A DNA stretch of 64,000 nucleotides from Myxococcota bacterium (GCA_039028615.1 JBCCHT010000029.1:99042-163041); one strand, 5' to 3'; shown: positions 1 to 64,000, counted from the stretch's first letter. Numbers and translations: made by a program. Notes: a model not told the origin generated them from the sequence alone.

Positions 1-1
1 T

Positions 2-2248
2 CTGCTGCTGTCTCCGCTGGCGTTGGCCGCTGCTCCTCCTGCGCTCCCTGAGGGTGATGCAACCGAGACCGAAACGCCAGCCGATGCTGCGCCCGCCGAC
101 GCGGCTCCGGCTGATGCCGCGCCCGCCGATGCGGCTCCGGCCGATGCTGCGCCCGCCGATGATCCAGCCGCGGGCGCCGAAGCATCGGGCGAAGCAGGCG
201 TCGATGCGTCGTTCTCTGCCGACGCCGACTTGAGTGCCGAGATCGGTGACTCCGGTCTGCTCGGTGGCAGCGGCGAAGAGGACGAGGCCGATGAAGGCCG
301 ACGCAACCGTCGAGATCGAGGAGGCGACGACGACGAAGCGGCAGCCAAGCCCGACGATCCGAGCATGGTGCGAGGCCGTCGCGAGCCCATGATGAACACC
401 AATCGCGGTGCAGCGGGTCTATTCCGCACCACGCTGCCCGATGCGGGAGGCAAGTACACCTTCCGCTTCAAGCTCCACACCGACTTCTTCCGCAAGGAGG
501 GCTTCGTCTATGTCGGTGATGCGGGCCCCGATCAGCACGCTCGAGTGCGCGGCGGCGTGGCCATGTCGTTCTCCCCCTTCGAATGGGGTGAGTTGTTCAT
601 GTCCATCAACAGCCAGGCCAACCGCAACGCTCGCGAGCAACCCGGGCGCCAAGACGCCGACGCGGTGTTCGCCCTCGGCGACGTGGACTTCGGCCTCAAG
701 GGCGCCCACCGCTTCACCAAACTCGGTATCGGCGTCGGTGGTCAGGTCGGCGTCGGGCTGCTGTCGGGCAGCGATCGATTGCTGACCTCGGGCGTCAACG
801 TGTGGTTCGACGGCTTGTTCGCCGTCGACATCCGCTACCTGACGAAGAGCCAGTTCCCGTTCCGGTTCACCACCAACCTCGGCTGGATCTACGACAGCTC
901 GCTGAACATCGCGCCCTTCGGGCGGATCTCCGATGACGTGAGCCGTGAGGTGACCCGCTTCTCGCTGGGCGCCAACCACAACCGCATGCGCATGAAGTAC
1001 GCGGTGGACTTCCCCATCCGGCTCGGCAAGGAGCGGCAGTTCGGCCTCGACCCGATCTTGGAGTGGGCGTGGGACATCTCGACGCAAGAGGAGAGCATCG
1101 CGTTCGGTCGCGATGACGCTCAGCCCTCCCCCCTGCCCCGCTCCAGCCAGTGGGTCACGGCGGGCCTGCGGGCCAACGTGGTCGCCGGGCTGCACCTCGA
1201 GGCGGCGGTCGACGTCGGCCTCGTGTCGCCCAACTACGAGTTCGGGCCCGGCGTGCCCCCGTGGCAGGTCTTGCTCGGCTTGGGCTGGTCCTTCGATCCG
1301 AAGCCGGTCGTCAAGGAGGTCGAGGTCGAGACTCCTGCCCCGCCGCCGCCTCCGCCCGAGCCCGTCGCGCTCGAAGGCCGCATCGTGGGTCAGGTGCTCG
1401 ACCCGGCGGGCAACCCCATCGCCGACGCGCGGGTCATGTTCCCCGGCCTCAGCAGCACCGCGGTGCTCACCGACGCCAACGGCAGCTTCACCAGCTTCCG
1501 CTTCCCCGCGGGCCAAGTCGCGGCCCAGGTCATGATCGGCGACACCGTCGTCTCCGAGCAGACCTTCGAGGTCAAAAACGGCGAGGACAGCCAGGCCACC
1601 ATCCAGCTCGAGACCATGCCCGCACCGCCCACCGGGATCGTGCAGGGAGCGATCACCGACGAGCAGGGCAACCCGGTCCAGTTCTCGATGCGCGTGTCCG
1701 GCCAGGGCGTCGACCAGAGCTTCGACTCCACGCCGGGCGGTCTCATCGCCCTCGAGCTGTACGTCGGCGACTACGTCGGCACGGTCACCGCGGCGGGCTT
1801 CAAGACCAAGGACGTCCGCTTCACCGTCCCCGAGGGCGGCGAGCTCCAGCTCTCCGAGCAGCTCAAGGCGGACAAGCCCCCCGAGACGCCCAACGTTCGC
1901 GGCTCGAAGCGGGGGATCAGCCTGCGCAAGAAGATCCGCTACAACGGCAACGACGTCAGCCCGAAGAGCCACAAGATCCTCGACGAGCTGGCCGTCTTCA
2001 TGAACGCGCACCCCGAGTTCCGGCTCATCCAGATCAACGTCCACACGGACAACCTGGGCAACCCGCGGGGTCGCTCGCAGGCTCGCGCCGACGCGGTCAA
2101 GGCGTACCTGACCTCCAAGGGGGTCTCGCCCACACGCATCAAGGCCAAGGGCCACGCCGACCGCAAGCCGGTCGCCGTCAACCTCACCGCCGCGGGTCGG
2201 GCCAAGAACAACCGCACCAGCATCTCGGTGAAGGAGCACGGCGGCTAG
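2..2248 (+). CDS. OmpA-family outer-membrane protein (acidic linker, putative beta-barrel, two carboxypeptidase-regulatory-like domains, OmpA C-terminal domain); 5' truncated
   Basis: Frame is open from base 2 (LLLSPLALAA, end of a signal peptide), so the true start lies before the window. Alternating aromatic beta-strands ending VLLGLGWSF, then GRIVGQVLDPAGNPIADARV (CarboxypepD_reg-like), then OmpA-like HTDN...SQARADAVKAYL...NNR. Confidence 0.8.
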   Translation: MLLSPLALAAAPPALPEGDATETETPADAAPADAAPADAAPADAAPADAAPADDPAAGAEASGEAGVDASFSADADLSAEIGDSGLLGGSGEEDEADEGRRNRRDRGGDDDEAAAKPDDPSMVRGRREPMMNTNRGAAGLFRTTLPDAGGKYTFRFKLHTDFFRKEGFVYVGDAGPDQHARVRGGVAMSFSPFEWGELFMSINSQANRNAREQPGRQDADAVFALGDVDFGLKGAHRFTKLGIGVGGQVGVGLLSGSDRLLTSGVNVWFDGLFAVDIRYLTKSQFPFRFTTNLGWIYDSSLNIAPFGRISDDVSREVTRFSLGANHNRMRMKYAVDFPIRLGKERQFGLDPILEWAWDISTQEESIAFGRDDAQPSPLPRSSQWVTAGLRANVVAGLHLEAAVDVGLVSPNYEFGPGVPPWQVLLGLGWSFDPKPVVKEVEVETPAPPPPPPEPVALEGRIVGQVLDPAGNPIADARVMFPGLSSTAVLTDANGSFTSFRFPAGQVAAQVMIGDTVVSEQTFEVKNGEDSQATIQLETMPAPPTGIVQGAITDEQGNPVQFSMRVSGQGVDQSFDSTPGGLIALELYVGDYVGTVTAAGFKTKDVRFTVPEGGELQLSEQLKADKPPETPNVRGSKRGISLRKKIRYNGNDVSPKSHKILDELAVFMNAHPEFRLIQINVHTDNLGNPRGRSQARADAVKAYLTSKGVSPTRIKAKGHADRKPVAVNLTAAGRAKNNRTSISVKEHGG
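80..160 (+). repeat. 15-bp coding tandem repeat, about 5.5 copies (ADAAP)n
   Basis: GCCGATGCTGCGCCC / GCCGACGCGGCTCCG units read directly from the sequence. Confidence 0.9.
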
Positions 2249-2272
2249 CCGTCGGCGCCTCACTCGGCCACG

Positions 2273-2307
2273 GGGGCCGCGTCTCACTGTCGGGTGGACG
2301 CGGCCTT
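2273..2307. terminator. Hairpin between convergent genes, possible bidirectional terminator
   Basis: GGCCGCGTC (2275-2283) pairs with GACGCGGCC (2297-2305); no long U tract. Confidence 0.45.
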
Positions 2308-2314
2308 CGTCGTC

Positions 2315-2803
2315 TCAGGCGTCGGGTACGAGCGACTTCCAGAACACGACCTGGTGGTCGTCCGGGCCGTAGAACTGCCGGATGCGAGCCTCTTCGGCGT
2401 ATCCGAGGCGAGTGTAGAACGCCCGAGAACCGACGTACGCGTCGGTGGAAGAGGTGTGGATGATCATCGTGCGCGCGACGTCGGACCCACGACCGGCGAG
2501 TGTGTCCTCGACGAAACGGATCAGCTTCTGACCGTATCCATGCCCCTGTTGCTGCGGCGAGACGGCGATGAAGTACAGGTTCCACATCCGATCGGCGAAG
2601 GGCTCGGGGGCGTAGTACACCCCGCCCACGACCGTGCCGTCGGCCTCGAGCACCAGCCAGTGATCGTCCTCGCCCGCCGCACGGAATTGTTCGGAGAGCA
2701 TGCCGACGTCTTCGGGGGTGAACATCCCGGCTGCCACCGCGATGGTCTCGAGCGTGGGGAGGTCCTCGAGCGTAGCGGCGCGGATCGAATGCACGTCGGT
2801 CAC
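2315..2803 (-). CDS. GNAT family N-acetyltransferase
   Basis: IRAATLEDL N-terminus; motif A LYFIAVSPQQQGHGYGQKLI; C-terminal FYTRLGY. Confidence 0.9.
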   Translation of the reverse strand: MTDVHSIRAATLEDLPTLETIAVAAGMFTPEDVGMLSEQFRAAGEDDHWLVLEADGTVVGGVYYAPEPFADRMWNLYFIAVSPQQQGHGYGQKLIRFVEDTLAGRGSDVARTMIIHTSSTDAYVGSRAFYTRLGYAEEARIRQFYGPDDHQVVFWKSLVPDA

Positions 2804-2866
2804 GAGGCGTAGGCTCCCACGTCGCGTCGCCCTCGCACCAGACGATGCCGTACGGCACGTCGTGGA

Positions 2867-3631
2867 TCAGCGATCGCCGTAGGCGTCGGACAGCTCGCTG
2901 ATCCCCTGGACCAGCCGCGCTGGGAGCTCCGATCCTTCCCGACCGAGCTCGCGCAGCACCTGCTCGTAGCTCGGCAATCCGTTGCCGGGGATCCGGGGGA
3001 TGCGGTCGAGCGCGCGTCGCAACTTGTCGAGCGTATCGAGACCCATCACCCAGCGCTGCTCGGCGTGCAGTCGGAACACCTTGTCGACCCACGCGCCCTT
3101 GCCCGTGTGCTCGGCGACACGCAGCAGGCAATTGACCGAGGTCTCGGCCGCGGGATGATTGGCGGGCACCTTCACCGCCGACAGCTGCTTGTACAGCGCG
3201 GAGGCGTAGCGCTCGGCATCGCGGTTCTTCCCGACCTTGAGCGCCTTTTCGATCAGCTGGCTCATCAGCTCGGGCATGCCGGACATCTGCCCGGGAGCCA
3301 GGGTCTGACGCAGCTGGAGCGAGGTGTCGGAGGTATCGGCGGGCTCGCTCTCGATGACCGTCATCAGCTCGCGCCCGATCCGCACTCGGTCGCCGTCCCG
3401 GAGCGTCATGCGCCCGTGGACGCGGTCGCCGTTGACGTAAGTGCCATTGCGGCTGTCGAGGTCTTCGATCTCGATGGTGCCGACCTCGGCGTGAAACCGG
3501 GCATGAACGCGTGAGCTGAGTTCGTCCTCGAGGGTCAACCAGCAATCGGAGCTACGTCCGACTTCGTGGATGCCCAGGGGCAACACCATGGTGTTGCCGC
3601 CCAGCCTGAGCTTGAACTGCGGCACCTGCAC
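2867..3631 (-). CDS. FHA domain protein with helical C-terminal domain (start uncertain: 3625/3631/3697)
   Basis: FHA signature VGRSSDC...SRVHARF...DLDSRNGTYVNG...LRDGDRVRIG. Confidence 0.85.
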   Translation of the reverse strand: MQVPQFKLRLGGNTMVLPLGIHEVGRSSDCWLTLEDELSSRVHARFHAEVGTIEIEDLDSRNGTYVNGDRVHGRMTLRDGDRVRIGRELMTVIESEPADTSDTSLQLRQTLAPGQMSGMPELMSQLIEKALKVGKNRDAERYASALYKQLSAVKVPANHPAAETSVNCLLRVAEHTGKGAWVDKVFRLHAEQRWVMGLDTLDKLRRALDRIPRIPGNGLPSYEQVLRELGREGSELPARLVQGISELSDAYGDR

Positions 3632-3790
3632 CTCACCATACCGCAACTTGTGGCGTACGCCGAAGGAGAGGCATTTTGTCCTCCACCTTTGCGCCATTGG
3701 CGCAATGCGCGGCGAAGGTGGACGATCTCGGCCCCCATCCGCTCGGACCGACGGGCCCGAGCGGATGCGCTCGCGTAACGAAGTCCCGGC

Positions 3791-6700
3791 TCAGCGAACG
3801 AGGAACTGCTGATCCGGATTGATCTCGGCGACGTCGTGCACGATGCGAACGACCTGGCCTCGAATGCCGGCGACCCCACCCCGCCCGCCGGCGTCGATGA
3901 TGAAGTCGGCCTCGAACTCGGGTCCGCGAATGATCCGCACCGGATAGACCAGCGGCGAGGTTCCGACCACCACGGGCTCGTTGTAGGGCACGAAGCCGTT
4001 CTGGCTGGCGAACTCCTCGCGGTAGCCGTCGGGGATCCGGGCGCGCAGGAACTCGGCGAAGCTGGCCGGCCACGGCCGCGTGGGTGAGTCGGGCGGCGCG
4101 GAGACGAGACCGGTGAGGCTGGTGAGGTCGATGATCACCGACATCACCGGGTTGGAGTACCGAATGGCCGGCACCAACTCGTCACGGTAGCGGAACGTAT
4201 GGAACAGCGACGCCGGGCCGGCCGCTCGCTCGGCGACGATGCGGCACGGGTTGGGATCGTCCGGGCTCGCCTGGTCGGGATTGACACAGTCCGGGATCTG
4301 CCAGAGGCCGGTGCCGAAGGTGGACTCGGCGTCGGGGCCCAGGCGGATGCGGCTGGTCAACAAGTTCGAGACCTGCTCGTCCTCGACACACTCGCCGGTC
4401 AGCGGAGAAGAGATGACGCGATCGGTCAAGAACGGCGTGGAAGAGCCCGAGAACGCAAGGGATTCGTGTAGCTGCACCGAGTAGCGAACGAGCTCGGGGA
4501 AGCAGCGCGGACCCGGCAGCGGGCTGAGCATGCAGCCGGGGTTGTTGTCCTCGCAGGGCACGTGGCAGGTGCCCGCCACGCAGACCTCGCCCTCACCCAG
4601 GCACTCCTGCGTGTAGACGGTGGGGTTGCCGTCCTCGTCGAAGTCGCCCTCGACGGTGAACTGAGAGTCGCAGGGCAGCGGAGGCTGCTCGCCGGTCGGC
4701 GGCGCACACAGGTCGCAGGGCGCCCGGCACAGGGACTCGACGCACACGTACTGCGAGCCGAGGCCATCGCAATCGGCGTCGTCGTTGCAGCCGCCGTCGG
4801 GCTGCTGACCGACGCACTGGCCCGCGGACTCGCCTTCGGGCACGACGCAGCTCATCAGGCCACGCTGGTTCGGATCCTCGCCGACCAGGTCGTAGGGATC
4901 GGGCAGGCAGTCGTCGTCGATCGAACAGGCCTCGGCCGTCGCCGTGCTCGGCGTGGCGCCGACCCCCTGGTGGAGGATGGGCGCGTCACACGAAAGCCGG
5001 GTTCGATACTCGACCAGGTCGACGTCGGGCGCGGCCGACTCGGGGTCGAGCTCGTCCGCCGTAGCCATGTCGCGGACGATGGTCCGCTCCGGGATGTCGA
5101 GGGGCTGCAGCCACAGCTCTTGGTCGGTGGCGCGGGTGATCCGGTACTCGCGCTGAGCCGATCCGCACGGGTCCCGAATGAAGGGCGCGCAGACTTCGCG
5201 CAGCGTCTCCCGCTCGGTGTCGTACGCGAGCTCGGAGATGCAGATACCCGTGGCGGTGCTGGGCGCGGTGGGCTCGCGCAGGCAGCGTTGGCCGAGGCCG
5301 CAGCTGTCGTCGTCGGAGCACCCGCCGATCACGACCTTGTCGCCCGCGAGCACGCCGTCTTCGCAGAACGCGGCGCCTTCATCGAGCAGGCGCGCGTCGT
5401 CCTCCTCGATGTTGCGGCAGGTGGCCCCGGGCAGCGCATTGCCGCTGGGGCTGACGCCGCCGTGGTTGTCGCACTCGAGCAAGCCGGTGGAGCTGCTGGT
5501 GCCGGGCACGGTGGGCTCCCACGCCAAGGTCCACGCCTGGGACCCCCACAGCTGGAAGTCGCGCACGGCGACGCGGGGGGCGGCGTTGGTGTACAGGCCG
5601 CCGTCCTCGGTCTCGAAGCGCCCGAGCCCGTCGATGTTCTCGACCCCACCGAGCGCGGTGGAGACCGCCTCTTGGGTGTCGGAGACGTTGGCTCCCGTGG
5701 CGTAGGCCAAGTCGATGCGACGCAGGGAGGGCGAGAGGCTCTGGGCGTCCCCGCCCCCGCCCGGCAGCGCGCGTCCCGGCTCCTCGTCGGCCACCAGCGG
5801 CAGCGCGTCGGCCACCGGGTTGCTGGCAAAGGGGTCGATGGCGGGCCACAGCGAGTGCGGGCGCACCTGAACGCTCATGACACCGACCGGGTCGACGCTC
5901 ACGTCCACGCGCTCGTCGACGAAGAACTGGCCGAAGCTCGAGTACACGACCGTGCCGACCGAGGTCACGCCCACGCCGACCACGCCCGGTCCACAGAACG
6001 GGGTGTGCCGGTCCTCGGGACGAATGCTCTCGGTCTCGAGGATGCTGCAGAAGGTCCGCGCGTCTTCCTCGCTGACCTCGTGGAAGGTCCAGTCGTTGAC
6101 GGTCGCGCCACCCGAGGCTCGGATGCCGGGGCCGACGGCGAAGGGACGACGGCTGAGCTCGTTGCCGACCTGCCCTGGATCGAGCGGCACGCAGGCGCTG
6201 GGCGCCTCGAGCACGGGGTCGATCTGAGTGTCGCACTCGACGCCCAGCGATCCGCGATCCGGGTCGCGACGCACGACGTGGGTCGAGCCGTCGCCCGCGA
6301 TCACGTACAGGTACTGCAGCGTCTCGCCGAGGATGTCGGTCACCGGGGTCGCCCGGATGCCCTGCACGCCCTCGGCCTCTTCGAGCTGGAGCGACTGCAC
6401 GGTGTCGGCGAAGCGACCGTCCTCGTCGAGCTCGATCTCGTAGACCTCTTCGGAGCCGGGGCCGCCCACGAACAGCGTCGAGTAGGTCACGACCTCGTTG
6501 GGCTCCGTGGCGGTGCCGTCGGGATCGGGGTCGACCACTAGCTCCAGGGTGGTCGGGAACACGCCGTCGGGGTCGACCAGCTCGACCTCCGCGGGCAGCG
6601 CGCCGTCGAATTGATCCGGGCAATCGACCGGGCACAGCGGCTCGGTGCCCGCGTCCACGATCTCGATCTCGCCGTCCGCGTTGGTCACGAAGCGGCGGCT

Positions 6701-7558
6701 CTGCAGGATCGTCTGCGTGCCCAGGCTGATCTCGGCGACCAGCTGACAGGACGGGAAGGTCACGTAGACGCTCGCCGGGCGCGTCAGGTCGCAGGTGAGC
6801 CCCGCGGCGTCGGTGGTGCCGTCGTCTCCGCCGTCATCGCCGGAGCTGCCGCCGTCCATCTCGAAATCGCTGTCGTCGGCCCCGTCGTCGAGGCTGTCGT
6901 CCCCTCCCCCGGTACCGCCTGTGGGAAGCTCGGTGCCGTCGCTGGCCAGGCTCAGTCGGGCGGGCACGCCGATGATGGCTCCCGGCGACGAGGCCAGGGG
7001 CTGCCCGTCGCTGCGCCGCGGCACGAGGGTGGACACCAGCGAGCTGGCGGGCGGCAGAGGATCGGGGTCGCTGCCGCCGATCGGGGTGTCGATCGCGTAG
7101 GCGGCGAACCCGGCCACGTCGAGCACGGTCAGGTCGCAGCTGCCGGTATTGGCCGACATCGCCCGGCACGAGTCGGTGGTGGTGGTCATGGCCGACGGCA
7201 GGCTGCCGGCGGGGATGAAGTTGTAGCCCGGCGCGTCCGGGTCGAGGTCGACGAGCGCGGCGTCCCGGTCGCAGCGACGGAACATCGCCAGCTCGTTGCG
7301 CTCGGAGTTCGCCACGAACCCGATGAGCTGCGGCGTGGGCGAGTCGGAGATGGAGCAGCGACTGTCGCTCGCGCCTGCGCACTGGTTGAGCGACAGGACT
7401 TCGATCGCGGTGCCCGTGTCGCGCACGCAGGCGAGCACGGCATCGAGCGGTCGATCGAGCACCCGGTTGGGCACCAGGGTACGGTCATCGTCCCCGCAGC
7501 CCACCAAAGCGGCGGCAGCGAGGCACCAAGCGAGGATTCGGGGCACGGGGCGGCTCAT
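3791..7558 (-). CDS. Large Cys-rich lipoprotein (~1255 aa), function unknown
   Basis: Start re-called at MSRPVPRILAWCLAAAALVG-C (lipobox), ATGA overlap with the upstream gene. More than 40 Cys; propeller-like FVAN / YVTF / LYVIAGDG strands; Cx4-5Cx5C modules. Confidence 0.8.
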   Translation of the reverse strand: MSRPVPRILAWCLAAAALVGCGDDDRTLVPNRVLDRPLDAVLACVRDTGTAIEVLSLNQCAGASDSRCSISDSPTPQLIGFVANSERNELAMFRRCDRDAALVDLDPDAPGYNFIPAGSLPSAMTTTTDSCRAMSANTGSCDLTVLDVAGFAAYAIDTPIGGSDPDPLPPASSLVSTLVPRRSDGQPLASSPGAIIGVPARLSLASDGTELPTGGTGGGDDSLDDGADDSDFEMDGGSSGDDGGDDGTTDAAGLTCDLTRPASVYVTFPSCQLVAEISLGTQTILQSRRFVTNADGEIEIVDAGTEPLCPVDCPDQFDGALPAEVELVDPDGVFPTTLELVVDPDPDGTATEPNEVVTYSTLFVGGPGSEEVYEIELDEDGRFADTVQSLQLEEAEGVQGIRATPVTDILGETLQYLYVIAGDGSTHVVRRDPDRGSLGVECDTQIDPVLEAPSACVPLDPGQVGNELSRRPFAVGPGIRASGGATVNDWTFHEVSEEDARTFCSILETESIRPEDRHTPFCGPGVVGVGVTSVGTVVYSSFGQFFVDERVDVSVDPVGVMSVQVRPHSLWPAIDPFASNPVADALPLVADEEPGRALPGGGGDAQSLSPSLRRIDLAYATGANVSDTQEAVSTALGGVENIDGLGRFETEDGGLYTNAAPRVAVRDFQLWGSQAWTLAWEPTVPGTSSSTGLLECDNHGGVSPSGNALPGATCRNIEEDDARLLDEGAAFCEDGVLAGDKVVIGGCSDDDSCGLGQRCLREPTAPSTATGICISELAYDTERETLREVCAPFIRDPCGSAQREYRITRATDQELWLQPLDIPERTIVRDMATADELDPESAAPDVDLVEYRTRLSCDAPILHQGVGATPSTATAEACSIDDDCLPDPYDLVGEDPNQRGLMSCVVPEGESAGQCVGQQPDGGCNDDADCDGLGSQYVCVESLCRAPCDLCAPPTGEQPPLPCDSQFTVEGDFDEDGNPTVYTQECLGEGEVCVAGTCHVPCEDNNPGCMLSPLPGPRCFPELVRYSVQLHESLAFSGSSTPFLTDRVISSPLTGECVEDEQVSNLLTSRIRLGPDAESTFGTGLWQIPDCVNPDQASPDDPNPCRIVAERAAGPASLFHTFRYRDELVPAIRYSNPVMSVIIDLTSLTGLVSAPPDSPTRPWPASFAEFLRARIPDGYREEFASQNGFVPYNEPVVVGTSPLVYPVRIIRGPEFEADFIIDAGGRGGVAGIRGQVVRIVHDVAEINPDQQFLVR

Positions 7559-9789
7559 TGCGAGAACGGGTCCTGCAGGCCGAGACGGGCCAGCTCCTGG
7601 AAGCGCGTGGACCGTCGCCGAGACAGGTCGATCACGCTGATGGAAAACTCGAGGTTGTTGATCACGTACGCGACCTCGCGGTCCTCGTCGATCGTGAGGT
7701 CGTGAGGGCCCGTGCCCACGACGATTGCATCGACGACCCGGAGGGCCTCGAGGTCCACGACATAGACGAGGGCGGCGCGGAAGCAGGTGATGAGCGCGAA
7801 GCGCTGCGAGGGCGTGCCGAAGGCGTCCCGCTCCGTGTAGATCTTCATGCGCGACGGCTCGGCGCACAGCTCGACCGGCGGCGCCGAAGGAATGTCGATG
7901 GGCTCGCCGTCGGCCCCCAGCGAGGTGTCGAGCGACAGCAACGCGCCGGGGTTGGTCTGCACGACGAGCAGCTGGTCCCCGCGCGGGTCGGCGAAGGCCA
8001 TGTCGCCCAGGATCGGCGAGAAGGTCAGGCTGGTATCGAGCAGCAGCGAGGGCTGGATGCGTCGCGAGCCCCGGACCTGCGGCTCACACTCGATGGCGCA
8101 GGGCTGACCGATCTGGTCGGGCGTGGCGCAGTACGGCCCGCCGTAGCCCTCGCCGCAGCCCCCGTCGGCGCAGTCGACCGCGCAGCCCAGGTCGCCGCCG
8201 TCGAGGCCGAGGCCCTCGCCTTCACAGCACGGGATTTGGTCGGCCGACGCCATGTCGCACTGCTCGGCCGCGGTCAGGCCCCCGTCGATGTCGGAGAACC
8301 CGGCGCAGCACTTGGCGCGGTCGAAGCCGCGATCGCAGGTGATGCTGCTGTCGTCGCCCTGGCTCTGGATGCGGCACTCGGTGCGCAGGCCGTCGATGTT
8401 GCAGTCCTCGCGCTCGGCCGCCGGGGTGATGCGCTCGGCCACGCCGCCCACGTCGAGGCCGCTGGCGGTGAAGCTGATGACCTGCCCCGCGAAGCGTAGG
8501 CTCGTGTAGATGAGCGGGCGGGTGCAGCCCTGGGTCACCACGGGCACGTTGCCGAGCGGGTCGGCGGCGCCCAGCGGGCCCTGCCCCTGCTCGAAGCAGG
8601 GACGCGCGGCCAGGCCGAAACCACCGGTCGCGCCCGCGCCCACCGTGTACAGCGGGGCCAGGTCGACGATGGCGGGATCGGTGCCCCCACGAACGCCGTC
8701 GAGGTCGATGACGCTCAGCTGCGAGCCATCGGCGTGGGCCACGAAGGCCATGCGCTGCCCTCGACCGTCGGGCTCGTTGAGCGCGGTGTCCCGCTCCCAG
8801 ATCATCGCGTTGAAGGGCTCGCGCTCCAGCGTGTCGAGATCGGGGTCGTTGCGGAGCGTGTCGAGGCGATGCGCATCGCCGCACAGCTCGGGGTCGAGGT
8901 CGTCACCGCCCTGCTCGCACTCGAGGCGCAGGCTGTCGCCGCTGGACTCGACGTCGATATAGGTGATGCTGGGATCGCCGCGGACGGGCAGCCACAGCCG
9001 GGTAAAGTCCTCGCCGGCGTCGTCCTGCTCGATGGACGCCGCGAAGGTCGTCGCGAAGTCGCCGACGTGGGCCATGCTGCGCACGAAGGGCTGCTCGTCG
9101 CACTCGACGATGTGGGGCAGCAACGGCAAGCGGCGGCAGGGGCCCGTGGTGGGGTCGCTGCCCTCGTCGATGTCGGTGCCCGGCGGCAGCACGCAGCGGT
9201 TGATGGTCCCCTGCTCGGTCTGCACGTCGTGGCAGAAGGGATCGAGCGCGCCTCGCCGCGGGTCACAGACCTCGCGCACCGGGGCGAAGGCGTCGCGCAG
9301 CGTGTCGTAGACCTCGGCTCGAAGGAGCGCCTGCTCGTCTTCGGGGAGCCCCCCATCGATTGCGGCCAGGTTGGTACGCGCGGTGTCGAGCGCGGCTTGG
9401 GCCAGCGGCTGACGATCGAGGCATTCCTGCCGGGCGTTGCCGGGATAGGGCTCGTACCAAGAGCGCCAGAAGTCGCGCAGGTCGATGGCCACCACCGTGC
9501 CGGTATTGAAGGTCCGGTCGTTGTTGCCGTTGGCAACGTACAGGTAGCGCGGCCCGGGGACGTCATCCGTCGGCTCGGGCAGCACCACCGCATCGAGGTC
9601 GGGCTCGGGGTTGGCCAGCTCGTCGTCCACGACGCCATCGCGATTGATGGGGTCGAGCAGGACGCCACTGGGAAAGAAGAACCGCTCCCCTGGGGGGGTC
9701 TGCCCGAGGTTGGTGGCTTCGCAGGCGCCACCTAGCACAATCATCAGCAGCGACCCGATGGCCGCGCCATACCCGGTTCGGGCGCGCAT
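7555..9789 (-). CDS. Cys-rich lipoprotein with YVTN/YncE-like beta-propeller blades
   Basis: Lipobox IVLGGA-C; LYVANGN...GTVVAIDL; AIVVGTGPHDLTI; AYVINNLEFSISVIDL; more than 25 Cys. Confidence 0.75.
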   Translation of the reverse strand: MRARTGYGAAIGSLLMIVLGGACEATNLGQTPPGERFFFPSGVLLDPINRDGVVDDELANPEPDLDAVVLPEPTDDVPGPRYLYVANGNNDRTFNTGTVVAIDLRDFWRSWYEPYPGNARQECLDRQPLAQAALDTARTNLAAIDGGLPEDEQALLRAEVYDTLRDAFAPVREVCDPRRGALDPFCHDVQTEQGTINRCVLPPGTDIDEGSDPTTGPCRRLPLLPHIVECDEQPFVRSMAHVGDFATTFAASIEQDDAGEDFTRLWLPVRGDPSITYIDVESSGDSLRLECEQGGDDLDPELCGDAHRLDTLRNDPDLDTLEREPFNAMIWERDTALNEPDGRGQRMAFVAHADGSQLSVIDLDGVRGGTDPAIVDLAPLYTVGAGATGGFGLAARPCFEQGQGPLGAADPLGNVPVVTQGCTRPLIYTSLRFAGQVISFTASGLDVGGVAERITPAAEREDCNIDGLRTECRIQSQGDDSSITCDRGFDRAKCCAGFSDIDGGLTAAEQCDMASADQIPCCEGEGLGLDGGDLGCAVDCADGGCGEGYGGPYCATPDQIGQPCAIECEPQVRGSRRIQPSLLLDTSLTFSPILGDMAFADPRGDQLLVVQTNPGALLSLDTSLGADGEPIDIPSAPPVELCAEPSRMKIYTERDAFGTPSQRFALITCFRAALVYVVDLEALRVVDAIVVGTGPHDLTIDEDREVAYVINNLEFSISVIDLSRRRSTRFQELARLGLQDPFSQ

Positions 9790-10001
9790 TGGCCGGAACC
9801 TACCACAGGGTTACGCGCGCCCCCACGGGTCCGGGACCCTTCGCCACATCGTCGCGGGGCGACCCCGGACATTGGCCCCAGTGACGTCCGTCACGGCTCC
9901 CTGAGGGGCTGTGCGTGGCCGTCGTCGACGAATCACGCCCAACCCGCGCCAAGGGGCGCACGGGGGCCGCGGGCGAGGTGCGGGGGCCTTTGGCGAAGGC
10001 C

Positions 10002-10796
10002 TCAGCTGTCGTCGCCGGGACCCGCGCTCGGCCCCAGCTTGGTGAAGAATTGTCGCGACCGCAGCGGGGCTCGTAGATGGGCCCGCAGCCAGCCGGAGAC
10101 CAGATCTCGCAGCGCCCGCCGATGCCCCGCCGGGAGCGCTTCCACGGCCGCCAACGCGTCTTCGATCGAGGTGTCATCGACGGCCTCCACGAGACAACGA
10201 GCCGCATCGATGACCGGGGTCAGGGCACGCTCGGCGCCGCGTCCGTGGAGCGGGCACAGCGTGCCGCCGCGCGCATCGTCGATGGGCACGGTGGGACCGC
10301 GACCGATCTCGTCTCCGCAGACCGCACACGCTCCCAGCGCGGGCAGCAATCCCAGCGACCACAGCAGCCGCAACTCGAACAATCGCAACACCACCGCCCG
10401 CGGGGGCTGATCCATCGTTCGCCGGATCGCCCCGTACAGCGCGGTGAACAGCGCGGGGTCGGGCTCGGGCTCGTGCAGCAATACGTCGGTCAGCTCGCAC
10501 AGGTAGGCGACATAGGCAAAGCGGGTGAGATCCCGGCCCAGCCCGCTGTGGTCGAGGCTCGGCGAGAACGCCTCCAGCCGCGACAGCCCGTTGCGACGAA
10601 ACGCCAAGGTCGCCTCCCCCACGGCGCCGCCACTGAGCCCGCCCGGGAACCGACGTCGGCTCTTGCGGGCGTGCCGGGCCGCCGCCCGTACCTTGCCTTG
10701 CTGCGGCGTCAGCAACACGACCAACACGTCGGCCTCGCCCATGGGCCGGGTCGCCAGCACCACCGCGGGGACACGCTCGCCGGGACCGGTCCGCAT
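10002..10796 (-). CDS. recO: DNA repair protein RecO
   Basis: AVVLATRPMGEADVLVVLLTPQQGKVRAAARHARKSRRRF; FELRLL; zinc finger CAVCG...GGTLCPLH. Confidence 0.93.
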   Translation of the reverse strand: MRTGPGERVPAVVLATRPMGEADVLVVLLTPQQGKVRAAARHARKSRRRFPGGLSGGAVGEATLAFRRNGLSRLEAFSPSLDHSGLGRDLTRFAYVAYLCELTDVLLHEPEPDPALFTALYGAIRRTMDQPPRAVVLRLFELRLLWSLGLLPALGACAVCGDEIGRGPTVPIDDARGGTLCPLHGRGAERALTPVIDAARCLVEAVDDTSIEDALAAVEALPAGHRRALRDLVSGWLRAHLRAPLRSRQFFTKLGPSAGPGDDS

Positions 10797-12152
10797 TCAG
10801 ATCCCGATCAGAACCGTGGCCAGCCAAAAATAGAAGAGGAGCCCCATGACATCGACCGAGGTGGTGACGAAGGGACCGGTGGCCACCGCCGGGTCGACCC
10901 CGAATCGATCGAGGACCAGCGGGGTGCAGGTACCGACCGCCGCGGCGATGGTCATCGAGCCGGCCGTGCCCAGCATCACCACCGCCCCCAAGCGGAGCGG
11001 GTCGACCTCGTTGGCCACGGCCGTCGACGCCAAGGCGATGAGCAGGCCGTAGAGCAGCCCGAGCGAAGCGCCCAGAGAGACTTCGCGAACGACCAGGCGA
11101 CGCACCCGGCTCGCCTCGACGAAACCGACGGCCAGACCGCGAACGACGATGGTGGAGCTCTGCATGCCCACGTTGCCGCCCATGCCCGCGACGACCGGCA
11201 TGAAGAACCCGAGAGCGGGCACGGTGGCGAGCGCATGGTCGAAGCTGGACAGTGACAGCGCGGCGGCCGTGCCCCCGATCGCGGCGGCCAGGAGCCAGCG
11301 CCAGCGCACCCGAAAGCTGCCCACGAAGGTGCGGACCTCGGCGAGTTCTTCACCCGCGCCGGCCATCTTGAGGATGTCCTCGGTGGCCTCTTCTCGGATG
11401 ACGTCGACGATGTCGTCGACCTCGACCACGCCGAGCATCACGTCGAACTCGTCGATGACGGGGACCGCCACCAGGTCGTAGCGCATCACCAGGTCGGCCA
11501 CGTCCTCCTGGTCGGTGTCGGCGGTGGCCCGCACCACCTCGCGCTCCATGACGTCGCGGATCCTCTGGCTCGAGCGGCTGATGACCAGCATGCGCAGCGA
11601 GCAGACCCCCACGAGCCGGCCGTCGACGTCGACCACGTACACGTAGAACGCGGTCTCGGGCGGCTCCTCTTCGTCTTGGATCATCGCCAGGGCGTCGCCG
11701 ACGGTGGCGTCGGGCGAGACCTGGAAGTACTGCGGCGACATGATGCCGCCCGCGGTGTTCTCGTCGTACGCGAGCAGCTCCTCGAGCTCGTTGGCGTCGT
11801 CCTCGTCGAGCCGCCCCAGGATCTTCTGCAGCTGCTCTTCATCGACGCGGCCGAGGATGTCGACCGCGTCGTCGACGTCGAGGTCGTCGAGCAGGCTCGC
11901 CGCTTCCTCGGGCACCAGCTGCGCCACGAGCTCGGCCGCCGTCTCGTGGCGCATGGCCTCGAGCACTTCCGAGCGCCGATCCAGCGGCAGCAGCTGCATG
12001 ACCCGCAGCTGATCGTCGACATCGAGGTTGTCGAGCTGGCTGGCGACCTGGACGTCGTCTTGACGCTGCAGCGTGCGACGCAAGCGACGGCTGTCTCCCG
12101 CACGCAACAGCGTGTGGATCACCTGGATCTTGCGCGTGCGGGTCCCGACCAT
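10797..12152 (-). CDS. mgtE: Magnesium transporter MgtE
   Basis: N-domain, CBS pair (TAGGIMS; YDLVAVPVID), TM motifs GMGGNVGMQS and DPAVATGPFVTTSVD. Stop codon abuts the recO ATG. Confidence 0.95.
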   Translation of the reverse strand: MVGTRTRKIQVIHTLLRAGDSRRLRRTLQRQDDVQVASQLDNLDVDDQLRVMQLLPLDRRSEVLEAMRHETAAELVAQLVPEEAASLLDDLDVDDAVDILGRVDEEQLQKILGRLDEDDANELEELLAYDENTAGGIMSPQYFQVSPDATVGDALAMIQDEEEPPETAFYVYVVDVDGRLVGVCSLRMLVISRSSQRIRDVMEREVVRATADTDQEDVADLVMRYDLVAVPVIDEFDVMLGVVEVDDIVDVIREEATEDILKMAGAGEELAEVRTFVGSFRVRWRWLLAAAIGGTAAALSLSSFDHALATVPALGFFMPVVAGMGGNVGMQSSTIVVRGLAVGFVEASRVRRLVVREVSLGASLGLLYGLLIALASTAVANEVDPLRLGAVVMLGTAGSMTIAAAVGTCTPLVLDRFGVDPAVATGPFVTTSVDVMGLLFYFWLATVLIGI

Positions 12153-12237
12153 GGGCGCCCGGATGATACGTCCCCACCCCGCCCGCCGCTACGCGAGCGA
12201 AGGCAGGGCCGAGGCGGTCACCGACGAAGCTCGGCGG

Positions 12238-12813
12238 CTAGACGTTGGGGCCCGCCGGGCCGCTACCGACGAGGTTGAACGCCGCCATCACCAAGATGGC
12301 CACGAACGCGGCGACGGTCAGCCACAGCAGGGAGTTGGCCCGAGGCAGTCGGACCAGGGCACGCTTGACCACGCCACCATCGGGCGCGGGGCGTTCCTTG
12401 ACGCGCGGCGCCACGGGAGCGGCGGGCACGACCACCGCTTCGCTCTCGGTGCTCGCACTCGAGGGACGTTGCTGTTGGCGGCGGGCCTGCAGGGCAGCGC
12501 GCTCACGCTCGTACAGCAGCTCCATCACCGTCTCGCTGGGCAGGCCCAACGCGCGGGTGCAGCATCGGAGGAAGCCCTTGACGAAGACCGGTCCGGGCAG
12601 CGCCTCGAACTCGTCGTCCTCGAGCCGACGCAGGCTCGATGCGGGGATCTTGGTGGCCACCGCGAGCTGCTCGACGCTGAGCCCACGGCGTTGCCGTTGC
12701 TCGCGAATGTAGCCGCCGGGCGAAGGCACGTCGCCAACGATCGGCTCGTCGGGCTCCGCCGGGCGGGGAGCGTCCAATGCGACGACGCGCAGCCGGCTCA
12801 TCTCGGCTTGCAT
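12238..12813 (-). CDS. RodZ-like HTH (HTH_25) membrane protein
   Basis: PGGYIREQRQRRGLSVEQLAVATKI...LEDDEFEALPGPVFVKGFLR, then a C-terminal TM; no periplasmic domain. Confidence 0.85.
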   Translation of the reverse strand: MQAEMSRLRVVALDAPRPAEPDEPIVGDVPSPGGYIREQRQRRGLSVEQLAVATKIPASSLRRLEDDEFEALPGPVFVKGFLRCCTRALGLPSETVMELLYERERAALQARRQQQRPSSASTESEAVVVPAAPVAPRVKERPAPDGGVVKRALVRLPRANSLLWLTVAAFVAILVMAAFNLVGSGPAGPNV

Positions 12814-13020
12814 TGCGGCCGAGTGTGGCGTGAAGCCGCACCATGGGGCAAGGCCTCTCGCGCTCCAGATGATGGTCAGAAGATCGCGACAGACACGCGA
12901 TCCAAGGGCGGGCCAACCCGAATGTCCGGTGGTTTCGATGCCTTGAGCCCAGATCGGCCCAGGGTCCTACGTGTGGGCCCCAACGCCCGAACGGATTGAT
13001 CCGGGGGCAAGGATCTCCCT

Positions 13021-13959
13021 TTAGGGAGTGCTCTGCGCTATCGCGTCGGTCGCGCTGGGCTGATCCCCGAGGAATCGGCCGCAGTCTTGGGCCAGACAAC
13101 TGCGCGGAGCGAGCGAGACACAGGTGCCGAAGGCCTCGTGGGCCAGGCCGTCGTTGCTCACCCGAAGGCTCGCCACGCCGAGGATCCGATGGGCGTCTTG
13201 GATCGGACACCGCGGATCATCGACCACGGCCTTCGCCTGTTCGATCGCGTCCTCGGGTCGGTTGGCATCGAGGTAGACCTGCGCCAAGCGATACCGCGCC
13301 ACGCAGAAGTCGGGGTTGAGCATCACCGCCTGGCGCAGCTCGTTGGTCGCGCTGACGTGATCTCCGAGGTTGTAGTAGGCCCAGCCGAGGTTGGTCAGCG
13401 CGGAGTAGCGGTCGGCGTAGAACCGTTGGTCCAGCGCGGCGCGGGAGTTTGTGATCGCCTTTTCGTGATCGTGAAAGAACAGATCCACCACCGACTCCGA
13501 GTTTTTGGCTCGGCCTCGACCGGCAGCCCCATCGGGGTAGTGCTCGGCCGCGGCAGAGAACGACTCTCGAGCCTGGGCGTGCAGCTGCTGCGCCTTGCGG
13601 ATCTGGAGCTCGGCCGCCTCGTCGCGCAGGCATTGCTCGGTCTCCACCGCATCGACCAACGCCCTCCCCTCGTTGAGCAGGAGCAAGCCGCGGAGGTAGT
13701 ACGAATCGGCATGTTCGGGATCGCTTCGCAGCGCCCGTTCAATCTGTAGCTTCGCGTCCTCGTACATGCCGTTGTGGAACGAGCCGACCGCGACGTCGTA
13801 GTGCTTGTCGGCGGGGCTGACCTCCTTGGCCGTCGGGTCGTCGGTCTCCTCGGCTCGGCGAGCCGCGCAACCAGGTGCGCCTGTGACGCTACCGAGCAGC
13901 ACTGCCACGGCCAGCGCGCGAGCCGCAAAAACGCCGAGACCTCGTACGGGTGCGAGCAT
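13021..13959 (-). CDS. TPR lipoprotein, Tgl/PilF-like type IV pilus secretin pilotin
   Basis: Signal ...VLLGSVTGAPG-C; TPRs (ALTNLGWAYY, NPDFCVARYRLA); Cys-containing C-terminus; immediately upstream of a RodZ-like gene as in pilF-rodZ. Confidence 0.75.
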   Translation of the reverse strand: MLAPVRGLGVFAARALAVAVLLGSVTGAPGCAARRAEETDDPTAKEVSPADKHYDVAVGSFHNGMYEDAKLQIERALRSDPEHADSYYLRGLLLLNEGRALVDAVETEQCLRDEAAELQIRKAQQLHAQARESFSAAAEHYPDGAAGRGRAKNSESVVDLFFHDHEKAITNSRAALDQRFYADRYSALTNLGWAYYNLGDHVSATNELRQAVMLNPDFCVARYRLAQVYLDANRPEDAIEQAKAVVDDPRCPIQDAHRILGVASLRVSNDGLAHEAFGTCVSLAPRSCLAQDCGRFLGDQPSATDAIAQSTP

Positions 13960-14067
13960 GCGGGGACGATAGGCACGGACCGCGCCGGTTCCCAAAAAAC
14001 CCGACGAGGATTGCATGAAAGGGCATGCCATTTCGTTGGGCCGATCGTCGCTTGCCTGGTGGCTCGG

Positions 14068-14910
14068 ATGCGGCATGCTCCCAACGTGTCCGTCGTGCTC
14101 GTCGCCCTGCTCGACGCCCATACCGAAGGGGCGAGCTGGGCTCGACCTTGGCTCGTGGAAACCCTGTGTGGAAATCTCCCCGGGTACGCCGAAGGCAGCG
14201 ACCTGACCCTACGCGGGTGGAGTGTCGGCGCGGCCTGGGGCAACGAAACGCTCGTGCAATCGCGCCCCATCGTGCGCGACCGTTCGGTCGATCCCGTCGA
14301 TGATCTGCTGCGTACGCCCGCGTCCTGTGTCATCGCAGCGTTCGGCGTGCAGCCGGCCAATGGCGCCGGCCTGGCCGCGCCTCCGGTCATCAAGCTCTCT
14401 CGCTTCCGGCGCTGGCTCGGCGTTCGAGTGGGCTGTTCCCTCCCCGCCGAACGCTCCGCCGCGCTGCGTCGGGATCTCCCCGGGTTCCTCGAGCGGCATC
14501 AAGTGGACCGCAGCGATCGCGAGCTCGTGTTCCTCACCTTCCTCGCTCAGCTCCATGCCGCGGGCGGGCTGCGCAAGACCTACTCGCCGCCGGATCTCAT
14601 CCGCGAGGCGCTGCGGGCCACCGTCGATCGCCTCGAGCTCGAGCCGCCGCACAACCTGATGGTGAGCGATGGTCGTACCTTCGCCATGCTGCACGAAGGC
14701 GGCTCGCTGCTGTCCTTCGAGCCGCCCATCACCGACGCGCAGCCTCGGCAGCGCTTCCGCGTGACCGGCGAGCGCGACGACGGGCGCCGCACCAACCTGC
14801 TGCTGCACTCCGAGTCCGATCCCCCCGAAGCCCCGCAGCACGGTGGCGAGCGGGTCGCCCCCGGGCCCTTCTCCATCGACGTTCGCCGGCCTCGCGCCAT
14901 CGAGCGCTGA
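14068..14910 (+). CDS. Class II glutamine amidotransferase-like (Ntn fold) protein, probably non-catalytic
   Basis: GWSVG...LVQSRP, RFRRWL, SDRELVFLTFL and NLMVSDG resemble GATase-II/EgtC-like motifs; no N-terminal Cys; start uncertain. Confidence 0.55.
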   Translation: MRHAPNVSVVLVALLDAHTEGASWARPWLVETLCGNLPGYAEGSDLTLRGWSVGAAWGNETLVQSRPIVRDRSVDPVDDLLRTPASCVIAAFGVQPANGAGLAAPPVIKLSRFRRWLGVRVGCSLPAERSAALRRDLPGFLERHQVDRSDRELVFLTFLAQLHAAGGLRKTYSPPDLIREALRATVDRLELEPPHNLMVSDGRTFAMLHEGGSLLSFEPPITDAQPRQRFRVTGERDDGRRTNLLLHSESDPPEAPQHGGERVAPGPFSIDVRRPRAIER

Positions 14911-14942
14911 ATCAGGGCGGTCCGTGCTACGCCTTCGGGTCC

Positions 14943-15491
14943 ATGTCGGATTCGGATGCCCGCGACCAAGCGAGAGCTGCGCTCGACGTGCTGCGCCAGC
15001 GCGTCGATGCCCACTTCGATGCCGCCCTCGAGCGCAGCGCCGATCAGATGCAGTGCCGAGCCGGGTGCGCGCGGTGCTGCCACCAACGCTTCGGCGTGTT
15101 CGAGGTCGAGGCGCACCGAGTCCGCGCCGCACTCGTTCGCCTGGGGCGCCAGGATCCCGAGCTGCGGGAGCGTGTGCGACAACAAGCCGACGACCCCGAC
15201 GCCGCCGTGCACTGTGCCCTGCTCGTCGACGATCGCTGCACCGTCTACGAAGACCGGCCCCTCCTGTGCCGGACCCACGGGCTGCCCACCTTGATCCGCG
15301 ACGAGCAAGGCACCTCGCTTCAGGGCTGCCCGCTCAACTTCACCTCGGAGGAGCCGCCGCCGGCCAGCGTGCTCGATCTGTCGGCGGTCAATGCCCCGCT
15401 GTCGGTCATGGCTCGGATGTGGGACGGGCACGGCGCTCGGATCGACCTCGCCGATCTCGCGGCCGCGGTCGATCCGCTCGACGAAGCCTGA
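14943..15491 (+). CDS. YkgJ family cysteine-cluster (CxxCxxCC) protein
   Basis: CRAGCARCC; CALL..CTVYEDRPLLCRTHG. Confidence 0.9.
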   Translation: MSDSDARDQARAALDVLRQRVDAHFDAALERSADQMQCRAGCARCCHQRFGVFEVEAHRVRAALVRLGRQDPELRERVRQQADDPDAAVHCALLVDDRCTVYEDRPLLCRTHGLPTLIRDEQGTSLQGCPLNFTSEEPPPASVLDLSAVNAPLSVMARMWDGHGARIDLADLAAAVDPLDEA

Positions 15492-15494
15492 CGC

Positions 15495-18239
15495 TCACTC
15501 GGGGGCGGCGAGGCGGTCGATCTGCGCCGCGATGTCGGCCGCGGCCGCGTCGTTGCCCGCGCGCACGTGCAGGTCCCTCAGCTGGCCCAGCAAGCGCGCG
15601 TACTCGGGGTGGTCCTCCCCGAGGCTCGATCGAGTGCCGGCCAGCGCTCGCTCGTAGCTCTCGCGAGCGTCTTCGAATCGGCCCTGCTCGAGCTGCGCCG
15701 CCGCGATGTTGCTGCGGGTCGCTGCGATCATGTGGTGCTCGGGGCCACGGGTGACCTCGAGCAACGCGAGCGCCTCGACGAAGTAGTTCTCGGCCTCGAC
15801 GTAGTCGCCGTGACCGTACGCGGCCCCGCCCAGCCCATGCATGATGAAGGGCGCCCGGGTCCGCATCGAATGAGGGTGACCGCGATAGATGTCGAGCGCT
15901 CGCAGCAGGTGCGCGCGGACGGTCTCGTACTCGGTCTCGCCGTCCATCGCATGGGCGAGGTTGCCCAGCACCTGCGCGATGCGAACGTCGTCGGGGGCCA
16001 CCGAGGCCTCGAGGCCCTCGAGCGCCGCCGTGAACTGCTCGCGAGCGGCGGCGTCTTGGCGCGCACTGCCGTAGGCGGCGCCCAAGGCGATACGCAGCCG
16101 GCAGACCTGCGGATGTGAGGGACCGAGCACGGCGGACGCATCGGCGATGCCCTGCAGCAGCACGCGCTCGGACTCTTCGGTACGACCCAGGCGGGTGAGC
16201 GCCTCGCTCCGCAGCGCCGCCGCCTGGATGCGATCGTCGTAGCCTCGCGGCGGCGTCACCAGCCCGTCGAGCAGCTCCAGGGCCCCCGCGTAGTCCCCCC
16301 GTTGGTTGGCGGCATTGGCCTCGGCGAAGCGCAGCCGCACTCGGCACTCGTCCGTGGGCACCTTCTCGAGCGCGATGGCGGCGTGCTTGCGCCACAGCTC
16401 GCCCTGCTCGGGCCGCCCCAGCCACGTCGCTTGCACGTCGACCAGCTCGGCCGCGGCCTTGCAGGCCCGCTCGAAGTCTTCGGCGACGATCGACGCGAAG
16501 TACGACGCCTCGAGATGACGCGCCGCTTCCTCGTGGCGCTGCAGGTTTCGTTCGAGGCGCCCCAGCATGAGCCCGGTGTCGGCCTGCAAGGGAGGGTGAC
16601 CGAGGGCGGTGGCGCGGGAATCGATGGCCTCCGCCTGCGAGGCCACGGCCGATTCGTGCCCCGTGGTGATCTCGGCGCGCACGCGATGGAGTTCGGCTCG
16701 CAGGGCATCGATGTCGGCGGCGTGCTCGAGGGGCGGCGCCATCTCGGAGCGGGCCTGGAGGCGCTCGAGCTCGCCGCACCGGGCCGGGTCCGCCAACACG
16801 AACACCGAAGACAGCGCATGCTCGACGGTGGCCTCGTCGGCGGAAGTCAGCCGGTCGACCAAGGCCTGGAGGGCGCCGCGTTGTTCGTCGAGGCAGGCCA
16901 CCGCAGCGGAGAACTGCAGCTCCGAGCGCAGCCCTCGAACCCGGGTATCCTCGCAGCGTTCGCGATACTCGTCGGCCCAGCGGCGGCCGTAGTCGTCGAG
17001 GCCCTCGGAGACCCCCGCGGCCGTCGTCGCTGCACCCGGGACCCCCGTGGCCTCGAACGCACGGGTGACGGCCGCGCCCTGCTCGCTGGACCACACCGCG
17101 GCTAGGCGCTCGGGCGCCCCTTCGCACGGCGTGTCCACGGACGACGCCTCGCCCGACAGCACCACCGCCGCCCCGACCGCGCCCAGCATGGACAGACCGG
17201 CGAGGATGCGGACCCGACGACGTCGGCGATGGCGGACCGCCTCGAGGCGCGAGAGCAACGCGGGCATGTCCTCGAAGCGCTCGGCCGCCCGCGGTCGCAG
17301 CCCTCGCTCGATGGCCACACGCAACGCCCGAGGCACCGGTCGCCCGCGCGACGACGATGACGAACGTGGACTCGGCTCGGCATCGCGCGTCGTCGTCTGC
17401 CGCTCGGGTCGCGCCCCGTGCAGCGCTTCGTGCAACGCGACACAAAACGCGTATTGATCGGCCCGGGCGTCGACGGGCAGCCCCGCGACCTGCTCGGGCG
17501 GCATATAGCCGGGGGTCCCGGCAAAGGCCGAGCTGGCCGGGGTCATGCGAGCGCCGTCTTCGGTGTCGAGCTCGGCGTCCTCGAGGCCCCAGTCGTCGCC
17601 GGGATCGATGGGCCGGGCGAGGCTGAAATCGCCCACGCACGCTCGGCCGTCGCCGCGGATGAACACGTTGTGCGGCTTGAAGTCGCGATGCACGAGGTCG
17701 CGCTCGTGGGCCGCCGCCAGGCCCGCCCCTGCTTCGAGGAAACGATCGAGGATCGCGTCGAGCGAGCGCGGCTTCGTTGTCAGCCAATCCCCGAGGGTGC
17801 CGCCCTCGGCCAATTCCATCACGACGTAAACCTGGTCGTCGATCTCACCAACCTCGAAGATGCGAAGCACTCCGGGGTGATCGAGCTTCGCCATGGCTCG
17901 GCCTTCACGGACCATGCGAGCGCGACCTTCCTCGGCCCCGTGTCGCTCGGGGCGAAGGATTTTCAGGGCGACTTGGCGCTGCAGCGTGGGGTCGTCGGCG
18001 GCGTACACGATGCCCATGCCGCCGTGCCCCAAGGTCCGTAGGACGCGGAATCGGCCCACACAGACGGGCTCCTTCGCTTCGAACAAGCGACCGGCCAGCG
18101 ACGCCATCATCACGCGCGAGCGAAGGTCCTGCGCATCGGGGATCGCAGCGCGAATCCGCTGCGCTCGAGGGGCTACGATCGACTCGGGCGCGTCGTTGTC
18201 CCGAGTGAGTTCGGAGTTCTCGGTTGCGTGACTTTTCAT
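15495..18239 (-). CDS. Membrane Ser/Thr protein kinase with C-terminal TPR region
   Basis: LGHGGMGIVY, VALKIL, HRDFKPHN, DFS(G)LAR, GTPGYMPPEQ, DQYAFC; TM after RRRRRR; TPRs with LGPSHP/LGEDHP turns. Confidence 0.93.
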   Translation of the reverse strand: MKSHATENSELTRDNDAPESIVAPRAQRIRAAIPDAQDLRSRVMMASLAGRLFEAKEPVCVGRFRVLRTLGHGGMGIVYAADDPTLQRQVALKILRPERHGAEEGRARMVREGRAMAKLDHPGVLRIFEVGEIDDQVYVVMELAEGGTLGDWLTTKPRSLDAILDRFLEAGAGLAAAHERDLVHRDFKPHNVFIRGDGRACVGDFSLARPIDPGDDWGLEDAELDTEDGARMTPASSAFAGTPGYMPPEQVAGLPVDARADQYAFCVALHEALHGARPERQTTTRDAEPSPRSSSSSRGRPVPRALRVAIERGLRPRAAERFEDMPALLSRLEAVRHRRRRRVRILAGLSMLGAVGAAVVLSGEASSVDTPCEGAPERLAAVWSSEQGAAVTRAFEATGVPGAATTAAGVSEGLDDYGRRWADEYRERCEDTRVRGLRSELQFSAAVACLDEQRGALQALVDRLTSADEATVEHALSSVFVLADPARCGELERLQARSEMAPPLEHAADIDALRAELHRVRAEITTGHESAVASQAEAIDSRATALGHPPLQADTGLMLGRLERNLQRHEEAARHLEASYFASIVAEDFERACKAAAELVDVQATWLGRPEQGELWRKHAAIALEKVPTDECRVRLRFAEANAANQRGDYAGALELLDGLVTPPRGYDDRIQAAALRSEALTRLGRTEESERVLLQGIADASAVLGPSHPQVCRLRIALGAAYGSARQDAAAREQFTAALEGLEASVAPDDVRIAQVLGNLAHAMDGETEYETVRAHLLRALDIYRGHPHSMRTRAPFIMHGLGGAAYGHGDYVEAENYFVEALALLEVTRGPEHHMIAATRSNIAAAQLEQGRFEDARESYERALAGTRSSLGEDHPEYARLLGQLRDLHVRAGNDAAAADIAAQIDRLAAPE

Positions 18240-18298
18240 CGGGTGACGGATCGGAGCCCGACTTTCGATCGCCGACGGACCATGACTACCATCCCGGA

Positions 18299-18880
18299 AT
18301 GTCGTCGGACGCCGAGCTCTTCGCTGCGTGGTGTGAGGGCGACAACAAGGCCGGGAACGACCTCCTCAAGGGACACTTCGAGCGTCTGCTTTGTTTCTTC
18401 AACAACAAGGCCGGCGACAACACCGAGGACCTCATCCAGCAGACGATGATGGCCTGCGTGCAATCGCGGGCCAAGCTGCGAGACCACTCGAGCTTCCGCG
18501 CCTTCTTGCTGCGAATCGCTCGCAACAAGCTCTTCGATTTCCTGCGCTCGCAGTCGCGCAACCGCGTGGACTTCGGCGTGTCGTCGGTCCACGACCTGCG
18601 CCCCTCGCCCAGCAGCCTGGTGGCCAAGGACCGAGAGCACGTCACCGTGCTCGAGGCCCTGCGCTCGCTGCCCGTGAACCTCCAGGTGGTGCTGGAGCTG
18701 CACTACTGGGACGAGCTGAGCGTGCGCGAAGTGGGCGAGGTGCTCGAGCTGCCCGAGGGCACCGTCAAGGGGCAGCTCAAGCGAGGCCGCGAAGCACTGG
18801 GCCGTGAGCTGCGACGACGCACGGGCCCGCACGCGGAGCTGGTGGTCGCGATGCAGCGCAGCCGGCCCCGAGGGGCCTGA
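18299..18880 (+). CDS. ECF sigma factor divergent from the Ser/Thr kinase
   Basis: TEDLIQQTMM, SSFRAFLLRIARNKL, LELHYWDELSVREVGEVLELPEGTVKGQLKRGR. Confidence 0.9.
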   Translation: MSSDAELFAAWCEGDNKAGNDLLKGHFERLLCFFNNKAGDNTEDLIQQTMMACVQSRAKLRDHSSFRAFLLRIARNKLFDFLRSQSRNRVDFGVSSVHDLRPSPSSLVAKDREHVTVLEALRSLPVNLQVVLELHYWDELSVREVGEVLELPEGTVKGQLKRGREALGRELRRRTGPHAELVVAMQRSRPRGA

Positions 18881-19017
18881 GGCCGCCCGGTTCCCGGCCG
18901 CAGAGGCCGGGCCATGAGATGGGTCGTGCCGCTCGACGGTTCGTGCTCCCGGCTCGGGTTCACTACTAAGTCGTCCGCGGCCCGACCCCGGTTCGATTTT
19001 TCTGCGGCGCGCCGGGC

Positions 19018-22000
19018 TCAGCCCTTGTCGAGCTGCTTGGCCAGGTCGCTGAGGTCCAGGCGGAAGCCCAGCACCCGATCGTTGCCGCGGTCCTTGCCGC
19101 CGTCGCCTCGGCCCGGCCCCCGCCCGCGATCGCCCTGACGTCCGCGTCGGTTGCCCTTGGGACCGCGCCCGCGATCGCCCTTGCCCTTGCCCCGGTCCCG
19201 GTCGTCGTTGCCGCGCCGACGCTTGCCGCCGCTCGGACGCCCCTCGGGCTTGGGCAGCAGCGCGCGCAGGCTCATGGAGAAGCGCTTGCGGTCGGCGGTG
19301 ACCTCGATGACGCGCCCCTTGACCCGCTGGCCCACGTGAACCGCCTCGCCGGGGCTGGAGATGAAGCCGTGCACCAGCTCGCTGACGTGCACCAGCGCCT
19401 CTTGCGACAGGCCCACGTCGACGAAGGCGCCGAAGCTCGTCAGGTGCGTGACGATGCCCGGCAGCTCCATGCCGACCTTCAGGTCCTCGAACTTCTCGAC
19501 GGAGAAATCGAACTCCACCGCCTCGAAGGGCGGCCGGGGATCACCCAGGGGCTCGCGCAGCTCCTCGAGCAGGCCCATGAGCGTGGGTTTGCCCATGGGC
19601 TCGCCGGTCATGCCCGGGCTGCCGAGCAGCTTGTCGCCCTCGATCTTGGCGACCAGCTCCCCGTTGCCGATGAGGTCACCCACCGTCACTCCGACTTGCT
19701 GGGCCATGGTGCCGACCTGCTCGTAGCGCTCGGGGTGGATCACCGTCTGGTCGAGCGCATGGTCGCCGTCGACGATCCGCAAAAAGCCCGCGCTCTGCTC
19801 GAAGGTCTTACCCGGCACCCCCGCCACCGCGCCCAGGGCCTGCCGCGTGCGGAATGGACCATGCTCGGTGCGATAGGCCACGACCGCCTGGGCCAGCGAG
19901 TGACTGAAGCCGACCACGCGGGCCAGCTCGTCCACCGAAGCCGTATTGGGATCGACGCCGAGTCGGTTGACGCAGGAGATGAGCACCTGCTCGAGAGCGG
20001 CACGAAGCTCCTCTTGGGCGACTTCGTGCTGGTGCTGGCCGAGGCTCAGCTTGCGCGCATCGAGCTTGCCCAGCTCGGCCAGCGGATCCTGCAGGCGTCG
20101 ACCGCCCGAGACCGCGCGACGCAGCGACGCGTCACCGTCGGCGAACTCCTGCTTGCCCGCGGGGCTGGACGCGAAGATTCCGGCCACGTCGCTGTCCACG
20201 GTGACGACCGGAGCGCTGAGCCCTTCCGTCTCTCGCACGAGCTCGCGACACAGCCGCTCGAGGTCACGACCGCCGTTGCCGTTGGTGACCGCGATCGCCT
20301 CGATTTTGTGCTCGGTCGCCAGCTCGATGAGCCGGGCCTTGGCCTGCGGCGCCTGGAGCTTGGGCTGCAGCGGGAACACGTCCTCGCGGGCGATGACCGA
20401 GCCGGTGGCGTCGAGCACGACCACGCGGCAACCGGGGGCGAACCCGGGGTCGATGGCCATGACCGGACGACGCCCGAAGGCGGGAGCCATCAGCAGCGCG
20501 CGGTAGGCCTCGCAGAACTCGGCGATCGCTCGGCGATCGACCCGCTGCTTGAGGATCTTGCGGGCACCATCGCGGATGGAACGGCCCGAGGGGCCATCCC
20601 ACGCCTCGCGCATGGCGATCTGCAGCTGCTTGCCGCACGGACGCTCCGGGTCGATGCCCAGCAGCTCGATACAGGCGGCGTCGAAGCTCTCGGTGTCGAG
20701 CTCGAGGCGGACCTGCAGCGCGCCCTCTCGCTCGCCGCGGAAGAGGCCGAGCACGTGGCTCGGGTTGGCCTTGGCGATGGGCTCGGGGCGCTCGGCCAGC
20801 TTGGCGTAGCGACCGCCCTTGTCCTTCTTGCCCGGGACCAGCGTGCCCTTGAGCTGCCCGCGCTCGAGCAACAAACTCCGCAGTCGCCGTTGGACGACCG
20901 GCACGCTCAGCGCGTCGTCGCCGACGATCAGCCGGGCGGTGGTGAGGTTCTGCTCGGGCGTGGGTGGAGGCGGCGGCGGTGCGGGAGGCTCGTTCGCCTC
21001 TGGGCTGGCCTGGGCCGCCTCGTCGCCCGACGCTGCGGTCTCGGACGCTCCTTCGTCTCCGCTGGCTTCGATCGGAGCGGCCTCGGCGGGCGCGTCCTGC
21101 TGGGCCTGCGTGGTGTCGGACGCTCCCCCGTCCTCGGCCGGAGTGGCCTCGGCTGCCTCGCTCGGCTGGGCCTGCGTGGCGTCGGACGCTCCCGCGTCTT
21201 CGGCCGGAGCGGCCTCGGTCGAGTCATTCTGTCGTGCCTGCGTGGCGTCGAGCGCTCCCGCGTCCTCGGCCGGAGCGGCCTCGGTCGAGTCACTCTGTCG
21301 TGCCTGCGTCGCGTCGGGAACTCCCGCGTCTTCGGCCGGAGCGGCCTCGGTGGGGGCACTCGGCTGGGCCGGCACGGCGTCGGCCGCCCCGCCCTGCTCG
21401 GACCGAGCCGCGTCGGCGGACTCGCCTTCGGCGAGGGCGGCGTTGTTCTCTTCGCCCGGCTGAGCCTGCTCCGCATCGGCAGCAGCCTCGCCTCGTGGAG
21501 CCTGCAGGGCGGCCGAGGAATCGGCGTCGGCGTTGGCCGAATCGCCCGCGGGCGCAGCCTGGGTCACGGCCTCCGAGCCCTCGTTCGCGGCCGCGGCATT
21601 CTTCTTCTTGCGCTTGCGCTTGCGCTTCGGCTTGGCCGCCGGCGGCTGGCCAGGATGCTCCTTGGCCAGCTCCACGGGATCGGCATCGGGCACCACGGGT
21701 GCGTCTCCGGTGAGCCGCCCTTCGCTGCCGCACGCCCACAAGTGTGAAGCCAAGACGCCCAGCCCTCGAGACCTCGCCTTGCCGACCGCGCCCCCGCGCT
21801 TGCGCTTGCGCCCGCCGACCTTCGCGTCGTCGAGCTCGACCGGATGTGACGCGGTCACGACGAGCTCACCGAGTTCGTCGTTCCACTGCGGCGTGGTCAT
21901 GAGCTCGGCCCGCAGCTGTTGCCGCTTGAACTCGAAGGCCACCGCGGCCAAGGCTCGCGCCTGCACGCGCTCGAGATCTCGGATCGACAGCTTGCCGATG

Positions 22001-22155
22001 TGCTCGAGGCGATAGCGGGCCAGGAACGCGGGCTGGTCTCCAGCCGCGAGCAAGCGCAAGACCTCGGTGACCGTGGACTCGGACAGTCCGAGTTCACGAG
22101 CAATGGGAGGCGCCAGGGTCTCTGGTGCCAGGGCTGCGCTCAGGTCAGCGTCCAT
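19018..22155 (-). CDS. tex: Tex-like transcription accessory protein (YqgF, HhH and S1 domains) with a long low-complexity insertion
   Basis: FLARYR, AIDPGF..GC, RRLQDPLAEL, GVDPNTAS, IHPERY, S1 FGAFVDVG...LVHVSEL; RG-rich C-tail. Confidence 0.85.
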   Translation of the reverse strand: MDADLSAALAPETLAPPIARELGLSESTVTEVLRLLAAGDQPAFLARYRLEHIGKLSIRDLERVQARALAAVAFEFKRQQLRAELMTTPQWNDELGELVVTASHPVELDDAKVGGRKRKRGGAVGKARSRGLGVLASHLWACGSEGRLTGDAPVVPDADPVELAKEHPGQPPAAKPKRKRKRKKKNAAAANEGSEAVTQAAPAGDSANADADSSAALQAPRGEAAADAEQAQPGEENNAALAEGESADAARSEQGGAADAVPAQPSAPTEAAPAEDAGVPDATQARQSDSTEAAPAEDAGALDATQARQNDSTEAAPAEDAGASDATQAQPSEAAEATPAEDGGASDTTQAQQDAPAEAAPIEASGDEGASETAASGDEAAQASPEANEPPAPPPPPPTPEQNLTTARLIVGDDALSVPVVQRRLRSLLLERGQLKGTLVPGKKDKGGRYAKLAERPEPIAKANPSHVLGLFRGEREGALQVRLELDTESFDAACIELLGIDPERPCGKQLQIAMREAWDGPSGRSIRDGARKILKQRVDRRAIAEFCEAYRALLMAPAFGRRPVMAIDPGFAPGCRVVVLDATGSVIAREDVFPLQPKLQAPQAKARLIELATEHKIEAIAVTNGNGGRDLERLCRELVRETEGLSAPVVTVDSDVAGIFASSPAGKQEFADGDASLRRAVSGGRRLQDPLAELGKLDARKLSLGQHQHEVAQEELRAALEQVLISCVNRLGVDPNTASVDELARVVGFSHSLAQAVVAYRTEHGPFRTRQALGAVAGVPGKTFEQSAGFLRIVDGDHALDQTVIHPERYEQVGTMAQQVGVTVGDLIGNGELVAKIEGDKLLGSPGMTGEPMGKPTLMGLLEELREPLGDPRPPFEAVEFDFSVEKFEDLKVGMELPGIVTHLTSFGAFVDVGLSQEALVHVSELVHGFISSPGEAVHVGQRVKGRVIEVTADRKRFSMSLRALLPKPEGRPSGGKRRRGNDDRDRGKGKGDRGRGPKGNRRGRQGDRGRGPGRGDGGKDRGNDRVLGFRLDLSDLAKQLDKG
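21070..21352 (-). repeat. 66-bp coding tandem repeat, about 4 copies (EAAPAEDAGxxDATQARQxDST) inside Tex
   Basis: CGGCCGGAG(C/T)GGCCTCGG recurs at 21135, 21201, 21267 and 21333 (period 66). Confidence 0.85.
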
Positions 22156-22528
22156 GGGCCGAGCAAACTACGGAGCACGCTGCACGCGGTCAAGCTCGAT
22201 GGTGGTGCGGGGGGCCCTGCGAGGGCTTTCACGGCAAAATCGCGCGTTGGAGCACACTTCGGGGGGCTCGTGGTCGCCCCTTCCCTCAGCGGTCCCCGGC
22301 TTCGACGCACGGTCCCCCGCAGGTCGGCCGGACCCGGCGACCCGTCCAGATGGGCAGGGCCGGGGCAGCGCAACCACCGCCCGCCGACCGCCCGAGCAAT
22401 TTTCATGTTCGGTCGCCGTTGTTTTTTCGCCGGACCCGAGGCTCCGACCTTCGACCTCGACCCTGCTTTTTCATCGCCGCAGCACCATCGAGGATCGAAA
22501 CGCCCGCGGGGTGACGTCGGCAGTGGCG

Positions 22529-22588
22529 ACGAAGTTTTTACGAAGTTTTCGCAAAGCTATTGACGCGCCCGCGAAGTCGGCCTACAAC
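22529..22588 (+). promoter_or_regulatory. Sigma70-type promoter of the tRNA with an upstream phased repeat
   Basis: TTGACG (22560-22565) - 17 bp - TACAAC (22583-22588), followed by a GC-rich discriminator; ACGAAGTTTT repeated at 22529 and 22540. Confidence 0.75.
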
Positions 22589-22616
22589 GCCGGCACTTCA
22601 CAGCGAAGACCCCTGG

Positions 22617-22690
22617 TGCGGGGTGGAGCAGTCAGGTAGCTCGCCGGGCTCATAACCCGGAGGTCATAGGTTCAAATCCTGTCCCCGCTA
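22617..22690 (+). tRNA. tRNA-Met(CAT), initiator (fMet) type; CCA not encoded
   Basis: TGCGGGGTGGAGCAGTCAGGTAGCTCGCCGGGCTCATAACCCGGAGGTCATAGGTTCAAATCCTGTCCCCGCTA. Unpaired 1:72 (U/U), three G-C pairs in the anticodon stem, followed by CTA. Confidence 0.96.
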
Positions 22691-22694
22691 CTAC

Positions 22695-22735
22695 GAAACG
22701 CCGACTAGATTCTTCTAGTCGGCGTTTCCTTTTTT
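22695..22735 (+). terminator. Rho-independent terminator after the tRNA
   Basis: 15-bp perfect stem GAAACGCCGACTAGA / TCTAGTCGGCGTTTC, loop TTCT, then CTTTTTT. Confidence 0.92.
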
Positions 22736-22880
22736 GCCCCTACTGCCCTTGGGCGGCCCCTGGCGTGGAATCGAAGGCCGGCGACCGCGAGTCGGAACAC
22801 CGAGCGATCGAGCCCGCGCGACGGCAGCCGAAGGCCGAAGCGATCCCTCGGGGCGAAGGCGCTCTTGCCCCGGTCGGTGC

Positions 22881-23216
22881 TCACTTCGCGGGCGGCAAGA
22901 CCCCGCGTCGTTCCGTCGCGCGAAGCTGACCCGACAGCACCATCCCAGCCGATCGATGGGAGCAGGATGATGAAGCCGGCCCCCCCGAAGATGAACAGGC
23001 TGAGGGCGAGGACCGCCACGAGCGCGACGAAGCCCCCGAGCATCGTCCATCGCAGCTGCGGTCGCTCGGCCTTCCGCGCGTCCCAATCGGGCGGGTCCCC
23101 AGTCGGTGCTCGCAGCGGTCGCACTGCTCTGACCCGAGCCGATGCGGCAGCGCGCAATTTTCGCATTCGATGGTGATGTCCCCTCGGGCCACGGCATCAC
23201 GAGATGCCACACGCAC
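22881..23216 (-). pseudogene. Frameshifted small zinc-ribbon membrane protein
   Basis: CENC...CDRC in one frame, two TM segments (PPDWDA...WTMLGGFVALVAVLALSLFIFGGAGFIILL) in another. Apparent shifts near 23095 and 22945. Confidence 0.55.
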
Positions 23217-23229
23217 CGTGGACTGGGCG

Positions 23230-25365
23230 CTACGGCCGGAACGGGAAGCCGGCCGAGAACCCGGCGACGAAGGTCACGCCCTCGTTGGCGAAATCCGGGA
23301 CGCCGTCGATCTTCTTGCGGGCGCTCCACTGCTGGCGCACGCCGATCACGATCGACGCGTAGTTGGTGATGCGAGCCTCGAGCCCGGCATGGAGTTCGAA
23401 GCCCGGGCGCGCCACCACGTCGACCAAGCGCTCGCTGTTGAACCGGTCGTAGTCCAGTCGGATGACGTCGAGCCCGAAGCCCAGCCCGGCGTAGGGGCGC
23501 AGCGGGAAGCGGTCGAAGAGATAGACGTTGCCACCCAGGAACAGGGGCACGGTCGTGTAGTTGAACGCCTCGGCGTCCCCGGTGAGTTTTCCGGTGTCGC
23601 GGTTGAAGGTCGCCACGCCGCCCTCGTAGCCGGTGCGGAAGTACCCGAGCCAGCGCGGATAGTCGCTGCGGCTGCGGGCCTCGAACAGCTGCCACCGCAC
23701 GTCGAAGCCCCGCTGCTGATGGCACAGGTTGCCGTCGGTGGGCACGAGGCAGGCTCGGGTGTCGTTGGCGGTGAAGCGCGTGGTGGAGGGCGATAGATCC
23801 GAGCGGCGGTTGAACGGCGTGAACGTGGTGCCGAAGTACAGGCCACCCCAGGTGCGCTTGTGCGGCATGCGAATGCGCCGACGAGGCCGGTCGTCGTCAT
23901 CGTCGTCATCGTCGTCGGTGATGATCTCGACCGACTCGCCGTCGACCGACACGACCACTCTGTCCGGCCCGTGCTCCTGCTCGAGCGCATCCTCGGGCGC
24001 CGCGGTCTCGGTGATGCTCGAGCCCTCGGTCGGCCCCTGCCAGCGCGGCTCGGCCACCGCCAACAGCCCGCGCTGCGACGTATAGCCGTTGTAGTAGCCC
24101 GGGCCGAAGGGCGTGGAGAACAAGCCTCGGCGGAATGCTTGATCGAGCGACCCGCGAGCGGCCGAAGCGGCGGGCGTGAACCCCAAGTGATGGGCGAACA
24201 GCACGCCCCGCTGGTCGGACGCCAGCTGGGCCTCTTGTCGCTCTTGGTCGCCTTCCTGCCGGGAGATGAACAGCTCGCCGTCGGGGATCCGCAGGTAGCC
24301 GTATTGCTCGCCCGTGCGATGCAAATCGGCCAGGCGAACGCCGCGGGAATCCTCGATGGTGTAGCGGCTCTGATCGCCGGGGCCGAAGAGCAGGACCCGA
24401 TGGTCGGCGACTCGACCGTGCTCGACGACCGACGCTCGCTGGTCGTCGACGGGCGGGCGGACCACGACCTCGAGCCGCGCCCGCGGATCGTCGACGCCGT
24501 GGTTGGCGGCGGAGACGAAGCCCCCCAGCTCGCTGTACTCGATGCGACCGTCGCCGTTGAGGTCGGCGCCCCCGCGCAGGCCGCTGACCAGCTCGTGGGT
24601 GAAGATGCCGCCGCGATAGCGGTCCCACTCGTGGGTCTGCTGATCGGCCGAGTGCGCCAGGATGACTCCCGTGTTGGGGAACCCGCCCAGGTGGCTCTTG
24701 TCGAGGTACTCCTCGACCGAGCGGCTTAGATCGACGGTGGAGCGATCGGGCTTCCAGTCCTTGCCGCGCGAGAGCACGAACTGCTCGCTGCGGCAGGCGT
24801 CGATGATGATGTGGTTGTGGTCGGCGACGGAGCGCGACAGCAGCTTGCCGAACAGCTTCTTGCGGGTGAGCTTGGCGTCGTCGAGGGTCAAGAAGCCCTG
24901 GCCGTCGGGGCCCACGTCGCCGTGGCCCGAGTAGTAGACGAGCAGCTCGACCTCGTCGCCGCGCTCCTTGGCCCGCTTCATGCGGCCGAGCAGCGCGGTA
25001 TAGCCCGACTCGAGCCCCGCGTCGTCGGGGCGATGCGCCCGCGAGACCAGCCCGGGAAACAGCGCCTGGCTGTCGCGATCGAGCTGCGTCACCAGCTCGG
25101 TATCCACGCCCAGCTCGACCAGTAGCTCGGCGATCCGAGCCGCGTCGTCATCGGCGAAGCGCAGCGGGTCTTGGCTCGGATCGAGGGTGTGGTTGCTCCC
25201 GATCACCAGAGCAAAGCGCCGGGTCGACGCTTCGGCCGCCTCGGGGCTCGGCGACTCGGCCTCGGGTTCCACGGCCCGAGCATCCGCGGAAGTTCCGATC
25301 GAGACGAGCCCGCCCGCGAGCAGGGACAGGGCGAGGGCACAGCGGCGAAGGCGGAAATCGAACAT
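23230..25365 (-). CDS. Secreted caspase-family (peptidase C14-like) protein with C-terminal outer-membrane beta-barrel
   Basis: Signal peptide; RRFALVIGSN, LRFADDDA, YYSGHG (His), IIIDACRS (Cys), GGIFTHELVSGLRGGADLNGDGRI; C-terminal amphipathic strands (LRPYAGLGFG, FELHAGLEARI, FVAGFSAGFPF). Confidence 0.85.
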   Translation of the reverse strand: MFDFRLRRCALALSLLAGGLVSIGTSADARAVEPEAESPSPEAAEASTRRFALVIGSNHTLDPSQDPLRFADDDAARIAELLVELGVDTELVTQLDRDSQALFPGLVSRAHRPDDAGLESGYTALLGRMKRAKERGDEVELLVYYSGHGDVGPDGQGFLTLDDAKLTRKKLFGKLLSRSVADHNHIIIDACRSEQFVLSRGKDWKPDRSTVDLSRSVEEYLDKSHLGGFPNTGVILAHSADQQTHEWDRYRGGIFTHELVSGLRGGADLNGDGRIEYSELGGFVSAANHGVDDPRARLEVVVRPPVDDQRASVVEHGRVADHRVLLFGPGDQSRYTIEDSRGVRLADLHRTGEQYGYLRIPDGELFISRQEGDQERQEAQLASDQRGVLFAHHLGFTPAASAARGSLDQAFRRGLFSTPFGPGYYNGYTSQRGLLAVAEPRWQGPTEGSSITETAAPEDALEQEHGPDRVVVSVDGESVEIITDDDDDDDDDRPRRRIRMPHKRTWGGLYFGTTFTPFNRRSDLSPSTTRFTANDTRACLVPTDGNLCHQQRGFDVRWQLFEARSRSDYPRWLGYFRTGYEGGVATFNRDTGKLTGDAEAFNYTTVPLFLGGNVYLFDRFPLRPYAGLGFGLDVIRLDYDRFNSERLVDVVARPGFELHAGLEARITNYASIVIGVRQQWSARKKIDGVPDFANEGVTFVAGFSAGFPFRP

Positions 25366-25386
25366 GGTGACTCCGGGACCGAACGA

Positions 25387-26280
25387 CTAGCGAGGGGCGA
25401 GGGGCAAGGCCAGCTCGGCGGCGTGGCAATCGGATGGCGAGGGGCAGACGCGGGCGAGACTGCTTTGGTTCACCCGTTGGACCCACGGACGGTCCCCGGG
25501 ATTCGCGGCGGACTGTGACGCGAGTTCCATCGTCCACTCGCGCACCTGCTCGACGGTGGGGACCGAGGGCGAGACGAGGGCGTAGACCCGCAGCGGTCCG
25601 GCCGAGTGATTGACGGACAGGCGCACCGACATGGGCGCCGCGTGCCAGCGTCCCGGCACGATGTCGACCGCCGCCGCGTCGACCGGCGTGGGCGCATAGA
25701 ACATGGGGTCGCCCTCGGCGTCGACTCCGAAGAGCGTCAGGTGACCGTCGACCTCCGGCTCGACCCGGTAGGCAAAGCCCAAGACGTCGGCCAAGCCGCA
25801 CTCGCGCACGCGCAGCGATCGTTCCGAGCCCAGCTCGGTCGCGCACAGGACCTCGATGCCCAGCGACCCGGTGGAGGCCTGGCCCCGCGCTTGCCAGCCG
25901 TCGTTGCGGCCCTCCCACCAGGGCTGCAGCGAGTCCCCGTCACGGATGGGGCTCACCCACAGCAGCACCAACGCGGCCATCAAGGCTCCGGCCAGGGCGG
26001 CCCAGGGGCGACGGCTGCGCTCGGCGACCGTCTCCGCCTCGGGGGCGGTCCCCCACTCGTCGGCCAGCCAGCGCCCCACGATGTCGACCTCGGAGGGGGC
26101 AAAGGCGCTGTCGCCCTCGAAGATCCGCAGCGCCGCCACGGCTCGGTCGTAGCGCGCCCGGGCGGCCTCGTCCTCGCGGAGCCGGGCGTGCAGACGGGCG
26201 CGCTTGCGCGGCGACAGCCCGTCGGTGAGCTCGCGCTCGATCAACCGATCGAGGGCTGCGTCGCTGAGGCCCCGGGTCAT
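25387..26280 (-). CDS. Putative single-pass anti-sigma factor
   Basis: ATGA overlap with the sigma gene; N-terminal helical ZAS-like region lacking Cys; TM WAALAGALMAALVLLWV; WQARG; extracytoplasmic beta domain. Confidence 0.7.
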   Translation of the reverse strand: MTRGLSDAALDRLIERELTDGLSPRKRARLHARLREDEAARARYDRAVAALRIFEGDSAFAPSEVDIVGRWLADEWGTAPEAETVAERSRRPWAALAGALMAALVLLWVSPIRDGDSLQPWWEGRNDGWQARGQASTGSLGIEVLCATELGSERSLRVRECGLADVLGFAYRVEPEVDGHLTLFGVDAEGDPMFYAPTPVDAAAVDIVPGRWHAAPMSVRLSVNHSAGPLRVYALVSPSVPTVEQVREWTMELASQSAANPGDRPWVQRVNQSSLARVCPSPSDCHAAELALPLAPR

Positions 26281-27008
26281 CGCAGCACCCCTCCCAAAAG
26301 CTCGGCCAACGAGGCGCCCATCAGCGGCAGGACCAGGCTCGCGGGGACCAGCCCCTCTTCGCCTTGCTTGCGCAAGAAACGGAGCATCTGCTGGCGGAGC
26401 TTGGTCTCGCGACCCCGCACGCGTTGCCGACCCAGCCCCAGGGCGTCGGCCGCATCGCGCTGCGACTTGCCTTCGACGAAGCGCAGCTCGAGCAACCGGC
26501 GATCGTCTTTGGGTAGCGTGTCCAAAAAGCGCTGCACCACGCCGCGAATCTGCGCTCGGCCGACCTCTTGCTCGGGTGTCTCACGCGTCTCGTCGACGAT
26601 CTCGATGGAGGAATCGGCGGCCTCGCCGTCCTCGCGAACCTCGGGGAACTGGACCTCCCGGGCCCGAAACCCGCGGAGCACCACGTTGCGAGCGATGGCC
26701 CGCAGGTAGGGACCGTAGGGGCGCAGACCGTCGTAACGCTCGCGCGCGCGCGGCTCGAAGGCGCGGCGGAAGGTCTCGTGCAGGGCGTCGTGAAGCTCGA
26801 AGGCGGAGCGGTAGCCGACGAAGCGGTGATGACGACCCGCCGACTGGAAGCTGAAGCCGTAGCGGAGCTGGGCGGTCACATCGTCGGCGTGGCGGCGATA
26901 GACCTCGCCCATCGCCGAGGTGCGCCCTTCGCGGAAGTCGCGTAGAAGGCCCCAGGACCACCCATTGGGCGCGATCTCGGACGGAGCGGGCGAAGACGAC
27001 ACGGGCAC
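26277..27008 (-). CDS. ECF sigma factor
   Basis: Region 2 HDALHETFRRAF...PYLRAIARNVVL; region 4 DDRRLLELRFVEGKSQRDAADALGLGR. Confidence 0.88.
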   Translation of the reverse strand: MPVSSSPAPSEIAPNGWSWGLLRDFREGRTSAMGEVYRRHADDVTAQLRYGFSFQSAGRHHRFVGYRSAFELHDALHETFRRAFEPRARERYDGLRPYGPYLRAIARNVVLRGFRAREVQFPEVREDGEAADSSIEIVDETRETPEQEVGRAQIRGVVQRFLDTLPKDDRRLLELRFVEGKSQRDAADALGLGRQRVRGRETKLRQQMLRFLRKQGEEGLVPASLVLPLMGASLAELLGGVLR

Positions 27009-27195
27009 GACTCTCCCTTCTATTCAGCCGGACCGCACTTGGGTTGGGAATCTTTGCGGTCGGCCCGGAGCATTGACCCAGATCTATGGAATCACGGCGT
27101 TTTTGACAAACCCTGGGGCCAACGATTCCGGGCCACGGTAGCGGCTCGGGCGCCCGCTACCGCGCGGCCCCATCCTGCTACGCTCCGTCGGAAGC

Positions 27196-30100
27196 GTGCC
27201 CCACCCTGCCTCGGGCGGCCAGACGCCGTCGCAAGCCGAGCTCGACCTGTTGGCCGACGGGCGCGAGTACCTGGAGCGCTGGTCCCAATCCCCGCGCTTT
27301 CGGTACCTGTACCCCGAAGGACCCAACCTGGCGATCTTGCTCGAGGCCTACCAGGTCCTCGACCGGCGTCGCGTGGTGGGGCGGATCCGCCGGAAGCCGA
27401 AGACCGAGGCCCGGGCGCTGCGTCGGATCATTCGTCGGCTCGCGCATCACGACGCCATTGCTCGGCAGCGTCGGCTGCTGTGGCGCTACCCGCCCGCCCG
27501 GCTTCGTCCGCCGCGGGTGCAGCCGCCGCTGGTGCACCGCGCCTTGGGCCAGGTCGACCTCGATGCGCAGGCGTTGGTGCAGGCCCGCATCACGGGAGAC
27601 TGGGCCCCGCCCGATCCAGGCACCACGCTGACCACCGAGGCCACCCGGGAGCAACGCGGCCTGGATCAATTCAGGGACGCGCTGGTCAACGAGGCCCTCG
27701 CCCACCCCGACGGCCTCGCGCGCCTGCACCCGCAGTTCCTGCTCTTCGCCACCTCGGCCGCGCCGCTCAAGCGTCGCTACCCCATCGCCAGCTTCCTGCT
27801 GGTCAAGCTGCCCTTCCGCTTGGTGATGGGGCTGTTCATCCTGCTGACCACGCTGTACCTGTCGGCCTACGCCCTGTTCAACGACGAACGGCTCGGTTCG
27901 TTCGTGGGCACGCAGGTCAGCGGCTTGGTGGAGGGCGAGCTGGAGATGGGCAGCATCCACTGGGAGCTGCCGCTCATCGTCGACCTGATCACGGGCACGC
28001 CGACCCACGTGGTGGTGGAAGACGTGTCGATCTGGGAGGCCTACGACAGCTTCGGCGGGGAACGGACCCGTCGCACCGCGTTCGCCCGCCGCCTCGAGGC
28101 CAACCTCGTGCTGCACGAGATCATCCCTTGGAACCGCTTGGGGGTCCCGCCTGCGCTCGAGATTCCATGGGTCCTGCACTTCACCGACGTGCAGTCGGAA
28201 AACACGGCGTGGTTCATCGTGCGCGAGTACGACGACGTCGACGACGAGGGGCAGACGCACACGCTGATGAGCCTGCTCGACGCGTTCCGCCCGGTGGAGC
28301 CGGGGGATGGGACCAAGCGCGGGCTGAGCTTTCAGATCGACCACGCCGAGTTCCACGAGGCGATCCTCGACGTCGACTTCATGCACGGCCTCGAAGGATG
28401 GCGGGCGCTGGCCGACATCGAGAAGCTGAGCCTGGCGCTGGGCTTCGAGTCCCCGCCGGTCGAGGTCGGTACGCCCCCCATCCTGCCGCTGCGCTTCGAC
28501 GTGGGCGGCACTATCGAGCGCGGTAGCTTCGCGCTCGACGACATCGAGGTACCGCTGGCCGACTTCGAACTGGAGCGGCTGTCCTGCGGGATGAACGAGA
28601 CCCCGCTCGGAGATGTCGGGTTCATGGGCCAAGGCGGCGCAGGCGGGTCCCCGCTGACGCTGCGGGGCACGCTGCGGGACGCGTTCACCCGGGCGCTGCA
28701 GCCCGAGCTCGAGCCCCTGCCTGGCGACGCCGACGTGACATGGGGAGACTCGGCGTATGTCGTGCTCGACGCGGGCAGTCACGAGCCGGCCGAGCTGGCC
28801 TCGCACATCGAAGGCGAGCTCGGGCTGGCCCCGGACACGTTGAGCGCCGAAGATGCGGCCTTGTGGGCCCGCGTGGAGGGGCCGCTGAGCGATACCCGGT
28901 TCCACGTCGCGGCCGAAGGCCTGTCGCTCGACCTGATGGGGGAGCCAGCGTGGACGATGGACGACGTGCTGGTCAGCGTGGGCATCGAGACCGCCCCCGT
29001 GCCCGATCGTTGGCGCGACCAGCTGCCCCACAACGCGCGACGGCTCGTCGCTCGCTTCGACACCTTCGAGGGGTCCGCGCTCGACGGCTCGTTCTCTCTC
29101 GATCCCGACGCGGACGAAGGCGCGGTGGTCGTGTTCCCGGGCGACAGCAGCGAGGCCTACCTGATCTCGGCGCCGCTGAAGCTCGATGGGATCAACCCGG
29201 CGCAGCTGAGCCCCGACGACCAGGAGCTGTCGCAGACCCTGGCCGGACAAGCCGACGGGCGGCTCGATCTGCGGCGCCTGGAGCTCGGCCCGCCGCTGGC
29301 CTCGCCCGACGACGAAGAGCCCCCCGCAGACGGCGAGACCGACGAGTTCGACGATGAAGACGAGGACGAGCTGGGCCTGCGCGTCGCCGAGTTCGATCTG
29401 GGCAACGTCCTGCTCGTGCGTGACCGAGGGCCTCGCGACGACGGCATGCCCCACCGCGTGCGCGCCGATGGCCGCATCCTCATCGACGACCGCGGGGCCA
29501 TCGACTTCGACGACCTCGTCCTGCGTACCGACGGCACCCAGCTGCGCACGACCGGCGGGGTGGACGGCGACCTCGCTCGCCTCGAGCAGACCCTGCTGCA
29601 GCTCGAGATCACCGATGGCGCCGCGTTCTCCCGTGCGTTCGCCCTGCCGCCCTACTTCAAGACCCTGAGCGCGGACTTCGTCGTCGACGGATCGACCGGG
29701 GCGCCCAACGGCCGAGACGGCAACCTGCTGCTCGCGGGCGTAGGGGTCCAGGGCGGCACCAAGACCCGGGCCACGATGTCGATGAACCGCGGGGTGCTCG
29801 AGATCAAGGCCCCCAAGGCGGAGCTGTTCGGGGGCAAGGGTGCAGTGCAGGCCAACATCACCCTATTCGAGGGAGGCACGCTGCTCAGCGACCCCCGCCT
29901 GAGCGGCTCGGCCGAGCTTCGCGGGGTGCGAATCGAAGACCTCGTCGACGCCGAGATTTCGGGCGTCGCGGACATCAAGATCAAGGTCGGTGATGCGCAG
30001 GGAGGCGCCCAGCCGCTGTCCAAGCTCGAGGTCCGGGGTGAGGCCCGCATCCCGCTGCTGCGCTTCGGCGGCACCCGCTACCGCGACGTCTACGTCGAGT

Positions 30101-33045
30101 TCGAGGTCGGCCCCGAGGAGCTGAAGATCATCAAGCTCGAGCTGCCCGTCCACCGCGCCCTGAGCCCGCTCCACGATCCGAACCTCGCGGTCGCGATCGG
30201 CATGATCACCGCGAAGGGCACGGTGGGGCTCAGCAAGGACCCCGAACTCGACCTCGAGGTCGAAGCGGAGGGCGTGCCCTTGCGCCTGGTGGCGCGGCTG
30301 CTCGAGATCGACGTGCCCGTGCGCGGCCGCATCGGCAAGGGCACCTCGCTCACCGTCAACGGCAGCGTCAGCCGCCCTTCGGCCGCGGGCACGGTGGCGC
30401 TGAGCGGGTTGTCGGCGTCGGGCATCGCATTGGGCGACGGCACCTTGGAGGTGACCAGCGAGGACCTGCCGGCGGAAGGGCCCCTGGCGGCGCACCGCGA
30501 GCTACGCGTGGGCGGCGAGCTGCGGACCCCCGAAGGGCGCGACGGCGGGATCCAGTGGACGGTGGATGCCCTGATCGCCCTGGCCGAGACCCGTCGCGGC
30601 AGCTCCTCCTTCCCTCCCCTGGACGCCGAGGTCGACGTTCGCTTCGATCGGATCTCGATCGAGACGCTGCTGCGAGGGCTGGCCCGCGGCACCGACTCGG
30701 TGCCCCAGCTGGTGGGGCGGCTCGAAGGACTCGGGGCCCATGTGCTCACCTGTGATCCAGGGGCGGCGATGATCTCCGACTGCCTCACCCCACACGAGCA
30801 GCGCAGCCTCGAGGTCTCGCTACAGCTGGACAAGGCGTGGCTCAACGGCCGCGAGCCGACCACCGCCGACCCGTGCCGCGACCCCGCCTCGGTGTGCACC
30901 AGCAACGACCTGCAGGCGACGATCGACTGGCCCAAGATCGACCTCGATCATCCTTGGGTCTGGCAGACGGGCGGGCGGGAGCCGGCCGAGCTGACCCTCG
31001 ATGGCAACTTCGACCTCTCCGATCCCGACCCGACCCGCGTGGCCAGCAAGGCCGAGGAAGAGGGCGCCCCCGCATGCCGTCCCCTGCCCCTCAAAGACTT
31101 CAAGCTCGAGGAGGCCCCCGATGGCGTGGCACAAGCGACCCTCGATGGTGAGCTCGACCTGTCGGTCATCGCGGAGCTCGCGGGTTCCGACACGCTCCGC
31201 AAGGCCAAGGGGCGACTCGGCATCGAGCTGCGCCTGACCGGCCCCGCCGCGGAGACTCGCTTGTCCGGGCACGTGCACCTGCCCGACGCGGCGCCGGGGG
31301 CCACCGAGCCACGACGCCTGGAGCTCGACCTCGGCGGCGAGCTGGGCTTCCCCGTCAACGTCAGCGACGACCTCGACATCAAGATCGGCCGCCACTGGCT
31401 TGGGGCCAAGGGCACGCTGCAGTTCCTGGGCGAGTCGCTGACCTTCGGCGAAGTCGCCAAGCAGCACAGCGGGTTCGCGTTCGGAGGCGCATGCGAAGGG
31501 CACTACGGGCTCGCGGTCAAGGGCACGGTCGGCGCCCGCCTGCTCAACACTGCCTTGGGTGACGGCACCGTCACTCAGGGCGTCATGGAGATTCCGCGGC
31601 TGTTGGTGCGAGGCAATGCCTACGCCGACGATCCGCTCGAGGAGGCCCGCGCCGCGGTCCGCATCGGGAGAAAATCGCTGACCGTGGCCGTCGACGATGG
31701 CCTGCCCCCGGTCGAGCTCCAAGCGGGCGAAGTCGACATCATCCGTTGCTCGATGAACGACTGCCCCGCCGGCGTGGCCGAGGGGGCCATCGCGGTCCAC
31801 GTGGGAGGAACGACGGGGTCGATGGCCGAGGGGCGACCCAGCAGCGCCATCCGAGCGAAGATCGGCCCCCGCGGCAGCGCCTTCGCGTGGGGCAGCTCGT
31901 ACTTTGCTCCCGACTTCGCGAGCGTGGATGCGACCTGGCTGCGCATCGTGCTGGAGGACGTGCCCTACCGTGGCTACGACCAGCGCGGACGCCCCGTGTA
32001 CGAGGCCGAGGCCTCCAGCCCCATGATCACGCTGCGGGGCGGCAACCCGCTGGTGGTCTCCGGGGGCATCGACGTGGAGCGAGCGCGCTACGTGCAGAAC
32101 GCGGTGCAGGGCGTGGAGATCCTGCGGTTCACCGACGATGTCGATCTGCCGAGCGCACCGCCGCCCGAGATCATTCGGGACCTCCAGTTCGACCTGCGCG
32201 TGGCCACCCGCTCCCCGCTGCGGATCGAGAACAACGTGGCGCACGGGGTCGAGGCCGACGCGGTGGTCGACGTCACCGGGTCCTACGAGCGCCCCGAGTT
32301 CACGGGGCGGGTCGACGTCGAGCCGGGCGGCACCGTCGACATCCCGTTCTTGACCGGGACCTACGAGATCCAGCGCGGACGGATCACCCTGCTGCGCGAG
32401 CTGGCCGACGCGGAGGTGGATGTGCTCGCGCTCCGTCGCGAGCTGGTCTACATCGACGACACGCCGCGCCAGGTCCACCTGCTGCTGGGCGGGACCGCCG
32501 ACGCGATCACCTGGCAGTGCATCGCCGAGGGCGACACCAGCGGCGCGGTGGATACCCAGCGCGGCTGTCTCGACTACCTCGTGCTCGGCGCAGGCGACGT
32601 GCAGGACTCGTCGCTCAACGTGCAGCGGACCGGCGGCGGAGGCCTGGCCAACGCCCGCAAGCCGCTCCAGGTGGTCGGGCACGTGACCGAGTTCGACTTC
32701 GGTCGGCGCATCGAAGAGGCCGCGCCTCGCTTCGGGCCCTACGTCCCCGACGTGCGCCTCCGCCTCGGCCAGATCGGCCCCGAGCTGGAGATCGCGACCC
32801 CGGAGGAGTGGCTCGACTTCGACTACGTGCAGGGCACCGCCGCCCTCGACTACACCCGGGGTTACCCCGGCTTCCTGCTCCAGCAGAGCCGGGAGCTCAC
32901 CTTCAAGCTCGAAGCGATCGACCTTCTCATCTTCGAGATCTCGCGCGATATTCGGTCCTACCTCAACAACCGCATCATCTTCGACCCGTTGCAGCAGACC
33001 ACCGTCGAGTTCCGCGTTGACTTCGAGATTCCCAGCCTGCGCTAG
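27196..33045 (+). CDS. TamB/AsmA-like translocation and assembly module protein (start uncertain)
   Basis: N-terminal TM anchor, very long Gly/Leu beta-rich body, DUF490-like C-terminus (FDLRV...RIENN...VTGSYERPEFTGRV); directly upstream of an Omp85 gene. Confidence 0.8.
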   Translation: MPHPASGGQTPSQAELDLLADGREYLERWSQSPRFRYLYPEGPNLAILLEAYQVLDRRRVVGRIRRKPKTEARALRRIIRRLAHHDAIARQRRLLWRYPPARLRPPRVQPPLVHRALGQVDLDAQALVQARITGDWAPPDPGTTLTTEATREQRGLDQFRDALVNEALAHPDGLARLHPQFLLFATSAAPLKRRYPIASFLLVKLPFRLVMGLFILLTTLYLSAYALFNDERLGSFVGTQVSGLVEGELEMGSIHWELPLIVDLITGTPTHVVVEDVSIWEAYDSFGGERTRRTAFARRLEANLVLHEIIPWNRLGVPPALEIPWVLHFTDVQSENTAWFIVREYDDVDDEGQTHTLMSLLDAFRPVEPGDGTKRGLSFQIDHAEFHEAILDVDFMHGLEGWRALADIEKLSLALGFESPPVEVGTPPILPLRFDVGGTIERGSFALDDIEVPLADFELERLSCGMNETPLGDVGFMGQGGAGGSPLTLRGTLRDAFTRALQPELEPLPGDADVTWGDSAYVVLDAGSHEPAELASHIEGELGLAPDTLSAEDAALWARVEGPLSDTRFHVAAEGLSLDLMGEPAWTMDDVLVSVGIETAPVPDRWRDQLPHNARRLVARFDTFEGSALDGSFSLDPDADEGAVVVFPGDSSEAYLISAPLKLDGINPAQLSPDDQELSQTLAGQADGRLDLRRLELGPPLASPDDEEPPADGETDEFDDEDEDELGLRVAEFDLGNVLLVRDRGPRDDGMPHRVRADGRILIDDRGAIDFDDLVLRTDGTQLRTTGGVDGDLARLEQTLLQLEITDGAAFSRAFALPPYFKTLSADFVVDGSTGAPNGRDGNLLLAGVGVQGGTKTRATMSMNRGVLEIKAPKAELFGGKGAVQANITLFEGGTLLSDPRLSGSAELRGVRIEDLVDAEISGVADIKIKVGDAQGGAQPLSKLEVRGEARIPLLRFGGTRYRDVYVEFEVGPEELKIIKLELPVHRALSPLHDPNLAVAIGMITAKGTVGLSKDPELDLEVEAEGVPLRLVARLLEIDVPVRGRIGKGTSLTVNGSVSRPSAAGTVALSGLSASGIALGDGTLEVTSEDLPAEGPLAAHRELRVGGELRTPEGRDGGIQWTVDALIALAETRRGSSSFPPLDAEVDVRFDRISIETLLRGLARGTDSVPQLVGRLEGLGAHVLTCDPGAAMISDCLTPHEQRSLEVSLQLDKAWLNGREPTTADPCRDPASVCTSNDLQATIDWPKIDLDHPWVWQTGGREPAELTLDGNFDLSDPDPTRVASKAEEEGAPACRPLPLKDFKLEEAPDGVAQATLDGELDLSVIAELAGSDTLRKAKGRLGIELRLTGPAAETRLSGHVHLPDAAPGATEPRRLELDLGGELGFPVNVSDDLDIKIGRHWLGAKGTLQFLGESLTFGEVAKQHSGFAFGGACEGHYGLAVKGTVGARLLNTALGDGTVTQGVMEIPRLLVRGNAYADDPLEEARAAVRIGRKSLTVAVDDGLPPVELQAGEVDIIRCSMNDCPAGVAEGAIAVHVGGTTGSMAEGRPSSAIRAKIGPRGSAFAWGSSYFAPDFASVDATWLRIVLEDVPYRGYDQRGRPVYEAEASSPMITLRGGNPLVVSGGIDVERARYVQNAVQGVEILRFTDDVDLPSAPPPEIIRDLQFDLRVATRSPLRIENNVAHGVEADAVVDVTGSYERPEFTGRVDVEPGGTVDIPFLTGTYEIQRGRITLLRELADAEVDVLALRRELVYIDDTPRQVHLLLGGTADAITWQCIAEGDTSGAVDTQRGCLDYLVLGAGDVQDSSLNVQRTGGGGLANARKPLQVVGHVTEFDFGRRIEEAAPRFGPYVPDVRLRLGQIGPELEIATPEEWLDFDYVQGTAALDYTRGYPGFLLQQSRELTFKLEAIDLLIFEISRDIRSYLNNRIIFDPLQQTTVEFRVDFEIPSLR

Positions 33046-36000
33046 CGCTGCCCGAGGGTGGCGCGGGGGCCCGCCGATCGAGCGACGAGGCTGGGGCCTG
33101 CTCGTGGTGATGCTCGTGATCCTGCTGGGCGCCCGGGCAGCCGCGGCCGAGCCCGCCGCAGACCGCGACGACGCGAAGGCGACCGATGCCACCGATGGGG
33201 AGCCCCCGGCCGACACCACGCCCCCGGATTCAGCCCCCGCCGAGGCTCCGCCCCCCGACGGCGCGGCGCCTGCGGACGATGCGGCGACCACCGATGCCGC
33301 CCCCGCGGACGCCGGAGACACACCGAGTACCGGCAGCGCCGAGTCCGAGCCCGATTCGACGGCCGACGACGCCGAGACGGCCCCCCCCGAGTCGGCCGCC
33401 GAGAAACGATGGCGCATCGCGACCGATCTACAGCTCGGCGAGGTCGATCTCGCCGACCCGCTGGGCCCGGTCGAAGCGGTCCTCGACGACCTCGACAGCC
33501 GCGAGACCATCGAAGTTCACGGCCGCTCGCGCACCACCGACCGGCTGCGAGGCGACACTCTCACCGCCATCGTGGCCGGCATCGACGGGGCCTTGCTGCA
33601 ATTCATGCTCGAGCACATCGCCGAGGATGGCTACCAGATCCTGCTGGAGCCGGTCGGCGCGAGAGCGTTCATGATGATCGCCCTGCGCAGCCGCCCCGGC
33701 CAGGCTCGCGGGGTGTTGCTGGTCGGCGTGGAGCGCCTCGAGGTCGAAGGCAGCACGCGCAAAGGTGAGTCGCCCGACATGCTGCGCAAGCTGCTGGTGC
33801 TACCCGCGGGCGGCGTGCTGCCCATCGGCATCACCGAGCAGCTGGCGGCGGTGGGCTACCGCGCCACCATTCAGGCGTCGGGCCCGGGCGCCATCACCAT
33901 CGAGATTCACCCCGGCCGAGCCATCCGACGCGTGCGCGTGCGCGGCCACTTGCCGCTGTCCAAGCGCGAGATTCACCGGGTGCTCAGCCAGCGGGCGCGC
34001 CCGGGCGCGCTGGCCCCCGGCAAGTGCCTGCCGCCCAAGGAGATCCGCGACCGGCCCGACCAAGCCGTGCCCAGCGACGCCGAGTACAGCGACCCCGTCG
34101 ACCGTCGCCACTCGCTCATCTGCGAGCCCGGTGATCTGGCCTGCGACGAGTGGGAGCGCAACGAGCTCGCCCGGCTGCACCGCTTCATGTTCGACAACGG
34201 CTTCCTCAAGGGCCGCGTGTCGCTGGCGTTCGCCTGCGGCCGCAACGGCGAGGAGGTCGACTTGCACGTCACCCTGCGCAAGGGCCCCGCCTACCGCGTC
34301 GGGAAGATGGTGCTGACCGGAAACCTGAGCACCCGGGACCAGCGCTGGATCCGTCGCGTGTTCCGTCCGCGCATGACCCCCATCCTTCCGCTGCCGCGCC
34401 GGGTCACCCGAAAACACATCGAGGACGCCAAGGAACGCGTCGCCCGCGAGTACGCGGAGCCGAGGACGAGCCCCGGCTCGGCTGCCCGGCGCGAGCTGGA
34501 GCTGCCCTACCCCGGCGTCCGCGTCGACACCAACTTCGATCGCATCGACCCCAGCGAACTCCCCCCCGGCCGTCGCTTCGAGCTGGACATCGACGTCACC
34601 CTCGGTTCGGGGATCAAGACCCGCTTTTTGGGCAACGACCACGTCACCGACAATCGCCTGCGGGGGCAGCTGCAGCTGTTCAAGCGACGCGAGCCGGCCA
34701 ACGCGGCCACCGCCCACCGGGAGGCGGCGCAGCTGCGGGGCTACTACCAAAGCCGCGGGTTCATGCTCGCCAAGGTCCAGGGGCGCTTCGACGAGTTCGG
34801 CTCCGCCGTGCCCGCGCTCGTGTTCGACGTGACCGAGGGCCCCCGCACCACCGTGCGGGAGGCAGAGCTGTCGATCCAGGGCTCGCTGCCGCCCGTGGTC
34901 CGCGACGCGCTCCAGCGAGCGTATCGACAGGGCAAGAAGATCGACTCCCGGGGCCGCTTCACCGAAGCGCAGGCCCGCGAAGACCTCGGCTTGCTGCTCG
35001 CCAACTTGGCCGACCGCGGCTACTTGTGCGCCCAGGCCTCGATGCGGGTGGCGTTTTGGCCGGAGGGGCTCGAGACCCCCCATGAGCACGCGGTGCTCGA
35101 CCCCTTCACGGAGCTCGATTCGCAAGGGACCCCCGCGTGGCTGGAGTCGCAGCTCCCCAAAGAAGGCCTCGAGCGGCTCCGCAATCAGCCTCGGGCGGGC
35201 GTGTTCGTTCGCATCGACGTGTTCCCCGGGCCGCGTGTCGTCACCTCGGACACCGAAGAGGTCCGCTACCTCGAGCAGCCCATTCCCCCCACCCGCGACA
35301 CCGAAGGCGCGCTGGTGGTGGAGCACGGGGCTTGGGGTGCCCTTCGCATGCTGCGAGACGGGCCGCTTCGACGATCCGGCGCGGCCGATCCGGGCGACGT
35401 GCCCATTCACCTCACCCTCGACCGCGAGATCGAGCGTGACGTGGTGCGCCGCTACCGAGCGAGCGGCTATCCCCTGGCCGACATCGAGGTTCGGTGGCGC
35501 TACACGGACAACGAGGGGCAGGTTCATCGCGTCTCCCAGGCCGAGCGCCTGGCCACGCCCGAGGTGGGGCTTTGCCGCGAGCAGAGCAAGCAGCCCGGTG
35601 CGCCCGTCGACGTGGAGGTGGCCGTATACGAGGGCCGCGCGGGCCGCTTCGGCACGACGCTACTGCGTGGCAACTTCAAGACCCGACGCCAGCCCATCAT
35701 GCGGGAGAAGACCTGGCGCGAGGGTGACCGCTACGATTTCCGCGAGGTCGACAAGACCCGGCGCCACATCGAGGGCATCGGCGTCACCGAGGCGGTCCAG
35801 TTCCGCGAGCAGGAGGTCGGCTGCCATCTCGACGACGAAGAAGACCAGTGCGTCGTCCACCAGGTCGTGACCATCACCGAGTCCAAGGACCGCGCCCTGG
35901 ATGTGACCGGCGGCATCGGTGGCGCGACGCTCGACCCCTTCTATGTGTTCTTGCGCCCCACCCTGCCCAACATGCTCGGCACGGGCTGGGACCTCCAGCT

Positions 36001-37078
36001 CGATGGTCACTACGGCTTCGGCAACGTCCTGCTGACGTTGTGCGAGGGCCAGAACTGCTACGAGCGCAGCGGCCGGGCCTCCCTGGTGCGGCGCCGCATC
36101 TTCGCCAGCCCCCTCACCTTCGACCTCACCGGGCAGGTCCAGCAGCGGGTCACGCCCGCCCGCGGCCAGATCGACAGCGCCCTGGGGCAGCTGCGGCTCA
36201 CGTGGCCCATCGGCGAGCACTGGCGCATCTACGGCGGTTACCTCGCTCAGGTCGCCAACATCTCGAAGGACGTGGTCAAGCCGATCCTCGGCAGCGGCCA
36301 GGACTGCACCAACATCGACCCCACCGATCCCTCCTGCACGCCGCCGAACCGCGGTGAGGCGATCGTGCCCGACCAGACGGGCGCCGTGCAGGCGGGCGCC
36401 GTGTGGCAGCAGGTCGACAACCCCTTCAACCCCGCCGACGGCATCATCCTCACCCTCGATGGGCTCTTCGCCACCCCCTCGCTCGGCAGCGACTGGTGGC
36501 TGCGCGCCGACGTGGGCTGGCAGCACTTCGTGCCGATCCCCGGCACCGACGACCGCCTGAACTTCCGCTACAGCCTCCGCTACGGGCACATCTTCACGCT
36601 GCCCGGCCTGCCCGGCTCGGCCAGCTCGGCGCCCGAGGTCTGGCGTTACTTCGGCGGTGGCACCACCGACCTGGGCATTCGTGGCATCGAGCCGCAGACC
36701 ATGCTCGTGGACGTCGAGCGCATCGCGGGCCCCTACGGCACGGTGCGACTGGCCCCCACCGCGCAGGGCGGCCACATCCGAGCGCTCGGCACCGTGGCCC
36801 TGCAATTCGTCACCGTGCCGAACTTCATCGGCGGCAAGCTGGCCCACTCGTTGTTCGTCGACATGGGCGTGCTGACGCAGAAGTGGTCGCAGGTCCAGCT
36901 GGGCCGAGACCTCCGCCGCAGCTTCGGTGTCAACTTCGTCAAGTGGGACATCCGCATCGTGACTGTCTCCGTCGGCTACGCGTGGCTGGTGCCCGACCGC
37001 ATCTGGCCGGGCGGCAACGTGGGGCCGACCGACGATCGAGACGGCCGTTTCGTCTTCGACGTCGGCGCTACGTTCTGA
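33017..37078 (+). CDS. BamA/TamA (Omp85) family outer-membrane protein
   Basis: Signal peptide; POTRA-like motifs (GYYQSRGF, LRGNFKTR); barrel loop YFGGG...IRG; C-terminal FVFDVGATF. Start could be TTG 33017 or a later codon. Confidence 0.85.
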   Translation: MTSRFPACASAARGWRGGPPIERRGWGLLVVMLVILLGARAAAAEPAADRDDAKATDATDGEPPADTTPPDSAPAEAPPPDGAAPADDAATTDAAPADAGDTPSTGSAESEPDSTADDAETAPPESAAEKRWRIATDLQLGEVDLADPLGPVEAVLDDLDSRETIEVHGRSRTTDRLRGDTLTAIVAGIDGALLQFMLEHIAEDGYQILLEPVGARAFMMIALRSRPGQARGVLLVGVERLEVEGSTRKGESPDMLRKLLVLPAGGVLPIGITEQLAAVGYRATIQASGPGAITIEIHPGRAIRRVRVRGHLPLSKREIHRVLSQRARPGALAPGKCLPPKEIRDRPDQAVPSDAEYSDPVDRRHSLICEPGDLACDEWERNELARLHRFMFDNGFLKGRVSLAFACGRNGEEVDLHVTLRKGPAYRVGKMVLTGNLSTRDQRWIRRVFRPRMTPILPLPRRVTRKHIEDAKERVAREYAEPRTSPGSAARRELELPYPGVRVDTNFDRIDPSELPPGRRFELDIDVTLGSGIKTRFLGNDHVTDNRLRGQLQLFKRREPANAATAHREAAQLRGYYQSRGFMLAKVQGRFDEFGSAVPALVFDVTEGPRTTVREAELSIQGSLPPVVRDALQRAYRQGKKIDSRGRFTEAQAREDLGLLLANLADRGYLCAQASMRVAFWPEGLETPHEHAVLDPFTELDSQGTPAWLESQLPKEGLERLRNQPRAGVFVRIDVFPGPRVVTSDTEEVRYLEQPIPPTRDTEGALVVEHGAWGALRMLRDGPLRRSGAADPGDVPIHLTLDREIERDVVRRYRASGYPLADIEVRWRYTDNEGQVHRVSQAERLATPEVGLCREQSKQPGAPVDVEVAVYEGRAGRFGTTLLRGNFKTRRQPIMREKTWREGDRYDFREVDKTRRHIEGIGVTEAVQFREQEVGCHLDDEEDQCVVHQVVTITESKDRALDVTGGIGGATLDPFYVFLRPTLPNMLGTGWDLQLDGHYGFGNVLLTLCEGQNCYERSGRASLVRRRIFASPLTFDLTGQVQQRVTPARGQIDSALGQLRLTWPIGEHWRIYGGYLAQVANISKDVVKPILGSGQDCTNIDPTDPSCTPPNRGEAIVPDQTGAVQAGAVWQQVDNPFNPADGIILTLDGLFATPSLGSDWWLRADVGWQHFVPIPGTDDRLNFRYSLRYGHIFTLPGLPGSASSAPEVWRYFGGGTTDLGIRGIEPQTMLVDVERIAGPYGTVRLAPTAQGGHIRALGTVALQFVTVPNFIGGKLAHSLFVDMGVLTQKWSQVQLGRDLRRSFGVNFVKWDIRIVTVSVGYAWLVPDRIWPGGNVGPTDDRDGRFVFDVGATF

Positions 37079-37084
37079 GCCGGC

Positions 37085-38278
37085 TCAGCACTGGTTGGGG
37101 CCGCACTCGCCTTCACGGGGCGTGGAGCCCCCCATCCCGATGCCGCACCACTCGGGCATCTGGGGCGGAACCCCGGTCTCGAGATACGGCGACTGCCCCG
37201 GCTCGAGCCAGTACGGGTGCGCGAACGCAAACTCCCACATTGGAGCGAAGGTCGTGGCCCCGCGCTCGACCTCGAAGGGCGGTGCGGTGTGCATGCAGTT
37301 GTGAATGCACTCGAGGATGAAGTGCCCGTCCTCGGTCAGATCGGCCTCGAGCTCGAGCGAGACGGTGTTGAAGTCGATGGCGACGCAGAAGTCCTGCTCG
37401 CCGCCCCACAGCACCATCGCGGGCATGGTGTGGGCCGACTCGCTCCACGGCCGCACGAACGCGCCCCCCGAGCCTCCCGACAGCGACATGAAGCTGGCCA
37501 GGTGCTGCCCTCGACCAGCGGCGAGCTGCGTGGTGAACAGCCCGCCCGCGCTCACGCCCGCACTCGACACGCAGTTGGGCTCGACCGGGAACTGCTCGCC
37601 GACACACGCGAGCATGTCGTCGAAGAAGCGGAACTCCTGCTCGACCCGCAGCTCGGAGTCGATGATGGTGAACGGCCAGCGGAACGGCAGCTCGCCGCTC
37701 GACTCGGGGATCACCGCGATGAAGCCGAACTGGTCGACGGCATTTTGCACGTCGCCGTCCTCGAGGAAGTCGTCGGCCGACCCGCCCAGCCAGTGCCACA
37801 GGAAGATGACCGGCAGCGGCTCCGTCGGATCGAAATCCTCGGGCACGACCAGCAGGAACTCCCGGTCGAAGCCCTCGCTCTGCATGACGTTGAGCCCGGG
37901 GGCCAGCTCGGGGCACGTGCCGTCGTAGAGCGGCAGCGGCGGGGCGACCTGGGCCCCCTCGGGAGGCTCGTCGCGGCAATCGATGCGGCCGAGCGGCGGT
38001 TCCTCGGAGGTGTCGGTCGAGTCCGTGGGCCCCGTGGACTCGGCGATGCCGGTCGACCCCGGGGCATCGCCGCCCGCCGTCGTGCCATCGGCGGCCTCGG
38101 TGGTCGTGCCCTCGGGCGTCGGAGCCGAGTTCGATGGCCCCGCGGTCGACCCGGTCGACGCGACCTCGGACGTGGACGAGCCCTCGCCGTCCCCCGGGGC
38201 CGTCCCCGGTCCGCATCCGGCGATCGAGATCCATACGCCCGCCCCGGCATGCCTCACACATGAACGAATCCGCATCAT
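37085..38278 (-). CDS. Lipoprotein alpha/beta hydrolase (LpqC/PHB-depolymerase-like esterase)
   Basis: Lipobox IAG-C; S/T linker; PVIFLWHWLGG; nucleophile AGVSAGG; WGGEQD; HNCMH. Confidence 0.8.
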   Translation of the reverse strand: MMRIRSCVRHAGAGVWISIAGCGPGTAPGDGEGSSTSEVASTGSTAGPSNSAPTPEGTTTEAADGTTAGGDAPGSTGIAESTGPTDSTDTSEEPPLGRIDCRDEPPEGAQVAPPLPLYDGTCPELAPGLNVMQSEGFDREFLLVVPEDFDPTEPLPVIFLWHWLGGSADDFLEDGDVQNAVDQFGFIAVIPESSGELPFRWPFTIIDSELRVEQEFRFFDDMLACVGEQFPVEPNCVSSAGVSAGGLFTTQLAAGRGQHLASFMSLSGGSGGAFVRPWSESAHTMPAMVLWGGEQDFCVAIDFNTVSLELEADLTEDGHFILECIHNCMHTAPPFEVERGATTFAPMWEFAFAHPYWLEPGQSPYLETGVPPQMPEWCGIGMGGSTPREGECGPNQC

Positions 38279-38342
38279 AGTCCCCTCCAAGCGCACGATA
38301 TCACCTGGCGGCGCGCCTCCGAGGGCACACGGATCGAGTCGC

Positions 38343-38756
38343 TCAAGCGCTGTCGTCCACCGTACAGATCAATCGTGCATCGAGCAGCGCCGCCGTGCGG
38401 TGAATCGACTCGGCCTGATAGTCCGGCGCCATCACCATCCCGAAGAACGCGGCAATGCTCGGGTAGCGCACCAGCAGCACCTCGTCCCAGCGCTCGCCCG
38501 GTAGCGCCACCGGGAATGCGACGGCGCGCCCGCGGAACACGACCTCACCGCCCGCGGCCTTCACCGCTGGCAAGGCATGCGCACCGTAGCGAGCGTAAGC
38601 CTGGGCCCCGGAGCACGGCGCGTGCTCGCTGCCGCTCGGGTACTGGGCCTGCTCGCGGAAGCGCAGCAGGTTGAGCATCACGATCGGCGTGTCCGCCGGA
38701 GTGTCTTCTTTCAGGGCGCGGAAGCTGTCTGCGGTCGGATCGTTGATGTGCTGCAC
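38343..38756 (-). CDS. DUF1330-type protein
   Basis: PIVMLNLLRFREQA, AYARYG, WDEVLLVRYPS, YQ...HRTAAL. Confidence 0.85.
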   Translation of the reverse strand: MQHINDPTADSFRALKEDTPADTPIVMLNLLRFREQAQYPSGSEHAPCSGAQAYARYGAHALPAVKAAGGEVVFRGRAVAFPVALPGERWDEVLLVRYPSIAAFFGMVMAPDYQAESIHRTAALLDARLICTVDDSA

Positions 38757-38799
38757 GGGACGAACCTAGCGCTGCGCCAGGTCACGGAACACCGCCCTT

Positions 38800-38829
38800 G
38801 ATTAAATAAGTCACGTGACTTATTTAATC
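38800..38829. promoter_or_regulatory. Perfect 30-bp palindrome, probable TetR operator
   Basis: GATTAAATAAGTCAC|GTGACTTATTTAATC; AT-rich; ends 10 bp before the TetR ATG in a divergent intergenic region. Confidence 0.8.
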
Positions 38830-38839
38830 CGACGAAGCG

Positions 38840-39484
38840 ATGGCGCGACGACGAGGACGACCCAAGCGCACGGACGGGCCCGTGGTCACCCGCGGCGAGC
38901 TGCTGCAGGCGGCCGCGATCGCGATCGGGCGCGACGGCTTCGAGGGCGCGTCGATGCGAGGCATCGCCAACGCGGCGGGCGTCAGCCTGTCCACGCTCCA
39001 AAACCACTTCGAGACCAAGGATGCGCTGTGGACGGCGGTCATCGACGAGCTGCTCGTGCCCGCGATGGAGGCCGAGCGACAGCCGAACCCGGGCGCCAGC
39101 CGGAGCCGGTCGCTCATCGCCGACGTCATCGCCAGCCGACTCGACGCCGCGGTCTCTCGCCCGGGCCTGTCCGGTCGCTTGCTCACCGACGCTTCGGAGG
39201 CGGGTGAGCAGCGCCTGGCCTACCTGGCGGAGGCGACCGAGTCGATCCGACGAGACAACCGCGACACGCTGGCCGCCCTGCGCGACGAGGGCCTGATCCG
39301 CCCCGTCGACGTGGATGCGCTGCTGCTGCTCCTCGATGTCGCGCTCGCCAGCCTTTCTTCCTCGACCAAGGCGGTGCAAACGCTGGTGGGTCCCGATCTC
39401 GACGACCCCTACGACCGAGCCCGCATCGCCACCGCGCTCACCGACATCCTCCTGCACGGGGTGCTCCCGCGCAGTCCCAAGTGA
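38840..39484 (+). CDS. TetR/AcrR family transcriptional regulator
   Basis: LLQAA...GFEGASMRGIANAAGVSLSTLQNHFETKDALW. Confidence 0.93.
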   Translation: MARRRGRPKRTDGPVVTRGELLQAAAIAIGRDGFEGASMRGIANAAGVSLSTLQNHFETKDALWTAVIDELLVPAMEAERQPNPGASRSRSLIADVIASRLDAAVSRPGLSGRLLTDASEAGEQRLAYLAEATESIRRDNRDTLAALRDEGLIRPVDVDALLLLLDVALASLSSSTKAVQTLVGPDLDDPYDRARIATALTDILLHGVLPRSPK

Positions 39485-39514
39485 TCGAACCCGTCGCCCG
39501 ACGCCGAGTCCACC

Positions 39515-40642
39515 ATGAGCCCACGCCTACTCGCCCTCCCCTGCCTCTTCGTCCTGCTTCCCGCCTGCAACGGCGGGTCTTCCGAAGGCGACACGACGCC
39601 GGCCGATGCGAGCACGGGCGTGGTCTCCGAAGCGTCCACGGGCGCCGATGCGAGCACGGGCGCTGCCTCCCCGGTGTCCACGGGCGCCGACGACACGACC
39701 GCGGTCGACGACACCAGCACGGGTAGTGAACCGGACGAGGCTCCCGAGGTCCAGCGCGATCCCACCTACGAGGTCGAAGTCACCACCCATACCTATGGCC
39801 AGGGCCTGAGCCACGACGGCTGGGGCGGTGAGGTGACGGACACCATCGACCTCATCCTGGATGTCTACGAGCCCACCGATGCGCCTCCCGGCCGCCCCGC
39901 GGTCGTCGTCATCCACGGCGGGGGGTTCACCGGAGGCACGCGCACGAACCCCAATAGTGAGGGTTTCGCCCGTTACTTCGCCGAGCGGGGCTTCGTCAGC
40001 ATCAACATCGACTACCGCGTCGCCCCCGACTTCGGCACCGTCCCGCAGGACTGGGCGGACTTCGTGACGGGTGCGGTTCCCGAGGCCAGTCAGACGCAGG
40101 CCTTCGCCCTCTACCCCGCCGCGCGCGATGCCAAGGCCGCCGTCCGCTGGCTGAATGCCCAAGCCGACACCTACCAGGTCGACACGGACTACGTGACCTC
40201 GATCGGCGGCTCGGCGGGCTCGTATCTCGCCATCATGCTGGGGGTCACCGACCCGGCCGACTTCCGCGACGAACTGGGGCTCGCCGAAGACGAGTCCCTC
40301 GAGACGACCAACCTCGACGCGGACGCGGCGGTCCACACCATCATCGACCACTGGGGCGGCATCAGCCACATGGAGATCCTCGAGCTGCTCGACGGCATGT
40401 CGCGCTTCGACGAGACGGACGCCCCGGTGAACATCGTGCACGGCACCACCGACCCGACCGTGCTCTTCGAAGAGGCCGAGAAGCTCCGCGACGCGTACAT
40501 CGAGACCGGTGTGCCCCATGCCTTCCACCCCCTCGAGGGCCAAGGGCACGGGGTCTGGGGCGCCATCATCGACGGCATGACGCTCGAGGAACTCGCGTTC
40601 GCGTTCGTGCTCGAGCAGCAGGCCCTGCAGGTCGCGGAGTAG
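39515..40642 (+). CDS. Lipoprotein carboxylesterase (alpha/beta hydrolase)
   Basis: Lipobox LLPA-C; STG-repeat linker; IHGGGF; GGSAG; HGTTD; GQGH. Confidence 0.88.
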   Translation: MSPRLLALPCLFVLLPACNGGSSEGDTTPADASTGVVSEASTGADASTGAASPVSTGADDTTAVDDTSTGSEPDEAPEVQRDPTYEVEVTTHTYGQGLSHDGWGGEVTDTIDLILDVYEPTDAPPGRPAVVVIHGGGFTGGTRTNPNSEGFARYFAERGFVSINIDYRVAPDFGTVPQDWADFVTGAVPEASQTQAFALYPAARDAKAAVRWLNAQADTYQVDTDYVTSIGGSAGSYLAIMLGVTDPADFRDELGLAEDESLETTNLDADAAVHTIIDHWGGISHMEILELLDGMSRFDETDAPVNIVHGTTDPTVLFEEAEKLRDAYIETGVPHAFHPLEGQGHGVWGAIIDGMTLEELAFAFVLEQQALQVAE

Positions 40643-40649
40643 GCTGCGT

Positions 40650-41504
40650 TCAGCCCAACCGCTGCAGCAAGGTCGTCGCGGCCAGCTGCCCGAGTTTGTT
40701 CGCCGCGAGCGGGCTGGCCCCGGTGATCAGGTTGCGGTCGATGCAGCAAGTGTCGTCCGCCTTGGTGTTCACGATGTTCGCCCCGAGCGAAGTGAGTTTC
40801 TCGCCGAGGCGCCAGGGCATGGGGCCGGGCAGGTAGCCGATCTTCGGCGTCATCTTGTCGACCGAGTCGGGGAACACAGCCATCTCGTACCCACCGTAGA
40901 GAAACTCCCCGCCATCGAGTGTGGTGGCCAGGAACGACCCCGGGCCGTGGCACAGGCTGATGGTGAACAGGCCGTGCTCGTGGGCCCATCGCAAGATCGT
41001 CCCCACGTTGGAGTCCTGGGGGATGCCCAGCATCGCGCCGTGCCCCCCGGGCACGAACACTGCCGCGTAGGAATCGAGCTCGTCCTCGAAGCGACCGACC
41101 ACCTCCGCAAGGGGCGTGGGCTGCTCGAACCGGGCTCTCAGCTCCTCGTAGAGCCCGAGCACGGCTTCGTCTTTGCGGGGCATGGCCCACATCTCGAAGA
41201 CCACGGGCTTGCCGGTCGGCGTCGCGATCTCGAACTCGAACCCGGCATGTTTGAGATGCAGCATCGGCAGCAGCGCCTCCACGGGGTGGTTGCCCGTGGA
41301 AAACTGCTTGTCGTTGAGCATCTCCATGTTCTTTTGCTCGGTGAAGATCACCAAGACCTTGGACCGCTGGCCTCGATAGGCGGCGTAGGTCACGGGCTCG
41401 AAGTCCGAGACATCCGAGGTGGAGATCTTCAACGCGAGCTTCGACGGGCTAAACGAGCCGTCGGGCTCCTGCTTCGGCGCGATTCCCAAGAGTGATTTGA
41501 GCAT
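40650..41504 (-). CDS. hchA: Glyoxalase III / Hsp31 (DJ-1/PfpI family)
   Basis: FSTGNHPVE, VFVPGGHGAM, SLCHGP, LITGASPLAAN. Confidence 0.9.
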   Translation of the reverse strand: MLKSLLGIAPKQEPDGSFSPSKLALKISTSDVSDFEPVTYAAYRGQRSKVLVIFTEQKNMEMLNDKQFSTGNHPVEALLPMLHLKHAGFEFEIATPTGKPVVFEMWAMPRKDEAVLGLYEELRARFEQPTPLAEVVGRFEDELDSYAAVFVPGGHGAMLGIPQDSNVGTILRWAHEHGLFTISLCHGPGSFLATTLDGGEFLYGGYEMAVFPDSVDKMTPKIGYLPGPMPWRLGEKLTSLGANIVNTKADDTCCIDRNLITGASPLAANKLGQLAATTLLQRLG

Positions 41505-41549
41505 GGCGTGTTCCTCGTTGTGTTGTGGTTACGGCTCGAGTGCGGCGGG

Positions 41550-42485
41550 CTAGCTCTTCACGACCTCGAGTACGATCTTGCCGCGGGCCCGCCCGGTCTG
41601 GCTCTTGTCGTGCGCGGCGCGGGTCTCGGACAGCGGGAAAATGCTGTCCACGAGCACGCGGATCCGGCCTTCATCGATGAGCGTGCCGATCCGTTCGAGG
41701 TGTTCGCGGCTGGGCTGCACCATGTAGTTGCCGCCCGTCGCCCCCACGGCCGCAAGCTCGCCCGGATCGGGGGTGCCGACGACGGAGAAGAGCCGGCCGC
41801 CGTCCTTCAGCAGGCCGATCGAGCGCTTCTGCGTCTCTCCCCCGATCGTGTCGAGCACCACGTCGACCGGGTCGAGTACGTCTTCGAATCGCTGGGATCG
41901 ATAGTCGACGAATTCATCGGCCCCGAGCTCGCGTACGAGCGAGGCATTGGCCGCAGACGCGGTGGCGATGACATGCGCCCCCGTCCACTTCGCGAACTGG
42001 ACGGCGAAGCTCCCCACGCCCCCTGCACCTGCGTGAATCAAGACGCGCTCCCCCGCGGCGAGCTGCGCGTGCTGAAACAAGCCTTGCCACGCGGTCAGCC
42101 CGGCCAAGGGCACCGCCGCCGCTTCGTTGTGCGACAGCCGACTCGGTTTCGTGGCGACCTCCGCCGCTCGCACCACCACGTACTCCGCATAGGCACCGTC
42201 CCGCATGATGTCGGGGCGGCTGTAGACCTCGTCACCGACGGCGATCCCGGAGACCTCGGCGCCCACCTGGTCGACGACGCCGGAGACATCCCAGCCGAGG
42301 GTCAGCGGCATCGCGTACGGCAACATCGACGCGAGGTAGCCCTCGCGGATCTTCCAATCGACGGGGTTGACCCCGGCCGCGTGGACCCGAACTCGAACAT
42401 CGTGGGGGCCGGGCTCCGGCTCGGGGGCGTCCTCGTACCGGAGCGTGTCCCCGCCGCCGTACTCGTGGATGCGAATCGCCTTCAT
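41550..42485 (-). CDS. NADP-dependent oxidoreductase (MDR/quinone reductase family)
   Basis: MKAIRIHEYGG, AAGVNPVDWK, LIHAGAGGVGSFAVQFAK, GRARGKIVL. Confidence 0.93.
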   Translation of the reverse strand: MKAIRIHEYGGGDTLRYEDAPEPEPGPHDVRVRVHAAGVNPVDWKIREGYLASMLPYAMPLTLGWDVSGVVDQVGAEVSGIAVGDEVYSRPDIMRDGAYAEYVVVRAAEVATKPSRLSHNEAAAVPLAGLTAWQGLFQHAQLAAGERVLIHAGAGGVGSFAVQFAKWTGAHVIATASAANASLVRELGADEFVDYRSQRFEDVLDPVDVVLDTIGGETQKRSIGLLKDGGRLFSVVGTPDPGELAAVGATGGNYMVQPSREHLERIGTLIDEGRIRVLVDSIFPLSETRAAHDKSQTGRARGKIVLEVVKS

Positions 42486-42540
42486 GGACAGCAGGATGCG
42501 CCCAATCGGCCTCGCGTTAAGGATCATCATTGGGTTACAG

Positions 42541-42558
42541 TGTCCTTTCAGCAGGACA
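42541..42558. promoter_or_regulatory. Inverted repeat abutting the LysR start, probable LysR binding site
   Basis: TGTCCT-N6-AGGACA immediately before ATG 42559, in a divergent intergenic region. Confidence 0.55.
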
Positions 42559-43479
42559 ATGGAGGACAGCTTCAACCGTCTCCGCGTGTTCGTGGAAGTG
42601 GTCAAACGCGGGGGTTTTGCCGCGGCGGCGCGGGGGCTGGGCATGCCTCGCTCCACGGTGAGCCGCTGGGTCCAAGAGCTCGAGCAGCAGCTCGGGGTTC
42701 GCCTGCTTCAGCGCACGACGCGAACGGTGAAGCTCACCGAGATCGGGGCGGGCTACTACGAGCGGGGCGCCAAGGCGGTCGAGGCGGCCCGGCAGGCCCG
42801 GGCGTGGGTGCAAAGCCAGTCCGAGCGCCCCCAAGGCACGCTGGTCATCACGACGTTTCAGCTCTTCGCCGAGACGATGTTGGGGCCGGTGTTGGTCGAC
42901 TACCTCGCGCAGAACCCTGGGATGTCGGCCCAGGTGCTCCTCGACGAACGCAACGTCGACCTCGTGGGCGAGCATGTGGACGTCGCGGTGCGCATCGGGC
43001 CGATGGCCGAGTCGTCACTGGTGGTACGGAAACTCGCCGAACTCGAGGTCTGCCTGGTGGCCACGCCCGAGTATCTGGCCCGCCACGGCACCCCCACGCA
43101 TCCGCAGGAGCTGCTCGACCACTCGACGCTGATCTACGGCCATACCCCGCGGGCGGTGAAGGTCCGCTTCGACGATGGCCACGAGCCGCAGGACATCACC
43201 CTGTCCAACCGCTGCGCGGCCAACAGCATCCAGTTGATCCGACAGGTCACCCTGGGAGGCCTGGGCATCGGCGCCCTGCCGACGCTGCTGACTCACGACG
43301 ACCTGGCGGAGGGCCGGCTAGTGAAGGTCCTACCCGCGTGGCGCAACGACGGGGAGCAGCCCATGTTCGTGGTCTACCCCAGCCGCAGTCACCTGCCCCG
43401 CAAGGTCCGAGCCTTCGTCGACCTGCTGTCGGCCACGGTCACCTCCGAGTCGGTCAACCGACCGCGCCCGCCCCACTAG
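42559..43479 (+). CDS. LysR family regulator (CrgA/DmlR-like)
   Basis: FAAAARGLGMPRSTVSR, LGVRLLQRTTR, VDVAVRIG, KVRAFVD. Confidence 0.95.
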   Translation: MEDSFNRLRVFVEVVKRGGFAAAARGLGMPRSTVSRWVQELEQQLGVRLLQRTTRTVKLTEIGAGYYERGAKAVEAARQARAWVQSQSERPQGTLVITTFQLFAETMLGPVLVDYLAQNPGMSAQVLLDERNVDLVGEHVDVAVRIGPMAESSLVVRKLAELEVCLVATPEYLARHGTPTHPQELLDHSTLIYGHTPRAVKVRFDDGHEPQDITLSNRCAANSIQLIRQVTLGGLGIGALPTLLTHDDLAEGRLVKVLPAWRNDGEQPMFVVYPSRSHLPRKVRAFVDLLSATVTSESVNRPRPPH

Positions 43480-43503
43480 CGGGCAGCGTGGTGCGGCGCC
43501 GAG

Positions 43504-44007
43504 CTACTTTTTCTTGGAGGGCGGGGGCGGAGGCGGAGCCGAGATGGCGCGGCCGGCCTCTTTCTCCGCGGCCGTCGCTCCGCGCACGGAGAGAATCTTG
43601 ACGCTCATGCTGATCGTCTGCCCGGCCAGCGGATGCATCATCCGCACGGTGACCTTCTCGTCGTCGGAGTCGACGACCTCGAGCAGGATCTTCTGACCGC
43701 CCGCTCCGGTGCCTGCCTCGAAGCGCAGGCCCTTTTCCAGCGTGGCCTCCTTGGGAAACTCGGTTCGGGCAATCTCGCGGGTAGGGCCATCCTCGGGGCG
43801 CCCAAAGGCTTCCTCGGGAGCGAGCTCGAAGCTCTTCTCCTCGTCCTTTTCCATCCCGTCGACGTTCTTGTCGAGCCCGGGAATCATGGCGCCCGTACCC
43901 ACCAAGAACGAGACGGGACCGCTGAGATCCGACGACTCGATGATTTCCCCCTTCGAGTCACAGATGTCGTAGGTAATCGTAACGACGGTACCGGCCTCGA
44001 CCTTCAT
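43504..44007 (-). CDS. slyD: FKBP-type peptidyl-prolyl isomerase, SlyD-like (no His-rich tail)
   Basis: MKVEAGTVVTITY, MIPGL, PEEAFG, HPLAGQT; RBS GGAGG on the minus strand not seen, start chosen by homology pattern. Confidence 0.8.
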   Translation of the reverse strand: MKVEAGTVVTITYDICDSKGEIIESSDLSGPVSFLVGTGAMIPGLDKNVDGMEKDEEKSFELAPEEAFGRPEDGPTREIARTEFPKEATLEKGLRFEAGTGAGGQKILLEVVDSDDEKVTVRMMHPLAGQTISMSVKILSVRGATAAEKEAGRAISAPPPPPPSKKK

Positions 44008-44069
44008 CGGGAGGCATCCTAACAGCGTGTGGCGTGCCGTGGTACCGCGGGAGAGGCGCGAGAGATCGC

Positions 44070-45716
44070 CTACTCGGTGACCACCACGGGGCTCCCGGCG
44101 GGGGTGCCCTTGGTGGGCGAAGCCGCGTGCCAATCGGGAGGCAGGTGCGGCTCGGTGAAGCCGAACAGCCAACGCGCGTCGGAGGGCGAGAGATTGACAC
44201 AGCCGTGGCTGCGCACCTGCCCGAAGCCCGCGTGCCAAAACGCCCCGTGGAGCGCGACCGAGCCGGAGAAGTACTGCGTCCACGGCACATCGTCGATGCT
44301 GTAGGCCTCGTCCGCCTCGGGTTGATCGCGCATGGACGACGCCACCAGCTTGGTCTGCACCCGATGCACACCCACCGGGGTCATGCCCGCTTCCTTGCCC
44401 GTGGAGACCAAGGTGGCAAAGACGGGCACATCGCCCTCGTAGGCCACCAGGGTCTGCTCGGAGAGATCGACGTGGATCCAGTGCTCGTCCGCTTTGACGC
44501 CGGGCGGCCGCTTGAGCTTGTAGGCCTTGCCCACCGCGTAGCCGCGCATCAGCAGGCCCTCGTCGTCGACGTAGTAGACCTTGGGGCCCACGTGGATCTG
44601 GTCGACGAAGGGGTGCGTGGTGAGGCGGGCGGGCGTGGTCTCGGAGGGCAGCAGCACGTCGCTGCCTTCGGCCTCACGCTTCATCAGCGGGAGCTCGCGC
44701 CGAATGAAGTACAGCGGGAGGTCCTCTTTCCCGGCGAGCACGTGGCCGCGGAACTTGGGGCTCTCTTTTTGGCGGAGCTGGTATTTCCGGGCGTAGGCGC
44801 CGCGCAGGGTCCGAATGAAGCGTCGCTCCTTGCGAACCTCTTCGCCGCCCTTGGTCACGTAGTACCCGGAGTTCATGTACTGCTTGACCACCGAGGGCAC
44901 CTCGCCGGGACGCGTGGAGGTGTTGGTGGGCATGGGCGTGCGCTGGTGCTTGGCGTACCAGGCCTGCCCCGCGCCATCGGCTTGGTCCTGCTCGTTGAAG
45001 GTCGGCAGCCGGTGGAAGAACGGGGTCATCTCGTCCTTCACGCGCCAGTACTCGTAGGGCAGCGCTTGGTCGAGCTTGGGCTTGACCGAGGCGGTGACCA
45101 GGCTGCCCGCGGGCGGCGACTCGTCGACGCGCAGGCCGGCGCGACGGCAGATCCACCCGCGCGGGAAGACCTTGTTCCAGCCCGGCTCGCAGTGGCCACC
45201 AAAGGTGCGCTCGCCGTCGGTACGCACCCGGGTGCCCGCGTGCAGGACCCCGATGATCTCGGACTCGATCTCGGGACGCTCGCGCACCACCACCGCGAGG
45301 CTGGTGACCAAGCCGTGGTGCGTGTAGGTCGACTCCGCGTCCCCGTCGAACTCGCGCGGCTCTTCGTCGAAGATCGGCGGGTAGGACAGATAGTGCCCCT
45401 CCTCGTCGGGCTGCATGTACGGGGGTCGATCCTCGATGACGATCTCGTCGCCGTCGTCCTCGCCCGCGGGCTCCCCCTCGGCCCCGCCCTCGCCGTCGGC
45501 TGCCGCGTCGCCACCCGCGTAGGGGCTCGCCGCCGCGCCGTCGCCTCCTGGGCCGGCTGCGCCCGAGCGCCCCGCGGCCTCGGGATCGGCCGAACTCACG
45601 ACGGCGGCCGGGCTGCCCTCGGGTCCCGTGGGACGGCTCAGCTCGTAGCCCATGGCGACGACCCCGCCTCCAAGCAGGAATGAACCGATCATCTCGACGA
45701 TGCGACCGCTGTCCAT
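44070..45716 (-). CDS. L,D-transpeptidase family protein
   Basis: WIHVDLSEQTLVAYEG, VSTGK, ALHGAFWH...SHGCVNLS; N-terminal TM and an SH3-like region. Confidence 0.92.
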   Translation of the reverse strand: MDSGRIVEMIGSFLLGGGVVAMGYELSRPTGPEGSPAAVVSSADPEAAGRSGAAGPGGDGAAASPYAGGDAAADGEGGAEGEPAGEDDGDEIVIEDRPPYMQPDEEGHYLSYPPIFDEEPREFDGDAESTYTHHGLVTSLAVVVRERPEIESEIIGVLHAGTRVRTDGERTFGGHCEPGWNKVFPRGWICRRAGLRVDESPPAGSLVTASVKPKLDQALPYEYWRVKDEMTPFFHRLPTFNEQDQADGAGQAWYAKHQRTPMPTNTSTRPGEVPSVVKQYMNSGYYVTKGGEEVRKERRFIRTLRGAYARKYQLRQKESPKFRGHVLAGKEDLPLYFIRRELPLMKREAEGSDVLLPSETTPARLTTHPFVDQIHVGPKVYYVDDEGLLMRGYAVGKAYKLKRPPGVKADEHWIHVDLSEQTLVAYEGDVPVFATLVSTGKEAGMTPVGVHRVQTKLVASSMRDQPEADEAYSIDDVPWTQYFSGSVALHGAFWHAGFGQVRSHGCVNLSPSDARWLFGFTEPHLPPDWHAASPTKGTPAGSPVVVTE

Positions 45717-45817
45717 GCCTCGACGCTCCAGACGGCGGAACTTAGGGCAGCGGGCCTACAGGGGCAAGTGCGGCCCCGTAGCCGGGGTCGGCTTGCTCGC
45801 GAGGGGGGGCGTGGTCC

Positions 45818-46720
45818 ATGCTTGCCCCCGTGCAAGACCGCGGCAGCGCGCGCCGAACGAAGTCCAACGCCCGTAGCGTGTCCATGGGCGTCTCGACCGG
45901 AGCGGCCCTGATCCTCGCGACCGTCGCGGGCTCCGCGCAGGCTGCGATCGCTCCGGCGCCGGCCCCCGCGGCCGAAGCCCCGAGCGAGGCCGCGGCCACC
46001 CCGGCCCCGGCGAACGACGTCTCCGCCGACACGGAGGCGAGCCCGGCCGACGCGGGCGAGACGACGAGCGCACCGCCCGAGGAAGACTCCGCCGAGGCCG
46101 ACGCTCCATCGGACGACGCGACCGACGACGAGTCCGAAGAGACGGAAACGTCCGAGCCGGTCGAAGAGGCCGAGGCTCCCCGCCCGCCTCGCATCGACGG
46201 CGTGTACCTCGGCGGCATGGCCTTCGGCGGCATCGGCCTCATGCGCCTCAACGACATCCCCACCAGCGGGCCCTTCACCGCCTTCGGTGGCACCGCGACC
46301 ATCGGCCAGATGGTGTTCCCGTGGCTGGGCCTGGGCCTGACCGCAGGGGGAGCGGGCGGCGTACGCAGCGAGTCCGGTGCCCGCCAGACGCTCGGCCAAG
46401 GTCAGCTCGGCTTCGAGTTCAAGTTCGTGCCCCTGCCCAAGCGCATCCCGCTGAGCCTGCGCGCGTCGTTCGGTTTCGGCGGCGGTGCGGTGCGGCAAGA
46501 AGGCGTGGCCGCGCGCTCGGGCTTCGGCGGGCCGCAGTTCGGCGCCGCCGTGCGCTACGAGTTCTTCCCGTGGGCCAAGCGCTTCCGTCCCTTCAAGGGC
46601 GGCGGCTTCGGTCTGGGCCCCGAGCTCGGCTGGACCGGTTTCACCCCGGCCGCAGCGGGCCGCCCGATGTCGAACATCGTGTACCTCGCACTGTCGACGA
46701 CGTTCTACTTCGGCGACTGA
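45818..46720 (+). CDS. Putative small outer-membrane beta-barrel protein with acidic N-terminal linker
   Basis: Signal ...AGSAQA; Gly/aromatic alternating strands; C-terminal LSTTFYF; start may be 45884. Confidence 0.6.
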   Translation: MLAPVQDRGSARRTKSNARSVSMGVSTGAALILATVAGSAQAAIAPAPAPAAEAPSEAAATPAPANDVSADTEASPADAGETTSAPPEEDSAEADAPSDDATDDESEETETSEPVEEAEAPRPPRIDGVYLGGMAFGGIGLMRLNDIPTSGPFTAFGGTATIGQMVFPWLGLGLTAGGAGGVRSESGARQTLGQGQLGFEFKFVPLPKRIPLSLRASFGFGGGAVRQEGVAARSGFGGPQFGAAVRYEFFPWAKRFRPFKGGGFGLGPELGWTGFTPAAAGRPMSNIVYLALSTTFYFGD

Positions 46721-47622
46721 GCGCTCGCCTCGACGAGCATCTCGTAGGTCGTCGCCGTCCTCCATGCGGCCGAGCCTCGCGGCGGCTGCAGGTCGCTCGC
46801 CTCGATGCTGGCCCCCGGACGGAGCGGCAACGGACACGGGCACGGAAGGTCGCGAGGCTGCTGGCAGCCCGAGGCGTCGTCGGGCAGCGATCCGGCTCGC
46901 GCGATGATCACCTCGAGGGTCCAGCGGCCCGACCCCAGGCCCAGCGTCTCGCCGACGGCACCTCGCAGCTCGAGCACGCCGTTGTCCGACGCTCGCGTCA
47001 GCGACGGCCGGGCGAGGCACGACACGCCCTCGCCGCGCACGATTGCGGCCAGCTCCAGCGGCCCATCGACGGGCGCCTCGGGCTGAAACGACCAGTGAAT
47101 GCGGGAGTCGGGTCGATAGCGCGCGGGTCCGTCGTCGTGCGAGCCCTCGGCGCCGCGGATCTCGGCGACCGTGTCGTTGCGGACGGTCATGGAGAACGCG
47201 GGCAAGGGAGCGCCCGCCTCCGTCGGCACGCCGGGCTGCGGGCGCGCACGGATCCACAGCACGAGGGCGGCGGCGACCAACAGCGCCAACACGCCGCCAC
47301 CCCAGCGCAGGCGTGTTCGTCGGGAGTCGAGGTCGACGACGCCTGCGGGCGCCTCGACTTCGGCCGGGTCCTCGTCGTCCTCGTCGTCGGTGGTCTGCAG
47401 CGCGGCCTTGGCCCGGGTCGCCCACGCCTTGCGCTCTGCCCCGGTCAGGGGAGCGCTGGCCTGCGCCAGCGCGTCGAGGTCCTCGGGCTGCTCGCCGCGG
47501 GCTCGACCGCGCTCGGTCGCCTCCTGGCTCGTCGCGGTGCCCTCGAGGACCTCGTCCCACTCTTCGCCGGGTCGGCGTCGTCGCTCGACCTCGCCGAGCC
47601 TTCGCAGCAGTTCGTCGCTCAT
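46705..47622 (-). CDS. Putative single-pass anti-sigma factor
   Basis: Start MSDELLRRL, ATGA overlap with the sigma gene; VVDLDSRR before TM WGGGVLALLVAAALVLWI; EIRG; Cys-containing extracytoplasmic domain. Confidence 0.7.
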   Translation of the reverse strand: MSDELLRRLGEVERRRRPGEEWDEVLEGTATSQEATERGRARGEQPEDLDALAQASAPLTGAERKAWATRAKAALQTTDDEDDEDPAEVEAPAGVVDLDSRRTRLRWGGGVLALLVAAALVLWIRARPQPGVPTEAGAPLPAFSMTVRNDTVAEIRGAEGSHDDGPARYRPDSRIHWSFQPEAPVDGPLELAAIVRGEGVSCLARPSLTRASDNGVLELRGAVGETLGLGSGRWTLEVIIARAGSLPDDASGCQQPRDLPCPCPLPLRPGASIEASDLQPPRGSAAWRTATTYEMLVEASAQSPK

Positions 47623-48248
47623 CGTGCCTTGCTCCTGCCTTCGACCGGCTCGCGATCGATGTCCTCGGCCAGCGCCCGCACGACCTGGCGTAGCCGTACG
47701 TTCCACTGGTCGACCGCCGCCCGCGTCATCTCCATGGCCTGGCAGACCTCGGCCACCGGGCGCTGCTCGACGTACAGCAGCTCGAACAGCAGCTGGCTGC
47801 GTTCGTTGAACCGCGCCCGCAGCCGGGTCATCAGCCGCTCGAGCTGTTGCCGGGAGAGGATGCGGTCGAACACGTGCTCAGCCTCGACCGCCCGCTGCTC
47901 GACCGCCAGCGGCTTGCTGGCGGCGCCCCCTTCCCAAGGGTTGCCGCGGTAGCCCTCGAGCACCCGGGCCATGCGACGTCGCGCGAGCAGGCGGACGAAG
48001 CTGGACAGCGAGCGGCCGCGGTTCGGATCCCAGGCCCGGAGCCGGCGCCCGCGGTTGGACAGCAGCTGCACCAGCACGTCTTGCACGAAGTCGTCCACGT
48101 CCTGCCCCGCATCACGCCCGTAGATCGCGGCCCGACGGCGCAAGCCATACGTGACCTCGAGCCGAATGGGGGGCAGCACCCGCTCGATCAACGCCTCGAG
48201 GAGTTCGTCGTCCCCTTCGCAGGCGCGGCTGATCTCGACCGGGGTCAT
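47619..48248 (-). CDS. ECF sigma factor (start may be 48299 or 48314)
   Basis: DVDDFVQDV, WDPNRGRSLSSFVRLLARRR; region 4 LFELLYVEQRPVAEVCQAMEMTRAAVDQW. Confidence 0.85.
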   Translation of the reverse strand: MTPVEISRACEGDDELLEALIERVLPPIRLEVTYGLRRRAAIYGRDAGQDVDDFVQDVLVQLLSNRGRRLRAWDPNRGRSLSSFVRLLARRRMARVLEGYRGNPWEGGAASKPLAVEQRAVEAEHVFDRILSRQQLERLMTRLRARFNERSQLLFELLYVEQRPVAEVCQAMEMTRAAVDQWNVRLRQVVRALAEDIDREPVEGRSKAR

Positions 48249-48323
48249 GTCGAGGCTCGACGGTAACACCCCCAGCCGACTCTCATCGTGCACGAGCATG
48301 GGCAGACCAGACATGGGACGGAC

Positions 48324-50375
48324 TCAGGGCTGCAGGACGTCGATCTCGTTGCCGACCAAGATCGTCGAGTCGTCGGCGGCAACGTAAAACGAGACGGTGG
48401 CGGCCCGAAGATCGGTGGTGGCGACGTAGTCGGCCAGGGTCGCGTTGGCGAGGCTCGAGTCGGGATGCCGATACCGCGACAAGTCGATGTCACAAGACGA
48501 CAGGTGCTGGCTCGTCCCCGGGGACAAGGCGCACATGGTCTGGCCCGCGAGATCGAGGTCCACTCGAGTCACGCCCCCCGAGGTCGAGTGCAGCTCGAGC
48601 ACCGCCACCGAGTCCGGGATCTTCGGGCGGAAGTCGGCCTCGACCTCGAGCCGCACGCGGGCCCCCCCGCCGTTGGTGCCGTGCAGGGAGCACGTGGGAC
48701 AGATGGGCGAGTCCGGCTGCGGGTTCAGCTCGGGCCACGGGTCCTCGGAGGCCGAGGGCGCGCCCGAGAACGAATGGGTCCTGCACTCGCGATCGCCGTA
48801 GCTCACCGTCGACGACGGAGGCGTCAGCACCAGCAGGGTCGAAGCGGGGGCCCCGGACGACGGAGACTGCGTGGTCGACGGGTCGACCAGCGTCACCGAG
48901 GGCTCCGTGTAGTGGTCGGCGAGGACGGAGTCGGCCCGAATCAACGACACCGGATTCGAAGCCGCACATCCACCATCCACCGAAGAGCATGCGCCCGCCA
49001 TCGCGGCGATCACCTGTTCGGCCGACGCGTCCGGGTGCACGGCCCAGTACTGAGCCGCGATGGCGGACAGGGAGGCGCTGGCGACCGAGGTGCCGGTCAG
49101 CGGAGTCGAGTACTGTTCGTCACCCATCGGCACCGCGACGCGCGAGGCATAGAGCACCCGCTTCGGCTCGCTGAGCGGTCGGGCGTTGACGATGGGCTGA
49201 CCGTCGGCCCCGACCCCGCCCGCGGCGTAGACCACTCGGGCGGGATGGAAATCGCTCACGCTCCCGAGTTCCGTGGCATCCAGGAACCCTGCGCATTCTT
49301 GGAAGCTCGTGGCCGGCATGTCTTCCCACGCCGCCGGAGCCATGGGACCGGTCTGCGCACAGGCCCCGCCCCGCGTATTGCCCGAGGCGGCGATGCTCAG
49401 CACCCCCTGGCACGACGCCCACGTCAGGGTCAGGAACAGCGCTTCTTCGGCGGGGGTCAGCGCAGGGTGCCCGCCCCCTTTCCGACCGGCGAGCAAGTGT
49501 TCTCGGCTCCCCGTGAGGAACTCGGTGTCGTCGAGGCCCCACTCCCATCCCACGCTCAAGTTGAGTACCAGCGGGGTGTCGGTGTCGAGCCCTCGCCAGC
49601 GCTCCACCGCCCGCAGCACGGCGGCGTGGAGCGACCATACCGTGCCGCGATCTTCGAGCGTTCCGGGGAACGCCTGTTCGTAGAACCGCTGGTCGTCGTC
49701 ACACCCGAACGCGTCGTCGGGGCATCGGATCGCGCTGACGATGCCGCCCATGGTGAGCCCGTGCCGAGCCTTGGGTTGACCCGGCCAGCCCCCGTCGGCA
49801 TCGGCATCCGCGGCGGTGTCCACGATGGCGACGAAGGGCCGATCGTGATCGTCGATGACGGGCGCGCCTTGGCCGAATGCAGCGCCCAGCTGCGCTCGAA
49901 ACGATGCATAGCGGGCTTTGTCGGTGCCCCGTGTGTACTCGGCTTGGGGAAGCACCCGGGGATAGTCCGCGGCGACCTGCTCCACGACCCCGGCCGGCAC
50001 ACTCCACGCGGGCGCCGTCGGGGTCTCGATGCCATCGGGCACTTGGTACGCGCAGTATCGCGCCAACTTGGCGGTCATCGGCCCCGAAGAGACGGCCACG
50101 GGTGGCGTCGCTTCCCATCCCGCGGGCGGGGCCGGGCACGTCCGCCCAGGTGTGATCTTGGCGACGAAACTTCGGAACGGGCGATCCGGGGTGGACTCGA
50201 TCGTCACTGGACCGAGGGGGCCATCGCCGTCGTCCGTGTCCTGTCCGGTCCCAGAATCGGTGTCCGTACCCGTCTCGTCGGGTTTCGGGTCGGGCGGGCA
50301 TCCACACCGAGCTTGGGAGGAACACGCAGCCACGGCGACGACGGTGGCCAAAGAGAGGTGACGGGCAGACGGCAT
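48324..50375 (-). CDS. Lipoprotein S8 (subtilisin-like) serine peptidase
   Basis: Lipobox VAVAA-C; catalytic VAIVDT (Asp), HGLTMG (His), LNLSVG, AASGN (oxyanion Asn), GTSVAS (Ser); Cys-rich C-terminus PQPDSPICPTC. Confidence 0.8.
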   Translation of the reverse strand: MPSARHLSLATVVAVAACSSQARCGCPPDPKPDETGTDTDSGTGQDTDDGDGPLGPVTIESTPDRPFRSFVAKITPGRTCPAPPAGWEATPPVAVSSGPMTAKLARYCAYQVPDGIETPTAPAWSVPAGVVEQVAADYPRVLPQAEYTRGTDKARYASFRAQLGAAFGQGAPVIDDHDRPFVAIVDTAADADADGGWPGQPKARHGLTMGGIVSAIRCPDDAFGCDDDQRFYEQAFPGTLEDRGTVWSLHAAVLRAVERWRGLDTDTPLVLNLSVGWEWGLDDTEFLTGSREHLLAGRKGGGHPALTPAEEALFLTLTWASCQGVLSIAASGNTRGGACAQTGPMAPAAWEDMPATSFQECAGFLDATELGSVSDFHPARVVYAAGGVGADGQPIVNARPLSEPKRVLYASRVAVPMGDEQYSTPLTGTSVASASLSAIAAQYWAVHPDASAEQVIAAMAGACSSVDGGCAASNPVSLIRADSVLADHYTEPSVTLVDPSTTQSPSSGAPASTLLVLTPPSSTVSYGDRECRTHSFSGAPSASEDPWPELNPQPDSPICPTCSLHGTNGGGARVRLEVEADFRPKIPDSVAVLELHSTSGGVTRVDLDLAGQTMCALSPGTSQHLSSCDIDLSRYRHPDSSLANATLADYVATTDLRAATVSFYVAADDSTILVGNEIDVLQP

Positions 50376-50463
50376 GTCCGGCCCCTATCCATGCGGGACG
50401 CTCCGTCCAACGCGGCATTCGAAAGAAAAAACGAGTTTGTGCATAGATGGGTAGAATCGGCCG

Positions 50464-53139
50464 GTGCGGCGGGTCTGGGTGGCCTTGTGGCTGTGGAGTG
50501 CGGCGTGTGGGGGCCCCGCGGCGCCCGAGACTGGAGCCGAGGCGAAACGCCCTGCCCCCGCGCCCGCGGCTCGGCCCCTGCGCCCGTTGAAGGTGCTCTT
50601 CGGTGGCTGTGTGGAGCCGGGGCCGGGACCCACCTGCGGGCTGAGTGGCGAACGCCGCGAGCTGACGCTGTGGGTCGACGAGCCATCGCCCGACGACGTC
50701 CGGCTCCAGGTCGACGGTGCGACCGTGACCGGGGAGGTCATCGAGGTCGAGCACGGTCTGCGGTGGACCCTCGACATCCCGCCCGGCGCCACCCGCCTGA
50801 CGGTCCATCGGCCGTCCTCCGACGACGCGGAGGCGTTCTCCCTCGCCTTGCCGACGCTCGAGCCCGAGGCCGTGGATGGAGCGGAGGCGCTCCGTCACGA
50901 GGCGCTGGCGGCCTACGGCGAGCGAGACCTCGATGCGATCGAGGCCGTCATCGACCGCGCCCGACGTCGGCGGTCGTGGTCCGTGGCCGCGCAGTGGCTC
51001 CACAGCCTTGCGTTTCAGGCCATCGTCGAGCAGCGCGACCTGTCGCTCGGGCGACAGCGGCTGGACGAAGCCACCGAGGCGCTGCCCTACGAGGACGCGA
51101 CCCACCTGTATTTCCGGGGGCTCCTCGCCGAACAACGCGGCGACGTCGGAGAAGCGACCGTGGCGTACCGAGACGCGGCGCACCAGGCCCGGGCCCTGGG
51201 CGCCGGCCTCGCCCCGGTGTTGATGCTGGCGGTGTTGGGCCGCACCGCGGTGATGTCGGCCCACGCCACAGACCGGGCGTCGACCCTCGAGGCGATCGAG
51301 CACGGGTTGGCCGTCGCTCGTTCCACGTTCGTCGACGATGACTCGCGGGCCAGCTTTCTCAACTCTGCGGCGTGGTCGCTGCTCATGCTGGACACGTCGC
51401 CCGGCCGCGCTCGCGCCTTGCTGGAGCGCAGCCGCCAGCTGCTGGGGCCACGGCCCGAAGGGCGCGATGCGTGGTTCACGGTTCGGCTGAACCTCGCCTA
51501 CGAAGCCCTCGAGCGCGGCGCCCCCCATGACGCCAGACGTTGGCTGGCTCCTGTGGCGGATCGACGAATGATCCGAGCCAACGAGCTATGGCACGGGCTG
51601 CTGCAGGCCCGACTCGAGCGGCAGCAGGGCGCCCCGGAGGCGGCCGGGCGCCGCTTGCAGGCCATGCTCGCCTCGGCGGATCGACTCGGAGATCATGGTC
51701 TTCGTTGGGCGGCCCGGGTGGAGCGAGCCCGGGCGCTCGAGCACAGCGGTCGGGTGCCCGAGGCCTTGGCCGAGTACGCGCAGGCCGACCGCGTGCTCGA
51801 GCAACAGCTGCCGCGGCTCGGCATGGATGATCGAGAGCGGTTCCTGCTGGGACGACACGCCGTGGCGCAGCGCCGCGTGGAGCTGTTGCTCGACGGAGGT
51901 GACCCAGACGCGGCGCTGTGCGTGGCTCGGCTCGCTCGCACCCGTGCGCTACGTTCGCTCGATCAACGCGTGAAGCGGGACGCCGACCCGGTCACGCGCC
52001 GCGCCCTCGACGACTACCTCGGTACGCGCCTTCGGCTGGACAACGCGTATGACGACACCTTCGACATGGTGGGCGCCGCCGCAGCCGACCGACGCCGCCG
52101 AGAGATCGACCGCGAGCGCGAGGCCAACGAGCAACGCTTCGAGTCCGTGATGCGAGGCCCTGGCCTTCAGGGTGCCGCCCCGCCCGATTGCGATGCCCTG
52201 TCTCGTCCCCCCGAAGGAGGGCTGGACCTCCACTTCGTGAAGCTCGAGCGCAGCTGGGTCGGATTCGCCGTCGACGACGGCGGCACGACGACGCCACGAA
52301 CGCTGTCGGACCCGAGCGCGGCCCTCGACTCGGGCGACGCGGTGCGGCTGGGGCAGGTGCTGCTCGAGCCCTTTGCCCCCCAGCTTCGAGCAGCCTCGCG
52401 CCTACGGATCATGGCTTCGGGCGCACTCTATGGCGTGCCCTTCCATGCGTTGCCGCTCGGTGCGGACGAGCCTTGGCTACGAGCCGACCGTGCCGTCGTC
52501 TACGGACTCGACCTCCCTCGCGTACGCACGCGAACAGACGAAGTCACCGGGGCGGCGTTGGTCTTGGAGCCGCCGAGCAACCTCCCCAACGCCCATGAAG
52601 AGGCCGAATTCGGCATTTCCGGGCTTCGCCGACGCGGCGCCACGGTCGTCTCGCTGAGCGACGACACGAGCACCACTGCCCGCGTTCTCGCCGAGCTCCC
52701 GCGCGCGTCCTGGCTCCACTACGTCGGGCACGCACGCTCCAACGGCCTCGGCGGCTGGGACAGCGAGCTGGTGCTCGCCGCCGACGGCACCGCGGTGGTC
52801 GGGGTGGCGGACGTGCTCGCCCTGCCGGCCGTGCCCTCGGTGGCGGTGCTCAGCGGTTGCCAGACCGGGGTGCTCGACCCCCACTCCCAAAGCGGCGGCA
52901 TGAGCCTCGCCCACGCGTTCTTGCTCGCCGGGTCGGACATCGTCGTCGCCACCACCGAGAAAATCCGCGACGACGAGGCGCTGTCGCTCATGCGCGACTT
53001 CTACGAAGCGCTCGACGGGTTGGACGACGACGCGGTCTCCCGCGCCCTCGCGAGCGCCCACCGTCGAGCAATCGACACGGAACGATCCGCCCCGCCGCAC
53101 ACGACGGCGTGGCACTCGGTCCGCGCCTGGGTCCCCTGA
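50464..53139 (+). CDS. Lipoprotein TPR-CHAT (caspase/HetF-associated) protease
   Basis: Lipobox LWSAA-C; TPR-like helices; CHAT motifs LYGVPFHAL, LHYVGHA (His), VLSGCQTG (Cys), SLAHAFLLAG, LMRDFY. Confidence 0.87.
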   Translation: MRRVWVALWLWSAACGGPAAPETGAEAKRPAPAPAARPLRPLKVLFGGCVEPGPGPTCGLSGERRELTLWVDEPSPDDVRLQVDGATVTGEVIEVEHGLRWTLDIPPGATRLTVHRPSSDDAEAFSLALPTLEPEAVDGAEALRHEALAAYGERDLDAIEAVIDRARRRRSWSVAAQWLHSLAFQAIVEQRDLSLGRQRLDEATEALPYEDATHLYFRGLLAEQRGDVGEATVAYRDAAHQARALGAGLAPVLMLAVLGRTAVMSAHATDRASTLEAIEHGLAVARSTFVDDDSRASFLNSAAWSLLMLDTSPGRARALLERSRQLLGPRPEGRDAWFTVRLNLAYEALERGAPHDARRWLAPVADRRMIRANELWHGLLQARLERQQGAPEAAGRRLQAMLASADRLGDHGLRWAARVERARALEHSGRVPEALAEYAQADRVLEQQLPRLGMDDRERFLLGRHAVAQRRVELLLDGGDPDAALCVARLARTRALRSLDQRVKRDADPVTRRALDDYLGTRLRLDNAYDDTFDMVGAAAADRRRREIDREREANEQRFESVMRGPGLQGAAPPDCDALSRPPEGGLDLHFVKLERSWVGFAVDDGGTTTPRTLSDPSAALDSGDAVRLGQVLLEPFAPQLRAASRLRIMASGALYGVPFHALPLGADEPWLRADRAVVYGLDLPRVRTRTDEVTGAALVLEPPSNLPNAHEEAEFGISGLRRRGATVVSLSDDTSTTARVLAELPRASWLHYVGHARSNGLGGWDSELVLAADGTAVVGVADVLALPAVPSVAVLSGCQTGVLDPHSQSGGMSLAHAFLLAGSDIVVATTEKIRDDEALSLMRDFYEALDGLDDDAVSRALASAHRRAIDTERSAPPHTTAWHSVRAWVP

Positions 53140-53234
53140 AAAACTCGCGTTGGATTCCACCGGAGGTCCGGCAATGGAGGGCTGGCGTCACGAGGACGCC
53201 ACCTTCAACGCCCACCTCATCAACGGAGTCCATC

Positions 53235-53750
53235 ATGACCACACCGACCTATATCTCCGACAACCTCACGTCCAACCGCTTCAGCCGCCTGCCCGCCGAT
53301 CGCCTGCAGCTCGTGCTCTTCTATGACGGCCGCGGCGAGTCTTCGTTCGGCTTCGAATACAAAGACGCCTCCGGCACCGTCGGCTGGATCAACGTGTCGG
53401 GCATCCCGCCCTTCAGCCGCATCGTGACCAAGGAGTACGACCTGAAGGGCTGCACGCTGACCGGCAACTTCATCGTCGAAGGCGTCGTCCCCAACGGCGT
53501 GGTCGATGGGCTCGCCTTCGGCCTCATGTGGCGCGACGGCGATCAGCACTATCACATCCTCCGTAGCAACGCGCCCGTGCCCACCAAGACGGCGAGCTTC
53601 GTCAGCGCGTGGCCGCTGGGCATGAACGGCTCCACCTTCGGCTCGCGTGCCCCTCAGCTCACCGACTGGTGCGCCCGCGAGACGGCACTGGCCGTCATCA
53701 GCGGCGCCAAGCTGCTGCCCAACGGCAAGTACCGCATCGACGTCCTGTGA
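53235..53750 (+). CDS. Hypothetical beta-rich protein, 171 aa
   Basis: RBS-like GGAG 5 nt upstream of ATG; clean C/G third-position usage; no signal peptide; no family recognised. Confidence 0.75.
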   Translation: MTTPTYISDNLTSNRFSRLPADRLQLVLFYDGRGESSFGFEYKDASGTVGWINVSGIPPFSRIVTKEYDLKGCTLTGNFIVEGVVPNGVVDGLAFGLMWRDGDQHYHILRSNAPVPTKTASFVSAWPLGMNGSTFGSRAPQLTDWCARETALAVISGAKLLPNGKYRIDVL

Positions 53751-53819
53751 CTCGGCTGGTCCCGGGGCGCGGCACGACGACGGCAGTGCCGTGCTCCGGG
53801 CACCCGCCCCTTCGCCGGC

Positions 53820-54671
53820 TCAGGCCATGGCGGCGCGGCGCTCGAACTTCACCGGCTCGTTGGGCTGCGGGACCGCGAGGTCGTCGCCCAAAAAGCGCAC
53901 CATGGCCACGGTGACGTTGTCGGGCCCGCCCGCGGCACAGGCCGCCTCGGTGAGCACTCGGCAGCATCGCACCGGGTCGTCGTGGCGCAGCATGTGATCG
54001 AGGACCTGGCGATCCGAGAGCGGACCGGTGAGCCCATCGCTGCACAGCATGAGGGTGTCGCCCGCTCGGATGGAGACCCGCACGAGGTCGGGCCCCACCC
54101 GATCCTGCACGCCGATGGCCTCGAGCAGCACGTTGCGCTGCTTGAAGTTCCGCGCGTCCTCGGGCTTGAGCTTGCCCGCCGCGATCATCTGCCCGACGAC
54201 GTTCTGATCCATCGTGAGCTGCTGGAGCATCCGCCCCCGCCGCAGATAGGCCCGCGAGTCACCGACCTGGACGATCATGACCTCGTTGCCCATCAGCATC
54301 GCCGCGGTCATCGTCGTGCCCATGCCGCGCTTGTCGGGGTGGCGCTTGGTGAACTGGCTGATGGACTGGTTGGCCTGCGTGACCGCGGCCAGCAGCATGC
54401 GCTCGACCTCGCCGATGTCGTTGACCGAGTGCTGACGCGCGACCTCTTCGAGGGCGTCGATGGCCATGCGCGAGGCCATGTCGCCAGCCGCCGCTCCGCC
54501 CATGCCGTCGCAGACCGCCACGAGCGTGCCGGGGCGCCGCAGCTCGCGGTTGCGCTGGTCGGGCCGGATGGTGCGGTCGCCCGTGCTCAGGTCGAGCACG
54601 AGGAACGCGTCCTCGTTGCGCTCGCGAACGCAGCCGACCTCGGTCCGAGCAAAGATCTCGATGTGCGCCAT
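53820..54671 (-). CDS. PP2C/PPM-type Ser/Thr phosphatase (Stp1/Pph1-like)
   Basis: GCVRERNEDA, VCDGMGG, GMGTT, VGDSRAY, LCSDGL, GGPDNVT. Confidence 0.95.
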   Translation of the reverse strand: MAHIEIFARTEVGCVRERNEDAFLVLDLSTGDRTIRPDQRNRELRRPGTLVAVCDGMGGAAAGDMASRMAIDALEEVARQHSVNDIGEVERMLLAAVTQANQSISQFTKRHPDKRGMGTTMTAAMLMGNEVMIVQVGDSRAYLRRGRMLQQLTMDQNVVGQMIAAGKLKPEDARNFKQRNVLLEAIGVQDRVGPDLVRVSIRAGDTLMLCSDGLTGPLSDRQVLDHMLRHDDPVRCCRVLTEAACAAGGPDNVTVAMVRFLGDDLAVPQPNEPVKFERRAAMA

Positions 54672-56119
54672 CAGTCCAGCCTCAGCCTCAAGATCTGGTC
54701 GCCCACGCGGAAGGTGTCGAGACTGGCCATCTCGGCGCTGCCCCGAATGCGAATGTACGAGCCGTTGGCGGACTCGAGGTCCTCGAGGAACACGGCCATA
54801 CTCTGCCCGTGGAGCTCGAGTCGCAGCCGGGCGTGCTCCCGACTGACGAAGGGGTCGTTGGGGAACAGCAGGTCTCCGCCCTCGCGACCGAACACCACCT
54901 GCGAGCCTCGCAGGTAGTACTTGTCGCCCACGATGCCGCCCCGGCCCACCTGGCGCACGCAGCCCCACGCAGGCTGCAGCGGGGTCCCGAAGACCCGGGT
55001 GCCATCGATGGCCGGCGGTCGCTCTTGGACCTGGGTGTCGATGTTCTCGAGCCGCAGCATCTGGTGACCGATCATGAATTGGTCGCCGGGATACACGGGC
55101 GCCGAGCCGCGGATGCGCAGGTAGACCCCGTTGGTCGAGCCCGCGTCGAAGATCCCCATGCCGTTTTCCGTCCGCTGCAGCCGCACGTGCATCGGCGACA
55201 GGAACGGGTCCTCGGGGAAGAGCAGGTCTCCGTGGGTCCGACCGATGGTGAGCTGGTCCTGCTGTAGCGGGAAGGCCTCGCCCTCGCTGCCGTCCCGCGC
55301 CACCAACACCAGCCGCGGTCCGCCTTGGCCGCGCTGGGGCTGGCCCACGGAGCCGTGCTGATCGGTGGCGCGCCCGGACATGGTGCCGCGCTCCGCTCGG
55401 TTGACGGTGGGCAGCGGACCGTGGCCCGGGCCGCCGGAGAAGCCACCGGGGCGATCGGGCTGCGTGGCGGGAGCCAGCGTGGCCCTCACCGGAGAGATCG
55501 CCACCGGGCGCTGCGCCTGCTGCTGATGAATCCGCGGGTGCGGCCGGGTGCGGTCGTCCTCGCCGACCTCGGGCTTGGGCCGCACCGGGTTGGGCTGGGT
55601 CCGGTCGCTCTCGCTGACCTCGGCCGCCACCGCCGGCATACCGCTGCGGGGCTCCATGGTGGACGCGTCCGCGACCGCGGCGATGAGAGAGTCCGGCTGA
55701 CCCGGCGCGGGTGCGGGAGATCCCGCGGCCGGAGGCGGAGCAAACGACGGCACGGCCGGCCGAGCTATCTCGCCCAGGCCCGGCGAGGGCACGGTGCGAT
55801 CGGCGGTCCCGCCCGGAGCGGGAGCCGGCGCCGCAGGGGGAGACGGGCCGACCGGCGCACTGGCAACCGCCGCGACTGGAGCGAAGCGACTCACGTGCAT
55901 TTGCTCCGTGATGGGCCGTCGCATCCGCATGCGTTGGTCCTGCCCGCACACGGGGCAGAAGTCGAAGCCGGCCGGCATCATGGCGCTACAGCGAGCGCAC
56001 TTGGAGCCACCCGCGTTCGAGTCGCGGCCGGAGCCGATCGGCTGGCCGCAGGTCGAGCACGCTTCATGCCCCGGTTCAATCAGAGAGCCGCAGCTAGGGC
56101 AGGGAATCGAGGCCGACAT
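54671..56119 (-). CDS. Double zinc-ribbon + tandem FHA protein
   Basis: CPSCG..CSTCG..CARC..CPVCG; Pro-rich linker; two FHA domains (IGRT..SPMH..STNG; FGRE..SREH..SANG); TGATG coupling with the phosphatase. Confidence 0.9.
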   Translation of the reverse strand: MSASIPCPSCGSLIEPGHEACSTCGQPIGSGRDSNAGGSKCARCSAMMPAGFDFCPVCGQDQRMRMRRPITEQMHVSRFAPVAAVASAPVGPSPPAAPAPAPGGTADRTVPSPGLGEIARPAVPSFAPPPAAGSPAPAPGQPDSLIAAVADASTMEPRSGMPAVAAEVSESDRTQPNPVRPKPEVGEDDRTRPHPRIHQQQAQRPVAISPVRATLAPATQPDRPGGFSGGPGHGPLPTVNRAERGTMSGRATDQHGSVGQPQRGQGGPRLVLVARDGSEGEAFPLQQDQLTIGRTHGDLLFPEDPFLSPMHVRLQRTENGMGIFDAGSTNGVYLRIRGSAPVYPGDQFMIGHQMLRLENIDTQVQERPPAIDGTRVFGTPLQPAWGCVRQVGRGGIVGDKYYLRGSQVVFGREGGDLLFPNDPFVSREHARLRLELHGQSMAVFLEDLESANGSYIRIRGSAEMASLDTFRVGDQILRLRLD

Positions 56120-56231
56120 TGGGTGGATTCGGTGTCGGCAGGCTTGCCACGCCCCAGGAGGGTGGGCTAGAGGTCCTACCTCGCCGCGTAGGTTAGCCAA
56201 GCGCGGCTTGCGGCGTCAACGGCGTCCCGCG

Positions 56232-57401
56232 ATGCCCCTTCCCTTTCCACTCCACGTCCCCGAATCGGCGCCGGCGCCTGCCCAGCGGTGGGTCCGTCGA
56301 GCCCTTCGCGCGGGTATGGCGACGGCCGGCCTGCTCGCGATGCTGAGCGCCTGCAGCCCCATCGTCCGCCCCGCTCGGTTCGCGAGCGCGCGCGACCGGG
56401 TCACCGACGTCAGCCTCCAGGGCCCCTTCGACGGCCAGGTCGTCGACGAGACCACCGCGGAGCCCATCCAGGGCGCCACCGTGGTCGGTGTGTGGTCCTA
56501 CGACGACGGCGACGGGCTCATCGTGCCGGCCGGATCCGAGGTCATCGAGGTCAAGACCGACCAGGCCGGTCGCTACCGCATGCCCAAGGCGCCGATGAAG
56601 AAGCGCGGAGCGCACATGCGCTTGGTCGACTTCCATCTCATCACCTACAAGCGCGGCTACGTGGGCTACCGCTCGGATCGGCACCTCGACGGCACCCCGC
56701 GGCACGACTTCACCCTGCGCCACAACCGGGTTTCGCTGCGCAAGTGGCGAGATACCGACTCTCACGCGCAGCACCTGATGTTCCTGGCCCCGCCGGCCAC
56801 CGTGATGCAGCTGTCGAGCTGGGAGCGCGAGTCGGCCAACCTCGATCTGTATCGGTCCCTGGGCGGGCAGATCTCGAACGCGGCCGCGGTGGCCGAGCCC
56901 GGCAAGCCCGCCCCTGCCCTCCAGCTGCTCGATGCGTCGTCGCTGCTGCCGCCCGAAGACGTCCGCCGTCGCACCGGGTACACGGAAGCCTTCGACACCA
57001 AGGAGCTGGGCGATCTGGCACGGACGCACTTCTATCACGGCGTGCACTTGCAAGCCGTCGACCGTGACGAGGTGTGGGACGTCGCCTATCGCGTCTGGAA
57101 AGATCCTCCCGGGGGACTCGGGCCGGTCATCGAGACCTTCGAGGCCACCCTCCCCGACGTCTCCATTACCGGTGAGATCACCGAGGAGACCTGGGTCTTC
57201 GACAGCGAAGAAGTCCGCGCCGTGGCCTTCCTCGATCGCGAGCGCAACGTCGGCGTGCTGCTGACCTGCGGCGCCATGCAGTGCATCGACATCGAGACCG
57301 TGATCATCTTGGCCAACGTCGTGCTCGAGAACCTCGACGGCATCGCTCTGGTCGACGCCCCGTCGGCGCCCACGCCCGCAGCCACGGAGATCCGGCCATG
57401 A
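56232..57401 (+). CDS. Lipoprotein with carboxypeptidase-regulatory-like domain
   Basis: Lipobox MLSA-C; GQVVDETTAEPIQGATVVGVW...TDQAGRY; start uncertain (56232 or 56317). Confidence 0.7.
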   Translation: MPLPFPLHVPESAPAPAQRWVRRALRAGMATAGLLAMLSACSPIVRPARFASARDRVTDVSLQGPFDGQVVDETTAEPIQGATVVGVWSYDDGDGLIVPAGSEVIEVKTDQAGRYRMPKAPMKKRGAHMRLVDFHLITYKRGYVGYRSDRHLDGTPRHDFTLRHNRVSLRKWRDTDSHAQHLMFLAPPATVMQLSSWERESANLDLYRSLGGQISNAAAVAEPGKPAPALQLLDASSLLPPEDVRRRTGYTEAFDTKELGDLARTHFYHGVHLQAVDRDEVWDVAYRVWKDPPGGLGPVIETFEATLPDVSITGEITEETWVFDSEEVRAVAFLDRERNVGVLLTCGAMQCIDIETVIILANVVLENLDGIALVDAPSAPTPAATEIRP

Positions 57402-59254
57402 GTCGCTCGGCCCGCTGGCGTTCGTGGTGGCGGCCGGTGACCGCCGCGCTCGCGCTGACGCTCACCTCCACCTTCGCCGCGCCCGCGCAGGCATGGGACC
57501 CCTCGACCACCCACCTGGGCATGCTCGAGCGCTCGGTCCTCGACAGCGCCATGCACCTGCGTTGGATGGATGCCTCGCAGCTGCAGCGCGGGCTGTTCAC
57601 CCCGATTCGCCTCGACCCCAGCCGGCTCGACGACGCCACCCTTCGCGAGCTGCGAGTGGCCCTGCGAAACGTGCACGCGGCCTCGGGCGCCCAGGCCTTG
57701 GGCGGTCCCGGTGCCTGCCCGGGTCCCAGCGCGCCTCAGGCTACGCGCGCCCGCTGTGTCGACGGCGACCTGTGGGAGATGACCGCGCTGGGCTGGATGG
57801 AGCTGGGCGTCATCATCGAGACCGTCCCCGCCGAGCGCCTGCTGCATCACTTCGTCGATCGCGAGGACCCCTCGGCCGAGCGCTGGTCCGACGACGACCT
57901 GCCTCGCGCACTGCTGCGGCTCAAGCACGCCAAGGCGGGCGGAGCCTTCGCGTCGCGAGCCACCGGCTCGGGCTTCGAAGGCAGCGGTCGCTCGGCCATC
58001 GCCTGGCTCGACGATGACCAAGACCGATGGGCGCCCCCGGCCCTGCGCCGTCACCTGCGACAGGCCAGCCTCGCCGCCGATCCGACCGAGCGGGACCATC
58101 ACCTCGCGCTGGCGCTTCTGTGTACGGGCGCGCTGCTGCACGTCGTGCAGGACCTGTCCGTGCCCGCCAATGCCCGCGGGGACCTGAGCGCATCGTTCCT
58201 GCCCTTGTCCGAGATTCGTGGCGACCGCGGCCTGCCCCTGCAAGAGCTGGCCCGCGACGCCTACGGCCGCGGCGGCCTGCCCACCCCGGTCGCGCTGGCC
58301 CCTCGCGCCACCGCCGACGGTGAGCGCGGCGTGCCCCGGGCCGCCACCGTGCGAGGCCACCTCCTCGGCGAGGGCGATTCGCCCGGCCTGGTCCAGCTCA
58401 CCGGGCGCAGTGCGTTCTCCGAGTCCTCGCTGCCCGCCGCCCGTCGCCTCGAGCCCGGCCTCGACGGCACTGCCGCCGCCGCCCTGCTGCTGGAAGACTC
58501 GGGGCTCGACCCCGAACTCACCGACGGGGCCCAGCTCGCGCCGTGGCCCGACGAGCGCGGCTACCTGCTCGATGCGCTCGGCCGGCCTTTGGCCGCGTTC
58601 CGCATCGACGAAGACGAGCAGATCCACCTGTGGCTCGACCGCCGGGTCTACCGCTCGCAGATGCGACGGCTCATTCCCGCGGGGATCGAGACCGGTCGTT
58701 CCGTGCTCGACCTCGTGTACTCCGCGTGGCCCGAGATGGACGTGGAGACCTCGGCCCGCGCCCTGACCCTCACCCCGGGCGAGACCTGGAAGCAGGGCTC
58801 GTTGGTCACCATGGTCGAGGACGCATCGGGGCAGCGCAACGCCGTCTCGCAGTTCGATTTCCAGGGGCCGCAGGCGCACCGGTTGGTCGATGTCTGGCCC
58901 GAGTCGGTCGCCGACGATGCCCGCGTGGTCCTGGTCCTCGTGGCGTCGAACGAGGCGGGCGGTGAGCAGCCCCCGACCATCGAGCATGCGCTCGACCTCG
59001 CCACGAACGCGGTGGTGGCCCCCGCCACGCCGGCCGTGCCGCGACCGCGGGCTCGCCCCGCCACGTCCTCGACGACCAAGAGCGCGCCCAAGCCTCCGGT
59101 CACCGTGCGTCCCGCGACGCCTCCGGCCGACGCGGAGCCGAGCGACGACGCCGACGAAGCACCGACGGCCGAAGGCGATGCTCCGCCCCCCGCGACCGAG
59201 GACGACGCACCGTCCGAGCCCGCGGCCGAAGACCCCTCGTCGCCCGAGTCCTGA
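57398..59254 (+). CDS. Secreted protein with phospholipase C / P1-nuclease-like Zn-fold N-terminal domain
   Basis: Signal AQA then W-x5-H mature start; HHFVD; GALLHVVQDLSVP; Pro/acidic tail; ATGA overlap with the upstream gene. Confidence 0.6.
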   Translation: MSRSARWRSWWRPVTAALALTLTSTFAAPAQAWDPSTTHLGMLERSVLDSAMHLRWMDASQLQRGLFTPIRLDPSRLDDATLRELRVALRNVHAASGAQALGGPGACPGPSAPQATRARCVDGDLWEMTALGWMELGVIIETVPAERLLHHFVDREDPSAERWSDDDLPRALLRLKHAKAGGAFASRATGSGFEGSGRSAIAWLDDDQDRWAPPALRRHLRQASLAADPTERDHHLALALLCTGALLHVVQDLSVPANARGDLSASFLPLSEIRGDRGLPLQELARDAYGRGGLPTPVALAPRATADGERGVPRAATVRGHLLGEGDSPGLVQLTGRSAFSESSLPAARRLEPGLDGTAAAALLLEDSGLDPELTDGAQLAPWPDERGYLLDALGRPLAAFRIDEDEQIHLWLDRRVYRSQMRRLIPAGIETGRSVLDLVYSAWPEMDVETSARALTLTPGETWKQGSLVTMVEDASGQRNAVSQFDFQGPQAHRLVDVWPESVADDARVVLVLVASNEAGGEQPPTIEHALDLATNAVVAPATPAVPRPRARPATSSTTKSAPKPPVTVRPATPPADAEPSDDADEAPTAEGDAPPPATEDDAPSEPAAEDPSSPES

Positions 59255-59290
59255 GCCTGGCCGCCGCGAAGTTCGAGTCTCGACGTGGGC

Positions 59291-60325
59291 TCAGGCGTCC
59301 GCGCTGAGCCGGCTGCGGAGCGCCAGCAGCTCGACGTGCACGGGCGCGATCGACAGTCCCAGATCGACGACCACTCCCGCCTCGGTCAGCGCGCCGCGCT
59401 CGATCAGGATCTCGGCCGCCTCGACCTGCTCGCGCGCAAACCCGGGGCGAGCCGACTGCACCCGCTCGGCCAGCGCCTTGCGCTGGTCCTCGTCGGCGCT
59501 GCGGGCCGCACACGCGAGGAAGTAGGCGGACGCTGCGATGTCGCCTTGCGCCTCCACCGTCTCGGCCGCGCGCTGGTAGGCCCGACGAGCCCCGTCCGCG
59601 TCGTCGCGCGCTTCGGCCACACGGGCCATCGTCTCGTGCGCCCAGGGCAAGTCTGGAGCTCGGTGAACGACTTCCTTCAGTTCCTTGGCCGCGGCTCGTA
59701 GCTCCCCCGCCCTCAGCAGGTGCTGTGCCAGCCGTAGGCGGGGCCCGGGAGCATCCGGATCGCAGTCGAGACGCCGCCGCAGCAAGCGACGCTGGGCGGC
59801 GGCCGTGAGCTCGCCGTCCTCACCGAACAGCTCGTCGCGGAATTCCCCGTCGTCGTCGAACATCACGCCCGCTTCGCCGACCCAGCCGAGCGCCAGGTGA
59901 GCCACGGTGGTCGCCTCGGGCAGGCGTTCGCCGCCCTCCTCCAGCCTGACCACGTCGGCGCCCTCTTCCCAGGGGTCCTCGGGCACGATCAGCAGGTCCC
60001 GCCCGTGCTCTCCGATGACCCGGTCGCCCGCGCGCAGCAGCCCTTCCGCGTCGGCCCGCTCGGTGGCCTCGGCAATCTCGGCCAGGGGCAGGATGCGAGC
60101 CGTCTCGGCCCCGATCTCCATGCCGTCGAAGCTCATCCACAGCAGCGCGGACGCGGGCGGCAGCCCGGCGGCGGCACAAGCCTCGGCCGTCGCGGCCGGG
60201 CCCACCCGATGCAGGCCGGCCGGCGCCACCATCATGCGCTCTTCGAGCTTGTCGATGGCTCGAAAATGGCGCGCCGCCTCGTCGGGCTCGACGCCCGCGG
60301 GCACCCGGTGCTGATTCTTCGCCAC
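59291..60325 (-). CDS. SMI1/KNR4-like N-terminal region + TPR protein
   Basis: PAAT...GLP...FDG...ILPL resembles SMI1; C-terminal TPR-like helices. Confidence 0.5.
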   Translation of the reverse strand: MAKNQHRVPAGVEPDEAARHFRAIDKLEERMMVAPAGLHRVGPAATAEACAAAGLPPASALLWMSFDGMEIGAETARILPLAEIAEATERADAEGLLRAGDRVIGEHGRDLLIVPEDPWEEGADVVRLEEGGERLPEATTVAHLALGWVGEAGVMFDDDGEFRDELFGEDGELTAAAQRRLLRRRLDCDPDAPGPRLRLAQHLLRAGELRAAAKELKEVVHRAPDLPWAHETMARVAEARDDADGARRAYQRAAETVEAQGDIAASAYFLACAARSADEDQRKALAERVQSARPGFAREQVEAAEILIERGALTEAGVVVDLGLSIAPVHVELLALRSRLSADA

Positions 60326-60338
60326 GGTGTCGTCCGGC

Positions 60339-62099
60339 TCAGGTGGAGAACATGCGAGTGGGCACCGCGATGCCCTGCTCGGCCAGGTCCCGGATGAAGC
60401 GAGGCTCTTCGCCCGTCGCCCGGAACACGGTGTCCTGCTCGGCGTTGCGCTCGGCCTTGAAGATCGGCACGTGCACGATCTGGTCGCCGGCTTTGACCCG
60501 CGGCTCGATGAGCTCGATGACCTGCATCGCCTCTTGGTTGACGCCCACGTTGAGGCGAATGAGCAGGTCGACCGAGCGCGCCAGCGAGACGGTGAGGGCC
60601 CCGATGGCCCCGGAGGCCACCGTGCTCAGACCCGCCATGCGCCACAGCGCGTGCGCCGAGTCGATGCCCCACAGCGACACGACCGCCCCGCGGGTCGCCC
60701 CCGCGAACGCATCCATGACCGCGGCCGCATCCTCGTGGCGGCAGCGCTGGGAGATCAGCATGTCGACGCCGCCGCGTAGGACCACGCCGAGGGAATCGGA
60801 CAGCCCCAGGGTGTCCGAGGGGTCGGCCATGCGGCGGAACTTGAGCCAGCCGCGACGACCCGCGCCCAGGCGACCGGAGTCGGAGATCGAGACCACCCGC
60901 AGCTCGTCGGGAATCTCGCCCACCAGCGCGCCCATGAACCGGTCGAGGTTGGTGCCGCCCGAGGCGGAGACCAGGATCCTGCGACAGCCCCGAATGGCGG
61001 CCGCGATGAGCTCGGCCATGTCGGGGCTGAGCACGTTCTCCTGCACCAGCGAGGTGAGGTTGTTGGCGTCCGTGCGGTTGCGACGGAGGTTGAGCACCGG
61101 GTGCCGCACCTGCGACGGCGGCAGCAGGGCGTACATGGTGAAGCCGTCGTCGACCTTGCCTTCGACGACCTGCGAGCCCTCGACCAAGAATCCCCAGCGT
61201 CGGGCCAGGCGTTGGACGACCAGGGTCACCGCTCGGTCCCCGGAGAAGCGTCGATCGGTCAGCTCGATCTCCGCGCCGCCGCCCGTCCGGTCGCGCACGG
61301 TCCGAATGGCGGCCCCGCCCGCGACCTGGATCTCGCGGATCTGCTCGTCCTTCATCAGCTCGGTGAGCGGGCCCAGCTCGACCAGCTCCCGCACGATCGC
61401 GTCGCGCAGGGTGTCGATGGCCACGCCCTCTTCGAGCTCGCCCGCGCGCTCCATGTCGCGCAGCAGGCCGTCGACCAGCTCGCTCGCCGTCTCGCGATCG
61501 GTATCGGAGACGTCCGGCGCCTTGAGCGGATCGAGCCCGTTGACGTTGACCAGCACCGTCTGGAGCACGCGATTGGCGATGCGATCGAGATAGGTGCTCT
61601 CGACCCCGGCCGGCGCCACGCGGCGCGCCGAGGTCAGGAGATCGCTGTCGTCGTCGACCAGCCGCGACAGCGGGGTCGGCAACTCCTGGGAGGGCAGCGC
61701 CTCGCCGCTCTCGCGCTCGGGGGGCGGAACCGCCACTGCCCGGGACTGCGGGTGCCCTTCGTTGCCCGCGACCAGGATCTCGGAGCGCTGCACGGGCGCG
61801 ATCGAGTCGTCGTCACCCTCGAGCATCAAGATGTAGTCGCCCACGTAGATGCGATCGGAGCGCCGCACTGCGCGGGGCTCACCAACCTTACGGCCGTTGA
61901 CGTAGGTCCCGTTGGTACTGCCCAGGTCCAAGACCTCGACGCGGCCTTGGTGACGGCGGAAGCGCAGGTGGTACTTCGAGATGTTGACGCGATCGAGGAC
62001 GAGATTGTTGTCGTCCTCGCGCCCGACCGCGAACTGGTCGGTATCGAAGTTGAATCGCTGCGTTCGCCCGCCTTTTTCGTGGACGACTACCTTGAGCAC
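60339..62099 (-). CDS. FHA + CpaF/TadA(VirB11)-like domain with degenerate ATPase motifs
   Basis: FHA VGRE..SKYH..GSTNGTYVNG; CpaF-like LGPLTELMKDEQIREI; Walker A region reads SASGGTNLDR. Confidence 0.78.
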   Translation of the reverse strand: MLKVVVHEKGGRTQRFNFDTDQFAVGREDDNNLVLDRVNISKYHLRFRRHQGRVEVLDLGSTNGTYVNGRKVGEPRAVRRSDRIYVGDYILMLEGDDDSIAPVQRSEILVAGNEGHPQSRAVAVPPPERESGEALPSQELPTPLSRLVDDDSDLLTSARRVAPAGVESTYLDRIANRVLQTVLVNVNGLDPLKAPDVSDTDRETASELVDGLLRDMERAGELEEGVAIDTLRDAIVRELVELGPLTELMKDEQIREIQVAGGAAIRTVRDRTGGGAEIELTDRRFSGDRAVTLVVQRLARRWGFLVEGSQVVEGKVDDGFTMYALLPPSQVRHPVLNLRRNRTDANNLTSLVQENVLSPDMAELIAAAIRGCRRILVSASGGTNLDRFMGALVGEIPDELRVVSISDSGRLGAGRRGWLKFRRMADPSDTLGLSDSLGVVLRGGVDMLISQRCRHEDAAAVMDAFAGATRGAVVSLWGIDSAHALWRMAGLSTVASGAIGALTVSLARSVDLLIRLNVGVNQEAMQVIELIEPRVKAGDQIVHVPIFKAERNAEQDTVFRATGEEPRFIRDLAEQGIAVPTRMFST

Positions 62100-62236
62100 G
62101 GGATCGGCTTACCGCGTGCGCTTCGCGGGCTCAAGGCCTGGCGGGGCCTCGAGCGCCAAAACATGAGATTGACGCGAACAGGAACACCCGAATTTCCCGC
62201 AGCGCGGGCCCTCGGGACCTTTGCGGGACGCAAGCT

Positions 62237-62656
62237 TTAGAAGTCGTCGACCTCGTCGAGGGCGTCCTCGAGGCGATCCTTGTCGGCCTCGGACATCGCA
62301 CTGCCCCCGGCCGCGGCGGCTTGGGGGGCAGCTTCGGGCGCAGAACGTCGTGACCAGCGACGCCCGAGCACGATGATGGTGGCCAGCGCTCCCAGCCCGA
62401 CCGCGGCCGAGCCGTACAGCAGCACGGGCTGCGGGGCGTAGCCGATGATGTCGGTGCCAAAGCGCTGGACGAGCGCTTGCTCGATCTGCTCGCGGGACTG
62501 GCCCGCCTCGGCCTGGGCCAGGATGTGATCCTCGAGCTGCCGTGCCTGCGGCGAGGGGCATGACGCGATGGTCCGCCCCGGGCAGTACGGCGACATCAGG
62601 TCGGTGCTGAGCTCCTGGAGGATCTGGTCCGGGTCCGTGGAGGCGAGCAGAGTCAT
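62237..62656 (-). CDS. CcmH/CycL-like cytochrome c biogenesis protein
   Basis: LMSPYCPGRTIASC...GQSREQI...RFG..I...P, then a TM. Confidence 0.75.
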   Translation of the reverse strand: MTLLASTDPDQILQELSTDLMSPYCPGRTIASCPSPQARQLEDHILAQAEAGQSREQIEQALVQRFGTDIIGYAPQPVLLYGSAAVGLGALATIIVLGRRWSRRSAPEAAPQAAAAGGSAMSEADKDRLEDALDEVDDF

Positions 62657-62734
62657 CGCGCTGCCAGCATAGCTCGGACCCGCCAGCGGGGCGACGGGCA
62701 TCGGTCGCCCCGATCGTGCGGCGACCTCACCCGA

Positions 62735-63514
62735 TCAGATCGGCGACTTCTTTCGCGACTTGCGCTTCTTGGTCTTGCCGCTGCGATCGGGCGGCTTCAA
62801 CGCTTCTTCGCAGTGCTTGGCGTGGGCCTCGACGGATTTCGCGTCGTCGATGTCGACCTGAGGGAACTTTTTCTCGACCCCGAGGCTCCCGACATATTTT
62901 TTTACTTTGGCCTCGACGATCATCCAGTGGGCGTCGGCCTTCTCGAGCGCCGTCTTGTCGCTCGCGTTGTAGGCGGCCGGGAACTCGCGGGAGATCAGCT
63001 CGTGCGCCTCGAGGAAGTTGCCGATGAAGAGCGTCTTTTCGCCCAGCCGCGGCTCGCTGGCGAACAGTCGCTTCTGCCAGGTGTCGAGGATGGGGATGAC
63101 GAACGCCTGCTTGAACTGGTGCCACTCCTCGCCCTGCGGGCTACCGGGCTCCGCCCCGAAGGCCTTTTGGCCCTCTTCCTTCATCTTGTCTTTGAAGCAC
63201 TGAAGGTCTTCCCAGTACCCCATCATGCGGTCGGCGTTGGCCTTGTCCCACTTGTACAAGTGCTTTTCGCCCGCCGGATCCTTGCGGTTCCAGGCCTTGA
63301 ACTCGGCATCGCTGGGATTGCCGTACTTGCTCTTGGGACGCGGCTTGGGGTTCTTGGCCTTGATCTCGTCCTCGGGGTTCTTGGCCAGGGCGTCCTCGAG
63401 AGAGGGGCCCGAGCTGTCGCAACCCAAGGCGAACGTGAGCATCAGACCAGCCGCCAGCCGTACCACGTGGCGGGGGTTGGAAGGGGTCGTGAGGGACCGA
63501 ACGTGGGGCAGCAT
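62735..63514 (-). CDS. Hypothetical lipoprotein with basic C-tail
   Basis: Lipobox FALG-C; Lys-rich; two further Cys; clean codon usage. Confidence 0.75.
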   Translation of the reverse strand: MLPHVRSLTTPSNPRHVVRLAAGLMLTFALGCDSSGPSLEDALAKNPEDEIKAKNPKPRPKSKYGNPSDAEFKAWNRKDPAGEKHLYKWDKANADRMMGYWEDLQCFKDKMKEEGQKAFGAEPGSPQGEEWHQFKQAFVIPILDTWQKRLFASEPRLGEKTLFIGNFLEAHELISREFPAAYNASDKTALEKADAHWMIVEAKVKKYVGSLGVEKKFPQVDIDDAKSVEAHAKHCEEALKPPDRSGKTKKRKSRKKSPI

Positions 63515-63583
63515 GGTGTCTCGTGACCGCAACCCGAAGGCAAACGCTACGGGGCCAACACGACCCCCATGCGGCGGCGGCTC

Positions 63584-63613
63584 ACTTTAGCGGGGCAGGC
63601 GATACGCTGTAAA
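63584..63613 (-). promoter_or_regulatory. Candidate sigma70 promoter for the lipoprotein-ccmH genes
   Basis: Minus strand TTTACA - 18 bp - TAAAGT, about 70 bp upstream of ATG 63514. Confidence 0.45.
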
Positions 63614-63785
63614 GCCACTCCTACGTACGGGATACCGCCGCCTCGGGCCCCGACCTCGGGTCGGAGCGCTTCGATCACCCGGCGGCCATACGCTTCGATC
63701 ACGGTCACAGTTGAGCGCTGAGGTCGCGACATGCGAGCCTCGACCCTGACGGCGCCGCACGGCCGTTTTCAAGGAGCGAGGCTCG

Positions 63786-64000
63786 ATGTCAGGGACCGCA
63801 CGCGCAGCACAGGGCAAGAAGAAGACCTCGGCCAAGAAGAAGGCGACCGCCAAGAAGAAGTCGACCGCCAAGAAGAAGGCGACCGCCAAGAAGAAGGCGA
63901 CCGCCAAGAAGAAGGCGACCGCCAAGAAGAAGGCGACCGCCAAGAAGAAGTCGACCGCCAAGAAGAAGTCGACCGCCAAGAAGAAGACGTCTGCCAAGAA
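63786..64000 (+). CDS. Protein starting with a histone H1-like Lys/Ala repeat; 3' truncated
   Basis: AAGGAG RBS at 63771; MSGTARAAQG then (KKKxTA)n, open to the window end; absent from the ORF track because it is truncated. Confidence 0.8.
   Translation, partial: MSGTARAAQGKKKTSAKKKATAKKKSTAKKKATAKKKATAKKKATAKKKATAKKKSTAKKKSTAKKKTSAK
63816..64000 (+). repeat. 18-bp coding tandem repeat, at least 10 copies
   Basis: AAGAAGAAG(G/T)CGACCGCC units. Confidence 0.95.

Follow-up and report, generated by a model that had tools for sequence, protein, structure and literature searches.

The window, a 64,000-nucleotide stretch of DNA from a Myxococcota bacterium, harbors a block of five neighboring genes at positions 46705..53750. 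They encode an ECF-type sigma factor, a protein with a single transmembrane (TM) helix, an S8 subtilase, a TPR-CHAT protease, and an orphan protein of 171 aa. The CHAT and S8 genes diverge from start codons that lie 88 bp apart (50376-50463), and the block is flanked by genes for an L,D-transpeptidase, a PP2C phosphatase, and FHA proteins. The same five-gene block was present in three genomes, and the flanking genes differed among them. All coordinates claimed by an earlier sequence-only reading of this DNA agreed with the sequence, including the catalytic codons of both proteases and the ATGA overlap (47622-47619) by which it had the sigma gene coupled to the gene for the single-TM protein.

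The CHAT gene (50464..53139, plus strand, GTG start) was assigned by profile and alignment to a lipoprotein-type TPR-CHAT protease of clan CD with 891 aa. Its parts are a signal sequence leading to Cys15 (SAA-C15), an N-terminal beta domain, helical repeats, and a CHAT domain (residues 628-883) that matched PF12770 with 94.5 bits against a cut-off of 24. The TPR-like repeats were detected with a family profile only; no Pfam TPR model matched the window protein at E 0.1. The His-Cys dyad is intact (His756, codon 52729; Cys799, codon 52858), and both residues were retained in 11/11 aligned paralogs from the same genome.

The S8 gene (48324..50375, minus strand) was identified by profile, alignment, and PDB profile matches as encoding a lipoprotein-type subtilase of 683 aa, composed of a signal with Cys18 (VAA-C18), a prodomain ending near VLPQ144, and a catalytic domain followed by a C-terminal beta-sandwich. 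This is a divergent subfamily, and the gathering score of PF00082 was not reached (18.4 vs 21.8 bits). The family profile matched mycosins and subtilisins in the PDB (best E 4e-10), and the active site is intact: Asp186 (codon 49820), His205 (49763), Ser430 (49088), and the oxyanion residue Asn333 (49379) were 99-100% conserved in 83 relatives. The most conserved junction was VxPQ after the prodomain, which we infer to be the site of self-cleavage.

Both proteases had been read as lipoproteins. As scored by a crude rule of our own rather than by SignalP, this held for the lipobox-like cysteine, which was seen in both window proteins and in most relatives: 58/76 for S8, with a hydrophobic N-terminus in a further 12, and 31/52 for CHAT, with a further 11. 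The window CHAT and 42/52 of its relatives thereby depart from a cytoplasmic TPR-CHAT. Both proteases appear to be exported and membrane-tethered. Because some CHAT paralogs carry a TM anchor in place of the lipobox, and because one relative is fused to the single-TM protein (see below), CHAT probably faces the inner membrane.

The sigma gene (47619..48314, minus strand, with 48314, 48299, or 48248 as the start) encodes a protein that passed the NCBIfam ECF model TIGR02937 (43.8 bits vs a cut-off of 42.9). Its stop codon overlaps the start codon of the next gene (46705..47622, minus strand), which encodes a single-pass membrane protein of 305 aa, a predicted anti-sigma factor. The latter has an acidic cytoplasmic N-terminus of ~105 aa, a TM helix at ~107-124, and a beta-rich periplasmic domain, and it matched no Pfam or NCBIfam family. 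The zinc motif HxxxCxxC is absent from it and was found in 1/49 relatives. This relative, from Acidobacteriota (L025), joins HxxxCxxC, TM helix, the same periplasmic domain, TPR, and CHAT in one frame of 1170 aa, uninterrupted by a second signal sequence; it is a single metagenome-assembled record. The fusion occurred in 0/20 further loci. A second candidate (L078) was discarded, as it looked like a frameshift artifact and had a lipobox of its own. A third long frame was noted at L176.

A gene-neighborhood survey showed that the linkage is conserved. CHAT lay within ~7 kb of S8 in 40/56 S8 loci of the family, and all four genes (sigma, anti-sigma-like, S8, and CHAT) were together in 33/56. In a scan of named genomes, the respective numbers were 25/26 and 19/26, with 7 of the 26 loci also counted among the family loci. 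In other families of the phylum, CHAT stood beside S8 in 19/20 loci and all four genes in 10/20; 9 of the 19 loci with S8 and CHAT had no sigma or anti-sigma match in the flanks. With 15 CHAT-domain genes in a genome of 12.27 Mb, our own arithmetic puts a CHAT gene within 7 kb of a random gene in ~2% of cases, and the values of 40/56 and 19/20 are therefore not due to chance. Seen from the anti-sigma-like genes (n = 98), a sigma gene was adjacent in 92 and CHAT nearby in 83; 12/92 pairs of sigma and anti-sigma lacked CHAT inside the fetched flanks. Gene order and orientation were highly variable, and the genes nonetheless remained together (eight loci had been removed as repeats before lipobox scoring, the gene-order survey, and later counts). 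The source genome itself has about a dozen paralogous cassettes, and the named relatives belong to Nannocystaceae, other Myxococcota, and Acidobacteriota. The conserved linkage supports the earlier proposal of a CRISPR-independent, exported module of CHAT, anti-sigma, and ECF sigma factor.

Two candidate promoters of the cassette sigma factor were located in the window. One (50383..50414, minus strand, CGCGTTGGA-N15-GGATAGGG) would drive the genes for S8, sigma, and anti-sigma; the other (53146..53177, plus strand, CGCGTTGGA-N15-GGCAATGG) precedes the orphan gene and is followed by a 5'-UTR hairpin (~53183-53201) conserved in 4 sequences. Both sites recurred at the same place and register in three genomes (G002, G004, and G005). 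Across the family, CGTCA(t/g)(c/a)-N15-G(a/c)CAAnGG was found upstream of 27/49 head-of-unit S8 genes, and scores above 12 bits were reached by 2% of random upstream regions and 1% of 98 CHAT genes. The motif emerged only when the search was limited to head-of-unit genes and counted two blocks; EM for a single block, run on unfiltered upstream regions, produced no convincing motif and picked coding ends of upstream genes. The promoter predicted for the clade of the window is a variant, CGTTGGA / GGnWAnGG vs CGTCA(t/g) / CAAnGG, to which the family-wide matrix alone gave only 0.2 bits at the S8 site; it was first spotted by eye after that matrix had missed the site, in four genomes of one genus. 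With a matrix trained on 6 sites, all from three other genomes and none from the window, the orphan site ranked first in the genome (24.0 bits) and the S8 site fifth. No sigma-type promoter was found before the window CHAT and no sigma-70-type promoter within 46400-54000.

The top predicted targets of the sigma factor, in a regulon that is itself a prediction, were the orphan gene, a lipoprotein gene, and S8; S8 and the orphan are probably outputs of the sigma factor. The orphan gene (53235..53750, plus strand) encodes a beta-sandwich protein without signal peptide from a small unnamed family, found elsewhere as the C-terminal domain of BlaR1-like M56 peptidases. Its best VIA-align score was Z 6.5 (a lectin, followed by PLAT-type domains), within a range of common folds, and Foldseek gave no match at E 0.001. 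A role of the orphan as a core member was rejected, and it is probably a target gene: it occurred in 4/100 other genomes, next to a cassette in 3 of them, and none of 10 mostly short metagenome loci had it next to a cassette gene.

The position of S8 in the cassette proved to be exchangeable. Among 80 complete cassettes, 39 had S8, 27 had a small exported CxxC protein, none had both, and 14 had neither (several of these at contig ends); S8 thus appears to fill a swappable fourth slot. The S8 protein carries a PQPxxPxCxxC motif (residues 552-562; 48690..48722, minus strand) that opens its C-terminal FN3/Ig-like domain (model pLDDT 89). The best VIA-align match of this tail was FN3-type (Z 7.3), a generic result within a range of common folds, and Foldseek returned nothing at E 0.001. 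A similar P-rich CxxC motif is present in the small exported proteins that take the place of S8, and at two loci (L144 and L145) the slot is occupied by a lipopeptide of ~78 aa with little beyond this motif. A signal-plus-CxxC gene directly behind CHAT was found in 6/9 cassettes first scored as empty vs 30/300 random flanks. HHalign related S8 tails to the small proteins with a probability of 84 (E 8e-6). After removal of the motif, E was 0.013-0.03 vs 0.04-0.8 for unrelated beta domains, which is the control level, and a shallow comparison gave a probability of 32. Homology of the beta domains was consequently not supported, as the deep match depends on the motif. The family promoter matrix fails to pick out the small-protein genes, of which 4% (n = 23) exceed 12 bits, and a separate count for them, run with no shuffle control, yielded weak candidates.

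Could the S8 tail or the small CxxC protein be the activating input, with S8 releasing or displaying a CxxC peptide that binds the TPR region and switches CHAT on, so that the signal amplifies itself or passes from cell to cell? The slot is rarely empty, S8 and small proteins are mutually exclusive, and the bare lipopeptides as well as the 6/9 genes behind CHAT would suit such a ligand. Genome G027 points the same way, since 10/12 of its S8 genes stand alone and 9 of these have no promoter. However, the likeness of S8 tails and small proteins falls to control level without the motif, 14/80 cassettes (several at contig ends) showed neither protein, and sigma-driven expression suits an output or a brake at least as well. 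We regard an activating input as unlikely and keep to S8 as a probable output of the sigma factor.

Among known systems, the closest precedent is DdvS/DdvA of Myxococcus xanthus, in which the ECF sigma factor DdvS is held by a single-pass anti-sigma factor and the His-Cys dyad of a periplasmic TPR-CHAT is proposed as the site-1 protease acting before RseP (PMC11506125, PMC6061681; PDB 8rot, 8rw5). As there, an ECF sigma factor lies beside a single-pass membrane partner, and DdvA was the best match of the window CHAT in the PDB (E 1e-13); the sigma factor did not match DdvS in a PDB search at E 1. The differences are several. In DdvA the TPR-CHAT is fused to the anti-sigma factor, whereas here it stands on its own with a lipid or TM anchor, and the anti-sigma-like protein, which lacks the zinc (CHCC) motif, comes with a small periplasmic domain of its own. 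The cassette includes a fourth exported gene (S8 or the CxxC protein), and about a dozen copies occur per genome. The targets may also differ, with S8, the orphan gene, and a lipoprotein gene predicted here as opposed to the CBASS and CRISPR genes of DdvS/DdvA; in the scanned window proteins, no Pfam match to CBASS or CRISPR-Cas genes was obtained.

A subtilase and a TPR-CHAT in the gene neighborhood are shared with ECF54, whose sigma gene is described as lying near both, with a suggested role in regulation or response (PMC7826278, PMC8999054). The same sources place ECF54 entirely (100%) in Actinobacteria, give no putative anti-sigma factor, and report a carboxypeptidase-regulatory-like domain at +1 and the promoter GTATCAG / CTCC. 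That description sets ECF54 apart from the present cassettes, which are hosted by myxobacteria and Acidobacteriota, have a TM partner at +1, and differ in the predicted promoter, with only the TCAG core being similar.

In the type III-E Craspase system of Csx29, Csx30, and CASP-sigma (PMC9729208, PMC10028731), the cytoplasmic TPR-CHAT Csx29 is activated by Cas7-11 plus target RNA and cuts the sigma-binding Csx30 after Met or Leu. Cutting of a sigma-binding protein by a TPR-CHAT is common to both, here as a prediction only, but the proteases studied here are exported, and DdvS/DdvA rather than Craspase is the closer precedent. Neither Cas7-11 nor Csx30 or Csx31 was found beside the TPR-CHAT gene, no cas-type Pfam match occurred in the 41 window proteins scanned, no PADLOC model matched the five genes, and 45600-54200 contained no CRISPR-like array.

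An indication of what CHAT may cut came from the anti-sigma-like protein. Its Arg156 (47155..47157, minus strand), located inside an otherwise variable periplasmic loop, is 87% conserved in 107 sequences, and the following residue is mostly small; conservation and covariation make it the predicted P1 residue of a CHAT cut (EIR|GA). Among all CHAT columns, E713 (codon 52600) and D836 (codon 52969), both acidic, associated best with this Arg. With one row reassigned by eye, E713 was present in 79/80 and D836 in 69/80 Arg-type cassettes (D836 being replaced in 11/80) vs 2/10 and 0/10 cassettes without the Arg. In L149, Arg is changed to Leu and E713 to Ala, alone in a clade that was well supported in a quick IQ-TREE search and whose other 8 members keep both residues. 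In held-out loci, Arg was found in 11/11 (one shifted by a column), E713 in 11/11, and D836 in 10/11. Only two independent switches underlie this covariation, and the larger one is a long-branched clade with other positions changed too and 4/9 members acidic at 713. The S1 pockets of clan CD are described as formed by helix 1, L4, and L5 (PMC4357240), and we infer that E713 lies in the helix 1 region and D836 in L5; they are the predicted S1 residues. Csx29, which cuts after Met or Leu, has no Asp in the D836 column. Separase is TPR-CHAT-like, cuts after Arg, and is controlled by the small binding partner securin (PMC11506125, PMC9729208). Equating D836 with its Arg-binding Asp was rejected because D2151 maps four residues later, where it has no acidic counterpart. 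Acidic residues that track the Arg therefore point to Arg156 as the cut site. E713 and D836 appear to read Arg156 with CHAT as the site-1 protease, and the earlier claim that CHAT cuts the anti-sigma factor is likely to be right.

The same evidence bears on a cascade of two proteases, in which CHAT activates the S8 zymogen, as claimed earlier, or S8 itself is the site-1 protease of the anti-sigma factor. S8 is present in 39/80 complete family cassettes and next to CHAT in 19/20 loci outside the family, and a cascade from CHAT to a second protease has a precedent in the SAVED-CHAT/PCaspase system of the myxobacterium Haliangium, whose linked genes also include those for a sigma factor and the small regulator PCi (10.1101/2023.06.23.546230). 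That system differs from the present one: it is cytoplasmic, cA3-activated, and linked to type III-B CRISPR, with a caspase as the second protease. A zymogen step by CHAT found no support, because S8 has a sigma-type promoter, is missing from 41/80 cassettes, and has no conserved Arg outside the catalytic core: R399, inside the catalytic domain, is the sole Arg that reaches 75% conservation in the 83 relatives. The Arg that tracks CHAT residues belongs to the anti-sigma-like protein, and we consider the cascade distinctly unlikely.

Binding of the Arg loop by CHAT without a cut is quite improbable, in our judgment. CHAT would then be a co-repressor whose release exposes the anti-sigma factor to housekeeping proteases. 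Covariation as such reports contact, not catalysis, and the TPR-CHAT of DdvA is described as blocking RseP with its site at rest, autoproteolysis being merely proposed (PMC11506125). Against this, His756 and Cys799 were each retained in 81/81 CHAT partners of the Arg type, and the mostly small residue after the Arg is as expected of a cut site. It is very improbable indeed that the TM protein is a membrane adaptor or protease substrate with the sigma factor controlled otherwise, as its lack of a family match and the control by proteolysis suggested for ECF54, for which the source describes no recognized anti-sigma factor (PMC8999054), might invite, given the ATGA coupling, the TM gene at +1 in 92/98 cases, the anti-sigma-like topology, and the zinc anti-sigma-type motif of the fused relative L025.

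On the strength of sequence and gene order, we consider it fairly likely that the conserved module of sigma factor, membrane protein, TPR-CHAT, and subtilase is a split form of the DdvS-DdvA switch. In this switch the exported CHAT would cut the predicted anti-sigma factor after Arg156 and so free the sigma factor, with the S8 operon and the 171-aa gene as predicted targets. An RseP-type protease would then cut within the membrane and release the sigma factor, a step assumed from DdvA; matches to Peptidase_M50 over the cut-off were obtained in the source genome, which says little because the family is universal. As suggested by the promoter motifs, the sigma factor would drive the genes for S8, sigma, and anti-sigma, the orphan gene, and at least one remote lipoprotein gene, and CHAT would be expressed separately as a standing sensor. 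In the least supported step, CHAT may receive feedback from the P-rich CxxC element in the S8 tail or from the small protein that takes the place of S8; the simplest form would be a shut-off induced by the sigma factor. The element might be a specialized, exchangeable regulator that acts on a periplasmic caspase-like protease, i.e. a bacterial securin (a parallel meant as analogy only) or a peptide agonist, provided as bare lipopeptide, small secreted protein, or subtilase tail, which the subtilase could release or destroy. We regard this as possible rather than probable.

Linkage of sigma factor, subtilase, and TPR-CHAT has already been published for ECF54 and a periplasmic TPR-CHAT for DdvA; the split form was not found in the literature searched. 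The site-1 protease role of the DdvA CHAT is a proposal whose validation, according to its authors, has to await identification of the signal. With the split form, this mechanism, so far merely proposed for Myxococcus DdvA, could be tested directly, as enzyme and substrate are separable and both the scissile bond at Arg156 and a reporter promoter are predicted. Natural Arg-to-Leu variants with matched pocket changes could serve as specificity controls. Placing the subtilase downstream of the sigma factor is a possible explanation of the long-noted neighborhoods of sigma factor, subtilase, and CHAT. Should the CxxC element prove to regulate CHAT, it would be the control that has so far been missing for an exported caspase-like protease. 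The dozen or so cassettes per genome would then be insulated extracellular protease-cascade channels with matched CHAT pockets and anti-sigma loops, stand-alone S8 expansions would be extra inputs, and the whole would amount to a bacterial cell-surface caspase signaling system with its own ligand family.

Checked against the sequence, the gene calls, the catalytic codons, the 88-bp gap between the head-to-head S8 subtilase (48324..50375, minus strand) and TPR-CHAT (50464..53139, plus strand) genes, and the ATGA overlap of the sigma gene (47619..48314, minus strand) with the anti-sigma-like gene (46705..47622, minus strand) all agreed with the sequence-only reading. GC content was level throughout the five-gene block (46705..53750). 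The CHAT protein and the sigma factor scored over their Pfam and NCBIfam ECF cut-offs, respectively. The S8 protein scored slightly below its Pfam cut-off, its profile matched mycosins and subtilisins, and D186, H205, N333, and S430 were kept in 99-100% of 83 relatives. No family match in Pfam or NCBIfam was found for the single-TM protein or for the 171-aa orphan (53235..53750, plus strand). By a crude rule of our own, lipobox-like signals were present in 58 of 76 S8 proteins and 31 of 52 CHAT proteins, with a hydrophobic N terminus in 12 and 11 more, respectively. Because some CHAT paralogues look TM-anchored, a location of CHAT at the inner membrane is favored. Beside the block, a gene at 45818-46720 (plus strand) overlapped the anti-sigma-like gene by 16 bp at its end. 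Its product is a secreted protein without a Pfam match that combines an acidic linker with a beta-barrel-like C terminus ending in YFGD; the gene was not found in orthologous loci.

The idea of a single system depended on co-location of the CHAT, S8, sigma, and TM protein genes, and this held in other genomes. CHAT lay within ~7 kb of the S8 gene at 40 of 56 family loci (all four genes at 33), at 25 of 26 named-genome loci (19), seven of which repeat family loci, and at 19 of 20 loci from other families (10); these S8-based counts were lowered by short contigs. With 98 TM protein genes as the starting point, a sigma gene adjoined 92, a CHAT gene 83, and both 80. Since kin are not independent, all these counts are descriptions rather than tests. 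Named relatives belonged to the Nannocystaceae (Paraliomyxa, Nannocystis), other Myxococcota, and Acidobacteriota, which makes a Nannocystaceae-type myxobacterium the very likely host. Members of the S8 family occurred in 25 of 36 genomes within the same taxonomic family, in none of 24 from elsewhere in the class, and in 23 of another 300 sampled from the phylum. The window's own genome (12.27 Mb) yielded 12 matches to the anti-sigma-like family, five to the S8 family, and about a dozen cassettes. Gene order and orientation were highly variable; the exact five-gene block recurred in three further genomes (G002, G004, and G005) with different flanks. One paralogous cassette of the window's genome (contig C25, locus L002) carried a repeat-rich 440-aa gene without a Pfam family (~4280-5602, minus strand) between CHAT and S8. 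Two more sigma/anti-sigma-like/CHAT clusters of a type unlike the window's family were seen at C20:70567-74637 and C23:167930-172313.

Among solved CHAT relatives, DdvA gave the best match to the CHAT profile (E 1e-13); Csx29 and separase ranked behind it. In an Acidobacteriota record (L025:1596-5105, plus strand), one 1170-aa frame joined a zinc-motif N terminus of anti-sigma type, a TM helix, the periplasmic domain common to the cassette, TPRs, and CHAT, and was followed by an S8 gene. This is the layout of DdvA, in which anti-sigma and TPR-CHAT are fused; the fusion was a single assembled record, and none was found in 20 further loci. The DdvA system (PMC11506125, PMC6061681), the ECF54 context (bioRxiv 2019.12.11.873521, PMC7826278 supplement, PMC8999054), and SAVED-CHAT (bioRxiv 2023.06.23.546230) have been described before. 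No description of a split cassette of lipoprotein TPR-CHAT, anti-sigma, and S8 was found in the literature searched, which included few subscription papers. The block is real and conserved, is not described as such in that literature, and is built from known parts. The window held a second trio of sigma factor (26912-26277), single-TM protein with a weak DUF4384 match (26280-25387), and exported clan CD protease, a Peptidase_C14 protein with a signal-like N terminus (25365-23230), all on the minus strand (23230-26912). A Ser/Thr kinase with TPRs (18110-15495, minus strand) was divergent from an ECF sigma gene (18299-18880, plus strand), a kinase-type ECF pairing at 15495-18880.

A first promoter search gave no convincing motif. 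When the search was repeated on head-of-unit genes, the two-block motif CGTCA(t/g)(c/a)-N15-G(a/c)CAAnGG was found upstream of 27 of 49 S8 genes; scores over 12 bits were reached by 1% of 98 CHAT genes and by 2% of ~400 upstream regions picked at random. On the window, the family matrix gave 0.2 bits for the S8 site and 8.8 for the orphan site. In each of the four genomes, a window-clade variant in the same register, CGCGTTGGA-N15-GGnWAnGG, preceded S8 as well as the orphan. Among 192 genome matches over 13 bits to a held-out matrix built from six non-window sites, the orphan site ranked first (24.0 bits), a remote lipoprotein site second, and the S8 site fifth. Exact-pattern matches numbered two in the window's genome, three in G002, two in G004, three in G005, and none in G032 or the reversed control; six of these ten were sites from which the pattern was built, and the four new ones lay upstream of two lipoproteins and, farther off, two Ser/Thr kinases. 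The S8-sigma-anti-sigma operon and the orphan are therefore probable sigma targets, and CHAT probably is not. The gene behind the second-best match (L192:1538-2638, contig C10) encodes a 366-aa lipoprotein without a Pfam family and with three paralogues. Downstream of the predicted promoter and ahead of the orphan gene, a conserved 5'-UTR hairpin with some compensatory changes (~53183-53201, plus strand; four sequences from four genomes) was seen.

The orphan family comprised 42 proteins, mostly of 171-173 aa and without a signal peptide, with a confidently predicted beta-sandwich fold and no clear structural match. Only three genomes, all of the same genus, had the orphan next to the cassette, and it is probably recruited cargo. 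At two metagenome loci (L135:5272-6501 and L138:314-1939), its domain stood at the C-terminal end of an M56 peptidase resembling BlaR1, and so may bind a ligand.

Cassettes lacking S8 usually held a small exported protein with a single P-rich CxxC motif. Among 80 complete cassettes, S8 was present in 39 and the small protein in 27 (six recognized by hand); no cassette had both, and 14 lacked both. As the loci were originally collected through S8 searches, these counts may overstate the share of S8. Directly behind CHAT, ~78-aa lipopeptides with little besides the P-rich CxxC motif, likely missed by annotation, filled the slot at L144:3030-3263 (minus strand) and L145 ~10610-10840 (plus strand). 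All S8 proteins of the window's genome ended in PQPxxPxCxxC and an FN3-like domain. The similarity of this tail to the small proteins hinges on the CxxC motif, so the evidence for sharing covers the motif and not the domain. In genome G027, 10 of 12 S8 genes (L087, L091, L092, L094, L095, L102, L103, L114, L118, and L119) had similar tail motifs and stood apart from cassette genes as far as the fetched flanks reached (one lay at a contig end), and nine of them lacked the sigma-type promoter.

R156 of the anti-sigma-like protein, ~30 residues past the TM helix in an otherwise variable loop, was kept in 87% of 107 proteins. Among 90 anti-sigma/CHAT pairs, E713 and D836 were the CHAT columns best separating Arg from non-Arg partners: of 80 Arg partners, 79 had E713 and 69 had D836, and of 10 non-Arg partners, two had E713 and none had D836, counts that include one misaligned row reassigned by eye. 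Two changes suffice on a quick tree, one in a long-branched clade of nine and one in L149, the only member with Leu and Ala713 in a group whose eight others have Arg and Glu. All 11 held-out pairs, which came from other families, had Arg (once shifted by a column) and E713, and 10 had D836. The S1 pocket of clan CD enzymes is made from helix 1, L4, and L5 (PMC4357240), and by sequence E713 and D836 appear to fall within these elements. Equivalence of D836 with separase D2151 was ruled out, as D2151 aligns four residues later (PMC9729208). The covariation makes a good but not decisive case that R156 contacts E713 and D836, and points indirectly to cleavage by CHAT at R156.

Nothing points to a role in phage defense: none of the 41 window proteins scanned had a cas- or CBASS-type Pfam match, PADLOC returned a single weak match on the five genes, and no CRISPR-like array was found around the block. 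In the mechanism we propose, a signal would act on the TPR region, CHAT would cut after Arg156, and an RseP-type cut, assumed from DdvA, would follow; M50 genes were found in the window's genome. A feedback step through the CxxC element is put forward with much lower confidence than the core, and its action as a regulator of the exported caspase-like protease seems rather unlikely. The core itself, in which the CHAT cut would free the sigma factor to switch on the S8 operon and cargo, we regard as fairly probable.
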